Shown: positions 1 through 52,982 of the stretch, in pieces
Layout: every line of letters begins with the position of its first letter
Position numbering within the stretch: position 1 is the stretch's first letter
Assembly (NCBI GenBank): GCA_032718475.1
Contig: JAUCBJ010008755.1
Coordinates: forward strand, 1-52,982
DNA from: Nemertoderma westbladi
Lineage: Eukaryota; Animalia; Xenacoelomorpha
Length of the DNA stretch: 52,982 nucleotides
Direction: 5' to 3'
Made by a program: the position numbers and the translations under genes
Notes under the pieces: model-generated
Databases searched by the model: none
Seen by the model: only the letters and a program-made list of their open reading frames with translations
Told to the model about the DNA's origin: nothing

Positions 1-1920
1 TACAATAGCTAACAATTCTAAACTAAAGGAAAATATACTTCCTACTGTAAGGTAGGAATATTATACACTATGGTAGAAGTACTATACTAATTTATATAAA
101 ATACTTCCTACTGTAAGGGTCCAGTAGTATACCGCTTACCAGATCCTAGTAACGATGTATCTTACTATGAGACTCTAGTAATGTATACGGGCTTGTACAG
201 TATCTGACAACAAATCCCAGTCCAGGATATCTAAACAAACAGATATAGTACACAAACGACTACTGGCGAGGAACAGAGCCTTGTATCTATTCTATGTACG
301 TGAGCGGGTCGAATGCCTACGTACTAGACAGAAGGATACCTGTCCTCTAACCGGTGAGGCAGATGTACAGTTACCGTAACAGACCAAACTCACGGGAAAA
401 CAATCCCCGCGCAGCGAATCCTAACTATCACTGACAGTCCTAAATACAGTAACTTGCCGCGGTGTGATTTATATGGTTTATATACGAGCTAGTGGGTTAA
501 CAGACCTAGCGTAACAACACTGACAGTCCTAAATCAGTCGAAAAGGGGTCGTACCTAAATGTAACAATAACTGATCCCCCTGTACGAAATCAGTCTAAAA
601 GGTCAGGCCTAAATGTAACAATACCGTTGTCCAGACAAACAACAGTTTAATAACGAAAGTGAAATACTCCTTATCTTGCCGCAATCAAATCAGATCCTAA
701 TTGTACAAATACAAATAATTTCCACCTAACGTAATGTATAGTACGCTATAGCTAGTAGAACTTTAAGGGCGATATGTTTTAGGGCGTGTGTGTGTGGGTG
801 TGTTACAAATAAAACAATTTCGGGTAATTCCTTTTACTAGGTTTTAGTGATTTTCTGACTAAAATGATACCGTGCGCTAGCTACTAAAATAAACTAGTCG
901 CGTTTGTAGAACTTTATACTCACGAATGACGTCAAAGCTCTCTCCTTCCTATCCACAACCCAATGGGCAACCACAGTGTTAGTAACTACACCCGTGATCG
1001 GCACTAATACCAGATTCTGGTTGTAAGATAAGAATAGGGGTTAATCGCTACCGTACGTTAGCTGATCTGGTATACTAATTTAATTCTAGAACTTTGTTGC
1101 TGCGGTAGTTAGCAGCAATACCTATCAGTACGTGGCAAGGCGCGGTAGGATATTAATAAACCTCCCTAGGCCAAGCAGTGTGCCGGTAGCAGAAATGCTC
1201 CTTGCCTGATCAAATAGCTAACTCCAGACAGGAAGGGGGGGGGGGTACTAATGTACGTTCTACAAAGCGAACCGGTACCAAACAGTCAGTGCTATGAATC
1301 ACTAAATTATGGAACGTATGCTGTCCGTACCTAATGTGAACTCGCGTACTGACGAATGGCAATAGTTCGCACCTGCAGGAAGTACAGGTTAACCCAGGGG
1401 TTCGTAGGACTGACAAGAAGGGGGGGGGGGTGTCTGGATATAATTATTTGATCCTAAATTTGCGGCGTCCAGTGCGGTGTCACGCTTACCCTGATCTATA
1501 GGTCTTACGGCGGGCAAGGGCGTCGAACAAAGTCTTACCTTCTCACAAAGCGGGCGCTGCATAGCAAGTGGAGTATTTCGAAGGGCAAAGGGGGTGCGCG
1601 GTCAATCCAAATGTGGGCGCTAGCGTGTTGTGGACATCTCTTCCCTGCGTTGCTTACGGCCTAACGGTCTAGGCTGCCATCTCCCTGGTGTTCGGCTGTC
1701 CCGAAGTCGGACCAAAAGAAAACATGTCAGGAAATTGCAGTATATTTACAGTTTTACAAAAGGATTTATCAAACAAGTTTCAACAAGAAACCGAAATAAA
1801 CTAAATGGAAACTAAAGTAAGAGTTTTACAAAGTGCTAAGAAGTGACATAACATAAGGTATATAGCAGTAATAACAAGTGATAACCGAAGGCAAACCGGC
1901 CTTTTATACTAGAAATTGCA

Positions 1921-2130
1921 CATGGAAACTAAACAGAAATTTCCACAGCTTCACAATTGAGCAATGAAGTGCGTCGTGCCCTATGATTGGCCCAGCTCAT
2001 CGTTCAACGCAGTCCGGCCCTTACACTAAATCTGGGACATGGAATCCTAACAGAATTTTCCACTGCCTCACATTTGAGCAATAAGGTAATTTATGCTCTA
2101 TGATTGGCCTGGCTCATTATTCGCTACGTT
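1921..2130. repeat. Diverged direct duplication, about 117-bp period, 2 copies
   Basis: catggaa..taa(a)cagaa.tttccac.gc.tcaca.ttgagcaat...ctatgattggcc..gctcat occurs at 1921 and again at 2038. Confidence 0.75.
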
Positions 2131-2195
2131 GTACGCTTCTCATTGGCCTACCAATTAGCACCACACGAAAATAAATTGCCCCAAAATACAAATTT

Positions 2196-2265
2196 CCCGA
2201 CTGGGATTCGAACTCGTAACCTACGTAATGTAACCAACGCCTTAACCATCTGACCACTACGCCAC
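2196..2265 (-). pseudogene. tRNA-derived sequence (tRNA pseudogene or SINE head)
   Basis: Minus strand reads GTGGCGTAGTGGTCAGATGGTTAAGGCGTTGG...GAGTTCGAATCCCAGTCGGG. It has an A-box-like TGGTCAGATGG plus TTAAGGCG (Ser/Leu tRNA-like) and a B-box GTTCGAATCC. The acceptor and anticodon stems do not pair properly. Confidence 0.55.
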
Positions 2266-4525
2266 GAGAGTACCTAAGGGTTTTATGTGTACAAATATGA
2301 ATAGGCATATTACATTACTGTAACTTAATCAAAATACGTCGGATTTTCAAAAGTTTTTACGTTAAAGTTAAACTACAAATGCTACCTTATAGTGAAATAA
2401 TTCATCACATATGTAAAATAGATATTTTATATTTTTCCACTTGGGTTTATCATTAAAATAAAAGTTAAAACTAATTGAATAAAATTATACATTTATAATT
2501 TTTTTTTTTTAAAACAAACATCATCAGAACTGTATATCGGACATAAACCGCATCCACATCTTCTCTACATTGTACAAAGTTAAATAAACGATCAGTTAGG
2601 GAAAACCAAATCGCACCAAAAACCGCATGCCACGTCGCCAAGAATAGCGGAGAGACCTTGAGCAACGAGGCTACCTGGATCACCTGTTCGGGTATCAGGC
2701 AACAGAATCGCATCATAGCGTCGAATGAACCGCACGCATCATGGTAACCTGAGTTACTCAGTCGCGCATCCCAGTCCAGTCTAGAATCCGGTAACACGAT
2801 AGACTTATTCTTCACCAACCAAACTCTTCAGTCTGCTATATCATTTATAAATTACATGCAAAATTAATTGGGATATAAATAAATATATTAATCAATAGTC
2901 TTTCAGAAATTTATAAATATATTTTTAGAAAACATTACTTACTTAACTAAATATAGAATAATGACTGGAACACAATTCAATTAAAACACATCAACTCAAC
3001 AGAATATACAAATAAATATTAAAAAGTTATGAATAGGGTTAGCTCACAATAATGATGCTACAATAATTAATAGCTGAACATCTGACTTGGTTTCCTGTCA
3101 CCGTTCCCTGTGTTACATATGAATGTAAGTATAGGAACGAACCCCCTGTGTATCCAATACAGAACCCCGAGGTTTACCTAGTCTGTAACCAATCCACTGG
3201 TCGCTGTAATTAATGCTAAATATATCCTTTATAAGGATATAAATAGCTGAACTGGTGATTTTGGGTGCAGAATGGAGTGCGATTGTCCAAACAGAGTTGA
3301 TAGTTTAGTAACACGGACGGACGTACAATGACATAGGGTTGTCGGGTAACTTTAGGGAAACCACAACCAGCCACAGTGGGACCGAGATAATTAGAATAGA
3401 TTAGATAAACATATAACATTATAGTAGTTCTGAATGGGAACCAACTCCGTTACACTCATTGTAAACCAATGTTATATTGGTTAAAGAACCGATTGGTTAA
3501 TAATATAACCAATGGGAACCTCTGAGCAATAATTAAAACTTTATATTAGTAGATGGTCCAGGTTTGTGTCTACCAAAGGGAAACGTAGCAGATACACAGG
3601 TATTACTCGAATACTCAATATGGGAATAATATTGAACAAAAACGAATTAAAATGAAAATCAATTGAGGGAAATTTATATCATTTATGTATTTATATCTGA
3701 TATAAATTAAATATTTTAGATCTAATTTTAGCGAAAATTGCGAGCTCTCCCTATGCAAAATAATTAAATCTTTATTATTATTTATAATATAAATAAAGTT
3801 ATAAAATTCCCATAATATAAGTTATTACATAAACCTATTTATAATACTGGCCCTAAACATCAATACTATTAAATATTTTCGGTAACTGAATATAATATTC
3901 TGTAAGATACGGGATTGAACTGGTGTTATTCAATCAATTGATCTGATCTTCTTTTGAATACTTAGGAGAGTTTGAGTTTAGAACATCGGGACTACTGTCT
4001 GTCTGTAGGGTTGGATTACTTTATTGGGATGTTATTTGTTAATTTGTTGATTTGTTATAATTAAGTTTCTCTTCTCTGATATTCCAATATTATATATATA
4101 ATAATCTGCTTCTGTTTTCTTATAATCCAATGGCATCTTGTTTGGTTTGCGATTATTCTGTAAATATAGAAATGAAATAGGTCCATAAAATTTGCATATT
4201 ATTAAAACTTTTTTTTATGTTACATTTTTTTATATAATATTTAATTTATTTCGAATATGCACCAAACAATACCCCCCACTAACAGACAACATGAATTAAT
4301 TGACCAAGTAGAAAAGAGCGGGAAATTTAAAACTATCAGTAGGATAGGCCCTAGTGATATAAGGCGGGAAATTTAAAACGATTTCAACATTGAAACTATT
4401 TCAATGCAACTAAATAGTACAGTCATAATCTTAAGGAGCATTTCTAACATTCTAAAAGGAGAAATTTCTTCATGACTGAAAACAAAGATTAGTTCTAGAG
4501 GCCTTTGGGACTCAATGTAACTCAC

Positions 4526-5227
4526 CTTAATATATCGAAGATTCAACTCCTTAAATAAATCGGATTGTTGGTCTAGTTGGAATATAAGATATGTGGCCGA
4601 AATCTCAATGTTAAATAATAATCTGTCCGAGTTGAACTGAAGTTATTGATTTAGAAGTCAAGAGTTGATACTTGTCTGGAAAATAGCAAAACGGAAATGA
4701 TTTGGTATAAAAATTGATTAGCTTATCTAATAATTAATTTTTAACGAATTCGTTTATTTAATTTTTCACTCACCAAAATGTAAAATAATCGTAATTTTTA
4801 TCTCAAGTATTTCCCTAAGTTCTAAACAGAGACGTTATTAGTGAATAATGGTTCTGGGGTTGGTTTTTCAACTCAATGTAACTCACCGACGACATATCGA
4901 AGCTTGTCTTACTGGATCTATCGGAGATTTTGAGCTAATTTCATTGAGTTGTAGATTTGGAAACCTTCTAGATAATTGTCTGAAATATAACAAAAATGAA
5001 ATATTATGATTTCATTAACAACAAATTAATAAACACTTAGTCTGTTGTTGTTATTTAATAGCAAAAACCAATACCGGTACCATTATAGAGGTAGGACAAG
5101 TAACTAAGTCATTGTATATGTTATGTCCAACTGCTATACCTACTTTAGTATTTATTTCGTTAGTGGCGACCAACTGGGTTCCTTCATTGAATTCACAAAT
5201 TGTGTTTCTTTTTGCGGCAGATTTAAT
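4526..5227 (-). pseudogene. Three small exon-like segments (5144-5227, 4887-4979, 4526-4675) of a decayed spliced gene
   Basis: Each has a pyrimidine-rich acceptor (tttatag, atttcag, tttccag) and a donor (GTAGGT, GTGAGT, GTGAGT). Lengths 84, 93 and 150 are all multiples of 3. Two contain in-frame stops in the shared phase. Confidence 0.35.
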
Positions 5228-5321
5228 CTATAAATAAATTAGGAATAATAAATGTCTAAATGGCAGTTTAACGGAAAATTAAATCATTAGCTAAACATCA
5301 GCTGGAGAAAACAAACTGACA

Positions 5322-8300
5322 AACGCCGAGCTCTATGGTACTATACCATCTGTATCAACCACCCTCCGTGAACGCCGAGCTCTATGGTACTATACCACCT
5401 GTATCAACCACCCTCCGTGAACGCCGAGCTCTATGGTACTATACCATCTGTATCAACCACCCTCCGTGAACGCCGAGCTCTATGGTACTATACCACCTGT
5501 ATCAACCACCCTCCGTGAACGCCGAGCTCTATGGTACTATACCATCTGTATCAACCACCCTCCGTGAACGCCGAGCTCTATGGTACTATACCACCTGTAT
5601 CAACCACCCTCCGTGAACGCCGAGCTCTATGGTACTATACCACCTGTATCAACCACCCTCCGTAAACGCCGAGCTCTATGGTACTATACCACCTGTATCA
5701 ACCACCCTCCGTGAAAACCGAGCTCTATGGTACTATACCATCTGTATCAACCACCCTCCGTGAACACCGAGCTCTATGGTACTATACCATCTGTATCAAC
5801 CACCCTCCGTGACCGCCGAGCTCTATGGTACTATACCACCTGTATCAACCACCCTCCGTGAACACCGAGCTCTATGGTACTATACCACCTGTATCAACCA
5901 CCCTCCGTGAAAACCGAGCTCTATGGTACTATACCAACTGTATCAACCACCCTCCGTGAACGCCGAGCTCTATGGTACTATACCACCTGTATCAACCACC
6001 CTCCGTGAACGCCGAGCTCTATGGTACTATACCATCTGTACCAACCACCATCCGTGAACGCCGAGCTCTATGGTACTATACCACCTGTATCAACCGCCCT
6101 CCGTGAACGCCGAGCTCTATGGTACTACCATCTGTATCAACCACCCTCCGTAAACGCCGAGCTCTATGGTACTATACCACCTGTATCAACCACCCTCCAT
6201 GAACGCCGAGCTCTATAGTACTATACCACCTGTATCAACCACCCTCCGTGAACGCCGAGCTCTATGGTACTACCATCTGTATCAACCACCCTCCATGAAC
6301 GCCTAGCTCTATAGTACTATACCACCTGTACCAACCACCATCCGTGAACGCCGAGCTCTATGGTACTATACCACCTGTATCAACCGCCCTCCGTGAACGC
6401 CGAGCTCTATGGTACTACCATCTGTATCAACCACCCTCCATGAACGCCGAGCTCTATGGTACTATACCACCTGTATCAACCACCCTCCGTGAACGCCGAG
6501 CTCTATGGTACTATACCACCTGTATCAACCGCCCTCCGTGAACGCCGAGCTCTATGGTACTACCATCTGTATCAACCACCCTCCGTAAACGCCGAGCTCT
6601 ATGGTACTATACCACCTGTATCAACCACCCTCCGTGAACGCCGAGCTCTATGGTACTATACCACCTGTATCAACCACCCTCCGTGAACGCCAAGCTCTAT
6701 GGTACTATACCACCTGTATCAACCACCCTCCGTGAACGCCGAGCTCTATGGTACTATACCACCTGTTTCAACCACCCTCCGTGAACGCCGAGCTCTATGG
6801 TACTATACCACCTGTATCAACCGCCCTCCGTGAACGCCGAGCTCTATGGTACTATACCACCTGTTTCAACCACCCTCCGTGAACGCCGAACTCTATGGTA
6901 CTATACCACCTGTTTCAACCACCCTCCGTGAACGCCGAGCTCTATGGTACTATACCACCTGTATCAACCGCCCTCCGTGAACGCCGAGCTCTATGGTACT
7001 ATACCACCTGTATCAACCGCCCTCCGTGAACGCCGAGCTCTATGGTACTATACCACCTGTATCAATCGCCCACCGTGAACGCAGATCTCTATGGTACTAT
7101 ACCACCTGTATCAACCACCCTCCGTGAACGCCGAGCTCTATGGTACTATACCACCTGTATCAACCGCCCTCCGTGAACGCCGAGCTCTATGGTACTATAC
7201 CACCTGTATCAACCGCCCTCCGTGAACGCCGAGCTCTATGGTACTACCATCTGTATCAACCACCCTCCGTAAACGCCGAGCTCTATGGTACTATACCACC
7301 TGTATCAACCACCCTCCATGAACGCCGAGCTCTATAGTACTATACCACCTGTATCAACCACCCTCCGTGAACGCCGAGCTCTATGGTACTACCATCTGTA
7401 TCAACCACCCTCCACGAACGCCGAGCTCTATAGTACTATACCACCTGTACCAACCACCATCCGTGAACGCCGAGCTCTATGGTACTATACCACCTGTATC
7501 AACCGCCCTCCGTGAACGCCGAGCTCTATGGTACTACCATCTGTATCAACCACCCTCCATGAACGCCGAGCTCTATGGTACTATACCACCTGTATCAACC
7601 ACCCTCCGTGAACGCCGAGCTCTATGGTACTATACCACCTGTATCAACCGCCCTCCGTGAACGCCGAGCTCTATGGTACTACCATCTGTATCAACCACCC
7701 TCCGTAAACGCCGAGCTCTATGGTACTATACCACCTGTATCAACCACCCTCTGTGAACGCCGAGCTCTATGGTACTATACCACCTGTATCAACCACCCTC
7801 CGTGAACGCCGAGCTCTATGGTACTATACCACCTGTATCAACCACCCTCCGTGAACGCCGAGCTCTATGGTACTATACCACCTGTTTCAACCACCCTCCG
7901 TGAACGCCGAGCTCTATGGTACTATACCACCTGTATCAACCGCCCTCCGTGAACGCCGAGCTCTATGGTACTATACCACCTGTTTCAACCACCCTCCGTG
8001 AACGCCGAACTCTATGGTACTATACCACCTGTTTCAACCACCCTCCGTGAACGCCGAGCTCTATGGTACTATACCACCTGTATCAACCGCCCTCCGTGAG
8101 CGCCGAGCTCTATGGTACTATACCACCTGTATCAACCGCCCTCCGTGAACGCCGAGCTCTATGGTACTATACCACCTGTATCAATCGCCCACCGTGAACG
8201 CAGATCTCTATGGTACTATACCACCTGTATCAACCACCCTCCGTGAACGCCGAGCTCTATGGTACTATACCACCTGTATCAACCGCCCTCCGTGAACGCC

Positions 8301-10606
8301 GAGCTCTATGGTACTATACCACCTGTATCAACCGCCCTCCGTGAACGCCGAGCTCTATGGTACTATACCACCTGTATCAACCGCCCTCCGTGAACGCCGA
8401 GCTCTATGGTACTATACCTCCTGTATCAACCGCCCTCCGTGAACGCCGAGCTCTATGGTACTATACCACCTGTATCAATCGCCCACCGTGAACGCAGATC
8501 TCTATGGTACTATACCACCTGTATCAACCACCCTCCGTGAACGCCGAGCTCTATGGTACTATACTACCTGTATCAACCGCCCTCCGTGAACGCCGAGCTC
8601 TATGGTACTATACCACCTGTATCAACCACCCTCCGTGAACGCCGAGCTCTATGGTACTATACCACCTGTTTCAACCACCCTCCGTGAACGCCGAGCTCTA
8701 TGGTACTATACCACCTGTATCAACCGCCCTCCGTGAACGCCGAGCTCTATGGTACTATACCACCTGTTTCAACCACCCTCCGTGAACGCCGAGCTCTATG
8801 GTACTATACCACCTGTATCAACCACCCTCCGTGAACGCCGATCTCTATGGTACTATACCACCTGTATCAACCACCCTCCGTGAACGCCGAGCCCTATGGT
8901 ACTATACCACCTGTATCAACCACCCTCCGTGAACGCCGAGCTCTATGGTACTATACCACCTGTATCAACCACCCTCCGTGAACGCCGAGCTCTATGGTAC
9001 TATACCACCTGTATCAACCACCCTCCGTGAACGCCGAGCTCTATGGTACTATACCACCTGTTTCAACCACCCTCCGTGAACGCCGAGCTCTATGGTACTA
9101 TACCACCTGTATCAACCGCCCTCCGTGAACGCCGAGCTCTATGGTACTATACCACCTGTATCAACCACCCTCCGTGAACGCCGAGCTCTATGGTACTATA
9201 CCACCTGTATCAACCACCCTCCGTGAACGCCGAGCTCTATGGTACTATACCACCTGTATCAACCACCCTCCGTGAACGCCGAGCTCTATGGTACTATACC
9301 ACCTGTTTCAACCACCCTCCGTGAACGCCGAGCTCTATGGTACTATACCACCTGTATCAACCGCCCTCCGTGAACGCCGAGCTCTATGGTACTATACCAC
9401 CTGTTTCAACCACCCTCCGTGAACGCCGAGCTCTATGGTACTATACCACCTGTATCAACCGCCCTCCGTGAACGCCGACCTCTATGGTACTATACCACCT
9501 GTATCAACCACCCTCCGTGAACGCCGAGCTCTATGGTACTATACCACCTGTATCAACCACCCTCCGTGAACACCGCGCTCTATGGTACTATACCACATGT
9601 ATCAACCACCCTCCGTGAACGCCGATCTCTATGGTACTATACCACCTGTATCAACCACCCTCCGTAAACGCCGAGCTCTATGGTACTATACCACCTGTAT
9701 CAACCACCCTCCGTGAACACCGCGCTCTATGGTACTATACCACATGTATCAACCACCCTCCGTGAACGCCGATCTCTATGGTACTATACCACCTGTATCA
9801 ACCACCCTACGTGAACGCCGAGCTCTATAGTACTATACCATCTGTATCAACCACCCTCCGCGAACGCCGAGCTCTATGGTACTATACCATCTGTATCAAC
9901 CACCCTCCGTGAACGCCGAGCTCTTTGGTACTATACCACCTGTATCAACCACCCTCCGTGAACGCCGAGCTCTATGGTACTATACCACCTGTATCAACCG
10001 CCCTCCGTGAACGCAGATCTCTATGGTACTATACCACCTGTATCAACCACCCTCCGTGAACGCCGATCTCTATGGTACTATACCACCTGTATCAACCACC
10101 CTCCGTGAACGCCGAGCTCTATGGTACTATACCACCTGTATCAACCACCCTCCGTGAACGCCGATCTCTATGGTACTATACCACCTGTATCAACCACCCT
10201 CCGTGAACGCCGATCTCTATGGTACTATACCATGTGTATCAACCACCCTCCGTGAACGCCGAGCTCTATGGTACTATACCACCTGTATCAACCACCCTCC
10301 GTGAACGCCGAGCTCTATGGTACTATACCACCTGTATCAACCACCCTCCGTGAACGCCGAGCTCTATGGTACTATACCACCTGTATCAACCAACCTCCGT
10401 GAACGCCGAGCTCTGTGGTACTATACCACCTGTATCAACCGCCCTCCGTGAACGCCGAGCTCTATGGTACTATACCACCTGTATCAACCACCCTCCGTGA
10501 ACGCCGATCTCTATGGTACTATACCACCTGTATCAACCACCCTCCGTGAACGCCGAGCTCTATGGTACTATACCACCTGTATCAACCTCCCTACGTGAAC
10601 GCCGAG
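5322..10606. repeat. 49-bp minisatellite, about 108 copies
   Basis: Unit aacgccgagctctatggtactataccacctgtatcaaccaccctccgtg, with occasional 47-bp variants lacking 'ta'. No spacers. Confidence 0.98.
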
Positions 10607-10799
10607 TCGACACACCAGTCGGGATTCCCTCGCCAACTCGGGGGTCCCGTCGCAAGATATATAAATCGTATTAGCAATACTTAATTAAGAAGCAATTAAT
10701 AGTCAATGAAATAATAGACTATTTGTTGGAATTTGTAAAATATCATAACATTTTGTCAATTTACCACTCACCGAAAATAGGAAGTCCCACACCCGTGTT

Positions 10800-13700
10800 C
10801 TGAGTTTGGTCGGTTCACATATCGTGGATTCGAGTTTGGTTGGTTCACATATCGTGGTTCACAGTTTGGTTGGTTCACATATTGCGGTTCAGAGTTTGGT
10901 TGGTTCACATATCGTGGTTCAGAGTTTGGTTGGTTCACATATCGTGGATTCGAGTTTGGTTGTTTCTCATACCGTGGATTCGGGTTTGGTTGGTTCACAT
11001 ACCGTGGATTCGAGTTTGGTTGGTTCACATACCGTGGATTCCAGTTTGGTTGGTTCACATACCGTGGATTCAAGTTTGGTTGGTTCACATATCGTGGATC
11101 AGAATTTGGTTGGTTCTCATATCGTGGTTCAGAGTTTGGTTGGTTCACATATCGTGGTTCAGAGTTTGGTTGGTTCACATATCGTGGATTCGAGTTTGGT
11201 TGGTTCACATATCGTGGTTCAGAGTTTGGTTTGTTTCCCATATCATGGATCAGAGTTTGGTTGGTTCACATATCGCGGATTCGAGTTTGTTTGGTTCACA
11301 TATCGTGGTTCAGAGTTTAGTTGGTTCACATATCGTGGGTCAGAGTTTGGTTGTTTCTCATATCGTGGATTCGAGTTTGGTTGGTTCACATATCGTGGAT
11401 TCGAGTTTGGTTGGTTCACATATCGTGGTTCAGAGTTTGGTTTGTTTCCCATATCGTGGATCAGAGTTTGGTTGGTTCACATATCGTGGTTCACAGTTTG
11501 GTTGGTTCACATATCGTGGTTCAGAGTTTGGTTGGTTTACATATCGTGGATCAGAGTTTGGTTGGTTCACATATCGTGGGTCAGAGTTTGGTTGTTTCTC
11601 ATATCGTGGATTCGAGTTTGGTTGGTTCTCATATCGTGGTTCAGAGTTTAGTTGGTTCACATATCGTGGGTCAGAGTTTGGTTGTTTCTCATATCGTGGA
11701 TTCGAGTTTGTTTGGTTCACATATCGTGGTTCAGAGTTTAGTTGGTTCACATATCGTGGGTCAGAGTTTGGTTGTTTCTCATATCGTGGATTCGAGTTTG
11801 GTTGGTTCACATATCGTGGTTCACAGTTTGGTTGGTTCACATATCGTGGTTCAGAGTTTGGTTGGTTTACATATCGTGGATCAGAGTTTGGTTGGTTCAC
11901 ATATCGTGGGTCAGAGTTTGGTTGTTTCTCATATCGTGGATTCGAGTTTGGTTGGTTCTCATATCGTGGGTCAGAGTTTGGTTGGTTCACATATCGTGGT
12001 TCAGAGTTTGGTTGGTTCACATATCGTGGTTCAGAGTTTGGTTGTTTCACATATCGTGGATCAGAGTTTGGTTGGTTCACATATCGTGGGTCAGAGTTTG
12101 GTTGTTTGTCATATCGTGGATCATGTTTGGTTGGTTCACATATCGTGGTTCAGAGATTGGTTGGTTCACATATCGTGGTTCAGAGTTTGGTTGGTTCACA
12201 TATCGTGGATCAGAGTTTGGTTGGTTCACATATCGTGGGTCAGAGTTTGGTTGTTTGTCATATCGTGGATCAGAGTTTGGTTGGTTCACATATCGTGGTT
12301 CAGAGATTGGTTGGTTCACATATCGTGGTTCAGAGTTTGGTTGGTTCTCATATCGTGGTTCAGAGTTTGGTTGGTTCTCATATCGTGGTTCAGAGTTTGG
12401 TTGGTTCTCATATTGTGGTTCAGAGTTTGGTTGTTTGTCATATTGTGGATTCGAGTTTGGTTGGTTCCCATATCGTGGATTCGAGTTTGGTTGGTTCACA
12501 TATCCTGGTTCAGAGTTTGGTTGGTTCACATATCGTGGATCAGAGTTTGGTTGGTTCACATATCGTGGGTCAGAGTTTGGTTGTTTCTCATATCGTGGAT
12601 TCGAGTTTGGTTGGTTCACATATCGTGGATTCGAGTTTGGTTGGTTCACATATCGTGGATTCGAGTTTGGTTGGTTCTCATATCGTGGTTCAGAGTTTGG
12701 TTGGTTCACATATTGTGGATCAGATTTTGGTTGGTTCTCATATCGTGGTTCAGAGTTTGGCTGGTTCTCATATCGTGGGTCAGAGTTTGGTTGGTTCTCA
12801 TACCGTGGGTCAGAGTTTGGTTGGTTCACATATCGTGGATCAGAGTTTGGTTGGTTCTCATATCGTGGTTCAGAGTTTGGCTGGTTCTCATATCGTGGGT
12901 CAGAGTTTGGTTGGTTCTCATATCGTGGGTCAGAGTTTGGTTGGTTCTCATATCGTGGTTCAGAGTTTGGTTGGTTCACATATCGTGGTTCAGATTTTGG
13001 TTGGTTCACATATCGTGGTTCAGAGTTTGGTTGGTTCACATATCGTGGTTTAGAATTTGGTTGGTTCTCATATCGTGGGTCAGAGTTTGGTTGGTTCTCA
13101 TATCGTGGTTCAGAGTTTGGTTGGTTCACATATCGTGGTTCAGATTTTGGTTGGTTCACATATCGTGGTTCAGAGTTTGGTTGGTTCACATATCGTGGTT
13201 TAGAGTTTGGTTGGTTCTCATATCGTGGTTCAGAGTTTGGTTGGTTCACATATCGGGGTTCAGATTTTGGTTGGTTTACATATCGTGGTTCAGATTTTGG
13301 TTGGTTCACATATCGTGGTTCAGAGTTTGGTTGGTTCACATATCGTGGTTTAGAGTTTGGTTGGTTCACATATCGTGGGTCAGATTTTGGTTGGTTCACA
13401 TATCGTGGTTCAGAGTTTGGTTGGTTCACATATCGTGGTTTAGAGTTTGGTTGGTTCACATATCGTGGGTCAGAGTTTGGTTGGTTCACATATCGTGGTT
13501 CAGAGTTTGGTTGGTTCACATATCGGGGTTCAGATTTTGGTTGGTTCACATATCGTGGTTCACAGTTTGGTTGGTTCTCATATAGTGGATTCGAGTTTGG
13601 TTGGTTCTTATATAGTGGATTCGAGTTTGGTTGGTTCACATATCGTGGTTCAGAGTTTGGTTGGTTCACATATCGTGGTTCAGAGTTTGGTTGGTTCACA

Positions 13701-14637
13701 TATCGTGGTTCAGAGTTTGGTTGGTTCACATATCGTGGTTCAGAGTTTGGTTGGTTCTCATATCGTGGTTCAGAGTTTGGTTGGTTCTCATATCGTGGGT
13801 CAGAGTTTGGTTGGTTCTCATATCGTGGGTCAGAGTTTGGTTGGTTCACATATCGTGTTTCAGAGTTTGGTTGGTTCACATATCGTGGTTCAGAGTTTGG
13901 TTGGTTCACATATCGTGGTTCAGAGTTTGGTTGGTTCTCATATCGTGGGTCAGAGTTTGGTTGGTTCTCATATTGTGGTTCAGAGTTTGGTTGGTTCTCA
14001 TATTGTGGTTCAGAGTTTGGTTGGTTCACATATCGTGTTTCAGAGTTTGGTTGGTTCTCATATCGTGGTTCAGAGTTTGGTTGGTTCACATATCGTGGTT
14101 CAGAGTTTGGTTGGTTCTCATATCGTGGTTCAGAGTTTGGTTGGTTCACATATAGTGGATTCGAGTTTGGTTGGTTCACATATCGTGGTTCAGAGTTTGG
14201 TTGGTTCACATATCGTGGTTCAGAGTTTGGTTGGTTCACATATCGTGGTTCAGAGTTTGGTTGGTTCACATATCGTGGTTCAGAGTTTGGTTGGTTCTCA
14301 TATCGTGGGTCAGAGTTTGGTTGGTTCTCATATTGTGGTTCAGAGTTTGGTTGGTTCTCATATCGTGGTTCAGAGTTTGGTTGGTTCACATATCGTGTTT
14401 CAGAGTTTGGTTGGTTCTCATATCGTGGGTCAGAGTTTGGTTGGTTCTCATATCGTGGTTCAGAGTTTGGTTGGTTCACATATCGTGGTTCAGAGTTTGG
14501 TTGGTTCTCATATCGTGGTTCAGAGTTTGGTTGGTTCACATATTGTGGTTCAGAGTTTGGTTGGTTCACATATCGTGGTTCAGAGTTTGGTTGGTTCACA
14601 TATCGTGGTTCAGAGTTTGGTTGGTTCACATATCGTT
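10800..14637. repeat. 30-bp minisatellite, about 128 copies (minus strand reads YVNQPNSEPR/YENQPNSDPR)
   Basis: Unit cagagtttggttggttcacatatcgtggtt, with three 1-nt indels near 11230, 11440 and 12125. Confidence 0.98.
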
Positions 14638-14915
14638 CTCATATCCTATATAATTATCAGCTTATGAGGTTTTGCTGGAATATATTCGTCTATATTTAGT
14701 AGATTTCGGTAGTTAAATTCGGAAATGATTCTCGGTGTTATACCTATTAGAACAATAATTTAATAATTTTAATTTAAAAATAAAGTTACAATTAAAATAA
14801 AGTTATAATGACAATGACGATGAGATGGACTGATCTGATTAGAAAGTAATTTGTAATATAAAATCAAATTAATAACCTTATAATATATTATATTTACATT
14901 CCACTATACTATTTC

Positions 14916-15176
14916 CTAACTGTCTTTATGTTTTTTTCTAGTTAGTAATTTAACTAAGTGGCTCTGGTTAGTTTTATTCAATAATTCACAGAATACAATA
15001 AAGTCATCATAAGGTCTCCTTTTAATGGCTTCTATTAGTTCGCTGTTCCTTTGTAAACCAGTCGGCTGATATTTGATCTGCTCAATAAGATTTTCAGTAA
15101 GAATATTTCTACTTCTCAATAGCGGTAACAATTCACTCAGCTCCATGTTATAAACCAGTTCAACTTTATTCCTCAT
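14916..15176 (-). CDS. CARD (death-fold) domain, probably the frameshifted C-terminus of the adjacent ROCO gene
   Basis: RNKVELVYNMELSELLPLLRSRNILTENLIEQI...RRPYDDFIVFCELLNKTNQSHLVKLL fits the caspase-2/RAIDD-type CARD pattern. It overlaps the upstream ORF stop (ATGA at 15176-15173). Confidence 0.75.
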   Translation of the reverse strand: MRNKVELVYNMELSELLPLLRSRNILTENLIEQIKYQPTGLQRNSELIEAIKRRPYDDFIVFCELLNKTNQSHLVKLLTRKKHKDS

Positions 15177-18100
15177 AAGAATATTTTCACATCAATGTTT
15201 CCTTTTATCATATCTACTAAATGTTGTTGGTTTGTTTGTGTTAAACTATCCATAAATACTTCCATAACGAACTCTGATTTCCCTTTCAGAGATTCTATAA
15301 TGGCTCGGCTCTTTAGTATTTTCGTTTCTCGTGTTTCTATAAACTGAATCTGATCATTGTTTAGTATAAAACTTTTTTCGATATATAGTAATAACTCAGT
15401 TGGTTCAAGTTTTTCTTCAATTTTTTTTGTTTCAATTTTTAAATATTCCTGATCCTTCGATTTAACTAAAAACCAAGTTTTATATTCCTGAGTTTCTATA
15501 CTTGCATTATTCTCACAGGTAATTATTGGTTTACTCAAACAATCTGATAGTAGAATAAAGTGGATACAGGATTCATTGTGGCATTTATATAGACCATGCC
15601 TTTCACATTTATATGAACAAGGACATGTTACTTTCAATTGAAAATCAACAATATTGTTCATTTTTCCAGCTGATATAAGTTCTCCCAAGCTGTCAACAAT
15701 GTAATCTTTTACTCTGTTTGCAAAATCAGAATCTGGAGGACTTATAAAATTTTCGTTGCAATCAATATTATCTTTAGGTTTCATAAGAACTTTTCTTACA
15801 ATTTGAACTTTTATTCTAGAATAATGCCTTGGAGACACATATAGAATTATATCGTGATCAACATCACAGTATATAACTACAGACCGGTAGTAAAGATTTG
15901 GTTCAGATGTAATATCTCCAATGAGATACGACCATTCTATAAGGCGTTTTACCAGTCGATAAAATAGACCCTCAGGTAAAAAACCATTAAATGCAATAAA
16001 AAATTCAATATCATTTGCTTTAATAGGGTAAATAGGCTGATTGGCATTTTTAAGTCTACAAGGTACATAATATGATTTATTCATTTTTGACTTTTTTAAC
16101 AATGTTTCTGATTCGTCTCCATTACCTGGCACAGTTTCTCCTATTCTTTCACATATTAAATCAAAACGCTCTAGGATTTTTAACATAAAATTTTTTTTGA
16201 GTCCCATATTACCCCAGATATCGTCCAGTAGATCCCAGTGAAATATACCCTTGTCATCCAAATCCTCAAAATATTTCAAATTTTTCCAATTGATATGTTC
16301 TTTGACTGTAATAATACTGGCAAACATTGAACTTAACCACTCTGGTTTCAATATAATTGTATCACGCAACGATTCTTCATCAAAATAGATAATTCTACCT
16401 CTATCATGGTAAAATTCTAACATTGTCTTTAAACCGGGGTATTCAAATTCTACTTTTATTTCCTTTAACTTACATTCTAAATCTATAATATCAATATATA
16501 CGTCATCATTTTTAAGTAATTGAGTTACAAGTTTTTCAAATTTTAAATAATCCAAAGGAATTTCCTCCTTAAATTTGTCCATTTCTTTAACAATTTCTTG
16601 CTGTAAGTTTTGAAGTTCTTCATCTGAATCCGATCTTGCCTCTTTGCTATTTTCCACAGCAAATGCTTCTTTAACTAAAATATTGCAATGCAATGTGGTC
16701 TTTAATAGTCGGAAAATTTCTTTAAACTTTTTACGAGCTAAAATGTTCTGAGTTTCTGGATCTTCATGCAAACTGGCTTTCTTTGTTCCAACTAAGAATA
16801 CTGGAGGACCAGAAATGTTTGCGCCACTTTCTGAATTATTTTTACCAAATGTAAATATATTACGCAACCAAAAATCAATAAATTCTATATTAGTCATCTC
16901 GCTATATATCTTATTTATATTCTCTTCATCGGCTCTGAATATAATGTTGGCTGTTTTATCAGCATCTTGGGTAAGATCAAAAACAACTATATAAATAGCC
17001 CGTCTACTTAAAAACATCTGATGGGTTGTGTAATAAATACATTGGCCACCAAAATCAACTATCTGTAGAGAAAAGCGACTGTCTTCCTCATTAAATCTAG
17101 CCAGAATATCTTGAGGTTTACCAGATAACAATATATCCTCTATACCTTTTGTGACTTCTGAAGGGATATCATATTTATTGCCCTCAAATTTTGATTCATG
17201 TGGCGTTACGATTTTTCCGCTATCAGATATATTTCCTCTTTCGCTATCTACTGAAATATCTTCTCTAATTTCCTTGCTGCTTTCTATTTTAACAGGCTTA
17301 TCATAAGAACTGGTGCTTTTATTCATGTCTCTATCGCTATTTTCACCAGATATTACTGATAAAGTTGACTGGATGCCATCAGTGTATATTTTTTCACTGT
17401 CCACATTAGAAGCATCTTCTTGAACTTTGAATTCTAGAACACTTTTTGCAACTTTCTTTGCAACAGCATTATCTGGATCAGCCTCTAAAATATCAACATT
17501 CTTTAAATTAGTCCAGTCTGTGTGTTTATCAGTATCTATAACACAATTAGCCACTGAATCAATACCATCTGTTATTGGTTCATTAATATTAAACGGTTGA
17601 CCAATAAGGGCTTTCTTCAAACTCGTTTTACCAGCCCTCTCTTGTCCGACTAACATTAACCGGGTTTTCAATATCCATGTAGTCCCTTTAGAAAGAGCTG
17701 CTTTATAAGCAGCCAATGCTTCTGGGCCTCTCGCCAGTATCTCTATCGGCAGTTTTTGTTCTTTTATATAATTAATTAAAATTTTTGGAAGTTTCATTCT
17801 ATTTGATCCACTTATATTCATAATCATAAGTCCCATGTCTCTGAATTTATTAACAATTTCTATTGTTGAAACTTCATTTAAACCCCAAATACTAACCAGA
17901 TTCTGGGTCGTTAACTCAGAAATATTTGCATCCAGTCTAAAGTAAAGTTCTTTCTCTTTATCTGAAAGAACATCAACAGTTGATATAATTATATCAGTTA
18001 TCTTACCCTGGAATGGTTTATTTATGGGACCAACCCATCCAATATACTCAACAATTTCCTTTAATTCTTCAGTTTTCTCCAATATATTTTCCACCTGTTC

Positions 18101-18220
18101 GATACTTTTCGTTCTTTCAGTTTGATCTTTACGGAACGTATCAATTACTGTAATTGTGCCGCCAACATCTCCTGTATAAAGTATAATTATTGTTAAGATG
18201 TCTTTCCACTGAGTTGACAT
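15173..18220 (-). CDS. ROCO-family protein: Apaf-1-like winged-helix remnant + Roc GTPase + COR + CARD
   Basis: Roc motifs: LMLVGQERAGKTSL (G1), TDG (G2), IVDFGGQ (G3), YYTTHQMFL, VFLVGTK (G4), FAVEN (G5). COR motifs: FYHDRGRIIYF, IILKPEWL, LERFDLI, YYVPCRL, FLPEGLFYRL. The final ~90 aa are CARD-like (…FMDSLTQTNQQHLVDMI). No introns across 3 kb. Confidence 0.88.
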   Translation of the reverse strand: MSTQWKDILTIIILYTGDVGGTITVIDTFRKDQTERTKSIEQVENILEKTEELKEIVEYIGWVGPINKPFQGKITDIIISTVDVLSDKEKELYFRLDANISELTTQNLVSIWGLNEVSTIEIVNKFRDMGLMIMNISGSNRMKLPKILINYIKEQKLPIEILARGPEALAAYKAALSKGTTWILKTRLMLVGQERAGKTSLKKALIGQPFNINEPITDGIDSVANCVIDTDKHTDWTNLKNVDILEADPDNAVAKKVAKSVLEFKVQEDASNVDSEKIYTDGIQSTLSVISGENSDRDMNKSTSSYDKPVKIESSKEIREDISVDSERGNISDSGKIVTPHESKFEGNKYDIPSEVTKGIEDILLSGKPQDILARFNEEDSRFSLQIVDFGGQCIYYTTHQMFLSRRAIYIVVFDLTQDADKTANIIFRADEENINKIYSEMTNIEFIDFWLRNIFTFGKNNSESGANISGPPVFLVGTKKASLHEDPETQNILARKKFKEIFRLLKTTLHCNILVKEAFAVENSKEARSDSDEELQNLQQEIVKEMDKFKEEIPLDYLKFEKLVTQLLKNDDVYIDIIDLECKLKEIKVEFEYPGLKTMLEFYHDRGRIIYFDEESLRDTIILKPEWLSSMFASIITVKEHINWKNLKYFEDLDDKGIFHWDLLDDIWGNMGLKKNFMLKILERFDLICERIGETVPGNGDESETLLKKSKMNKSYYVPCRLKNANQPIYPIKANDIEFFIAFNGFLPEGLFYRLVKRLIEWSYLIGDITSEPNLYYRSVVIYCDVDHDIILYVSPRHYSRIKVQIVRKVLMKPKDNIDCNENFISPPDSDFANRVKDYIVDSLGELISAGKMNNIVDFQLKVTCPCSYKCERHGLYKCHNESCIHFILLSDCLSKPIITCENNASIETQEYKTWFLVKSKDQEYLKIETKKIEEKLEPTELLLYIEKSFILNNDQIQFIETRETKILKSRAIIESLKGKSEFVMEVFMDSLTQTNQQHLVDMIKGNIDVKIFL

Positions 18221-18539
18221 CCAATATTACGATGAAAAATTCTGGGTTGGAGCAAGTTAAATTTTATTAATCAAGTTACAAATATAATTATAAATATATT
18301 TCGATAGGCTCTCCAATATGCACCTACGGTCCCTATACGTTTCCCTGCCTATGTCTTCTGTTTTTTGGTTACAACATTTATTCTGTTTTTAGTGCAATTT
18401 TCAACAGATAACAAGTCGTACATTACGTTAGTCAATTCTGAAATTTATATTAGAATTTGTACTTTATTGATAATGATAGCGCTGAGCTACAGAAATATAT
18501 TTATAATAATATTTGAAATTTGATTAAAATATTTAAAAC

Positions 18540-18710
18540 TTTCTTATAGCATTATATATATATATTATATAGCATTATTGCTATATTATTATATATTAAT
18601 TATATTATTATTATTATTATATTAATTATATATTATTATAGTATTATTATAGCATTATATATAGCATTATATATATATATTATATATATTATATAGCATT
18701 ATTATTATTG
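18540..18710. repeat. AT-rich microsatellite/low complexity
   Basis: (TA)n/(TTA)n with recurring tatagcattat. Confidence 0.85.
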
Positions 18711-18750
18711 CAAAAAAAAGGTATATAAAAGGATTATTGCAATGATAAAT

Positions 18751-18806
18751 GGGACAATAGGCGAGACAATAGGCGGGATAATAGGCGGGACAATAGGCGG
18801 GACAAT
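18751..18806. repeat. 12-bp tandem repeat, 4-5 copies
   Basis: gggacaataggc repeated. Confidence 0.85.
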
Positions 18807-18885
18807 TGGATGGTTAAAATTACAAAAATAAGTTTTTTGCAATATTTCTGAGCCGAAGTATGAAGCTGAAATACAATATCTCACT

Positions 18886-20870
18886 GATACTGTATACTGT
18901 TAATATAAACAACTACCCGCGATACTGTATACTGTTAATATAAACAACTACCCGCGATACTGTATACTGTTAATATAAACAACTACCCGCGATATTGTAT
19001 ACTGTTAATATAAACAACTACCCGCGATACTGTATACTGTTAATATAAACAACTACCCGCGATAATGTATACTGTTAATATAAACAACTACCCGCGATAC
19101 TGTATACTGTTAATATAAACAACTACCCGTGATACTGTATACTGTTAATATAAACAACTACCCGCGATACTGTATACTGTTAATATAAACAACTATACCC
19201 GCGATACTGTTAATATATACAACTACCCGCGATACTGTATACTGTTAATATAAACAACTACCCGCGATACTGTAAACTGTTAATATAAACAACTACCCGC
19301 GATACTGTATACTGTTAATATAAACAACTACCCGCGATACTGTATACTGTTAATATAAACAACTACCCGCGATACTGTATACTGTTAATATAAACAACTA
19401 CCCGCGATACTGTATACTGCTACTACAAAACAACTACCCGCGATACTGTATACTGTTAATATAAACAACTACCCGCGATACTGTATACTGTTAATATAAA
19501 CAACTACCCGCGATACTGTATACTGTTAATATAAACAACTACCCGCGATACTGTATACTGTTAATATAAACAACTACCCGCGATACTGTATACTGTTAAT
19601 ATAAACAACTACCCGCCATACTGTATACTGTTAATATAATAAACTACCCGCGATACTGTATACTGTTAATATAATAAACTATCCGCGATACTGTATATAC
19701 TGTTAATATAAACAACTACCCGCGATACTGTATACTGTTAATATAAACAACTACCCGCGATACTGTTAATATAAACGACTACCCGCAATACTGTATACTG
19801 TTAATATAAACAACTATACCCGCGATACTGTATACTGTTAATATAAACAACTACCCGCGATACTGTATACTGTTAATATAAACAACTACCCGCGATACTG
19901 TATACTGTTAATATAAACAACTACCCGCGATATTGTATACTGTTAATATAAACAACTACCCGCGATACTGTATACTGTTAATATAAACATCTACCCGCCA
20001 TACTGTATACTGTTAATATAATAAACTACCCGTGATACTGTATATACTGTTAATATAAACAACTACCCGCGATACTGTATACTGTTAATATAATAAACTA
20101 CCCGCGATACTGTATACTGTTAATATAAACAACTACCCGCGATACTGTTAATATAAACGACTACCCGCGATACTGTATACTGTTAATATAAACAACTATA
20201 CCCGCGATACTGTATATACTGTTAATATAAACAACTACCCGCGATACTGTATACTGTTAATATAATAAACTACCCGCGATACTGTATACTGTTAATATAA
20301 ACAACTACCCGCGATACTGTTAATATAAACGACTACCCGCGATACTGTATACTGTTAATATAAACAACTATACCCGCGATACTGTATACTGTTAATATAA
20401 ACAACTACCCGCGATACTGTATACTGTTAATATAAACAACTACCCGCGATACTGTATACTGTTAATATAATAAACAACTACCCGCGATACTGTATACTGT
20501 TAATATAAACAACTACCCGCGATACTGTATACTGTTAATATAAACAACTACCCGCGATACTGTATACTGTTAATATAAACAACTACCCGCGATACTGTAT
20601 ACTGTTAATATAAACAACTACCCGCGATACTGTATACTGTTAATATAAACAACTACCCGCGATACTGTATACTGTTACTACAAACAACTACCCGCGATAC
20701 TGTATACTGTTAATATAAACAACTAACCGCGATATTGTATACTGTTAATATAAACAACTACCCGCGATACTGTATACTGTTAATATAAACAACTACCCGC
20801 CATACTGTATACTGTTAATATAAACAACTACCCAGATACTGTATACTGTTAATATAAACAACTACCCGCG
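18886..20870. repeat. 35-bp minisatellite, about 57 copies
   Basis: Unit gatactgtatactgttaatataaacaactacccgc, with small indel variants. Confidence 0.98.
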
Positions 20871-21509
20871 AGATGTGGTCGAGAATAGTCTCCAACACTC
20901 CGCTAGCTCCAACAGTAGCACCCAAACCTACTGACGATACTTATTGTGTTATACGATTTGTACCAACAGTCTCCAAAGCTATAAAAACAATCCTTGATCA
21001 GATTGGATTGCAAAGTGTTTTGGTTAGAAAGGCCTGCCACTGTAACCTGCTCCTTTCCGTTAATTAAGAAATCTAGGAAGAAAACTGGGGGTGTTCTCAG
21101 CCTAGACTGAGAAGACTGGGGAGTCATATTTGGTGGGGAGTTATCTCAGCCTGTTACATCGGACAAACTACCAATTAAGGGGGGGGGGGGGGGGGGGGGG
21201 GGTACAGCATTTTCGGACAACTCTTCGATTTATCACTCTCAGCGTTTCAAAATTGTTTGGTTTTGGCTAAAATTTGGGATATAGGTGCCTAAGATGCTCT
21301 TCTACATGACAGGTCAGAAATTTTTTTTTTTCGCTTTTTAATATTAGTTAATACTAGTTAACAACAACAATAACTTGGTTGCGCTTTAAAACCCTAAGAC
21401 TTTTACAGTTTTGAACCTAATCACATGAAAGTTTTTTTAAAATGAAATATGATGATAATAATACATAATTTAATATGATGATGGGGTGATGATAACTCCA
21501 CCTACTGAC

Positions 21510-21681
21510 TCCAGAAGTCGAGGAAATCCTGCCAAGTACCTAACTGATCTAGACATTGCTGATGACCTAGGAGTACTCTCAGAATCACTAGAGGGAGGGA
21601 GCCCAACGGCTCCTCAGCTCATTAGAACATGCTGCTTCTAGTGTTGGTCTTTTTATTAACTCCAGAAAGACCAAAATTCTG
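21510..21681 (+). mobile_element. Non-LTR retrotransposon (RTE-like) reverse transcriptase fragment
   Basis: Translates as SRSRGNPAKYLTDLDIADDLGVLSESLE/(frameshift)AQRLLSSLEHAASSVGLFINSRKTKIL, i.e. the xADD catalytic motif and the GLxINxxKTK motif. Confidence 0.8.
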
Positions 21682-24600
21682 ACAGTTAACTTTGAAAGTC
21701 CTCAGCAAGTCTCTGATCGGATGAGCATAAGCTCAAATGTTAGCGTATTCAATTCCACTAACCACCCCACAAAAGTTAGCTTTAAGCAATATTGGGAATA
21801 TATGAACATATGTGAATAATATAAATTATTCCCTCCCCATTACACACCCAACCACAAAAAATATATTAATTATAATATACAAAATATTTATATATCAATT
21901 AATTATTTAACCGATTATTAAAATTTTTTTTTTGCTAATTCAATTAATTAAACTCCAAACAAACAAATCACGAAAACCTAACCCTTAAGACATCTTATGG
22001 TTAGCGATACATGACAATGTCAGTTATTCATTAAGACCGCCACCAATGGAACTTGAGAGGAATAAAAATCACTGATACCGAAATGAGAAATTTCCCAAAA
22101 TTACATAGCAGACCCTACCGGTACTGACAGGTCAATAAATGCTGAAAACAAGCAGTCTGACAGACAGACGATCATATAGCACAATCATTGACGCCTTTAA
22201 ACAAACCGCTGTACCGGGTATATCTTTTGCGTATAGGTATAGCCTATATAGAGGCTACATGAAGGTAGGTGTAGCCTAGATGTAGATGCACGTGTAGGGT
22301 GAATGTAGGTAGGTGCAGTCCCATAGATATTAATGTAATTTATGTGTAACTTGCAGTAACGTGATACACGGTCGTCAATCAGGATGTATGGCAATAATCT
22401 CTGATCCCCACGGTACAATACGGTACATCAACCTGCATACCTGTCTGCTGTCAGACAACAGGTTTTACTGCATACTGCAGTACTGTATAAATATCAAACA
22501 TCGCGTTTTGATTATACTGAAGTCCCTTACTCGTCATAAATATTAGGCCCTAATAAATTTGAGTCTGCTAACGCCACGAAAGGCATCGTTCCATTAGATG
22601 AACTCATTTGATTTGTATGTTTATTGAGTAAGAGTAACCTAAACAAACAGCCATCATCGCGGGGACTATAGTCTACCAGAAACCCTGACCATTCACACGA
22701 GGTTGATTGCTATCACCCCAACAAATGGGAAGGAGAAAACCCCAGAGAACACACACACAATGGGGGTCAGGGGTTACACCTCTGAGAGAGAGGGAATAGC
22801 AGCAGCAAAGGGAAACACTCCCAGGGAGGTGAAAGGGCGACAATTAGGTTATCAGCCAATAGGGGGCAAGCATCGACTGAGTAACGCAATATGGCCAACC
22901 GGTGCAATATATTACCAGTAACCGTGATATTCATTCACTTTAGTTAGTCAGTTAGTTAGGGCAGTACGGGAACTCTTAACACCGTCCTCGACCACTGCCA
23001 TCATTATCATTCAGTCATTGCCAAACATACCGGTACCTTACTCATTTGATCTGTGCTTATACTTTAACTAGTCATATTATACATACCAAGAACAATAAGA
23101 CTTTCAATTAGAACTTCTTTCACATACACACGGCGGGGACGCGTAGTTAAGATAACCGGATAAACCGGGATCCTCAGTGGATCCTGTCACAGTGTTAAGA
23201 ACCAGCAGCTGCCCGATACCGCGATAGTGATAAACTCTAACTGCCAGATAGAGACTAAAGATAAGATGAGTCGAGAAGGAGAAATGACACCGCCGCGGAC
23301 CCCGGACGGCGACCTAACGATCCGCGAGGCCGCGACGCGATGGTACACACCCACAACGCCGGACCCATCGATAACGGGTGATCCGGCAACCAAAGAGGAG
23401 GGGGGCCGCCTACAACGAGGAGACGAGTCGGGAGGAGAGAGAGATGAGTCGACACACGACGGCGGTCGACGTGCCAATGTCGCCGGCCAGCCACAGGCCA
23501 AGGGCGATGGACGGCCCACCGGAACGGTGACGGTGGGGCCGCCGGTACAACGCCGGACCCGGAGAGATAGAGGAGATGTCGGCAACGAGGATGTCAGGGT
23601 CAGCGATCGACTTCGACGGGCCTACGCCGCAACCCGGAAGCAACTGAGAGAAGCTGAAGGAGGGGCCAAGATAGATCAGGTAAAGTTGGACAAGCGGCTA
23701 GGTGAGTCGAACCGGCATTTGAACTATTTAATGCGTTTTGGGCAGGGAGAACTAGCCAGCGAGAGAGCGAGAGCGGTTGCCAGCAAACTGTTTGAACTAT
23801 GGGAAAGTAAGGGTATGGAGCCTAGTGTAGTGTAAATAGGGCCATACTTAGTCAATGCCCAGGGAATAAAATTAGTGGGTTGGAAGAGACCGCAGGAGGG
23901 CGAATCCGAGGTTGACCCCAAGGATTCGGTCTCGTCGGTCGGAGAGAATTCCGGGAGGTGGGGGAAAGTTAGTAGGACGGGAGGGCAGAGGGACTCCATC
24001 ACAACCGATAAGTCTGCTACATCCTCCGCAAAGGAAAGACGGGTGATGGCAATAGATCTGGCGTGCCAACGCGTGCCAGAGAGAAATAGAGAGACAATTA
24101 GAGGAGGGGAGTGCGTTATTAGAGAAGGAGAAAGAACTGGTTAGAGAGAATAGAGAGAGAGGTGGAACGTAAAGAGCGTGAGGTGGCGAGGGAGGCGAGA
24201 AGGCTTGAGAGAGTTGCGAGAGAGGCCGAGTTAGTCGATCAGAGTACGCGGGAGGACTTGGAGAGAGAGATAACAGGGAAGTGTGTGCGGGATGATATGC
24301 ACGCCCGATTGAGGGGGCTTATGCAATATCAAGCCAAACAGAAGCGCCGACTAGAACTGGCGCAGTTGGGGCTGTCAGAGAGCTAGGCTGGTTCGAGTAT
24401 TTACGAGGAGCCAGGAGCTAGGGGAACATTTATTAATACTTCACTTACAGGGACCGCACGACAGACCTAAGACTGGTGTGACCGTATGGGCAGGGGGGGG
24501 GGGGGGGTAATAATAATACAGTAGACAACGTTAATATTAATAGTACCGTAGTGGATAATTCTAATCAAACTTTCATTGCAGGAGATAATATTTTGTCCGA

Positions 24601-24871
24601 TAATAATAATTTAAATCTGAGCCATTCTAATTTACATAATAACCCAAATAATCTAAATAATAATCTGAATTCTAACTTACAAAATAATTCAAATAATATA
24701 ATTACGCAAAATAATTCAAATAATCTCATTTCGAACGAACAAAATAATTCCGTTTCTAATTTAGGTGTACAAAATAATTTAATTGAATTAGAAGATTTAA
24801 TTGATTTAACAAATGGGGTTGATAGTGGTGCTATTAATATGAGCGTGTCAAACGTGCATAACCCGGCAAGT

Positions 24872-25190
24872 GAGGGCCTGGTAGGCCATACAGTCAGTAG
24901 GCAGGAAGTGGCGGGGTTAAGCCAACCCGAAGGAGGCCTGGTAGGCCACGTAGTTAGTAGGCAGGAGGTGGCGGGGTTGAGCCAACCCGAAGGGGGCCTG
25001 GTAGGCCACGTAGTCAGTAGGCAGGAAGTGGCGGGGTTGAGCCAACACAAAGGGGGCCTGGTAGGCCACGTAGTCAGTAGGCAGGAAGTGGCGGGGTTGG
25101 GCCAACCCGAAGGGGGCCTGGTAGGCCACGTAGTTAGTAGGCAGGAGGTGGCGGGGTTGAGTCAACCCGAGAGGGGCCTGGTAGGCCATG
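24872..25190 (+). repeat. 60-bp in-frame tandem repeat (~5.3 copies) inside the BEL gag region
   Basis: Encodes GGLVGHVVSRQEVAGLSQPE. Confidence 0.95.
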
Positions 25191-26063
25191 CAGTAGTAGA
25201 GAGAAAGGCAGGGGTAAATAGACCCAGCCGCAGTAGAGACATAGTGTCGACTGGAGAGGGGTGTAGAAGTGAAGTAAGAGGTAGTGGAGTGATATGTGGC
25301 GAGTGGGGGGGGGGGGGGGGGGGGGGGCTACAGGAGCCCCACAACGAGAAGTTAGCAGCGAAAAAAGGGGGGCAGAGAGTGCCCCACAGGCGTCGACGGA
25401 TAATGTGTGGGCCGAATTAGGTAAACCGCAACACCCGGCAACGGAGAGTAATAAGAGATTAGAGATAAGAGATTAGAGACGAGAGAAAGAGATTGCGAGT
25501 ATCCCCAGCGGCGTGCAATCGAGCAGAGAGAGACAGGTTGACGTTGCGAGAGGGCGGACGAAGCGTCAAGCCCGATCAGAAGAGGGAAGAAGAACAGTGG
25601 AGTTTAACCGGGAGGTCGACGAGAGATCTCACGAGCGGGAATACTGCACTGTAGAGAGAAGAAGAGAAGAAAGTAGAAGAAGTGTCGCCGCGAATGACAG
25701 GAGAGCGAGGACGGATAGCAAGCCGTCGGTAGTCGAGATGGGAACGGAGAGTCAGTGGGGTCGAACTTCGGGAGATTGCCGTCGTCCCGGAGAAACGCAA
25801 CCTGGCGAGGCGCACTACGCGTCGAGAGAGGGGTATGCGATGTACCGGTGCGAGGACGAGAGCAGTAGAGGGGGTCGAAGAGAAATTTCCGGCAGGATCT
25901 ACCTACCGACTGAGAATGCTGTAGCCGTGGGGAGGATTATTCGAGAAGATTAAACTTCGATCCCGAGCGACACATACAGACTGCAGGACATACTGTAGGC
26001 CTTACTGCACATACTATAGGCCATGCTGGCAGAGATAATGTAGGCGATAGGATAGCGCGGACG

Positions 26064-27608
26064 ATGGGATTAAACCCGGAAGTCGCGGAATACATACCGG
26101 CAGGTAGGCCAGAAGCTGATAGGCCTATACCGGTACCAGCACAGCAGTATGACTACAGCATGCAAGGACATAACATATACCCAGGGGAGGGGAGAATTAT
26201 TGCGAATAGGTGCATGGGCCCCAATATATTAACATCAACCCCAGTACCAAACATACCGGTGGGGGGGGGGGGGGGGGGGCAGGGTGACATTCCCCCATCA
26301 CAATATCAACAATATACCCCAATAGGAGCAAGAACAACAAACCCCTTGGACGAGAATAGATCATGCGACACCGAAATATGGAGGGGGCCGCTACCCCCAA
26401 TGATATATCCAAGTCAAAGGAAAGCGGCAGACAGGACAAACGGACCACACCCAACAGGAGAAACTATACAACATCCATCGAACCCATTGGAAGCGCAGGC
26501 GATGGGAATGGCCACGTTAATCGATGCGTTAAAAACTAGGATCGAGTTACCACCCGTGGAACCGTTCAAATTCGATGGGAGTAGGCTGGAAGAATATCTA
26601 CAGTTTCGGTGCATGTATAGTAACGAAATACTAACAAAGAACTTGAAGCAGGCGGAGTGCCTAAAATATCTGCAAGTATATACAGGAGGCCCAGCATACG
26701 ACATCGTAAGGCAATACCAGGGCATCGAGGGCGGCTTCACGACGGCATGGTGGGCACTGGACAGGGAATACGGGCACCCGGCCAAGATCATCCGGCAAAC
26801 CCTGAGAGGCATAACATCGGGTGGCCTACAGGATAATCCCGTTAGCATAAAGACGTTTGGGAACAAGGTTGAGAAGGCGCTAATCGTGCTAAAGACGCTA
26901 GACGCACCATACGAGCTCAATGCGTCTAACAACATCACCACGATAGCGCAGGCACTACCAATATGGCTGCGCAATAAGTGGAGGAAAATTTCTTTCTCCA
27001 CTCGAGATAAGAAGGGTGCGCAACCGGGTTTAGAACAAATTTCGAGCTTCTTGAATTACGAAGCCGAATTAATAACAGACCCAGTCTATAGCGAGGATAG
27101 CCTGGGAAAGGGACCAAGGACCGAATACCACAGACCAAAACCAGAACATAACGTGGTGAACACATTGCCAAAGCTCAGACAATCACTGCCGTATGCAGCG
27201 ACGCAGGGGACTGCTAGTCCACAGGTAGCCGGGGGTAAGACCACATCATGGAGCAGACAGGGGAAAAATAACAACACAAATAAACATAACCCCAGCACGC
27301 CCAGTAGGCCGAACCCATACAATAAGAATAGTAGGGACTTTGGTACGAACGCAGGTGCGATACGCAACGCAGTGTATATGGACGGCTACAACCCAAAGAG
27401 CAGATGCCAACTACATACAAATGCAGTTCATCAGACCAGGAACTGCAGGTACTGGCAAGCGCTACCCAGGGAAGATCAGGTAGAATACGCAAGAAGAAAT
27501 GAAATCTGTTCGCGATGCGTGATGAGTGGATATAGAACTAAACAATGCGAGGAAACGCCGGTAAGTTCGGTCAAAGGAAAGGCCAGACGATGGCAACGAG
27601 CACCGTAG
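26064..27608 (+). pseudogene. BEL/Pao gag (DUF1759-type region + Cys/His knuckles)
   Basis: LPPVEPFKFDG...LKYLQVYTGGPA...AWWALDREYGHP; CQLHTNAVHQTRNC; CSRCVMSGYRTKQC. Confidence 0.85.
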
Positions 27609-29876
27609 GGGCGAAGAAAAGAGGAACTGTACTACTTGGGGTAGTGCCAGTACGAGTAATCGGGGAAAGCAATCGATCAGTGACCACACTGATGCTGGTC
27701 GATAGTGGAGCAGCCTTCACATTAGTCGAGAATTGGGTGGCCAAAGAGATAGGAATGAGAACGAGGCCAAGTAGAATGAGTGGATGGCGGTAACAACCAT
27801 CTCCAGCAGAGATGAGGTCTTGGAGATGAGGACCGGATGGTGCGCGATAGCAGCAATAGCACCGGGATACGACTATGGGGCGAGCATCGACCCCATCCAG
27901 GTGATAGAGTCGATAAACATCAACGCCAGGCAGCCAACCAACATCGAGGTCGAGCAATATAAATACCTGGACAATATCGACTTCTCAATCCCAGAGGTGG
28001 ACGTTAGGAAAGTATCCAACATCGTAGGAATGGACTGCCCGACTGCCCACGAGAGAATGCAAACGGTCTTCGGTGAAGACAGGCAGTGTGACCCGGTGGC
28101 GATATTAATACCATTCGGGTGGACGCTGAGCGGCCCAATTAAGAGCAAGATACCATTTAGGATGCATGGATGGATCCATTCAGGATGCATGTTCGCGGGA
28201 ACTATGTGAGAAATGGGAGATGAGAGAGCGGAGGAGCAGCTCAAGAGACTGCTCAGGAAAGACTTTGAGGGATTGAAAGAGACCGGAGTCGGAACCTCGG
28301 TAGAGGACTGCTCTGCAGAGTGTAAAGGAGTCTATGAGATGCGACGAGGGGTGGTATACCATAGGGATGGTATGGAAGCTACTGAAGCTACCGCTACCCG
28401 ATAATAGAGGGATGGTACTCACGAGGCTTCGTAAGTTGAAACAGACACTAAAACGGAGCCCCGAAAAGAATGAGTACATTCACAAGACAATCAGAAAGTA
28501 CGTTGAGAAAGGATGGGCCGTGGAGCTACCGGTCGACGAACCAAGCACGGACAGGACATATTACCTGCCACTCCACGTGGCTCTAGACCCGAAGAAGGGT
28601 AAACTGCGGATGGTAGTTGACGCATCGGCTAAAACCAACGGCAAATGCCTAAATGACTATCTGCTCAAGCGTCCCAATATCTACAACTCGGGGATCGAGG
28701 TCCTACTCAGATTCAGGAATGGGAAACACGCCTTCACCTGTGACATCGAAGCCATGTTCAACCAAGTCTGTGTAACAGAAGAGGATAGCGACAGTCAACG
28801 TTTCCTATGGTACAACGGCGACGAGGAACTGTCGACAATACCGATGTACAAGATGGTAGTACAGAATATGGGGGGCCAAGTTGTCCTCCTTCACGACGAC
28901 TGTGGCCGTGAGAGATACAGTAGAGGGGAAGGAAGATAAATACAGCACTAGGGCCGTAAATATGATTCGACGCGGCTTCTATGTAGACGATGGGATGGAG
29001 TCTGGAAACACGGTTAAGGAATTACTGGACACAGGGCGCGAGGTTCGCGACATCCTTAAAGGATCCGGCTTTAACCTAACCAAATTCCAATCCAGTTCAG
29101 AGGAATTTATCGAGGCAATAAAGGACGAGAGACCAGGATCGACCATGGATAATCCCATGTCAGAACATGGCGAACAAAATAATAGAGTCCTAACAGAAGG
29201 CACAGGGGATCGTGTGGAACAGAGAGGCGGATGAGTTGAAGTACCAATTAAGCCAGGAGGGCGCAGACACCCCCACGAAGAGGGGCTATGTGTCGTACAT
29301 AGCGAGGATATACGATCCCCTAGGCCTAGCATCCCCATTACTAGTCAAGGGAAACAGATACTCAAAAGAGTGTACAAACTGAAGGACGAGTGGGACGCAG
29401 AAGTACCGGAAGAGATCAGGAAGCAGTGGTGTAAATGGACAGAGAGTTTAGAGCAGATGGGAACATACAGCATGCCACGAGTGTATTTCCCGGATGGGGA
29501 CATGACGAATCTGGATCTGCACATGTTCTCCGAAGCGTCATTAGAGGCAAACAGAGCGGCACTCTACTTAGTACAACGAGAGGGGGCTCACAAGCCCAGA
29601 CTCGCCTTCAGTAAGGCAAAGTCGACGCCACCAGATTCAGCATCGGTTCCGAAACTCGAATTGACAGCTGCGAGGCTAGGAGTTAGGGCCACAGCCTACT
29701 TAATGGACGTTATTCCCAACATAGTTGAGACACACTACTGGACGGATTCCATGGTGGTGCTTGGCTGGCTACACAACGAAAGGACGAGATACCCTATATT
29801 CGTCGCAAATAGGGTGGACGAAATAAGGGCGACCACAGAACTGGAAAGGTGGTACTACTGCCCAACGGACGAGAAC
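27545..29876 (+). pseudogene. BEL/Pao pol (protease, RT, RNase H), multiple frameshifts
   Basis: LVDSGA; YYLPLHV...KLRMVVDASA; DIEAMFNQV; FYVDD; LHMFSEAS; VPKLELTAA; WTDSMVVLGWL; FVANRVDEIR; WYYCPTDEN, cut at this point. Confidence 0.9.
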
Positions 29877-30103
29877 TGTGTGGTTATTTGGTAATAACCC
29901 ATGAAAACTAAGTAATAAAATATCTGTTATTTTATTGAGACTAGCCAGTTATCTCTCATTACTGCTGTACTGCCTATTGTACTGCCTCAGACATATCTGT
30001 GTCCAACGACCTAATCAAGCTAACTATCTCAGTATATATTTTTACACCACCACCAACATAGTTCCGTACTGTATCAAAACTGTTCCGTACGGGAACTACC
30101 ACA
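29877..30103 (-). repeat. Gypsy 3' LTR (227 bp)
   Basis: Matches 34949-35175 except for 2 adjacent substitutions (cccATgaaa vs cccGAgaaa). Confidence 0.95.
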
Positions 30104-30112
30104 CCCTCCCTC
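30104..30112 (-). promoter_or_regulatory. Polypurine tract
   Basis: GAGGGAGGG immediately before the 3' LTR. Confidence 0.8.
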
Positions 30113-30135
30113 GAGCTCCAAAGGAGTTTATATAG

Positions 30136-33100
30136 TTATAGGCGCCGAGGAGGGCGTCGCTGCCGAGTAGGGTATCGGCTGGGGGTGCGCTGCCGGATTG
30201 CGCGGGTCTGAGTTAATTGGGGGTCCCAAGATACAGTTTTTGGGGGCTGGGTGGGGTCGACGTCCGCCACAGCCTGGGGATCAGGGGACCCTGGCGTCGC
30301 AGGGTTGTCCAGAACCACTGGATGTGCAGGAATAGTGCTGGTGAGTGGTAGGGATGTGGAGTCACGCAGGAGGAATCTGCGGTTCCGAGAAATGGTACGG
30401 CCAGAGGGTGTCCGGACGGTATAGCGCCGATGTGGACCAGCCTCGACAACGGTCCCCTTGCGGTCCCAACGATGGGAGCGGGGGTCCTGGACCACAACGG
30501 GGTCATTGACCGCAAGAGGTGGTAGGTCACGTGCCGCCTTATTATAATCGGCGATTTTAGCGCGGCGTAGGGGAGGTGTAAGCGTATCCAGATGGCGTCT
30601 GGTGGTTTGGTGGTCAGCGTGGAAGGCACTATGGTGTGCTGGAACGCGGGTCCGGAGGGGGTGGCCATAGACGATTTGTGCGGGGGATAATCCGGTTTCC
30701 CGCGGGCTGTTCCTGAGAGCCAGGAGGCCTTCAGCGAACGCTGGAGAGTCGGGGCGGCTGCCAGTCTTGTCGAGAAGGCTTTTCAAAGCCTTGACGGCCG
30801 CTTCGGCATGTCCGTTGCCCTGAGGATACTCAGCAGATGAAGTGACTGGGGTTACACCCCAGTCAGCGAGGAAGCTGACCGTGGCACCGTCTGTAAGGGG
30901 GGTACCGCCATCCGACCGCAGGCGGGTCGGAATCCCATAGCGCGAGAACCACTTTTTTAGGGAGTTAATGGTGTTGGCGGCGGAAGGGGCGCCGGAGAAG
31001 GAGTTGAGATCCGGCCACCCACTATATCGGTCAACGAGGGCAATGTAATGGCGACCATTTAGCTGAAAAAAGTCGGCCGAGATGTCCTCGAAGATCCGGG
31101 ATGGTGGTGGTTCCTCCAGGAAGGTTTCCTTCGGAGGGGTGGCCCTGTATCGAAGGCAGGATGGGCAGCTGGCAACTGATTGGCGGATATCGTTGGTGAG
31201 ACCCGGCCAGTAAATACACTGCCGGGCCCGCCGAAGAGATTTATCCATCCCCTGGTGGGGACTATGGAGACGTTCCAGGGTGCTGGCGCGGGCTGCCGCA
31301 GGGATAACGATGCGCTCGCCGTAGAGGATGAGGTCGTCATCTGTGGTGAGCTCATTCCGCAGCGACCAATATGCTCCGACTGCAGGGTCGTTGGGTGTAT
31401 GGAGGGGGAATCCATCATGTACTGCTGCATGGAGGGCCATGTATGCGGGATCAGCACGAGCGATTGTGGCGAGATCCTGGAGGATGGGGTCTTCAAGATG
31501 GTCGAACCCGGAGATGGCGGAAACTGTAGAGAGAGTGACGGAGTGGAGGCAGAAGGATGTTTCGCCGTCATCGATGAGATCGGCGGGTGTCGGCTGATCG
31601 ACGGGGGATCGTGATAGCGCGTCGGGGATGGAGTGAGATTTCCCTTTAACCCAGCTGGTCAGGAAGTTGTATGGGGCCAGTCGAGATTTCAGCCGTTGAA
31701 TCCTGGCATTCTCCACCTCGGAAAAGTTTTTCCGGTCGAGGATTGTCACCAGAGGCTGGTGATCCGTCACCAAAGTGAAGATGGGGAGTCCTAGGAGGTA
31801 GTTGTGGCACTTTTTAATTGCCCATGCGACAGCGAGCAGCTCCAGCTCGACAGTCGCATACCGGGACTCCGTCTGAGAAATGAACCTAGACCCGCACTCA
31901 ATGAGGCGCCAGTCTGTTCCGTGGCGTTGTAAAAGGGCATAGCCAAGCCCTTTGAGCCTGGAGGCGTCGGTTACTAGTTTTGTTTCGAGGGAAATATCGA
32001 AAGGGGCGAGTACTGGGGGCGAAGTGAGTGCAACCTTTGTGGCCTCGAAGGCTCGTGAGTGGTCTGAGTTCCAGATATATGGAGATTTCGCTGACAATAG
32101 CGTGCGCAGAGGCAGGAGCATCTGCGATATCTCGGCAGAGAATGGAGCTAATTGCTCCACCAGTCCAATGAAGGAGCGGAGATCGGTGAGGGTCTCGGGG
32201 CGGGGGAAGGAGGCGATGGCGGACAGTTTGGTGGGATCAGCGCGGATTCCATCTGCTCCCACGAGGTAGCCCCCAAATTTAACTTGGGATTTGGCGAGCT
32301 GGACCTTGTCTGGGTGTAAGCAGATCCCCTTGGAGCGGCAGCGCTCCAAGAAGCGTTGGATTGATGCCAGGTGTTCCTCCAGGGTGTCGTCATACAGTAG
32401 TACATCGTCAACGATTTTCAACATCCTGGGAATACCTTCCAGCGCTATGTCGCCCCGGCGATTAAACTCATCTCCAGATGAGATTAAACCCATCACGCTC
32501 CGTGTGTGCTTGTACCGCCCCCATGGTGTGACAAAGGTAGTTAATAACTGGGATTCAGGATCTAGGGGGACTTGCCAGTAGCCATGGGCGGCGTCAAACA
32601 CAGAAAAGAACTTCGCAGTTCGGGAAATCTCCGCGATTTTGAGGCGAGGATTCGGTGTTGGGTAAAAGGGTCGCTCAACTTGAGAATTTAGACCGCGCAA
32701 GTCCACGCAAAGTCGGAGTTTGCCATTGGGCTTGCGGGTGACAGTTAGTGGATGGGCCCAGTCTGTGGGTTCCTCTACTCGCTGTATAATATTGCGGCGC
32801 ACTAAACTGTCGAGGAGGGTTTTTACCTCCTCCCGTAGGGCCATAGCGATTGGCCTTGCGCCCCTAACATGATGAGGTGTTGCCCCCTCTTTGAGTTTTA
32901 TGTGCATGGGCGGCCCCGGGATTATTGATAGAGGGGCGGCCTCATCATCAAAACAATCCCCGTAACGGTTGAGGAGAGCCGTTGCCGAAGATGCATCTAC
33001 GTGGGATATGGACGACGGGGATATGGTTACCGTGGAGACCGAGGCGGGCTGGGGAAAACCTGCAGGGAGGATCCCCAGATCCTGACAAACCGATTTCGAA

Positions 33101-34809
33101 AGGATCAGCCCCTGGATTTCTGGTGAAATCACAATTTCAGTTCTCGCGGTATTATTTCCGGCGGAAATACTTGCGGGTAAGCGACCGTTAGTTTCTATTG
33201 GTAGACCATCGGCGGCGATCAAATCCATGTTAGAGGATAGGAGTAGATCCTTTTTGTTTCCCCCCAAATCGTGGAAGAGGTCTTCATTTAGAAGAGTTGC
33301 CGCCGCGCCGCTGTCGGGAAGCGCACGTTGGATTTGCCCTAATAGTTTACCAGTATAGGGGTTTGCGAGAGATACTGCAAGGTAATCGAGTTTACATACA
33401 GCATCTCTGTACTCCAAGCGGTTGATTGAAGTACGAGAAAGAACTGTGTTGGCAAAAGACCTGGCGGGTTTCTTTGCTGAACCACCAGATCTGCACATCT
33501 TTTTGTAGTGGCCAGTTTTACCACACCCATCGCATATTACCCCTCGGGCGGGGCAGGTTGCTCCTAGATGTTGTTCGTGCCCACAGTTTCCGCAATTGCG
33601 GGCGCGATCCCGATCCCCTTTGGATGTATTAAATCTAGGAGCTGGTACCGGGGTAGAGGGTTGGCCGGAAGACCTTCCGGGATGTTGGTTTCCGACATTT
33701 GGGCGCGACATTGGAGAGCGGCCCCCCCGCTGCCTGTACTGGGAGATCTTCCCAACGGAGCGGCAGCTACCCAGTACTTGCGTATTCTTTGCACTGGATT
33801 CGTAGTTCTGACATAGAGTTCGAGTTTCCTCCAGAGTGGGTCTGGGGAGTATTTTCAGCAGATCTTGCTGGGTTTCGGTATCGTATAAACCGACCAGAAT
33901 TTGAGTGACAATTTGATTATCGCGGCATTCAGTACACAGTTCAGCGAGTTCGGCGAGATGTCTGAGGGCCCGGTAAAAATCGTCAAAGTTTTCGTTGGCG
34001 CCCTGACGGCGTTTGTGAAACTGCATACAATCGAGCGCAATACTCCTCTTGGCGCGGAGGTGCTGTTGCAGTTTATCGAGGATGGCGGTTGTATCGACCG
34101 CGTCATCGTTTGGATCGAGTTCCAGAGTGCGCTTAACGACATCTGTAAGTCCAGGACCCAATGCAGTAATAAGAGTATGTACGAGTTCACCACGCGGACA
34201 ATTCTCCGCGCTCTGACGGCGAAGGTTACTGTCCCATGTCTCCCGCCAGCGACGGAAGGTGGGAAGTTCGATCGAGGTATCGAGTTTATCTAGGTTGCCG
34301 ATGTCGATCGTTCGCCGTCGGATGGGGATCGCAGGCGGTTGGGGAGTTCCCGGTACCGCGAGGTTTGGTTGAGGTTGACCAAACTGAACGAGAAGGGCCT
34401 GGAATCGTGCATCTGCTGCGGCTTGTTGCGCGTCCAGGCGGCGTTGAGCGTTTTCTTCTGAACGCCGTTGCTCTTCCCGGTATTCTCGTTGTTGATTTTC
34501 TAGGCGGCGTTGAGCCGCCTCCTGTTGCTGCGCCATAAACTGCATAAGTTTAGCGAGGCTAGGTTGAGCCTCAGTAGGCTGTTCGCGAAAGGGGTCTTCG
34601 TTCGTATCCGAATCTTCCTCCATTTCGGCGATCCGAGCCTGGAGTTTTTTCCGAAGTGACGCAGTGGATGGTCTCCCCTCGGTTGGAATACCCGCAGAGA
34701 TGCAAAACCCGATCAGATCTTGCCGGTTGAGTTGTTCCATATCCTCAGGAGAGAGTTGAGTCCAATCTAAAACTGGAGGAGTTCCAGCGGTGGGTTGAAC
34801 CTCGGCCAT
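30136..34809 (-). CDS. Gypsy gag-pol polyprotein (1557 aa)
   Basis: Zn knuckles CGNCGHEQHLGATC and CDGCGKTGHYKKMC; protease LPDSGA; RT LRLCVDLRGLN, DAAHGYWQ, IVDD; RNase H TDAS, ELELLAV, TDHQPL; integrase H-H-C-C and D(SADFF)-D(RSDGG)-E(HAEAAV). Confidence 0.96.
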   Translation of the reverse strand: MAEVQPTAGTPPVLDWTQLSPEDMEQLNRQDLIGFCISAGIPTEGRPSTASLRKKLQARIAEMEEDSDTNEDPFREQPTEAQPSLAKLMQFMAQQQEAAQRRLENQQREYREEQRRSEENAQRRLDAQQAAADARFQALLVQFGQPQPNLAVPGTPQPPAIPIRRRTIDIGNLDKLDTSIELPTFRRWRETWDSNLRRQSAENCPRGELVHTLITALGPGLTDVVKRTLELDPNDDAVDTTAILDKLQQHLRAKRSIALDCMQFHKRRQGANENFDDFYRALRHLAELAELCTECRDNQIVTQILVGLYDTETQQDLLKILPRPTLEETRTLCQNYESSAKNTQVLGSCRSVGKISQYRQRGGRSPMSRPNVGNQHPGRSSGQPSTPVPAPRFNTSKGDRDRARNCGNCGHEQHLGATCPARGVICDGCGKTGHYKKMCRSGGSAKKPARSFANTVLSRTSINRLEYRDAVCKLDYLAVSLANPYTGKLLGQIQRALPDSGAAATLLNEDLFHDLGGNKKDLLLSSNMDLIAADGLPIETNGRLPASISAGNNTARTEIVISPEIQGLILSKSVCQDLGILPAGFPQPASVSTVTISPSSISHVDASSATALLNRYGDCFDDEAAPLSIIPGPPMHIKLKEGATPHHVRGARPIAMALREEVKTLLDSLVRRNIIQRVEEPTDWAHPLTVTRKPNGKLRLCVDLRGLNSQVERPFYPTPNPRLKIAEISRTAKFFSVFDAAHGYWQVPLDPESQLLTTFVTPWGRYKHTRSVMGLISSGDEFNRRGDIALEGIPRMLKIVDDVLLYDDTLEEHLASIQRFLERCRSKGICLHPDKVQLAKSQVKFGGYLVGADGIRADPTKLSAIASFPRPETLTDLRSFIGLVEQLAPFSAEISQMLLPLRTLLSAKSPYIWNSDHSRAFEATKVALTSPPVLAPFDISLETKLVTDASRLKGLGYALLQRHGTDWRLIECGSRFISQTESRYATVELELLAVAWAIKKCHNYLLGLPIFTLVTDHQPLVTILDRKNFSEVENARIQRLKSRLAPYNFLTSWVKGKSHSIPDALSRSPVDQPTPADLIDDGETSFCLHSVTLSTVSAISGFDHLEDPILQDLATIARADPAYMALHAAVHDGFPLHTPNDPAVGAYWSLRNELTTDDDLILYGERIVIPAAARASTLERLHSPHQGMDKSLRRARQCIYWPGLTNDIRQSVASCPSCLRYRATPPKETFLEEPPPSRIFEDISADFFQLNGRHYIALVDRYSGWPDLNSFSGAPSAANTINSLKKWFSRYGIPTRLRSDGGTPLTDGATVSFLADWGVTPVTSSAEYPQGNGHAEAAVKALKSLLDKTGSRPDSPAFAEGLLALRNSPRETGLSPAQIVYGHPLRTRVPAHHSAFHADHQTTRRHLDTLTPPLRRAKIADYNKAARDLPPLAVNDPVVVQDPRSHRWDRKGTVVEAGPHRRYTVRTPSGRTISRNRRFLLRDSTSLPLTSTIPAHPVVLDNPATPGSPDPQAVADVDPTQPPKTVSWDPQLTQTRAIRQRTPSRYPTRQRRPPRRL

Positions 34810-34936
34810 CGTACCGGATATAGTGAGCTCGTAGACGGAAAAAGTCGTAGTCGGTTTACTCCACGTTCCGACGGATAGACGCGGTTAAACGCGTGTGCGA
34901 GGGTTGCAGGTCAGCAGGTAGGCAGTATACCGGTAA

Positions 34937-34948
34937 CTCGCAGCGCCA
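34937..34948 (-). promoter_or_regulatory. Primer-binding site (Ser tRNA-like)
   Basis: TGGCGCTGCGAG directly after the 5' LTR. It is complementary to a tRNA 3' end ...CTCGCAGCGCCA. The Ser assignment is from memory of tRNA-Ser 3' ends. Confidence 0.75.
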
Positions 34949-35175
34949 TGTGTGGTTATTTGGTAATAACCCGAGAAAACTAAGTAATAAAATATCTGTT
35001 ATTTTATTGAGACTAGCCAGTTATCTCTCATTACTGCTGTACTGCCTATTGTACTGCCTCAGACATATCTGTGTCCAACGACCTAATCAAGCTAACTATC
35101 TCAGTATATATTTTTACACCACCACCAACATAGTTCCGTACTGTATCAAAACTGTTCCGTACGGGAACTACCACA
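34949..35175 (-). repeat. Gypsy 5' LTR (227 bp)
   Basis: Direct repeat of 29877-30103. Confidence 0.95.
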
Positions 35176-35240
35176 CCTACCTACACGTACACCTACCTAC
35201 ACGTACACCTACCTACACGTACACGTACCTACACGTACCT
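35176..35240. repeat. Simple repeat (cctacctacacgtaca-type)
   Basis: Short tandem acctac/acgtac units abutting the LTR. Confidence 0.8.
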
Positions 35241-35590
35241 GGACTGACAACAAAATTCAGAAGTGCCGAAATGACCTTCATAAGGCGCAGAAAGAGTCCC
35301 GACTCAAACAGACTACAGCGGCCAAGAATGCAGTTAAAGCTGCATCTAGGTCCCTGAACAGGCAGTACTCTGTTAATCTACAGGAGCTAATAAACCAACA
35401 GGTTGATGCCATCAATGATGCTGACGACAGCAGGCAATCATCCCAGGCATGGAAATCGATCAATCTGCTTACTGGGCGGAAAAGCCAACCAACCATCAAG
35501 GTGAAGGCTGAATCACCAGCCGATCGCCTCAATGGTTGGAAAGCCCACTTTGAAAAGCTCCTCAATAATGACAGGGTATTGCCTGATAAC
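35241..35590 (+). mobile_element. Non-LTR retrotransposon (RTE-like) fragment, endonuclease-RT linker region
   Basis: Open frame ...SSQAWKSINLLTGRKSQPTIKVKAESPADRLNGWKAHFEKLLN matches the AW..IN..GRK / W..HF..LL linker pattern. Confidence 0.65.
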
Positions 35591-35984
35591 TTTATTTAAA
35601 TTAACAATTATATATATACCGGTAATAGAAAATTACCAAAAAATATTTGTGTAAACAATACCAATAATACCAATAAAAAAAACCAATACATATATCCCGC
35701 GGGGTTGATAAGCACATAATTGTGTTTCTTATTTAACTTTAGTAGTTATATCTAGGTAAGAGGTTGAACTAAGAAGTAAATTGAGATTAATTGGCATTTA
35801 TTACAATAAATTATTACAAAACAAAAACATTACAGTACTATAAATTTAATTTAAATTTGTTGAAAATTACAAAACGTAAATTACGTAAATTGCAAAAATT
35901 ATTACTATATATTAATTTATTGCATTAGTGGCCGAGGATAATATTTCATTCGTAAAGTTGTCCCAGCAATAAAATTCGTAGGCG

Positions 35985-36440
35985 CAGTCAATAATTTGTA
36001 CGTGTCGTGTAGTCAATGCAGTGGTTAAACTCATTTCCACGATCAATAATTCGTACACGGCGTTGTCGCAGCGGTTAAACTCATTTCCACGATCAATAAT
36101 TTGTACGCGGCGTCGACGCAGGGGTTAAACTCATTTACACGGAGGATAATTCGTACACGGCATCGACGCAGCGGTTAAACTCATTTCCACGATCAATAAT
36201 TCGTATGCGGCGTCGTCGCAGCGGTTAAACTCATTTCCATGATCAATAATTCGTATGCGGCGTCGTCGCAGTGGTTAAACTCATTGCCACGATCAATAAT
36301 TCAAACGCGGCGTCGTCTCAGCGGTTAAACTCATTGACACGGAGGATAATTCGTACGCTGAGTTGACGCAGTGGTTAAACTCATTGCCATGCTCGATAAT
36401 TCGTATGCAGAGTCAATGCACCAGTTAAACTCATCGTCAC
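35985..36440. repeat. 50-bp diverged tandem repeat, about 9 copies
   Basis: ggttaaactcat recurs at 36023, 36073, 36123 and so on to 36373, with a variant at about 36423. Confidence 0.92.
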
Positions 36441-36459
36441 AGCTATGAAACATCATCAG

Positions 36460-38253
36460 TGAGTTGGGGCATCATCCAGAGAATATTCCTAGCCTTCAAA
36501 CTCCACCACAAAGTAAAATAAAACTCGAGTTATTAACGTTTAAAGAATCAGCTAATCAGAGGCCGTATCTGGTGACCACAGTATGGTCGCGACCTGGGAC
36601 CCAAACTGGAGCTTCAGAGTACCGTCCAAAACATTTTCGCATAAAATTGTACCGTAAAATATCAAGGCCTGGGCACATTTTCGACGTTTGAAAGTAAGAG
36701 CCAATCAGGTGCCAGATATGGTGACCACGGTCTTGTCTCGACCTGAGACCCAGACTGCAGCTTCAGATTACCGGCCAAAACATATTCACATAATATTATA
36801 TCAAAAAATGTTATTGCCTATAGGCAGGACACCTACCGGTACACGGTCAGTAATGATCATGTCCTGACTGCATGATTTCGGTCTGATGAAATTTTCTGTT
36901 GCATGCATCAGATACCCATCAATGGCCTTTACCCACCTTGATGGTCAAAATCCATTCCGTCAGATAGCCCTGGGTGAGGTATTGAAATAACGCAATTACA
37001 TAGGCCTACAAGCCTACATAGGCAACTTTTAACTGCACCAAACAACCGTAATTTAGGCATTCAGAGTGCGCCCGAACATGGGGAACATTATTGCCAACCT
37101 TGGGCATCTGCCTACAACGTTTTAAATAACTGCCAGAAAGCCTAAAGCGTCCCCTTACATCTGTACATGTCTTAAGAACAGACAAAAGGTACCCGGTACC
37201 GCGGCGCAGTACTGCTGTCTGGCTGTACCGGATGTGGTTGTTCTAGGCAAGCAGTGCATACAGCTCGGACTGACAGTACCGATAGCAGACCCAGAGTACA
37301 CCGGCACTGCAGACTATGATTAGCTACATACAGACAGAGCTAGGTAGTAGCTACCGGCAGACCGGCATAGGTCAGTAGTATGAACACAGTTTTTGGAGCA
37401 TACTACCAACTGACTGACTTTTGCTGAACCAGGCTGACGACTCAGCCGTTTAATTAATTGCAGCGGGATTGGATAATTTATTAATTAATTTGGGGAACTT
37501 TACTAATTAGTAAAATCGTTAATTAGTTTGATTCAAAAGATTTTAGAGTAATTATCATTTGTAAAATAGTAAACCGCTTTGATACACCTTGTGAATAAGG
37601 ATTTGGGGGCGGGGGGGACAAAGCCCCCCCGCCAATTAGGTAATTAAGTAATTAGTTAATTACTAATTAACGGTAGGAGATACGGCATCGGCGCCAGAGA
37701 CTTTTTTGTGTAGAATAAAATTCCAAACAACTTTGTGATGTTACGTTTTTTCATAGCTCTTAGTGTTTTCGAGTTACGACGCTAATTAGTTTTCGGCTAA
37801 TTAGTACTAATTAACAGTAATAGGAGGGCCATAGCGATGACTGAACTTTTTTTAGATCTTACCGAGATGAACAAAAAAAATCACCGTTGCTAGGGGAAAA
37901 ACCAAATACTTTTCGAGAAAAATCAATTAGAAATTTTTAATCGCTAATTACTAATTAATTAATTAACAGATTTTTTCCACAAAAACTCCTAGCTATCGCG
38001 CTAGGGCCATCTACCAGATCGCGCAAACAGAATCGTTCTAGCTTTCGCCGTTCTCCTGGAAAAATCCTTTAAAAATCGACCTAAAAAAGATCAAAGCAAA
38101 GTGCCTACTTCTTGTCAGTTAGCTATATATAGTAAATTATGAGGTTTGAAGTTGGTGTTGATGGTGGGTTCTATGTTCCGTTAAATAGGCTGCAGTATCT
38201 ATACCTAATAATTCTCTGTCGAGCCTTGGGCTCTCCGGTTGCAGCCTAACCAT
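36460..38253 (-). mobile_element. Module D: non-coding element related to modules B (interior) and A (right end); left boundary not found
   Basis: 36466-37290 is homologous to 41754-42520. The right end shares gtgcctactt..tgtca, gttggtgtt, ctctgtcgagcc..gggctc and ccat with A. Confidence 0.55.
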
Positions 38254-39989
38254 CTAGAGTAGAGCGCAAATGAGGACATTTGCGCATGCAAGCATCACTG
38301 CGTGGGGCAATTTAATTAATAGTACTTTTGGTTTTATTGTGTTGTACCAACACAAAAATTGTAAATATGAAGATATGTTATTATCTATACCCATGCATTT
38401 GGAATCATACACAGGCGATGCCTTCAATTATTCAATTCAAAACATTGAAGAAATCTAAGTCGATTTGTAAGGCAGGTTCAAGCATATACATTTATTGTAT
38501 TGGTTAACTCCATTATACAAATCTAACGATTAATACCTCAGAAAACTTCTAACTACATGTAGTACTACTGGACCAGTATATTAGTAATAGCTTCAGTATA
38601 TTAGTAATAGCTTACAGACAGCTATAGCAACACCCACCCACCACCCTTAACATGATTACTTTAATTTCAAATAGACCATGGGTGATTGTTTAATGATGGT
38701 TCACCCAGCCATTTCATGTCTGGGTGAACCAAATGACTTTTGTATACAACCTGACTTCTAAATATCCTTATGTTTTATCACGAATACTATCATCAAAGAT
38801 CTTTGACCTTTTGACCCTTAACATTTAAACTTTTTCCATTTTTTATTTCATCTACCCCCACTAAGTCAACCATTGCGAACATTTTTGCTGCGTTACGTTT
38901 TTTGATAGCTGTACTCCTTATAGGTCAAAAGGTCACCGAAACGCTAAATTCTAGAACATTGACCTCTAGAGGTCAAGCACAGGGTCGCAGCCCAAAACTA
39001 ACGGCACTCTTCAGTAGCAACTCATACACTGCCTACAAAACGGCGTTGGTCCCATGTCCGTAGCTAGAGCCGTTCTCGAGATATTGGGGTGGGGCAATAA
39101 TTAATTATTAATTAATACATAACTAATTAACGCTTACACTTTTTGCATTTTTTATTTTACCTACCCCCACTAAGTCGACCATTGCGAACATTTTTGCTGT
39201 GTTACGTTTTTCGATAGCTGCACTCCTTATAGGTTAAAATGCCTCCGAAACCGAAAATTCTAGAACATTGACCCCTGGAGGTCAAGGACAGGGTCGCAGC
39301 CCAAAACTAACGACACTCTTCAGTAGCAACTCGTATACTGTCTACAAAATGGCGTCGGTCCCATCTTCGTAGCTGCAGCCATTCTCGAGATATCGGGGCG
39401 GGCCATATATTAATTAGTAATTAACGAATATCTCATTAAGGGTTGGTCGTACAGACTTGCCGAGAAGACTTTTATACTCGAAATTCCATTCTCTACAACT
39501 TTGCCAGAGAAAATTTTTTCGTAGCTGCCGCCGTTTTCGAGATACAGCGCTAATGAGATTTCGCTAATTAATAACTCATTAACGGTAATAGATATGGGTT
39601 CGCCGTGACAGGGTTTTTTGTAGAGCTCGTCGAGACCAACAATATCGCCAGTCATTGTTTATATAAAAAGTCTTTTAGTTTTCGAGATATATCGATTAAA
39701 AGTTTTCAATCGTTAATTACTAATTAATTAATTAACAAAATTTTTTGAAAAAAACTCCCAGATCTTAGATATTGGTCCTCTACACGATGCAAAAAACAGA
39801 ACGACCGTAGCTATTTCCCTTCTATGAGATGTGCCTACTTGTCACCCCACTGCATAAGCCTGTAAATATTGAGCAGGATAGGTTGGTGTTATATGTTTTG
39901 TGCTCTCTGTGTTTCGTTCTCTGTGGCGTTTTCTATGGTCTATGAGGTCTCTATCGAGCCCTTTGGGCTCTATCCACGCCTGATCCCAT
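38254..39989 (-). mobile_element. Module A: putative non-autonomous Helitron-like element (1736 bp)
   Basis: Second copy at 45731-47467. The minus strand ends with hairpin GCGCAAATG-tcct-CATTTGCGC, then 6 nt, then CTAG. Internal 309-bp duplication. Confidence 0.6.
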
Positions 39990-42861
39990 CCAGTGGATGG
40001 GCACCAGTTGACCTCTCTGTAGCCGAGAGCACTCCAAAAATATTTTATAACATAAAAATAGTACAAAATGAGCATTGGGGATGCATATTCCAAAACATTA
40101 TACCTGAGAACTTTTAAAAATTTCAATATTGAAAATTATGTTTGGAAATTTAGAAATGATTTCACATGCAAAAATGTTTAATATTTATAGGTATCGGATC
40201 TCCCGATACATAAACATATGTTCATGTATTTTATATTATGAGATAAAGTTTACTAACCTTATGTATCTCTATAATAGTGGTAAATACAGTAGGCCTATAA
40301 TATATAACGTGTACCAGATAGTGTTCATTATTTATCAATATTTTATTATATCCATGTAAATTTTTGATCAAGATAATATATATTTAGTGCAATATGGATT
40401 ACTCCTGATAACTTGCAAACGACAATAAAGCGAAAAAGACATACAACATTTATAATGATACAGTATTTATATATTATTTCATGTCAAATTATTTTTGAAG
40501 TTATATAAAGTTAAATTAGGGCCTACCTATAGTAATCCCACTTAAACTTTAAATTCTTATGTATTTTATAGAGATATCATCAATAAATATATCTTCTTAT
40601 CAATAGGGTTGACGAACAAATGAGATGAACTTCAGTAAATAAATCATCAATATTTAAAAGTCCCTTGTTTTTAATTCATCCTCACCATCACCACCCTTTA
40701 CAACATGACTTTATACCTTTGTCAGCCAATTTAATGATATTACTAATCACATTACTGCCAACAATATGACCACCACTAACCCCCCCCCCCCCCCCCTCCC
40801 CCAGATATATACTGTACTAGCCCGTCCATATCGAGGTGTCAGAAACTGGTCGCTCCAGTCGCGTCGCAAGCGACGCTCCTTCCGCTGAGAGTGACCATGT
40901 CCTTGATATCTTTTGTATTATAATGATTTCCTAGTTTTATCTTTTAACATATAATAAGAACAAAATCCATTAATATCAAATGTTACCATGGATAAATAGC
41001 GACCTGGGGGTGATGTTGTGTGTTTATTCAATTACATAGATAGGGAATATATACTTCTAAAAATAATATAAAATTGAATTCCTCTAAGCTAAATTAGTTT
41101 GCTTTATGATACAGTATTGCGTTTTTATATTCGCCTACATGTAATGATTACTAAACAAAAGCCAAAACTGATATTTTATTATATATAAAAAAATATATAT
41201 ATCAATATTATATAGTTTATCTTTACCTTTACCTTTAGTTTACCTTTATATCAAACATTCCTGGATTAGAGGTCGCCCATGGGTATTTCTGCCTATTAGG
41301 GGGTACAGGGAATACTCCTGAGATGGTTATAAATAATAATTTTGCAAACCAAATGCAACAAATATCGAGATATTGCGATTTTAAATTCGACCAATCAGAA
41401 ACGACCATAACTCCGGAACCGTAATTGCAATATCACTTCGATCTTCATCAACGGGATGGGATCGCACCAGAGAACATTTTAATATTTTATTCGCCGCACC
41501 AAAGTGAATGGATCTCGAGATAAGGAGTCTTTAAAAATTAACCAATCACAGCGCAGCTCTCCTTAAACGGTGGTTCCACCGCGATGGCGTTGTCGGCAAC
41601 GTAACGGGGATGATCCAAGGAACATTCTAAGCTTTTATTCGATGCTCCAAAGTTAATAGATCTCGAGATATCGCGTTTTAAAATTTCGACCAATCACAGG
41701 CCATGTAGCCAAAACCAGTAATCCAACAGCGATGAATCGTCTTCAGTCAGCTAGGGGACGTTCCATAGAATATTCCAAGCCTTTAAACTCCGCCACAAAG
41801 TGAATAAAACTCGAGTTATTAACGTTCAAAGAATCATCCAATCAGAGGCTGTATCTAGTGACCACGGTAAGGTCGCGACCTGGGACCCAAACTGGAGCTT
41901 CAGAGTACTGTCCAAAACATTTTCGCATAAAATTGTACCGTAAAATATCAAGGCCTGGGCACATTTTCGACGTTTGAAAGTAATAGCCAATCAGGTGCCA
42001 GATATGGTGACCACGGTCTTGTCGCGACCTGAGACCCAGACTGCAGCTTCAGATTACCGGCCAAAACATATTCGCATGAAATTATATCAAAAAATGTTAT
42101 TGCCTATAGGCAAGACACCTACCGGTACACGGTCAGTAATGATCATGTCCTGACTGCATGATTTCAGTCTGATCAAATTTTCTGTTGCATGCATCAGATA
42201 CCCATCAATGGCCTCTACCCACCTTGATGGTCAAAATCCATTTCGTCAGATAGCCCCGGGTGCCGGGTGCGATATTGAAGAACGCAATTTGGGCATTTAC
42301 AAATTTGGCCACTTTTTATCTGCTTCAAACAACAGTACTTTAGGCATTCAGACCGCGCCCGCACAGGGGGGGCATTATTGGCGCCCTTGCGCATCTGCCT
42401 AGAACGTTTAAACTACCTGCCAACAGGCCCAAAGCCTCCCCTTAAGAACGGACAACAGGTACCGCAGCGCTGTACAGGTGTACTGGCAGTGTGAGTGGTT
42501 CTAGCATACAGCTCTGACTGACCGATGATTCAAGATTTTGCAATACCTACTGAATCAGCTGTTGTTTATACAGTATCCTAGCAACCAGCTAATAATTTTG
42601 ATTAAATAAATTTATTATAACTTAAATCATTTTTTTTAACTATGATCCCAACGCCGGAAAATACTCAAAATTTTTCCTGCAACTATTTCGAGGGTGGCGA
42701 ATCCGATGGCGAAGACCGCGATGGCTGAAAATTTGCCGTTCTTCAGATCATGAGAATCTCGAAGTGCTGTAGATTGTTCTGCAAGGTGTGGAAGGCGGGG
42801 GTCCCCGTGCCTGTGTACCTCTACAAGGTACCGCTCTGCGAGCTGTGCCTGCCCCATCCAT
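39990..42861 (-). mobile_element. Module B: putative non-autonomous element (2872 bp), copy 1
   Basis: Near-identical tandem copy at 42862-45730. Bounded by CCATCCAG junctions. Internal ~149-bp subrepeats. Confidence 0.6.
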
Positions 42862-45730
42862 CCAGTGGATGGGCACCAGTTGACCTCTCTGTAGCCGAGA
42901 GCACTCCAAAAATATTTTATAACATAAAAATAGTACAAAATGAGCATTGGGGATGCATATTCCAAAACATTATACCTGAGAACTTTTAAAAATTTCAATA
43001 TTGAAAATTATGTTTGGAAATTTAGAAATGATTTCACATGCAAAAATGTTTAATATTTATAGGTATCGGATCTCCCGATACATAAACATATGTTCATGTA
43101 TTTTATATTATGAGATAAAGTTTACTAACCTTATGTATCTCTATAATAGTGGTAAATACAGTAGGCCTATAATATATAACGTGTACCAGATAGTGTTCAT
43201 TATTTATCAATATTTTATTATATCCATGTAAATTTTTGATCAAGATAATATATATTTAGTGCAATATGGATTACTCCTGATAACTTGCAAACGACAATAA
43301 AGCGAAAAAGACATACAACATTTATAATGATACAGTATTTATATATTATTTCATGTCAAATTATTTTTGAAGTTATATAAAGTTAAATTAGGGCCTACCT
43401 ATAGTAATCCCACTTAAACTTTAAATTCTTATGTATTTTATAGAGATATCATCAATAAATATATCTTCTTATCAATAGGGTTGACGAACAAATGAGATGA
43501 ACTTCAGTAAATAAATCATCAATATTTAAAAGTCCCTTGTTTTTAATTCATCCTCACCATCACCACCCTTTACAACATGACTTTATACCTTTGTCAGCCA
43601 ATTTAATGATATTACTAATCACATTACTGCCAACAATATGACCACCACTAACCCCCCCCCCCCCCTCCCCCAGATATATACTGTACTAGCCCGTCCATAT
43701 CGAGGTGTCAGAAACTGGTCGCTCCAGTCGCGTCGCAAGCGACGCTCCTTCCGCTGAGAGTGACCATGTCCTTGATATCTTTTGTATTATAATGATTTCC
43801 TAGTTTTATCTTTTAACATATAATAAGAACAAAATCCATTAATATCAAATGTTACCATGGATAAATAGCGACCTGGGGGTGATGTTGTGTGTTTATTCAA
43901 TTACATAGATAGGGAATATATACTTCTAAAAATAATATAAAATTGAATTCCTCTAAGCTAAATTAGTTTGCTTTATGATACAGTATTGCGTTTTTATATT
44001 CGCCTACATGTAATGATTACTAAACAAAAGCCAAAACTGATATTTTATTATATATAAAAAAATATATATATCAATATTATATAGTTTATCTTTACCTTTA
44101 CCTTTAGTTTACCTTTATATCAAACATTCCTGGATTAGAGGTCGCCCATGGGTATTTCTGCCTATTAGGGGGTACAGGGAATACTCCTGAGATGGTTATA
44201 AATAATAATTTTGCAAACCAAATGCAACAAATATCGAGATATTGCGATTTTAAATTCGACCAATCAGAAACGACCATAACTCCGGAACCGTAATTGCAAT
44301 ATCACTTCGATCTTCATCAACGGGATGGGATCGCTCCAGAGAACATTTTAATATTTTATTCGCCGCACCAAAGTGAATGGATCTCGAGATAAGGAGTCTT
44401 TAAAAATTAACCAATCACAGCGCAGCTCTCCTTAAACGGTGGTTCCACCGCGATGGCGTTGTCGGCAACGTAACGGGGATGATCCAAGGAACATTCTAAG
44501 CTTTTATTCGATGCTCCAAAGTTAATAGATCTCGAGATATCGCGTTTTAAAATTTCGACCAATCACAGGCCATGTAGCCAAAACCAGTAATCCAACAGCG
44601 ATGAATCGTCTTCAGTCAGCTAGGGGACGTTCCATAGAATATTCCAAGCCTTTAAACTCCGCCACAAAGTGAATAAAACTCGAGTTATTAACGTTCAAAG
44701 AATCATCCAATCAGAGGCCGTATCTAGTGACCACGGTAAGGTCGCGACCTGGGACCCAAACTGGAGCTTCAGAGTACTGTCCAAAACATTTTCGCATAAA
44801 ATTGTACCGTAAAATATCAAGGCCTGGGCACATTTTCGACGTTTGAAAGTAATAGCCAATCAGGTGCCAGATATGGTGACCACGGTCTTGTCGCGACCTG
44901 AGACCCAGACTGCAGCTTCAGATTACCGGCCAAAACATATTCGCATGAAATTATATCAAAAAATGTTATTGCCTATAGGCAAGACACCTACCGGTACACG
45001 GTCAGTAATGATCATGTCCTGACTGCATGATTTCAGTCTGATCAAATTTTCTGTTGCATGCATCAGATACCCATCAATGGCCTCTACCCACCTTGATGGT
45101 CAAAATCCATTTCGTCAGATAGCCCCGGGTGCCGGGTGCGATATTGAAGAACGCAATTTGGGCATTTACAAATTTGGCCACTTTTTATCTGCTTCAAACA
45201 ACAGTACTTTAGGCATTCAGACCGCGCCCGCACAGGGGGGGCATTATTGGCGCCCTTGCGCATCTGCCTAGAACGTTTAAACTACCTGCCAACAGGCCCA
45301 AAGCCTCCCCTTAAGAACGGACAACAGGTACCGCAGCGCTGTACAGGTGTACTGGCAGTGTGAGTGGTTCTAGCGTACAGCTCTGACTGACCGATGATTC
45401 AAGATTTTGCAATACCTACTGAATCAGCTGTTGTTTATACAGTATCCTAGCAACCAGCTAATAATTTTGATTAAATAAATTTATTATAACTTAAATCATT
45501 TTTTTTAACTATGATCCCAACGCCGGAAAATACTCAAAATTTTTCCTGCAACTATTTCGAGGGTGGCGAATCCGATGGCGAAGACCGCGATGGCTGAAAA
45601 TTTGCCGTTCTTCAGATCATGAGAATCTCGAAGTGCTGTAGATTGTTCTGCAAGGTGTGGAAGGCGGGGGTCCCCGTGCCTGTGTACCTCTACAAGGTAC
45701 CGCTCTGCGAGCTGTGCCTGCCCCATCCAT
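42862..45730 (-). mobile_element. Module B', copy 2 (2869 bp)
   Basis: By eye it differs from copy 1 only in poly-C length and a few substitutions. Confidence 0.6.
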
Positions 45731-47467
45731 CTAGAGTAGAGCGCAAATGAGGACATTTGCGCATGCAAGCATCACTGCGTGGGGCAATTTAATTAATAGT
45801 ACTTGTGGTATTATTGTGTTGTATCAACACAAACATTGTAGATATGAAGATATGTTATTATCTATACCCATACCTTTGGAATCATACACAGGCGATGCCT
45901 TCAATTATTCAATTCAAAACATTGAAGAAATCTAAGTCGATGTGTAAGGCAGGTTCAAGCATATACATTTATTGTATTGGTTAACTCCATTATACAAATG
46001 AAACGATTATTACCTCAGAAAACTTCTAACTACATGTAGTACTACTGGACCAGTATATTAGTAATAGCTTCAGTATATTAGTAATAGCTTACAGACAGCT
46101 ATAGCAACACCCACCCACCACCCTTAACATGATTACTTTAATTTCAAATAGACCATGGGTGATTGTTTAATGATGGTTCACCCAGCCATTTCATGTCTGG
46201 GTGAACCAAATGACTTTTGTATACAACCTGACTTCCAAATATCCTTATATTTTATCATGAATACTATGATCAAATATCTTTGACCTTTTGACCCTTAACA
46301 TTTAAACTTTTTGCATTTTTTATTTCATCTACCCCCACTAAGTCGACCATTGCGAACATTTTTGCTGTGTTACGTTTTTTGATAGCTGTACTCCTTATAG
46401 GTCAAAAGGTCACCGAAACGCTAAATTCTAGAACATTGACCTCTAGAGGTCAAGCACAGGGTCGCAGCCCAAAACTAACGGCACTCTTCAGTAGCAACTC
46501 ATACACTGCCTACAAAACGGCGTTGGTCCCATGTCCGTAGCTAGAGCCGTTCTCGAGATATTGGGGTGGGGCAATAATGAATTATTAATTAATACATAAC
46601 TAATTAACGCTTACACTTTTTGCATTTTTTATTTTACCTACCCCCACTAAGTCGACCATTGCGAACATTTTTGCTGTGTTACGTTTTTCGATAGCTGCAC
46701 TCCTTATAGGTTAAAATGCCTCCGAAAACGAAAATTCTAGAACATTGACCCCTAGAGGTCAAGGACTGGGTCGCAGCCAAAAACTAACGACACTCTTCAG
46801 TAGCAACTCGTATACTGTCTACAAAATGGCGTCGGTCCCATCTTCGTAGCTGCAGCCAATCTCGAGATATCGGGGCGGGCCATATATTAATTAGTAATTA
46901 ACGAATATCTCATTAAGGGTTGGTCGTGCAGACTTGCCGAGGAAGACTTTTATACTGGAAATTCCATTCTCTACAACTTTGCCAGAGAAAATTTTTTCGT
47001 AGCTGCCGCCGTTTTCGAGATACAGCGCTAATGAGATTTCGTTAATTAATAACTCATTAACGGTAATAGATATGGGTTCGCCGTGACAGGGTTTTTTGTA
47101 GAGCTCGTCTAGACCAACAATTTCGCCAGTCATTGTTTATATAAAAAGTCTTTTAGTTTTCGAGATATATCGATTAAAAGTTTTCAATCGTTAATTACTA
47201 ATTAATTAATTAACAAAATTTTTTGAAAAAAACTCCCAGATCTTAGATATTGGTCCTCTACACGATGCAAAAAACAGAACGACCGCACCTATTGTAGTTC
47301 TCCATAAGAGCCTACTTGTCAACCCCCCTCCTAAGCCTGTAAATAATAATCTGGATAGGTTGGTGTTATATGTTTTGTGCTCTCTGTGTTTCGTTCTCTG
47401 TGGCGTTTTCTATGGTCTATGAAGTTCTCTGTCGAGCCCTATGGGCTCTATCCCCGCCTGATCCCAT
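45731..47467 (-). mobile_element. Module A', copy 2 (1737 bp)
   Basis: Colinear with 38254-39989, with scattered substitutions and the same termini. Confidence 0.6.
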
Positions 47468-48559
47468 CCAGAGATGGTGGAGTATACGCATACTCCACTG
47501 TTGCAAGAATTACTTCATTAATCATGAAGATTACAAATTACTTTAATAAATTATTAAATCTATTAAATATTTCATTATTATTTATGAAAAAAATATCCAA
47601 ATCATGAGAAAATTATAATAAATTGAAATATACAATAAGAAAAATAACTTGAAAATAATTAAATTCTAAACAATTTCATTTTTAAGATACATGGCTTAGT
47701 CTATATAACTTACTTGCGTAATTATATAATCGGACATATACAATAACTGCGCCTGTGTCCTGCTGACACAGGCGCAAGGCCCCCCCCCCCATAATTATTA
47801 ATATGGATAAAGTTAAATGTATGTTTTTTACTAAACTTATTTGTCCAAATTGCTCCATCTCATGATTATTATAAGCTTGGTAGAATCATGCCATTGTTCT
47901 GGTTCGTCTATGTTTGGTAGAATTGTGACATCATCTGATTGGTTTAAGTTTGGTAGAATTGTGTCCTTCTTTGTTGTTTAAATGCAGTAGAATATCACCA
48001 TAGTATTAAGTCTAGTAGAATCATTAAATATATAGTTATAATAAAGTCTTGAAGCCAGGCAAAAAACTTTTAAATTATATTATTATTATAATTTAATAAT
48101 AAATAAAAAAAAAATTAAATAATAATGTGTTTCGTCCGGCATCAGGACTCATCAGCAGTACTGCCATGTACTGGACACCTGGGATCTAGCAAAGGGTGTC
48201 CCGCTTCCGCTAGCGGAGGTCTGGTAGGATGCGGCTACGTCCAGGATGAGGATAGACAATGTACCCAGCAGTCATTTTATAAACATAGCAATGTATGGAT
48301 ATGCGAAATAATGGTTTGTTAACAGAGTGAAAAGCTACAATAACACAGGGCATGCGCATCAGTCATACAGCCAAAGGTTCGAAAACCAAAGGGTTTGTGC
48401 CAAGTAGATCCTTTGAAATTCACTAAATTACATACATTTCACATGTCCATATAATGCTATGTTTATAAAATGCGTGCCAAATACATTGGGTGACCACGAA
48501 GGAAGGGTCCCACAAGGAAGCGGACCAAGGCGAAGGGTCCAAGAAAAGAAAGTCGAATA

Positions 48560-48845
48560 TCGAGTCTTCTTTCTTCTTATCTTATCTCATCTTATCTTAT
48601 CCTATCATATCCTATCCTATCTTATCTTATCTTTATCATATCGTGTCGTGTCGTATCGTATCGTATTGTATCGTATCTTCTTTCTTCTTGCTTCTTTCTT
48701 CTTGCTTCTTTCTTCTTTCTTCTTGCTTCTTTCTTCTTGCTTCTTTCTTCTTTCCAGTCTTATCTTATCCTATCTTGTTTTATCTTATCCTATCTCATCT
48801 TATCTATCTTTATTCTTCAGGCTTCTATCTTTCTTCAGTCTTCAG
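48560..48845. repeat. Compound CT-rich microsatellite
   Basis: (tctta)n, (tcgta)n and (ttct)n blocks. Confidence 0.9.
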
Positions 48846-49399
48846 TCCAAGGGAAGGGACTACGACAAAAAAGGGTTGTGGACATAAGCCCCCATGTGAT
48901 GAATACCAGGTTTTCACTAACAGAATGGTTTAATCAAACCAAAACGTTAAAATAATTAGTATTTGTACAGGTAATAAGATAGAAACGCTATAAAACATTT
49001 AATAAGATTAAATTTGTCAAATACAACTTCTTTATATATAAAATTTCCATAAAATTCAAACCGGAAAGTAGAAATCTGGTATTCTTCACATCGGCAGACA
49101 GACGGATACAGGGAGGCAGGGGTCAAGAAAGAGCAGGGGAAGGCAGGAAATTAAAAAATAATAAACTAATAATATATAATATAACTATAATAAATAGTAA
49201 CAAACTCAAGGATGAAGTCTGCTATACTACTAAAAATACTACTACTATGTCATGCGAGCTCAGACAAAAAGAATTTTATAACCAAATAATATATACTTAT
49301 TAATTAATAATCTACAACCAACCATTTAATGCATAAATGAGTGATAAATATATTTTGTGATATCAGTTTTGGTGGGTCATAAGCTTGTGTTAATGTCAT

Positions 49400-49920
49400 G
49401 CCTGCTTATTTCATCTATATTCATTTCTTAATCAATTTATGCTTCAGTTGGAAGCAGTGATCTCAATAAATGACTATGTCATGAATTATTAGCTGCCTGC
49501 TTATTTCATCTATATTCATTTCTTAATCAATTCATGCTTCAGTTGGAAGCAGTGATCTCAATAAATGACTATGTCATGAATTATAAGAGGAAATAGATAG
49601 GAGGTACTTGTCCAGTGTCTCATGAGTTTGTATTAATCTCATGGGCTGCCTGCTTATTTCAACTATATCCCATTCTTAATCACTGCATGCTTATGTTGGA
49701 GCAATGATCTCAATAAATGACTAGGTCATGAATTATTAGAGGGATTAGATTGGCAGCAAGCTTTGTCTTTATTTGTCATGGACGTTTCCAGATGGCATAT
49801 TATTTTTAGATTCATGCACCATGTATAAAATGATTTATCATGAAACTTTCCAGAATAGCATTTTATTTTTTTAGTCTCATGCACCATGTATAGAATGATT
49901 TATCATGAAACTTTCCAGAT
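49400..49920. repeat. Short local duplications
   Basis: A ~90-bp unit gcctgcttatttca...gtcatgaattat at about 49400, 49495 and 49648, and tcatgcaccatgtata...gaaactttccaga twice at about 49812 and 49877. Confidence 0.85.
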
Positions 49921-50156
49921 TGCAATATGATTATAATATACTACTACTACCACTAGTAGGTCAAGCGAGCTTGGACAGGACATGAATATATATATATATA
50001 TATATAAAAGTAAACATTGATAGATACTTGTTCTCTACCATGTGAATCTATGTATGTACACCATAAACTTCAATAATAATTTAATACATAAAAATCACAA
50101 CAAATGGGAGAAAATATATAAAATGATTCAGTTTACTACTAGATTTCTGGTTTGTA

Positions 50157-52982
50157 CTAGAGTTGATCTGTGTCTTCAAATATGGTTCGCCCAACACCAG
50201 TTTGATTAGAGCCAAGGCGTCCTAGTCGTTCCAACTGTAAATTCCAACTACTCGGTTGAATGGCATATTCCTGTGCAACTTTTAGTGCTGTGAGTAGTAC
50301 TTCCTCTGGCAGTGTATGATAACTAGTTCCTCTATGTATATATCTTTCAACTTGCAGCCGCATGTCTTTTAGATCATCTTCACTCGCATCCACTGGGAAA
50401 CCGTGTATAAATGCCAGAGGTACCCATGGCATAAATTGGGTGTTTCGTGTAAAAATGCTTCCATCGCCTCGGTTATGTTCTCGTAGTCTTGTAATAAGGT
50501 GCCTTTTAGTTTGACCTACATATGACACGTTTGGGAATTTTGTTGATATAAGTATATAGACAACGCCCGCAATATATTCAGGAATTTCCATACTTCGGAA
50601 GGTATAGGGAAAGTCAGTATTTGGTTGAAAGTTTTGAAAGGCAACCCCAGTAATAGCCGCAAGACGTGAGGTGATATATGCCGCCCACTTGTCCTCCTTA
50701 TGAAGCAGTAGTCTTATCGTTGACAAAGTCTGTAGTTTTATGCCAACAAAGTAAAGTGTAGTAAGTAGTAATACACGGGAGAGTAATACATTTAGCTGTG
50801 ATCGCTCCCATAGGCGGAGGTGTTTCCTTGCTGTTTCAATATTATTTACTTCTGTAGCCATAAGTGGACATTGATCTCCCATTATTCGATGGATTGTATT
50901 TGCTTTATAATACCGGAGAGGAAATTGAAATCGGTGACCTTTCATAAGACCTGCGCCCACTATTTCATCTGCAGTGTACCGCCTCCTTACCTCAAATATA
51001 GGCCAATCTTCTGAATCCTGAATAGTAAGGTCACGCTCTCCTGGAGGAACGAGGCGAAGAGTAATGGTAGCATCTTCACTCTGTGGATTTTCGGGTAGGA
51101 CCACAACAATACCAAGCTGACCTTGTGAAAACTTTACATTCCCAACACTTTTATTATATGTAAGACGAAGAACTGCTCCAACAAATACAAGTAATTCCTC
51201 AGGCTCCAAGCTGATACGATCGATCCGAGTTTTGGAATAACCTGTAGCTGGCTTCCATCGCAAGTTATCATAAACTTCATCTACTGCTGTCATATGCTGA
51301 ACAACAATGCCAGGTTCACGAACCTTCTCCTCAAGAAAGTGTTTTATTACTTCTTGTTCTCCTAATTTAGTTGAAACAACACGCATGGCATGCTCTGGTA
51401 CATCGTCCCATGTTGGTGGAAATTTGGCATTATTAGAAATGATCATGACTATATCTTCTATAACATCTGGGGGAATAATTGGGGAGCGGATCGCCTCGAG
51501 GACAAACTGTAGGTTAGGGTCTGCTGCGCATCGAACATATTCTTTCAGTAGTATTACCTTAAATGCAGTTCCTAAATGGATTGATGTCCAGAATGGTTTT
51601 CCATCAATGGGGGGTAGTTGGTATGGGTCTCCATTTGCAATTACAAGTTTACCTCCAAAAGGTTGGTCTGTGTTCATTATGTGCTTCATTACTGTATCCA
51701 AAACACCATACTGTTCTGCAGAAATTAGTCCAATCTCCTCAATAACTAAAACATCCATTCTTTGTAATAGAACCATTTTTTTAGCGTCAGAACGTTGTAG
51801 CGCCTTAATAGTATGTGATGCCATTGAGTCAGGTGAAAGTTTTTTCTTGGTAACCTCTAAGGGAAATAACTGGTGTAAGTGTATTCCTCCTAGTGAACGT
51901 GCCCTTTCAGATGTTAAAGATGTCAATACCACATTCAATCCACAACACATAGCATAGAGGGAAACTGCTTGCACTAGAAAGGTCTTACCTGCTCCTGGTG
52001 GGCCAACAAAGCATGGAAAACGATTGGAAAGGTGTGTTGGATCCTTGAATTCGTCAATTGTATTCTTTGCCTTGTTGAGAGCAATACCCTGCTCAATAAT
52101 GCTGGCCTCTGACTGATGAGGAACTGTTGGTAAAATAGGATCCCAGAATATTGGACTTTCAACTGTAGCTCCTACCACTTCGGTTATATTTGGTACATCA
52201 TCCATCTTGGGAGCCATGGCACCAATAAGATTCTTTGCCAATGTTGTACGACGCTCCATCTCAATAATGTTAATAACCTCCTCGGCCTTCTCCTTTATGG
52301 CTATTTCGGAAACATCTGGGAGATCACTGGTATATTCCTCACCTCCACCCAGTACAGAATCGATGGCTTCTTTGGACAGTTTGACGTATTCTTGGAATTG
52401 TCTTTTACGGAGAGGGAGATGGATGCAGAGCTCATCAAGATATCGCCTAAGAACTGCTGTAATTTCCTCTTGAACTATATTATTTGAGTCTCGAATAAGT
52501 CCTACACGTTGGAACGGTATACGGAAACCTGTGGTATTATCGAATATATCAAATTCTGTCTCATAAGTACCTAATGCTAGTATAATATGGTATATGAATT
52601 TAATTCGTTCCCTTGGATGTACATCTTTCACTACTGGTATAACTTCACCACTTTCACTTTCATCTACAAATATTTTAGTTGTTGGCCGTTCTTCTGCATT
52701 GGCTTCTGTGTCCAGGCGAATGAGGAGGCAATGAAGGAAATCTAAACTACATTGAATAATAACTGGTTCCTGTATTTCTCCAAGTGTGTTAACATAAGCT
52801 CTAAGTTTTTCGATTCCAGATCGTCTCAATTTAATATTGTTACCACAGCCATCATAAAGAGGTATTGTCAAAGGATCGCAAAGAAATATATCACTGTTTC
52901 CACTGAACCTTCCTTTATTAGGAACTACAATCTCATGATATAGAGCAAGTTTCTTTATAGCGAGCAACTCTGGTGGACGGAT
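50157..52982 (-). CDS. PIF1-family (SF1B) DNA helicase fused to a C-terminal GIY-YIG endonuclease; 5'-partial
   Basis: Helicase motifs: GPPGAGKT, LVIEEIGLIS, PFGGKLVIANGDPYQLPPI, LKEYVR, QFPLRYYKANTIHRIMG, QLNVLLSRV. Nuclease motifs: GVVYILIS...SYVGQT...RLREHN...W...QVE. The frame is open to the window edge (ATC CGT CCA CCA GAG TTG), so the true start lies outside. Confidence 0.9.
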   Translation of the reverse strand: MRPPELLAIKKLALYHEIVVPNKGRFSGNSDIFLCDPLTIPLYDGCGNNIKLRRSGIEKLRAYVNTLGEIQEPVIIQCSLDFLHCLLIRLDTEANAEERPTTKIFVDESESGEVIPVVKDVHPRERIKFIYHIILALGTYETEFDIFDNTTGFRIPFQRVGLIRDSNNIVQEEITAVLRRYLDELCIHLPLRKRQFQEYVKLSKEAIDSVLGGGEEYTSDLPDVSEIAIKEKAEEVINIIEMERRTTLAKNLIGAMAPKMDDVPNITEVVGATVESPIFWDPILPTVPHQSEASIIEQGIALNKAKNTIDEFKDPTHLSNRFPCFVGPPGAGKTFLVQAVSLYAMCCGLNVVLTSLTSERARSLGGIHLHQLFPLEVTKKKLSPDSMASHTIKALQRSDAKKMVLLQRMDVLVIEEIGLISAEQYGVLDTVMKHIMNTDQPFGGKLVIANGDPYQLPPIDGKPFWTSIHLGTAFKVILLKEYVRCAADPNLQFVLEAIRSPIIPPDVIEDIVMIISNNAKFPPTWDDVPEHAMRVVSTKLGEQEVIKHFLEEKVREPGIVVQHMTAVDEVYDNLRWKPATGYSKTRIDRISLEPEELLVFVGAVLRLTYNKSVGNVKFSQGQLGIVVVLPENPQSEDATITLRLVPPGERDLTIQDSEDWPIFEVRRRYTADEIVGAGLMKGHRFQFPLRYYKANTIHRIMGDQCPLMATEVNNIETARKHLRLWERSQLNVLLSRVLLLTTLYFVGIKLQTLSTIRLLLHKEDKWAAYITSRLAAITGVAFQNFQPNTDFPYTFRSMEIPEYIAGVVYILISTKFPNVSYVGQTKRHLITRLREHNRGDGSIFTRNTQFMPWVPLAFIHGFPVDASEDDLKDMRLQVERYIHRGTSYHTLPEEVLLTALKVAQEYAIQPSSWNLQLERLGRLGSNQTGVGRTIFEDTDQL

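Follow-up and report, generated by a model that had tools for sequence, protein, structure and literature searches.

Integrons are ordered stacks of units joined at a common crossover, and guided target choice is a feature of IS608-type elements. Academ elements carry a RecQ helicase and make a TSD, and CryptonS elements have TATGG ends and a tyrosine recombinase. To our knowledge, the target choice of Helitrons is poorly known, and the one reconstituted element accepts nearly any AT as its insertion site.

Statements on cited work, here and below, refer to parts of the respective papers. Helitron circles with exact head-to-tail junctions, as well as tandem arrays, are known (PMC4778049, PMC5876387). 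Helraiser has a 19-bp palindrome 11 nt from its CTAG end (PMC4778049) and cuts the end-to-end junction of its own circle-type joint with precision (PMC5876387), and short target preferences were described for other Helitrons, namely A^T, T^T and TNAT^ (PMC11417382, PMC5148889). Single self-insertions near the 5' end of another copy were reported for HLE2 elements in fungi (PMC4067079, PMC5148889, PMC7492417). For two HUH proteins, TrwC and AAV Rep, integration takes place at copies of the site that they themselves nick (PMC6049929). In the parts concerned, PMC4224331 makes no mention of tandem or head-to-tail and PMC8788227 no mention of GIY; PMC12130899 and PMC6431247 had no bearing on the array. 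Same-family Helitron tandems are known, and in our literature searches we found no exact mixed-family stacks in print, nor a description of a Rep-PIF1-GIY-YIG lineage or of its ends.

We analyzed a stretch of 52,982 nucleotides of Nemertoderma westbladi (contig JAUCBJ010008755.1), further called the window. The array found in it is likely a head-to-tail stack of gene-less rolling-circle (Helitron-type) elements with a likely autonomous one, and not an integron. The integron-like cassettes proposed in the first-pass annotation were given up in view of the HUH Rep-PIF1 driver family, the Helitron end anatomy and the gene-less modules with internal tandem repeats.

Modules of the array and their junctions

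Six repetitive modules stand exactly end to start at 35596..52982, where the array runs off the window, in the order D, A, B, B', A', C. The same 8-base word, CCATC[C/T]AG, was present at all five joins, and no pairing of ends was repeated. On the plus strand it reads CCATCTAG at 38250 and 45727 and CCATCCAG at 39986, 42858 and 47464; the minus-strand reading of every junction is ...CTRG/ATGG..., and all five are co-oriented with the ORF of C. On this element (minus) strand CTAGATGG joins the 3' end of A to the 5' end of D (38250..38257) and the 3' end of A' to the 5' end of B' (45727..45734). The word CTGGATGG joins B to A (39986..39993), B' to B, head-to-tail within one family (42858..42865), and C to A' (47464..47471), each time 3' end to 5' end. 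We defined element limits by the CTRG/ATGG convention, so that a shift of up to 5 bases is possible; GATGG offers six possible cut points, A^T among them. The GATGG common to the junctions could stand for the target, for the element end, or for both.

The C/T base is set by the right-hand module (T before A, C before B and C) and the base preceding CCATC by the left-hand module (A after D, C after A, T after B); therefore the crossover lies inside CCATC. The first-pass annotation had described the same five words, module order and crossover, and all of them were recovered. It had also judged random segmental duplication unlikely, and indeed five different exact pairings are not accounted for by ordinary duplication.

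Between 35001 and 48500 the 8-base word occurs 5 times on the plus strand and 0 times on the minus strand, with 0.36 expected under a second-order Markov model. The five words are not independent as sequence, as they comprise three distinct left ends and three distinct right ends. A sixth CCATCCAG lies at 27893, inside another retroelement-like stretch, and no boundary was seen there. Beyond 34900 on the plus strand, 19 of 24 CCATC 5-mers are not junctions, thus the 5-mer alone is insufficient to explain placement. This bears on the possibility that Helitron-type elements with only the short target word GATGG clustered in repeat-rich chromatin and came to lie end-to-end by chance. The window is almost entirely repeats, and short target preferences are known in other Helitrons (PMC11417382, PMC5148889); however, all five junctions fall at element starts and the 19 other same-strand 5-mers nearby carry no boundary. 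We regard such chance clustering as very unlikely.

Gene-less elements A, B and D

All elements are placed on the minus strand. Element D (35596..38253) is non-coding, with an intact 5' end and its 3' part lost at a left break at about 35596. It is a mosaic of a B-like part (36439-37157, 88%), an A-like part (37907-37989, 84%) and a 50-bp repeat array (36018-36434), and it has a homologous 5' end in common with A. Element A (38254..39989) is non-autonomous, measures 1736 bp and contains two 309-bp internal repeats (38818-39424); A' (45731..47467, 1737 bp) is 96.8% identical to it, with 56 differences. Element B (39990..42861), also non-autonomous, measures 2872 bp and has internal repeats about 148 bp apart; B' (42862..45730, 2869 bp) is 99.8% identical to it, differing by 3 substitutions and a 3-base poly-C indel. 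Both alignments reach from junction to junction, which bears out the exact module ends claimed earlier, and we read the modules, as that annotation did, as mobile elements joined at exact ends. The only frame of 100 aa in A, A', B and B' was a 123-aa stop-to-stop frame across the junction of B and B'. The internal tandem repeats resemble those of non-autonomous Helitron derivatives.

We obtained no matches in an Rfam search of 34900-52982. For related loci, 0 of 301 pattern matches in metagenome contigs were confirmed, and 0 of 108 and 0 of 1 in viral contigs. A 20-base pattern from the 5' end of A was rejected, as all six matches were chance hits in GC-rich (54-67%) contigs without further likeness.

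Ends of the elements

On the ORF strand the 3' termini are CTAG (A) and CTGG (B and C), in agreement with CTRR. The 3' hairpin of A (38264..38285, minus strand; in A' at 45741-45762) has a 9-bp stem and a 4-nt loop and lies 6 nt before CTAG. That of C (47477..47498, minus strand), also with a 9-bp stem and a 4-nt loop, lies 5 nt before CTGG and is unrelated to it in sequence; the 3' hairpin of B is weak. The 5' hairpins, all on the minus strand, are GAGCC/GGCTC in D (38221..38233), GAGCCC/GGGCTC in A (39956..39970; A' copy 47434-47448) and a 4-bp GCTC/GAGC in B (42833..42843; B' copy 45702-45712). All three 3' ends are able to pair with the junction, over 4, 6 and 5 bp (chance 0.088, 0.0025 and 0.024 each, in a test defined post hoc).

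There is no 5' TC in the crossover window GATGG on the ORF strand; a 5' TC would be present only if the elements ran on the opposite strand. The opposite reading is partly canonical too (5'-TCYAG ... hairpin ... CCA-3' with A/T joins), hence the minus-strand orientation is likely, not proven.

Terminal inverted repeats amount to 10-11 bp in B and at most 6 bp in A. In B the 3' copy TGGATGGGCA (39994..40003) is matched at 42850-42860 by a partner with one extra base, whose first base is the T of A^TGG. As the earlier reading of the ends implied, those of A do not look like TIR+TSD structures, the inverted repeat being no longer than 6 bp.

The helicase-nuclease gene of element C

Element C (47468..52982, minus strand) comprises a 3' end, a 2.7-kb repeat-rich tail and the end of a transposase gene, its 5' part lying beyond the window. 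The 5'-open frame (50157..52982, minus strand, 941 aa) encodes a PIF1 helicase (Walker A GPPGAGKT, Walker B IEEIG; PF05970, E 1.1e-13) and a C-terminal GIY-YIG nuclease domain (50385..50567, minus strand, residues 806-866; E 8.9e-6, above cut-off), whose closest solved relative is SLX1 (family profile versus SLX1, E 1e-12). Judged by its sequence, it appears to be the back end of a RepHel-type transposase and C is likely autonomous. The frame exits the window at 52982, and the Rep position of this copy lies outside. The tail and the ORF are likely a single element on the basis of their position and a weak hint from contig depth, which was similar over both in run X2 (280-372). A six-frame search of the window for a second remnant of the transposase family found none.

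Cut-and-paste or tyrosine-recombinase (integron- or Crypton-like) elements might have built the array, with CCATC as a duplicated or crossover site and the helicase gene as a bystander. Every module seems flanked by a 5-bp direct repeat and B has its inverted repeat; on the other hand A has none over 6 bp, the hairpin and CTRG ends are co-oriented with the RepHel-type gene, and the three long frames of the window that we scanned contained no tyrosine integrase, recombinase or cut-and-paste transposase outside a Gypsy element. We consider this origin highly improbable. Academ and CryptonS were set aside, as the gene here is PIF1-type and relatives have a Rep. Replitron, with a one-tyrosine Rep and no fused helicase (PMC10288648), was ruled out by the helicase and by the two-tyrosine motif of relatives.

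Relatives of the transposase

The lineage is large (283 clusters), and relatives belong to Styela clava, Hyalella azteca, Cyprideis torosa and diatoms, among others. Among 69 relatives of at least 1800 aa, the HUH motif was found in 63, the downstream two-tyrosine motif in 62 and a C-terminal GIY-YIG domain in 59; an OTU domain occurs in some relatives. We compared the predicted Rep region of relative P0012 (pLDDT 83.9) with Helraiser (7lcc) and obtained Z 16.4 over 316 residues (rmsd 3.8; Foldseek E 4.5e-7), while the next structural match reached only Z 6.5. Full-length relatives have a two-tyrosine HUH Rep whose predicted fold resembles that of the Helraiser transposase. The claim that the adjacent helicase-nuclease is the likely driver agrees with its place in a Helitron-type HUH Rep-PIF1 family.

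With the family profile Helraiser scored 95.6 bits, which does not exceed the 99-102 bits of bacterial and yeast Pif1. Of 12 relatives scanned, only 3 had PF14214 above cut-off and 0 had DUF6570, with the control P0017 positive for the latter. In a helicase tree, a long branch (SH-aLRT 100) separated 32 family rows from 15 HLE2-like rows. The tree was quick, used the helicase only and contained no HLE1 row; it was built with 32 hand-picked of 162 family proteins, 9 bacterial helicases and 15 of 17 HLE2-like proteins, P0178 and P0181 being dropped as they had no usable Walker A stretch. The HLE2 label was assigned by the present analysis, and 10 of the 17 proteins so labelled carry DUF6570. The lineage is barely described, and its ends and neighbours are known here from one locus.

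Contig coverage of the array

We mapped contigs of four sequencing runs (contigs only, at most 3 samples) on 34900-52982. No mapped contig spans the array, therefore the module order rests on the assembly. All 30 bins were covered in three of the four runs, and 18 of 30 in X4. Neither joints nor loose contig ends at the five junctions were present among the matches listed; loose ends at 35595/35596 correspond to the left break of D. One X3 contig starts on the first C of the junction at 39986, which would be expected if B copies at that point all had the CCATC in full and diverged immediately before it. This start is also accounted for by B's two left neighbours within the window. Run X3 may be related to the source DNA.

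The near-identity of B and B' and the missing spanning contig would suit microhomology-mediated rearrangement or mis-assembly at a short common word. Both ends are, however, whole at each of the four mixed junctions, A and A' are clearly distinct copies, the multi-kb satellites without gaps suggest a long-read assembly, and three of four runs leave no bin uncovered. We find this explanation barely credible.

Proposed growth of the stack

We think, with some confidence, that arrays of this kind grow at their own ends, with Rep nicking the origin or junction of an element already in place and attaching the incoming element at that point. Of this explanation, the module order, the exact junctions, the CTRG ends with a 3' hairpin, the ATGG starts with a 5' hairpin, the helicase-nuclease frame and the HUH Rep of full-length relatives were observed. 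The transposed strand would be the minus strand. Rep would nick within GATGG, most likely at A^TGG, the helicase would peel the strand, and the circle would close with the junction CTRGATGG. The target would be the same origin sequence, GATGG with the nearby GAGC hairpin; each insertion would then re-form a target at either flank, letting related non-autonomous elements pile up co-oriented. B and B' could be a rolling-circle dimer or two origin-directed insertions, and the SLX1-like domain may trim branched intermediates or nick the target. The five different, exact and co-oriented pairings, the homologous 5' ends of D and A, the Rep of relatives, the 5-mers without a boundary, the X3 contig start and the unrelated 9-bp stems of A and C 5-6 nt before CTRG, as in Helraiser (PMC4778049), speak for this mechanism, with precedents in the junction cleavage by Helraiser (PMC5876387), in TrwC and AAV Rep (PMC6049929) and in the apparent sequence targeting of Paramecium Helitrons (PMC13085455); the position of the Rep domain of C outside the window, the weak 3' hairpin of B and the single locus speak against it.

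Stacking might also have been extrachromosomal, with Rep fusing circles of different elements at their junctions, or read-through rolling-circle copying of blocks, and the multimer being inserted or reshuffled as a unit. The head-to-tail pair of B and B' and the circles and tandem arrays of other Helitrons (PMC4778049, PMC5876387) fit such a course, and the final array structure fits chromosomal insertion and pre-insertion circle fusion alike. Nevertheless, the 56 differences between A and A' mean that three families, and no fewer than two source copies, must have come together, and read-through alone duplicates existing junctions and creates no new pairings. We therefore rate it as rather unlikely and prefer origin-directed insertion.

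In a far-reaching version, the lineage (Rep-PIF1-SLX1-like nuclease; tunicates, crustaceans, diatoms and more) would form one more major clade of rolling-circle transposons in eukaryotes. Its transposase would act as a site-specific integrase directed at its own origin, with the cut chosen by base pairing of the element's last bases with the GATGG target, and would build ever-growing ordered arrays. We put this version forward as a speculation that is probably wrong in its full form. Origin-directed insertion, if true, would represent a eukaryotic HUH integrase of narrow specificity and a self-targeting, low-harm strategy building mixed repeat arrays; if guided pairing is true, the transposase would be retargetable via a change of a few DNA bases. 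For a widespread Helitron-type lineage that has its own SLX1-like nuclease, the locus supplies non-autonomous partners as well as candidate ends (ATGG...hairpin-CTRG), and the exact junction is a substrate for in vitro testing of origin-directed insertion.

Comparison with known systems

The elements resemble canonical Helitrons (HLE1; Helraiser, 7lcc) in the two-tyrosine HUH Rep, seen in relatives, and PIF1 helicase (PMC4778049, PMC5876387, PMC11417382), as well as in the 3' hairpin with CTRR, exact head-to-tail junctions and non-autonomous derivatives. They differ by 5' ATGG/TGG instead of TC, by the 5' hairpin and C-terminal SLX1-like GIY-YIG, by only 16% identity to Helraiser in the Rep region, and by mixing different families at exact ends.

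With HLE2 (Helentron/Helitron2, HINE/DINE-1, FoHeli) they share a helicase followed by a fused nuclease, an OTU domain in part of the relatives (PMC4067079, PMC5148889, PMC7492417), a hairpin at either end and tandem repeats in the centre of non-autonomous copies; B also has a short inverted repeat, where A shows at most 6 bp. In contrast to the AP endonuclease of Helentrons, the C-terminal nuclease here is GIY-YIG; DUF6570 was absent from the 12 relatives scanned, the helicase-tree branch is separate, and CTRGATGG contains no TT as T^T insertion would need. One moss HLE2 family, HelenSM92, has captured a GIY-YIG (PMC11417382), and we set it beside the present family by description only.

Paramecium Helitrons, a 'third clade' (PMC13085455), are likewise outside HLE1/HLE2, with very long ORFs, satellites inside, apparent sequence-specific insertion, absolute orientation bias and a target word resembling the element end. 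Compared by description only, they differ in targeting C4A2 telomeric repeats and ending in CCAA, and the main text makes no mention of GIY-YIG. Integrons differ in that the array has no gene cassettes, and every unit is a selfish element with ends of its own. As an analogy of mechanism only, TrwC and AAV Rep, which belong to plasmid and virus systems and not to eukaryotic transposon arrays, likewise combine an HUH nuclease with a helicase and join incoming DNA to a copy of the site that they nick (PMC6049929).

Structure of the array

We analyzed the array D|A|B|B'|A'|C, six repeat modules given in plus-strand order and joined at five CCATC[C/T]AG words (38250-47471). The words start at 38250, 39986, 42858, 45727 and 47464. 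In a self-alignment A (1736 bp) and A' (1737 bp) were 96.8% identical, B (2872 bp) and B' (2869 bp) were 99.8% identical, and both alignments spanned junction to junction. The module order proposed by the first-pass annotation holds, the pairings differ at all five junctions, and the crossover lies within CCATC. Five junction words were observed against 0.36 expected, although just three kinds of left end and three of right end contribute to them. A and A' differ at 56 positions, 20 of which were packed into ~70 bases near the 5' end (approx. 39808-39875 vs 47285-47353), which suggests subfamilies or a recombined patch.

The stretch was found in four sequencing runs, compared as contigs; these represent at most three samples, and one run may be the source itself. 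Three of the four runs covered all 30 bins of the stretch, and no contig of the four runs spanned the whole array. One contig of run X3 began exactly at 39986, and contigs of run X2 had similar depth over the tail and the ORF of C. The left side of D is broken near 35596, where loose contig ends were found, and C extends past the window edge. A 358-bp fragment (35238-35595), which we take to be LINE-like from a reading of its frame, abuts the broken end of D; it has loose ends on both sides and by far the highest depth of all, in 4/4 runs. Scans of metagenome and viral contigs found no related loci.

A Gypsy-type LTR retroelement (29877-35177, minus strand, LTRs 99% identical) has an unbroken 1582-aa frame with RT, RNase H and integrase; no target duplication is recognizable in the bases beside its LTRs. 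A decayed retroelement (about 23000-29876), presumably BEL/Pao-like by its motifs, stops at the Gypsy LTR. It contains a sixth CCATCCAG (27893), where no boundary was seen. A ROCO-type gene, a single frame of 1017 aa (15173-18226, minus strand; Roc, COR-A, weak C-terminal CARD), sits between satellite arrays. The window has three satellites (49 bp x 108, 5322-10606; 30 bp x 128, 10797-14636; 35 bp x 57, 18886-20871). A tRNA-like stretch noticed by eye within a repeat (about 2185-2265, minus strand) is possibly a SINE head.

The helicase-nuclease gene and its family

Module C likely carries an open frame of 941 aa (50157-52982, minus strand), which is truncated where the window ends. The frame encodes PIF1 (E 1.1e-13) and C-terminal GIY-YIG (E 8.9e-6) domains. 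Searching among longer proteins gave 14 matches, 13 of them close (identity up to 45%), from Styela clava, Cyprideis torosa, Hyalella azteca and others without a name. In the full search 283 clusters reached E 1e-30 or better. The nearest Atlas cluster combines PIF1 and GIY-YIG, and diatoms were commonest among its 4 members of known phylum.

We surveyed motifs in 162 family proteins, 69 of them at least 1800 aa long, and compared them with 17 HLE2-like (Helentron/Helitron2) and 9 bacterial proteins. An HUH motif ~640-790 residues ahead of Walker A was present in 63 of the 69 long members, a two-tyrosine motif behind it in 62, and a GIY-YIG tail in 59 (profile made from 6 members of the set), compared with 0/17 HLE2-like and 0/9 bacterial proteins. 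Walker B read DE in 27/69 and EE in 28/69 long members, the rest being unmatched. Several family members have a decayed GIY-YIG, and some Styela members have N-terminal OTU domains. The Rep region of P0012, a relative, was modelled from 38 sequences (pLDDT 83.9), and Helraiser (PDB 7lcc), a canonical Helitron, was the one structure that clearly matched it (Foldseek E 4.5e-7; Z 16.4, 316 residues, rmsd 3.8, 16% identity). Because of the two motifs and this predicted fold, we assign the family to the Helitron-type RepHel transposases (HUH Rep plus PIF1 helicase). A Rep in the C copy itself is to be expected from its relatives.

A 50-sequence family profile scored Helraiser at 95.6 bits vs 99-102 bits for bacterial and yeast Pif1, and its nearest nuclease was SLX1 (E 1e-12). 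DUF6570, described as an HLE2 marker in PMC11417382, was found in 0/12 relatives scanned, and the control protein was positive. In a quick helicase tree a long branch (SH-aLRT 100) separated all 32 family rows from the 15 HLE2-like rows and the 9 bacterial ones. The RepHel-GIY-YIG family is likely, rather than certain, to be a separate clade, because the tree has no HLE1 (canonical Helitron) or Paramecium rows; Paramecium Helitrons are presented as a third clade, apparently targeting telomeric repeats (PMC13085455).

Element ends and interiors

On the ORF strand all junctions read CTRG|ATGG, the 3' end of one element followed by the 5' end of the next. The 3' ends of A and C each have a perfect 9-bp stem with a 4-nt loop, 6 nt before CTAG and 5 nt before CTGG, respectively; the two stems are unrelated in sequence, and the 3' hairpin of B is weak. 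The ends of A and C thus have the anatomy of the Helitron right end described in PMC4778049. Behind ATGG lies a GAGCC(C)/(G)GGCTC hairpin in A, A' and D, and a GCTC/GAGC hairpin in B; D and A start with 110 bases of homologous sequence. B also contains an inverted repeat of 10-11 bp. Because its 5' copy begins with the T of ATGG, A^TGG is the favoured nick site, although six cut points are compatible. The elements might instead run on the opposite strand, as 5'-TCYAG...CCA-3' with A|T joins. Such ends would also be partly canonical, and there are precedents for reversed ORFs. Two more strong hairpins, in the C tail (47748-47776, 12-bp stem) and in D (37608-37633, 10-bp GC stem), may be alternative terminators or may mark the ends of nested elements.

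No genes and no Rfam matches were found in A, B and D. They have internal segments in common and contain internal repeats (309 bp in A, about 148 bp in B, 50 bp in D), like the central repeats of non-autonomous Helentron derivatives (PMC7492417, PMC4067079).

Formation of the stack

Helraiser forms circles with exact head-to-tail junctions and also cuts junctions of this type precisely (PMC4778049, PMC5876387). This accounts for B|B' but not for the four mixed junctions, in which no fewer than three families and two distinct copies of A take part. The CCATC 5-mer alone is too common to explain junction placement, because 19 of the 24 same-strand sites beyond 34900 are no junction. From these two points we infer that the transposase would direct insertion to the point where a resident element starts. 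TrwC and AAV Rep act in a similar way, their integration targets being copies of the sites that they nick (PMC6049929). With a usable site on either side of every new insertion, the stack would grow one way. We lean towards such self-end targeting as the probable mechanism. Its main rival, fusion of circles before insertion, yields an identical end state; we consider it unlikely. The three 3' ends are each able to base-pair with the junction over 4-6 bp (chance 0.088, 0.0025 and 0.024, calculated post hoc). This complementarity may be what is left of an inverted repeat; a bolder reading is that it guides the choice of target. Guided, origin-specific integration seems unlikely.

Comparison with known Helitrons

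Xiong et al. 2016 reportedly described centromeric arrays of Helitrons. PMC5876387 cites plant and bat Helitrons with head-to-tail junctions and tandem arrays, and PMC5148889 gives one case of FoHeli inserted 2 bp from the 5' end of another, and three tandem copies in Metarhizium. For GIY-YIG in a Helitron, one case was found, a moss HLE2 family that has captured the domain (PMC11417382). In the open literature we found no paper on exact mixed-family stacks, or on the RepHel-GIY-YIG lineage or its ends; subscription journals, Repbase reports and most supplements lay outside this search and may hold one. The locus supplies candidate ends and partners for this barely described lineage. The array is real, and we account for it as a variant within Helitron biology; the label "integron-like" used by the first-pass annotation holds as an analogy only.

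Follow-up and report, generated by a model that had tools for sequence, protein, structure and literature searches.

The stretch of DNA analysed here (the window) comprises 52,982 nucleotides of a Nemertoderma westbladi contig (JAUCBJ010008755.1), and an open reading frame (ORF) on its minus strand runs off its right-hand edge (Table 1). The original prediction described an ORF of more than 936 amino acids with PIF1 motifs followed by a GIY-YIG domain, and this was borne out: 941 stop-free codons were counted, the frame continues past the window edge, Pfam detected both PIF1 (residues 325-462, E 1e-13) and GIY-YIG (residues 806-866, E 9e-6, passing the curated cut-off), and all helicase motifs could be placed. 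The accompanying description "intronless" held for the 2.8 kb inside the window, to which it is limited. Helicase motifs V (TIHRIMG) and VI (QLNVLLSR) diverge from what we take to be their canonical forms; K333, E416, and R736 did not vary among the 30 sequences aligned (30 of 30). Pif1 helicases were the top structural matches of an AlphaFold model of the ORF, which thus has the PIF1-family SF1 helicase of Helitron-like elements. The NCBIfam search gave no match above the cut-off, and the Rfam search of positions 34900-52982 gave no match. Contig depth over the ORF was higher in run X3 than in run X1 of the same sample, and depth is not copy number.

Table 1. Features of the window.
Feature	Position	Strand	Remarks
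C-terminal 941 codons of a predicted Rep-helicase-GIY-YIG transposase	50157..52982	-	Open at window edge; full-length homologues 2,200-2,850 aa
PIF1-family helicase core, about residues 324-738	50769..52013	-	Walker A G327-K333, Walker B E415-E416, R736
SLX1-like GIY-YIG domain, about residues 806-885	50328..50567	-	Y809, Y821, R832, H836, E879 all present
Module C	47468..52982	-	3' part of putative autonomous element; ORF, then a non-coding tail of 2.7 kb (tandem and simple repeats) with a terminal hairpin and CTGG
Module C 3' end	47468..47498	-	9-bp hairpin (47477-47498), 5 nt, CTGG (47468-47471)
Module B copy 2, non-coding	45731..47467	-	ATGG start, GAGCCC/GGGCTC hairpin near start, 9-bp hairpin and CTAG end
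Module A, two tandem copies, non-coding	39990..45730	-	99.8% identical; ATGG start, CTGG end, 8-bp inverted match between ends
Module B copy 1	38254..39989	-	96.7% identical to copy 2
Module X	35596..38253	-	ATGG start, CTCTRTCGAGC motif common to B, internal 727 bp 88% like A

Six modules form a head-to-tail array on the minus strand, joined at CTRG/ATGG. The hairpin and CTGG end towards which the ORF had been said to point is real, and the GAGCCC/GGGCTC hairpin at 47434-47448 is part of the start of module B, not of module C. Contig depth over module C was even (280-372 between 47759 and 52982 in run X1), and that over module X was very high. The far end of module X (about 35596) is not CTRG; it is T-rich and abuts an interrupted repeat, and this boundary was inferred from loose ends. 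The array has the repeated modules, defined ends, and non-autonomous partners of a Helitron-like element, for which contig depth is suggestive only.

Homologues and placement of the family

At E<=1e-30, 283 homologue clusters were found, with identity of up to 45%. Six entries from Styela clava (2,532-2,843 aa) matched at 43-45% identity and 98-100% query coverage. The relatives proved to be multi-copy: five Styela LOC identifiers were represented, and the P0063 cluster contained six members at least 90% alike on large contigs of five lengths. We gathered 162 family proteins, and the 82 with at least 800 residues N-terminal of Walker A were used for the Rep test. The family Rep profile matched 81 of these 82 (the single miss, P0038, was a regex artefact), and a profile built from HLE1 and HLE2 references alone matched 67. 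Rep motif 1, HUH, and YxxxY of the family align with those of HLE1 and HLE2, so the HUH Rep sought in the homologues was found there. A Rep model from P0029, a family member 43-45% identical to the query, matched Helraiser (7LCC) with Z 15.1 and rmsd 3.7 A over 328 residues, the next match having Z 5.8; in Foldseek, Helraiser 7LCC was the sole match of this model at E<=0.001. In full-length homologues, the helicase is preceded by an HUH/Y2 Rep with a Helraiser-like fold; we therefore believe that the ORF likely belongs to a RepHel transposase, whose own Rep is predicted to lie past the window edge. The homologues also support the original prediction of a RepHel variant with GIY-YIG where Helentrons carry their AP endonuclease. 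Contigs from two runs reach 2,067 nt beyond the window edge, and the predicted Rep start lies about 1,430 nt out, leaving room enough. Family proteins score weakly, often below the cut-off, against the Pfam Rep model; therefore, annotation pipelines probably overlook them.

In both the Rep and the helicase trees, the family formed its own long branch (SH-aLRT 100 in both), apart from HLE1 and the three sampled HLE2 references, and the transposase fell outside the HLE1 clade on separate, supported branches. Both trees are unrooted, with 13 references for Rep and 5 for the helicase, HLE2 being represented by three only. The PIF1 phylogeny suggested earlier separates the family from these references; in this helicase tree, the family and HLE2 share one side of a branch with a support of only 15 (unrooted, three HLE2 references). 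The grouping of HLE1 with HLE2 without the family was not rejected (p-AU 0.33, again with three HLE2 references). The family profile can be aligned with the HLE profiles across about 900-1000 columns, and profile scores were 442 for HLE1-HLE2, 334 for family-HLE2, and 314 for family-HLE1.

Like Helentrons and other HLE2 elements as described in PMC4067079 and PMC11417382, the family encodes Rep and PIF1 in one intronless ORF that also carries a second, C-terminally fused nuclease, an OTU domain in some members, and Cys-pair motifs N-terminal to Rep. In contrast to them, its nuclease is an SLX1-like GIY-YIG instead of an AP endonuclease, RG[SA]PH is missing from Rep motif 2, which contains an insert, and the ends here read ATGG...hairpin-CTRG, whereas theirs are described as subTIRs in T runs. 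DUF6570 was found in none of the 34 family proteins scanned, 31 of which have at least 1,600 aa, and the P0028 control was positive (E 5e-18). With HLE1 (Helraiser, PDB 7LCC; PMC5876387), the family shares the Rep fold, the two-tyrosine motif, and the PIF1 helicase, and the modules share the 3' hairpin with a CTRR-type end and the head-to-tail junctions. It differs from HLE1 in a start of ATGG/TGG instead of TC, in the extra nuclease, in the mixing of different families at one junction, and in a helicase that is no nearer to Helraiser than to cellular Pif1 (for P0024, 28.6 vs. 44.6 bits).

It is possible that the family is no separate lineage but a divergent HLE2 subgroup, related for example to HelenSM92 or to the "unclassified" elements of HELIANO, or a part of the Paramecium Helitron clade; we take this possibility seriously while leaning against it. 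HELIANO describes GIY-YIG in one HLE2 family, HelenSM92 of Sphagnum, and unclassified Helitron-like elements in 19 genomes (PMC11417382), and the helicase branch, the slightly higher profile score with HLE2, the OTU domain, and the intronless ORFs point the same way. The third clade, "HLE Paramecium", resembles the family: it is described as lying outside HLE1 and HLE2, with very long ORFs, targeting of specific sequences, a hairpin that precedes the 3' end, and abundant non-autonomous copies with satellites (PMC13085455). Against this, the family stem is long and fully supported in both trees, HLE1 and HLE2 score higher with each other than either does with the family, and DUF6570 was absent from the proteins scanned. 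By its description, HelenSM92 has short TIRs, TT sites, and GIY-YIG as one captured domain (PMC11417382). The Paramecium elements have CCAA ends inside telomeric repeats, the main text of the paper mentions no GIY-YIG, and their conserved segment INRPEELE, as described there, compares with F-x-x-RPPEL in the family (PMC13085455). None of the papers found on Helitrons or Helentrons with GIY-YIG or SLX1, subscription papers and Repbase Reports aside, describes this lineage. We believe that the family is likely a deep, barely described Helitron-like lineage, perhaps distinct from HelenSM92 and the Paramecium clade to judge by their descriptions.

The SLX1-like nuclease domain

The C-terminus of the ORF is GIY-YIG right up to the stop, and a Helentron-type AP endonuclease is absent there. 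When the family profile was compared with the PDB, SLX1 gave the best non-helicase matches (E 1e-9 to 5e-7); the match from a single sequence was weak (E 0.04). Y14, Y26, R36, and H40 of Slx1 align with Y809, Y821, R832, and H836, and Arg36 has an active-site role (PMC4407285). E879 corresponds to Glu79 by spacing and falls outside the printed alignment. The domain shares the GIY-YIG core and the RLRxHN and PW...GF motifs with SLX1 (PDB 4XLG, 6SEH, 7CQ2; PMC4407285). It differs from SLX1 in that no RING domain follows, in its fusion to a predicted transposase, and in that its nuclease activity is a prediction. Judged by sequence and among solved structures, the nearest relatives of the nuclease belong to the structure-selective SLX1 lineage and not to the homing or Penelope types. 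All five catalytic residues (Y, Y, R, H, E) are kept in the ORF and in 75 of 104 homologues, and we predict an active structure-selective nuclease here. In 20 of the 104 homologues, at most one of the five is left, and the tree shows loss at 8 of its 26 tips, through 7 changes, in otherwise complete relatives. Because the catalytic residues have been lost several times, the nuclease is likely accessory.

According to the original prediction, the GIY-YIG domain of this same element could carry out target cleavage at the CCATC junction; in Helentrons, a comparable role has been proposed for the AP endonuclease. The domain occupies the same C-terminal position as that endonuclease, for which target nicking is a hypothesis only (PMC4067079), its catalytic set is intact in most homologues, and the junctions are strikingly exact. 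However, its nearest solved relatives, the SLX1 enzymes, are reported to act on branched DNA while leaving plain duplexes and single strands uncut (PMC4407285), two tyrosines alone make and cut precise junctions in Helraiser (PMC5876387), and the nuclease decays repeatedly within the family. Sequence-specific cutting at CCATC by GIY-YIG is therefore unsupported, and we consider this version unlikely. In the accessory role that we prefer, the domain would most likely trim flaps or resolve branched strand-transfer intermediates and would not be the source of junction specificity; among the possible roles, this one receives about half of our confidence.

Junctions and a proposed mode of insertion

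CCATCYAG occurs six times in the window against about 2.6 expected, a count that alone is not above chance; five of the six sites coincide exactly with repeat boundaries that self-BLAST had identified independently. A perfect stem of at least 8 bp follows 3 of the 5 junctions, compared with 3 of 536 other CYAG sites. The 3' hairpin and CTRR characteristic of HLE1 are present in C and in both B copies, and module A, which contributes two junctions, ends in CTGG with no clear 3' hairpin. A 5' TC start of the HLE1 type is absent: all five junctions read ATGG after CTRG, the start of C itself lying outside the window. The ends match inversely over 8 bp in A and only 6 bp in B, and the junctions lie outside T runs. 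All the element ends described here are those of the N. westbladi genome. A TIR-type DDE element was rejected because there is no DDE domain and terminal inverted repeats do not exceed 8 bp. Reading the modules on the plus strand was also rejected, as the Y of CYAG goes with the module to its right; therefore, the crossover lies within CCATC.

Loose ends from three runs were surveyed at 47385-47545, and 10 of 10 rows were module-type joins, in a survey that dispersed single insertions could escape since contigs lose rare variants. The start of B was preceded by the end of A, B, or C or by a new end, D, all with CTRG, and the end of C was followed by B or by one new ATGG start. Neither this new ATGG end nor the continuation of the interrupted repeat is present in the window. 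These joins suggest that modules likely insert in front of one another. The partnership of the ORF with the non-coding modules is inferred from the shared junctions, because the start of C lies outside the window and no sequence shared with the starts of A, B, and X is visible. Alternatively, the element of the ORF merely landed beside an unrelated satellite-like array, with A, B, and X moved by something else. Within the window, C has no direct identity to the other modules beyond the junction, and the outer end of X differs. Nevertheless, the C-B join keeps the CCATCYAG register seen at the four other junctions, C ends in the same hairpin-CTRG design as B, and the B/C join recurred in all three runs, which makes a chance neighbourhood quite improbable. 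A host PIF1-SLX1 fusion repair gene (both proteins work on branched DNA in host repair, and any Rep of this copy would lie outside the window) or a viral gene of Polinton or giant-virus origin is hardly credible, given that essentially every long homologue has Rep, that paralogues are multi-copy, and that no family member came from viral contigs among the matches listed. HLE1 and HLE2 Rep patterns had no match in viral contigs.

We are therefore fairly confident that the ORF is the helicase-nuclease end of the likely transposase of a rolling-circle Helitron-like element from this deep, barely described lineage, and that its likely substrates are module C and the neighbouring non-coding modules A, B, and X. 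By analogy with Helraiser, the HUH/Y2 Rep would nick the minus strand at the element start, within GATGG, and remain bound, the PIF1 domain would peel the nicked strand off as far as the hairpin and CTRG end, and Rep would then circularise the peeled strand, joining CTRG to ATGG. The junction pattern suggests that the start of a resident element would itself be a preferred nick site, so that the new copy would be joined directly before the old one, producing mixed head-to-tail arrays with exact junctions.

How Helitrons choose their targets and finish integration is still an open question. This lineage makes the question directly testable, since the Helentron endonuclease position is taken by another nuclease, predicted to be structure-selective, and relatives whose nuclease is naturally dead can serve as controls. 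The exact junctions between mixed families offer substrates for such tests and suggest that insertion is self-targeted, a point of relevance to the way in which Helitrons form satellite-like arrays. We tentatively speculate, with more doubt than conviction, that the family is a further deep Helitron clade beside HLE1, HLE2, and the Paramecium group, spread across animals and protists, whose ancestor gained an SLX1-type resolvase and which inserts at the start of elements of its own group (CTRG/ATGG), mixed tandem arrays being its safe haven. If true, this would be a eukaryotic HUH transposase that is targeted to a sequence and has a junction-resolving nuclease built in. In metagenome contigs (1/64 of the set), at least 10 loci were found, of which L006 is a stand-alone bacterial-type Pif1, and the loci placed in the tree cluster with Pif1 outgroups. 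The ESM Atlas contains two unnamed PIF1 and GIY-YIG clusters (0.98 and 0.93), which we note as a lead only.

Helicase–nuclease frame and its predicted Rep

The stop-free frame (941 codons) is open at the window edge, and, as the original prediction held, Pfam placed a PIF1 helicase (residues 325-462, E 1e-13) and then a GIY-YIG domain (residues 806-866, E 9e-6, above the cut-off) in this one frame. The AlphaFold model had a mean pLDDT of 74.8, and its best structural matches were Pif1 helicases (E 6e-25). The feature is real, and is likely a Helitron-like RepHel whose tail is of SLX1 type. The Rep of the window copy would be located past the window edge, with a predicted start about 1,430 nt out; the contigs of two sequencing runs run on 2,067 nt past the edge, and we infer this Rep from the homologues.

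Exhaustive search with the window ORF reached 283 clusters at the E<=1e-30 level; the listing covers the best 150. Homologues that typically combine an HUH/Y2 Rep, PIF1 helicase and C-terminal GIY-YIG are here called the family. Of 7,970 longer candidates, the search passed 14, and 13 of these belong to the family; the 7,993 of similar length yielded 13 (4 family and 9 bacterial-type Pif1). The top longer homologues were six Styela clava entries of 2,532-2,843 aa, which carry five LOC ids and show 43-45% identity, and more distant ones came from Cyprideis and Hyalella. At least 800 residues preceded Walker A in 82 of 162 family proteins; the family Rep profile matched 81 of these 82, the single miss being a regex slip, and a profile built only from canonical Helitron (HLE1) and Helentron-type (HLE2) references matched 67. 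Three Rep motifs, HUH and YxxxY included, align with HLE1 and HLE2. The predicted fold of the Rep region of one member, P0029 (pLDDT 79, pTM 0.81), had Helraiser 7LCC as its sole Foldseek match at E<=0.001 (Z 15.1, rmsd 3.7 Å, 328 residues; runner-up Z 5.8), with many viral and plasmid HUH Reps ranked lower.

Lineage and nuclease

HLE1 references were drawn from 35 loci in prokaryote assemblies matching a Helitron Rep pattern, and HLE2 references were only three proteins, each with DUF6570. The 35 canonical Rep-pattern loci (L016-L050, e.g. contigs CAXXBX01...), several with full-length RepHel frames and 11 in one MAG, are probably eukaryotic contamination. DUF6570, the HLE2 marker, was found in none of the 34 family proteins scanned. 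In the helicase tree, built on 56 rows and 391 columns after two family rows were lost in extraction, the 30 family rows were set apart by a long branch with an SH-aLRT of 100. The Rep tree, with 35 rows and 243 columns (one reference and 12 family rows left out), separated its 19 family rows in the same way. The profile-profile scores of HLE1-HLE2, family-HLE2 and family-HLE1 were 442, 334 and 314, respectively. On the other side, family+HLE2 grouping had a support of 15, and HLE1+HLE2 grouping was not rejected (p-AU 0.33). On these quick, unrooted trees with only three HLE2 rows, the family is likely a separate lineage.

In HELIANO, one HLE2 family bearing TIRs and TT sites was noted to contain a GIY-YIG domain, and elements left unclassified were listed for 19 genomes (PMC11417382); Helentron anatomy follows PMC4067079. 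A 2026 paper described a third Helitron clade in Paramecium, telomere-targeted with CCAA ends, whose main text leaves GIY unmentioned (PMC13085455); our comparison with it is by description only. The family lineage is apparently undescribed in the literature searched, and the window contributes element ends and a mixed head-to-tail array.

The best non-helicase PDB matches of the family profile were SLX1 enzymes (E 1e-9 to 5e-7), followed by UPF0213, and the window domain alone matched SLX1 chains only, weakly (five matches, E 0.04-1.1). Its Y809, Y821, R832 and H836 align with Slx1 Y14, Y26, R36 and H40, respectively. Among 104 homologues with enough sequence past motif VI, the five nuclease residues (Y809, Y821, R832, H836 and E879) were kept in 92, 78, 77, 80 and 81, respectively; 75 kept the full set and 20 at most one. 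Degenerate states required 7 changes over 26 tips, a figure that misalignment may raise, and no GIY-YIG-type domain was found in 92 reference sequences. Judged by this retention, the repeated degeneration and the absence from the references, the nuclease is old within the family, intact in the window copy and dispensable in several branches.

Studies have shown that Slx1-Slx4 cleaves Holliday junctions and flaps, spares plain duplex and single-stranded DNA, and requires Glu79 (PMC4407285). We believe that tidying branched intermediates is the most likely role of the GIY-YIG domain, at roughly an even chance. A marginal or unrelated role is a lesser possibility, and target nicking is unlikely.

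Module array and its junctions

Self-BLAST resolved 35.6-53 kb as X-B-A-A-B-C, with five boundaries at CCATCYAG (plus strand). The Y tracks the module to its right, which places the crossover inside CCATC. On the minus strand, every junction reads CTRG then ATGG; a 9-bp hairpin closely precedes CTRG in B and C, and A lacks a clear one. A motif and hairpin near the start are common to X and B, and a looser version was read by eye in A. The expected orientation of the ORF, towards a hairpin+CTGG end, was confirmed at the end of module C. Every module also carries internal tandem repeats (36018-36434, 38818-39424, 41472-42095 and 49399-49932; units of 50, 309, ~149, 95 and 65 bp), a trait of other non-autonomous Helitron-like elements too.

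Three runs from two samples (X1 and X3 from one, X2 from the other) gave 10 loose-end rows at 47385-47545. One was a B variant. In six, a B start came after an end of A, of B or of the new D, in each case CTRG; in the remaining three, the module C end led into one new ATGG start. Unrelated flanks were absent from these 10 rows, in contigs that drop rare variants. Two module ends at 47464-47471 in X1-X3 are absent from the window, namely the B-like 3' end (D) and the ATGG start beside the C end, which may be C's own start. This start has a weak 6-bp inverted match to the C 3' end; the two ends of A match each other likewise over 8 bp, and those of B over 6 bp.

X1 contig depth was even, 280-372, from 47759 to 52982, with deletion variants of a nearby repeat at 18-28, and contigs differed from the window by 7 in 2,109 nt (X1) and 10 in 2,960 (X2). 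This suggests that module C is a young multi-copy unit, contig depth not being copy number. X3 depth was ~7x that of X1 over the ORF side of C (48726-52982), and module B was similar. The visible outer array end at 35595/35596 is not CTRG and breaks a high-copy repeat, for which many contigs (62 in X1) show other continuations.

Helraiser nicks one strand, makes circles and cuts a precise junction with two tyrosines, and head-to-tail junctions and tandem arrays of Helitrons are known (PMC5876387). By analogy, we infer that the window element would follow a Helraiser-like cycle with a nick inside GATGG. If the start of a resident element were also a preferred target, each new element would land directly in front of the last, which would produce arrays mixing families at one register, and the repeat interrupted at the array edge is predicted to resume at the far end.

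Surrounding window

The neighbourhood looks animal-like, with a Roc-COR-CARD frame, a Ty3/Gypsy-type pol, BEL-like pieces and three large satellites.

Features of the window and their positions
Feature	Coordinates	Strand	Details
PIF1/GIY-YIG ORF	50157-52982	-	in module C (47468-52982)
Satellite	5322-10606		49-bp unit
Satellite	10797-14636		30-bp unit
Satellite	18886-20871		35-bp unit
Roco-type protein	15173-18226	-	intronless, 1,017 codons; Roc, COR-A, weak C-terminal CARD match
Broken BEL/Pao-like element	25914-27608 (DUF1759)		hosts the Ty3/Gypsy-type insertion
Ty3/Gypsy-type LTR element	29877-35177		229-bp LTRs, 99.1% identical
Its gag-pol	30136-34884	-	uninterrupted, 1,582 codons
Internal piece of very high-copy repeat	35238-35595		no Pfam match; interrupted at 35595, where the module array begins

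The high-copy repeat piece is presumably a non-LTR element. The 30-bp satellite array yields long spurious open frames.
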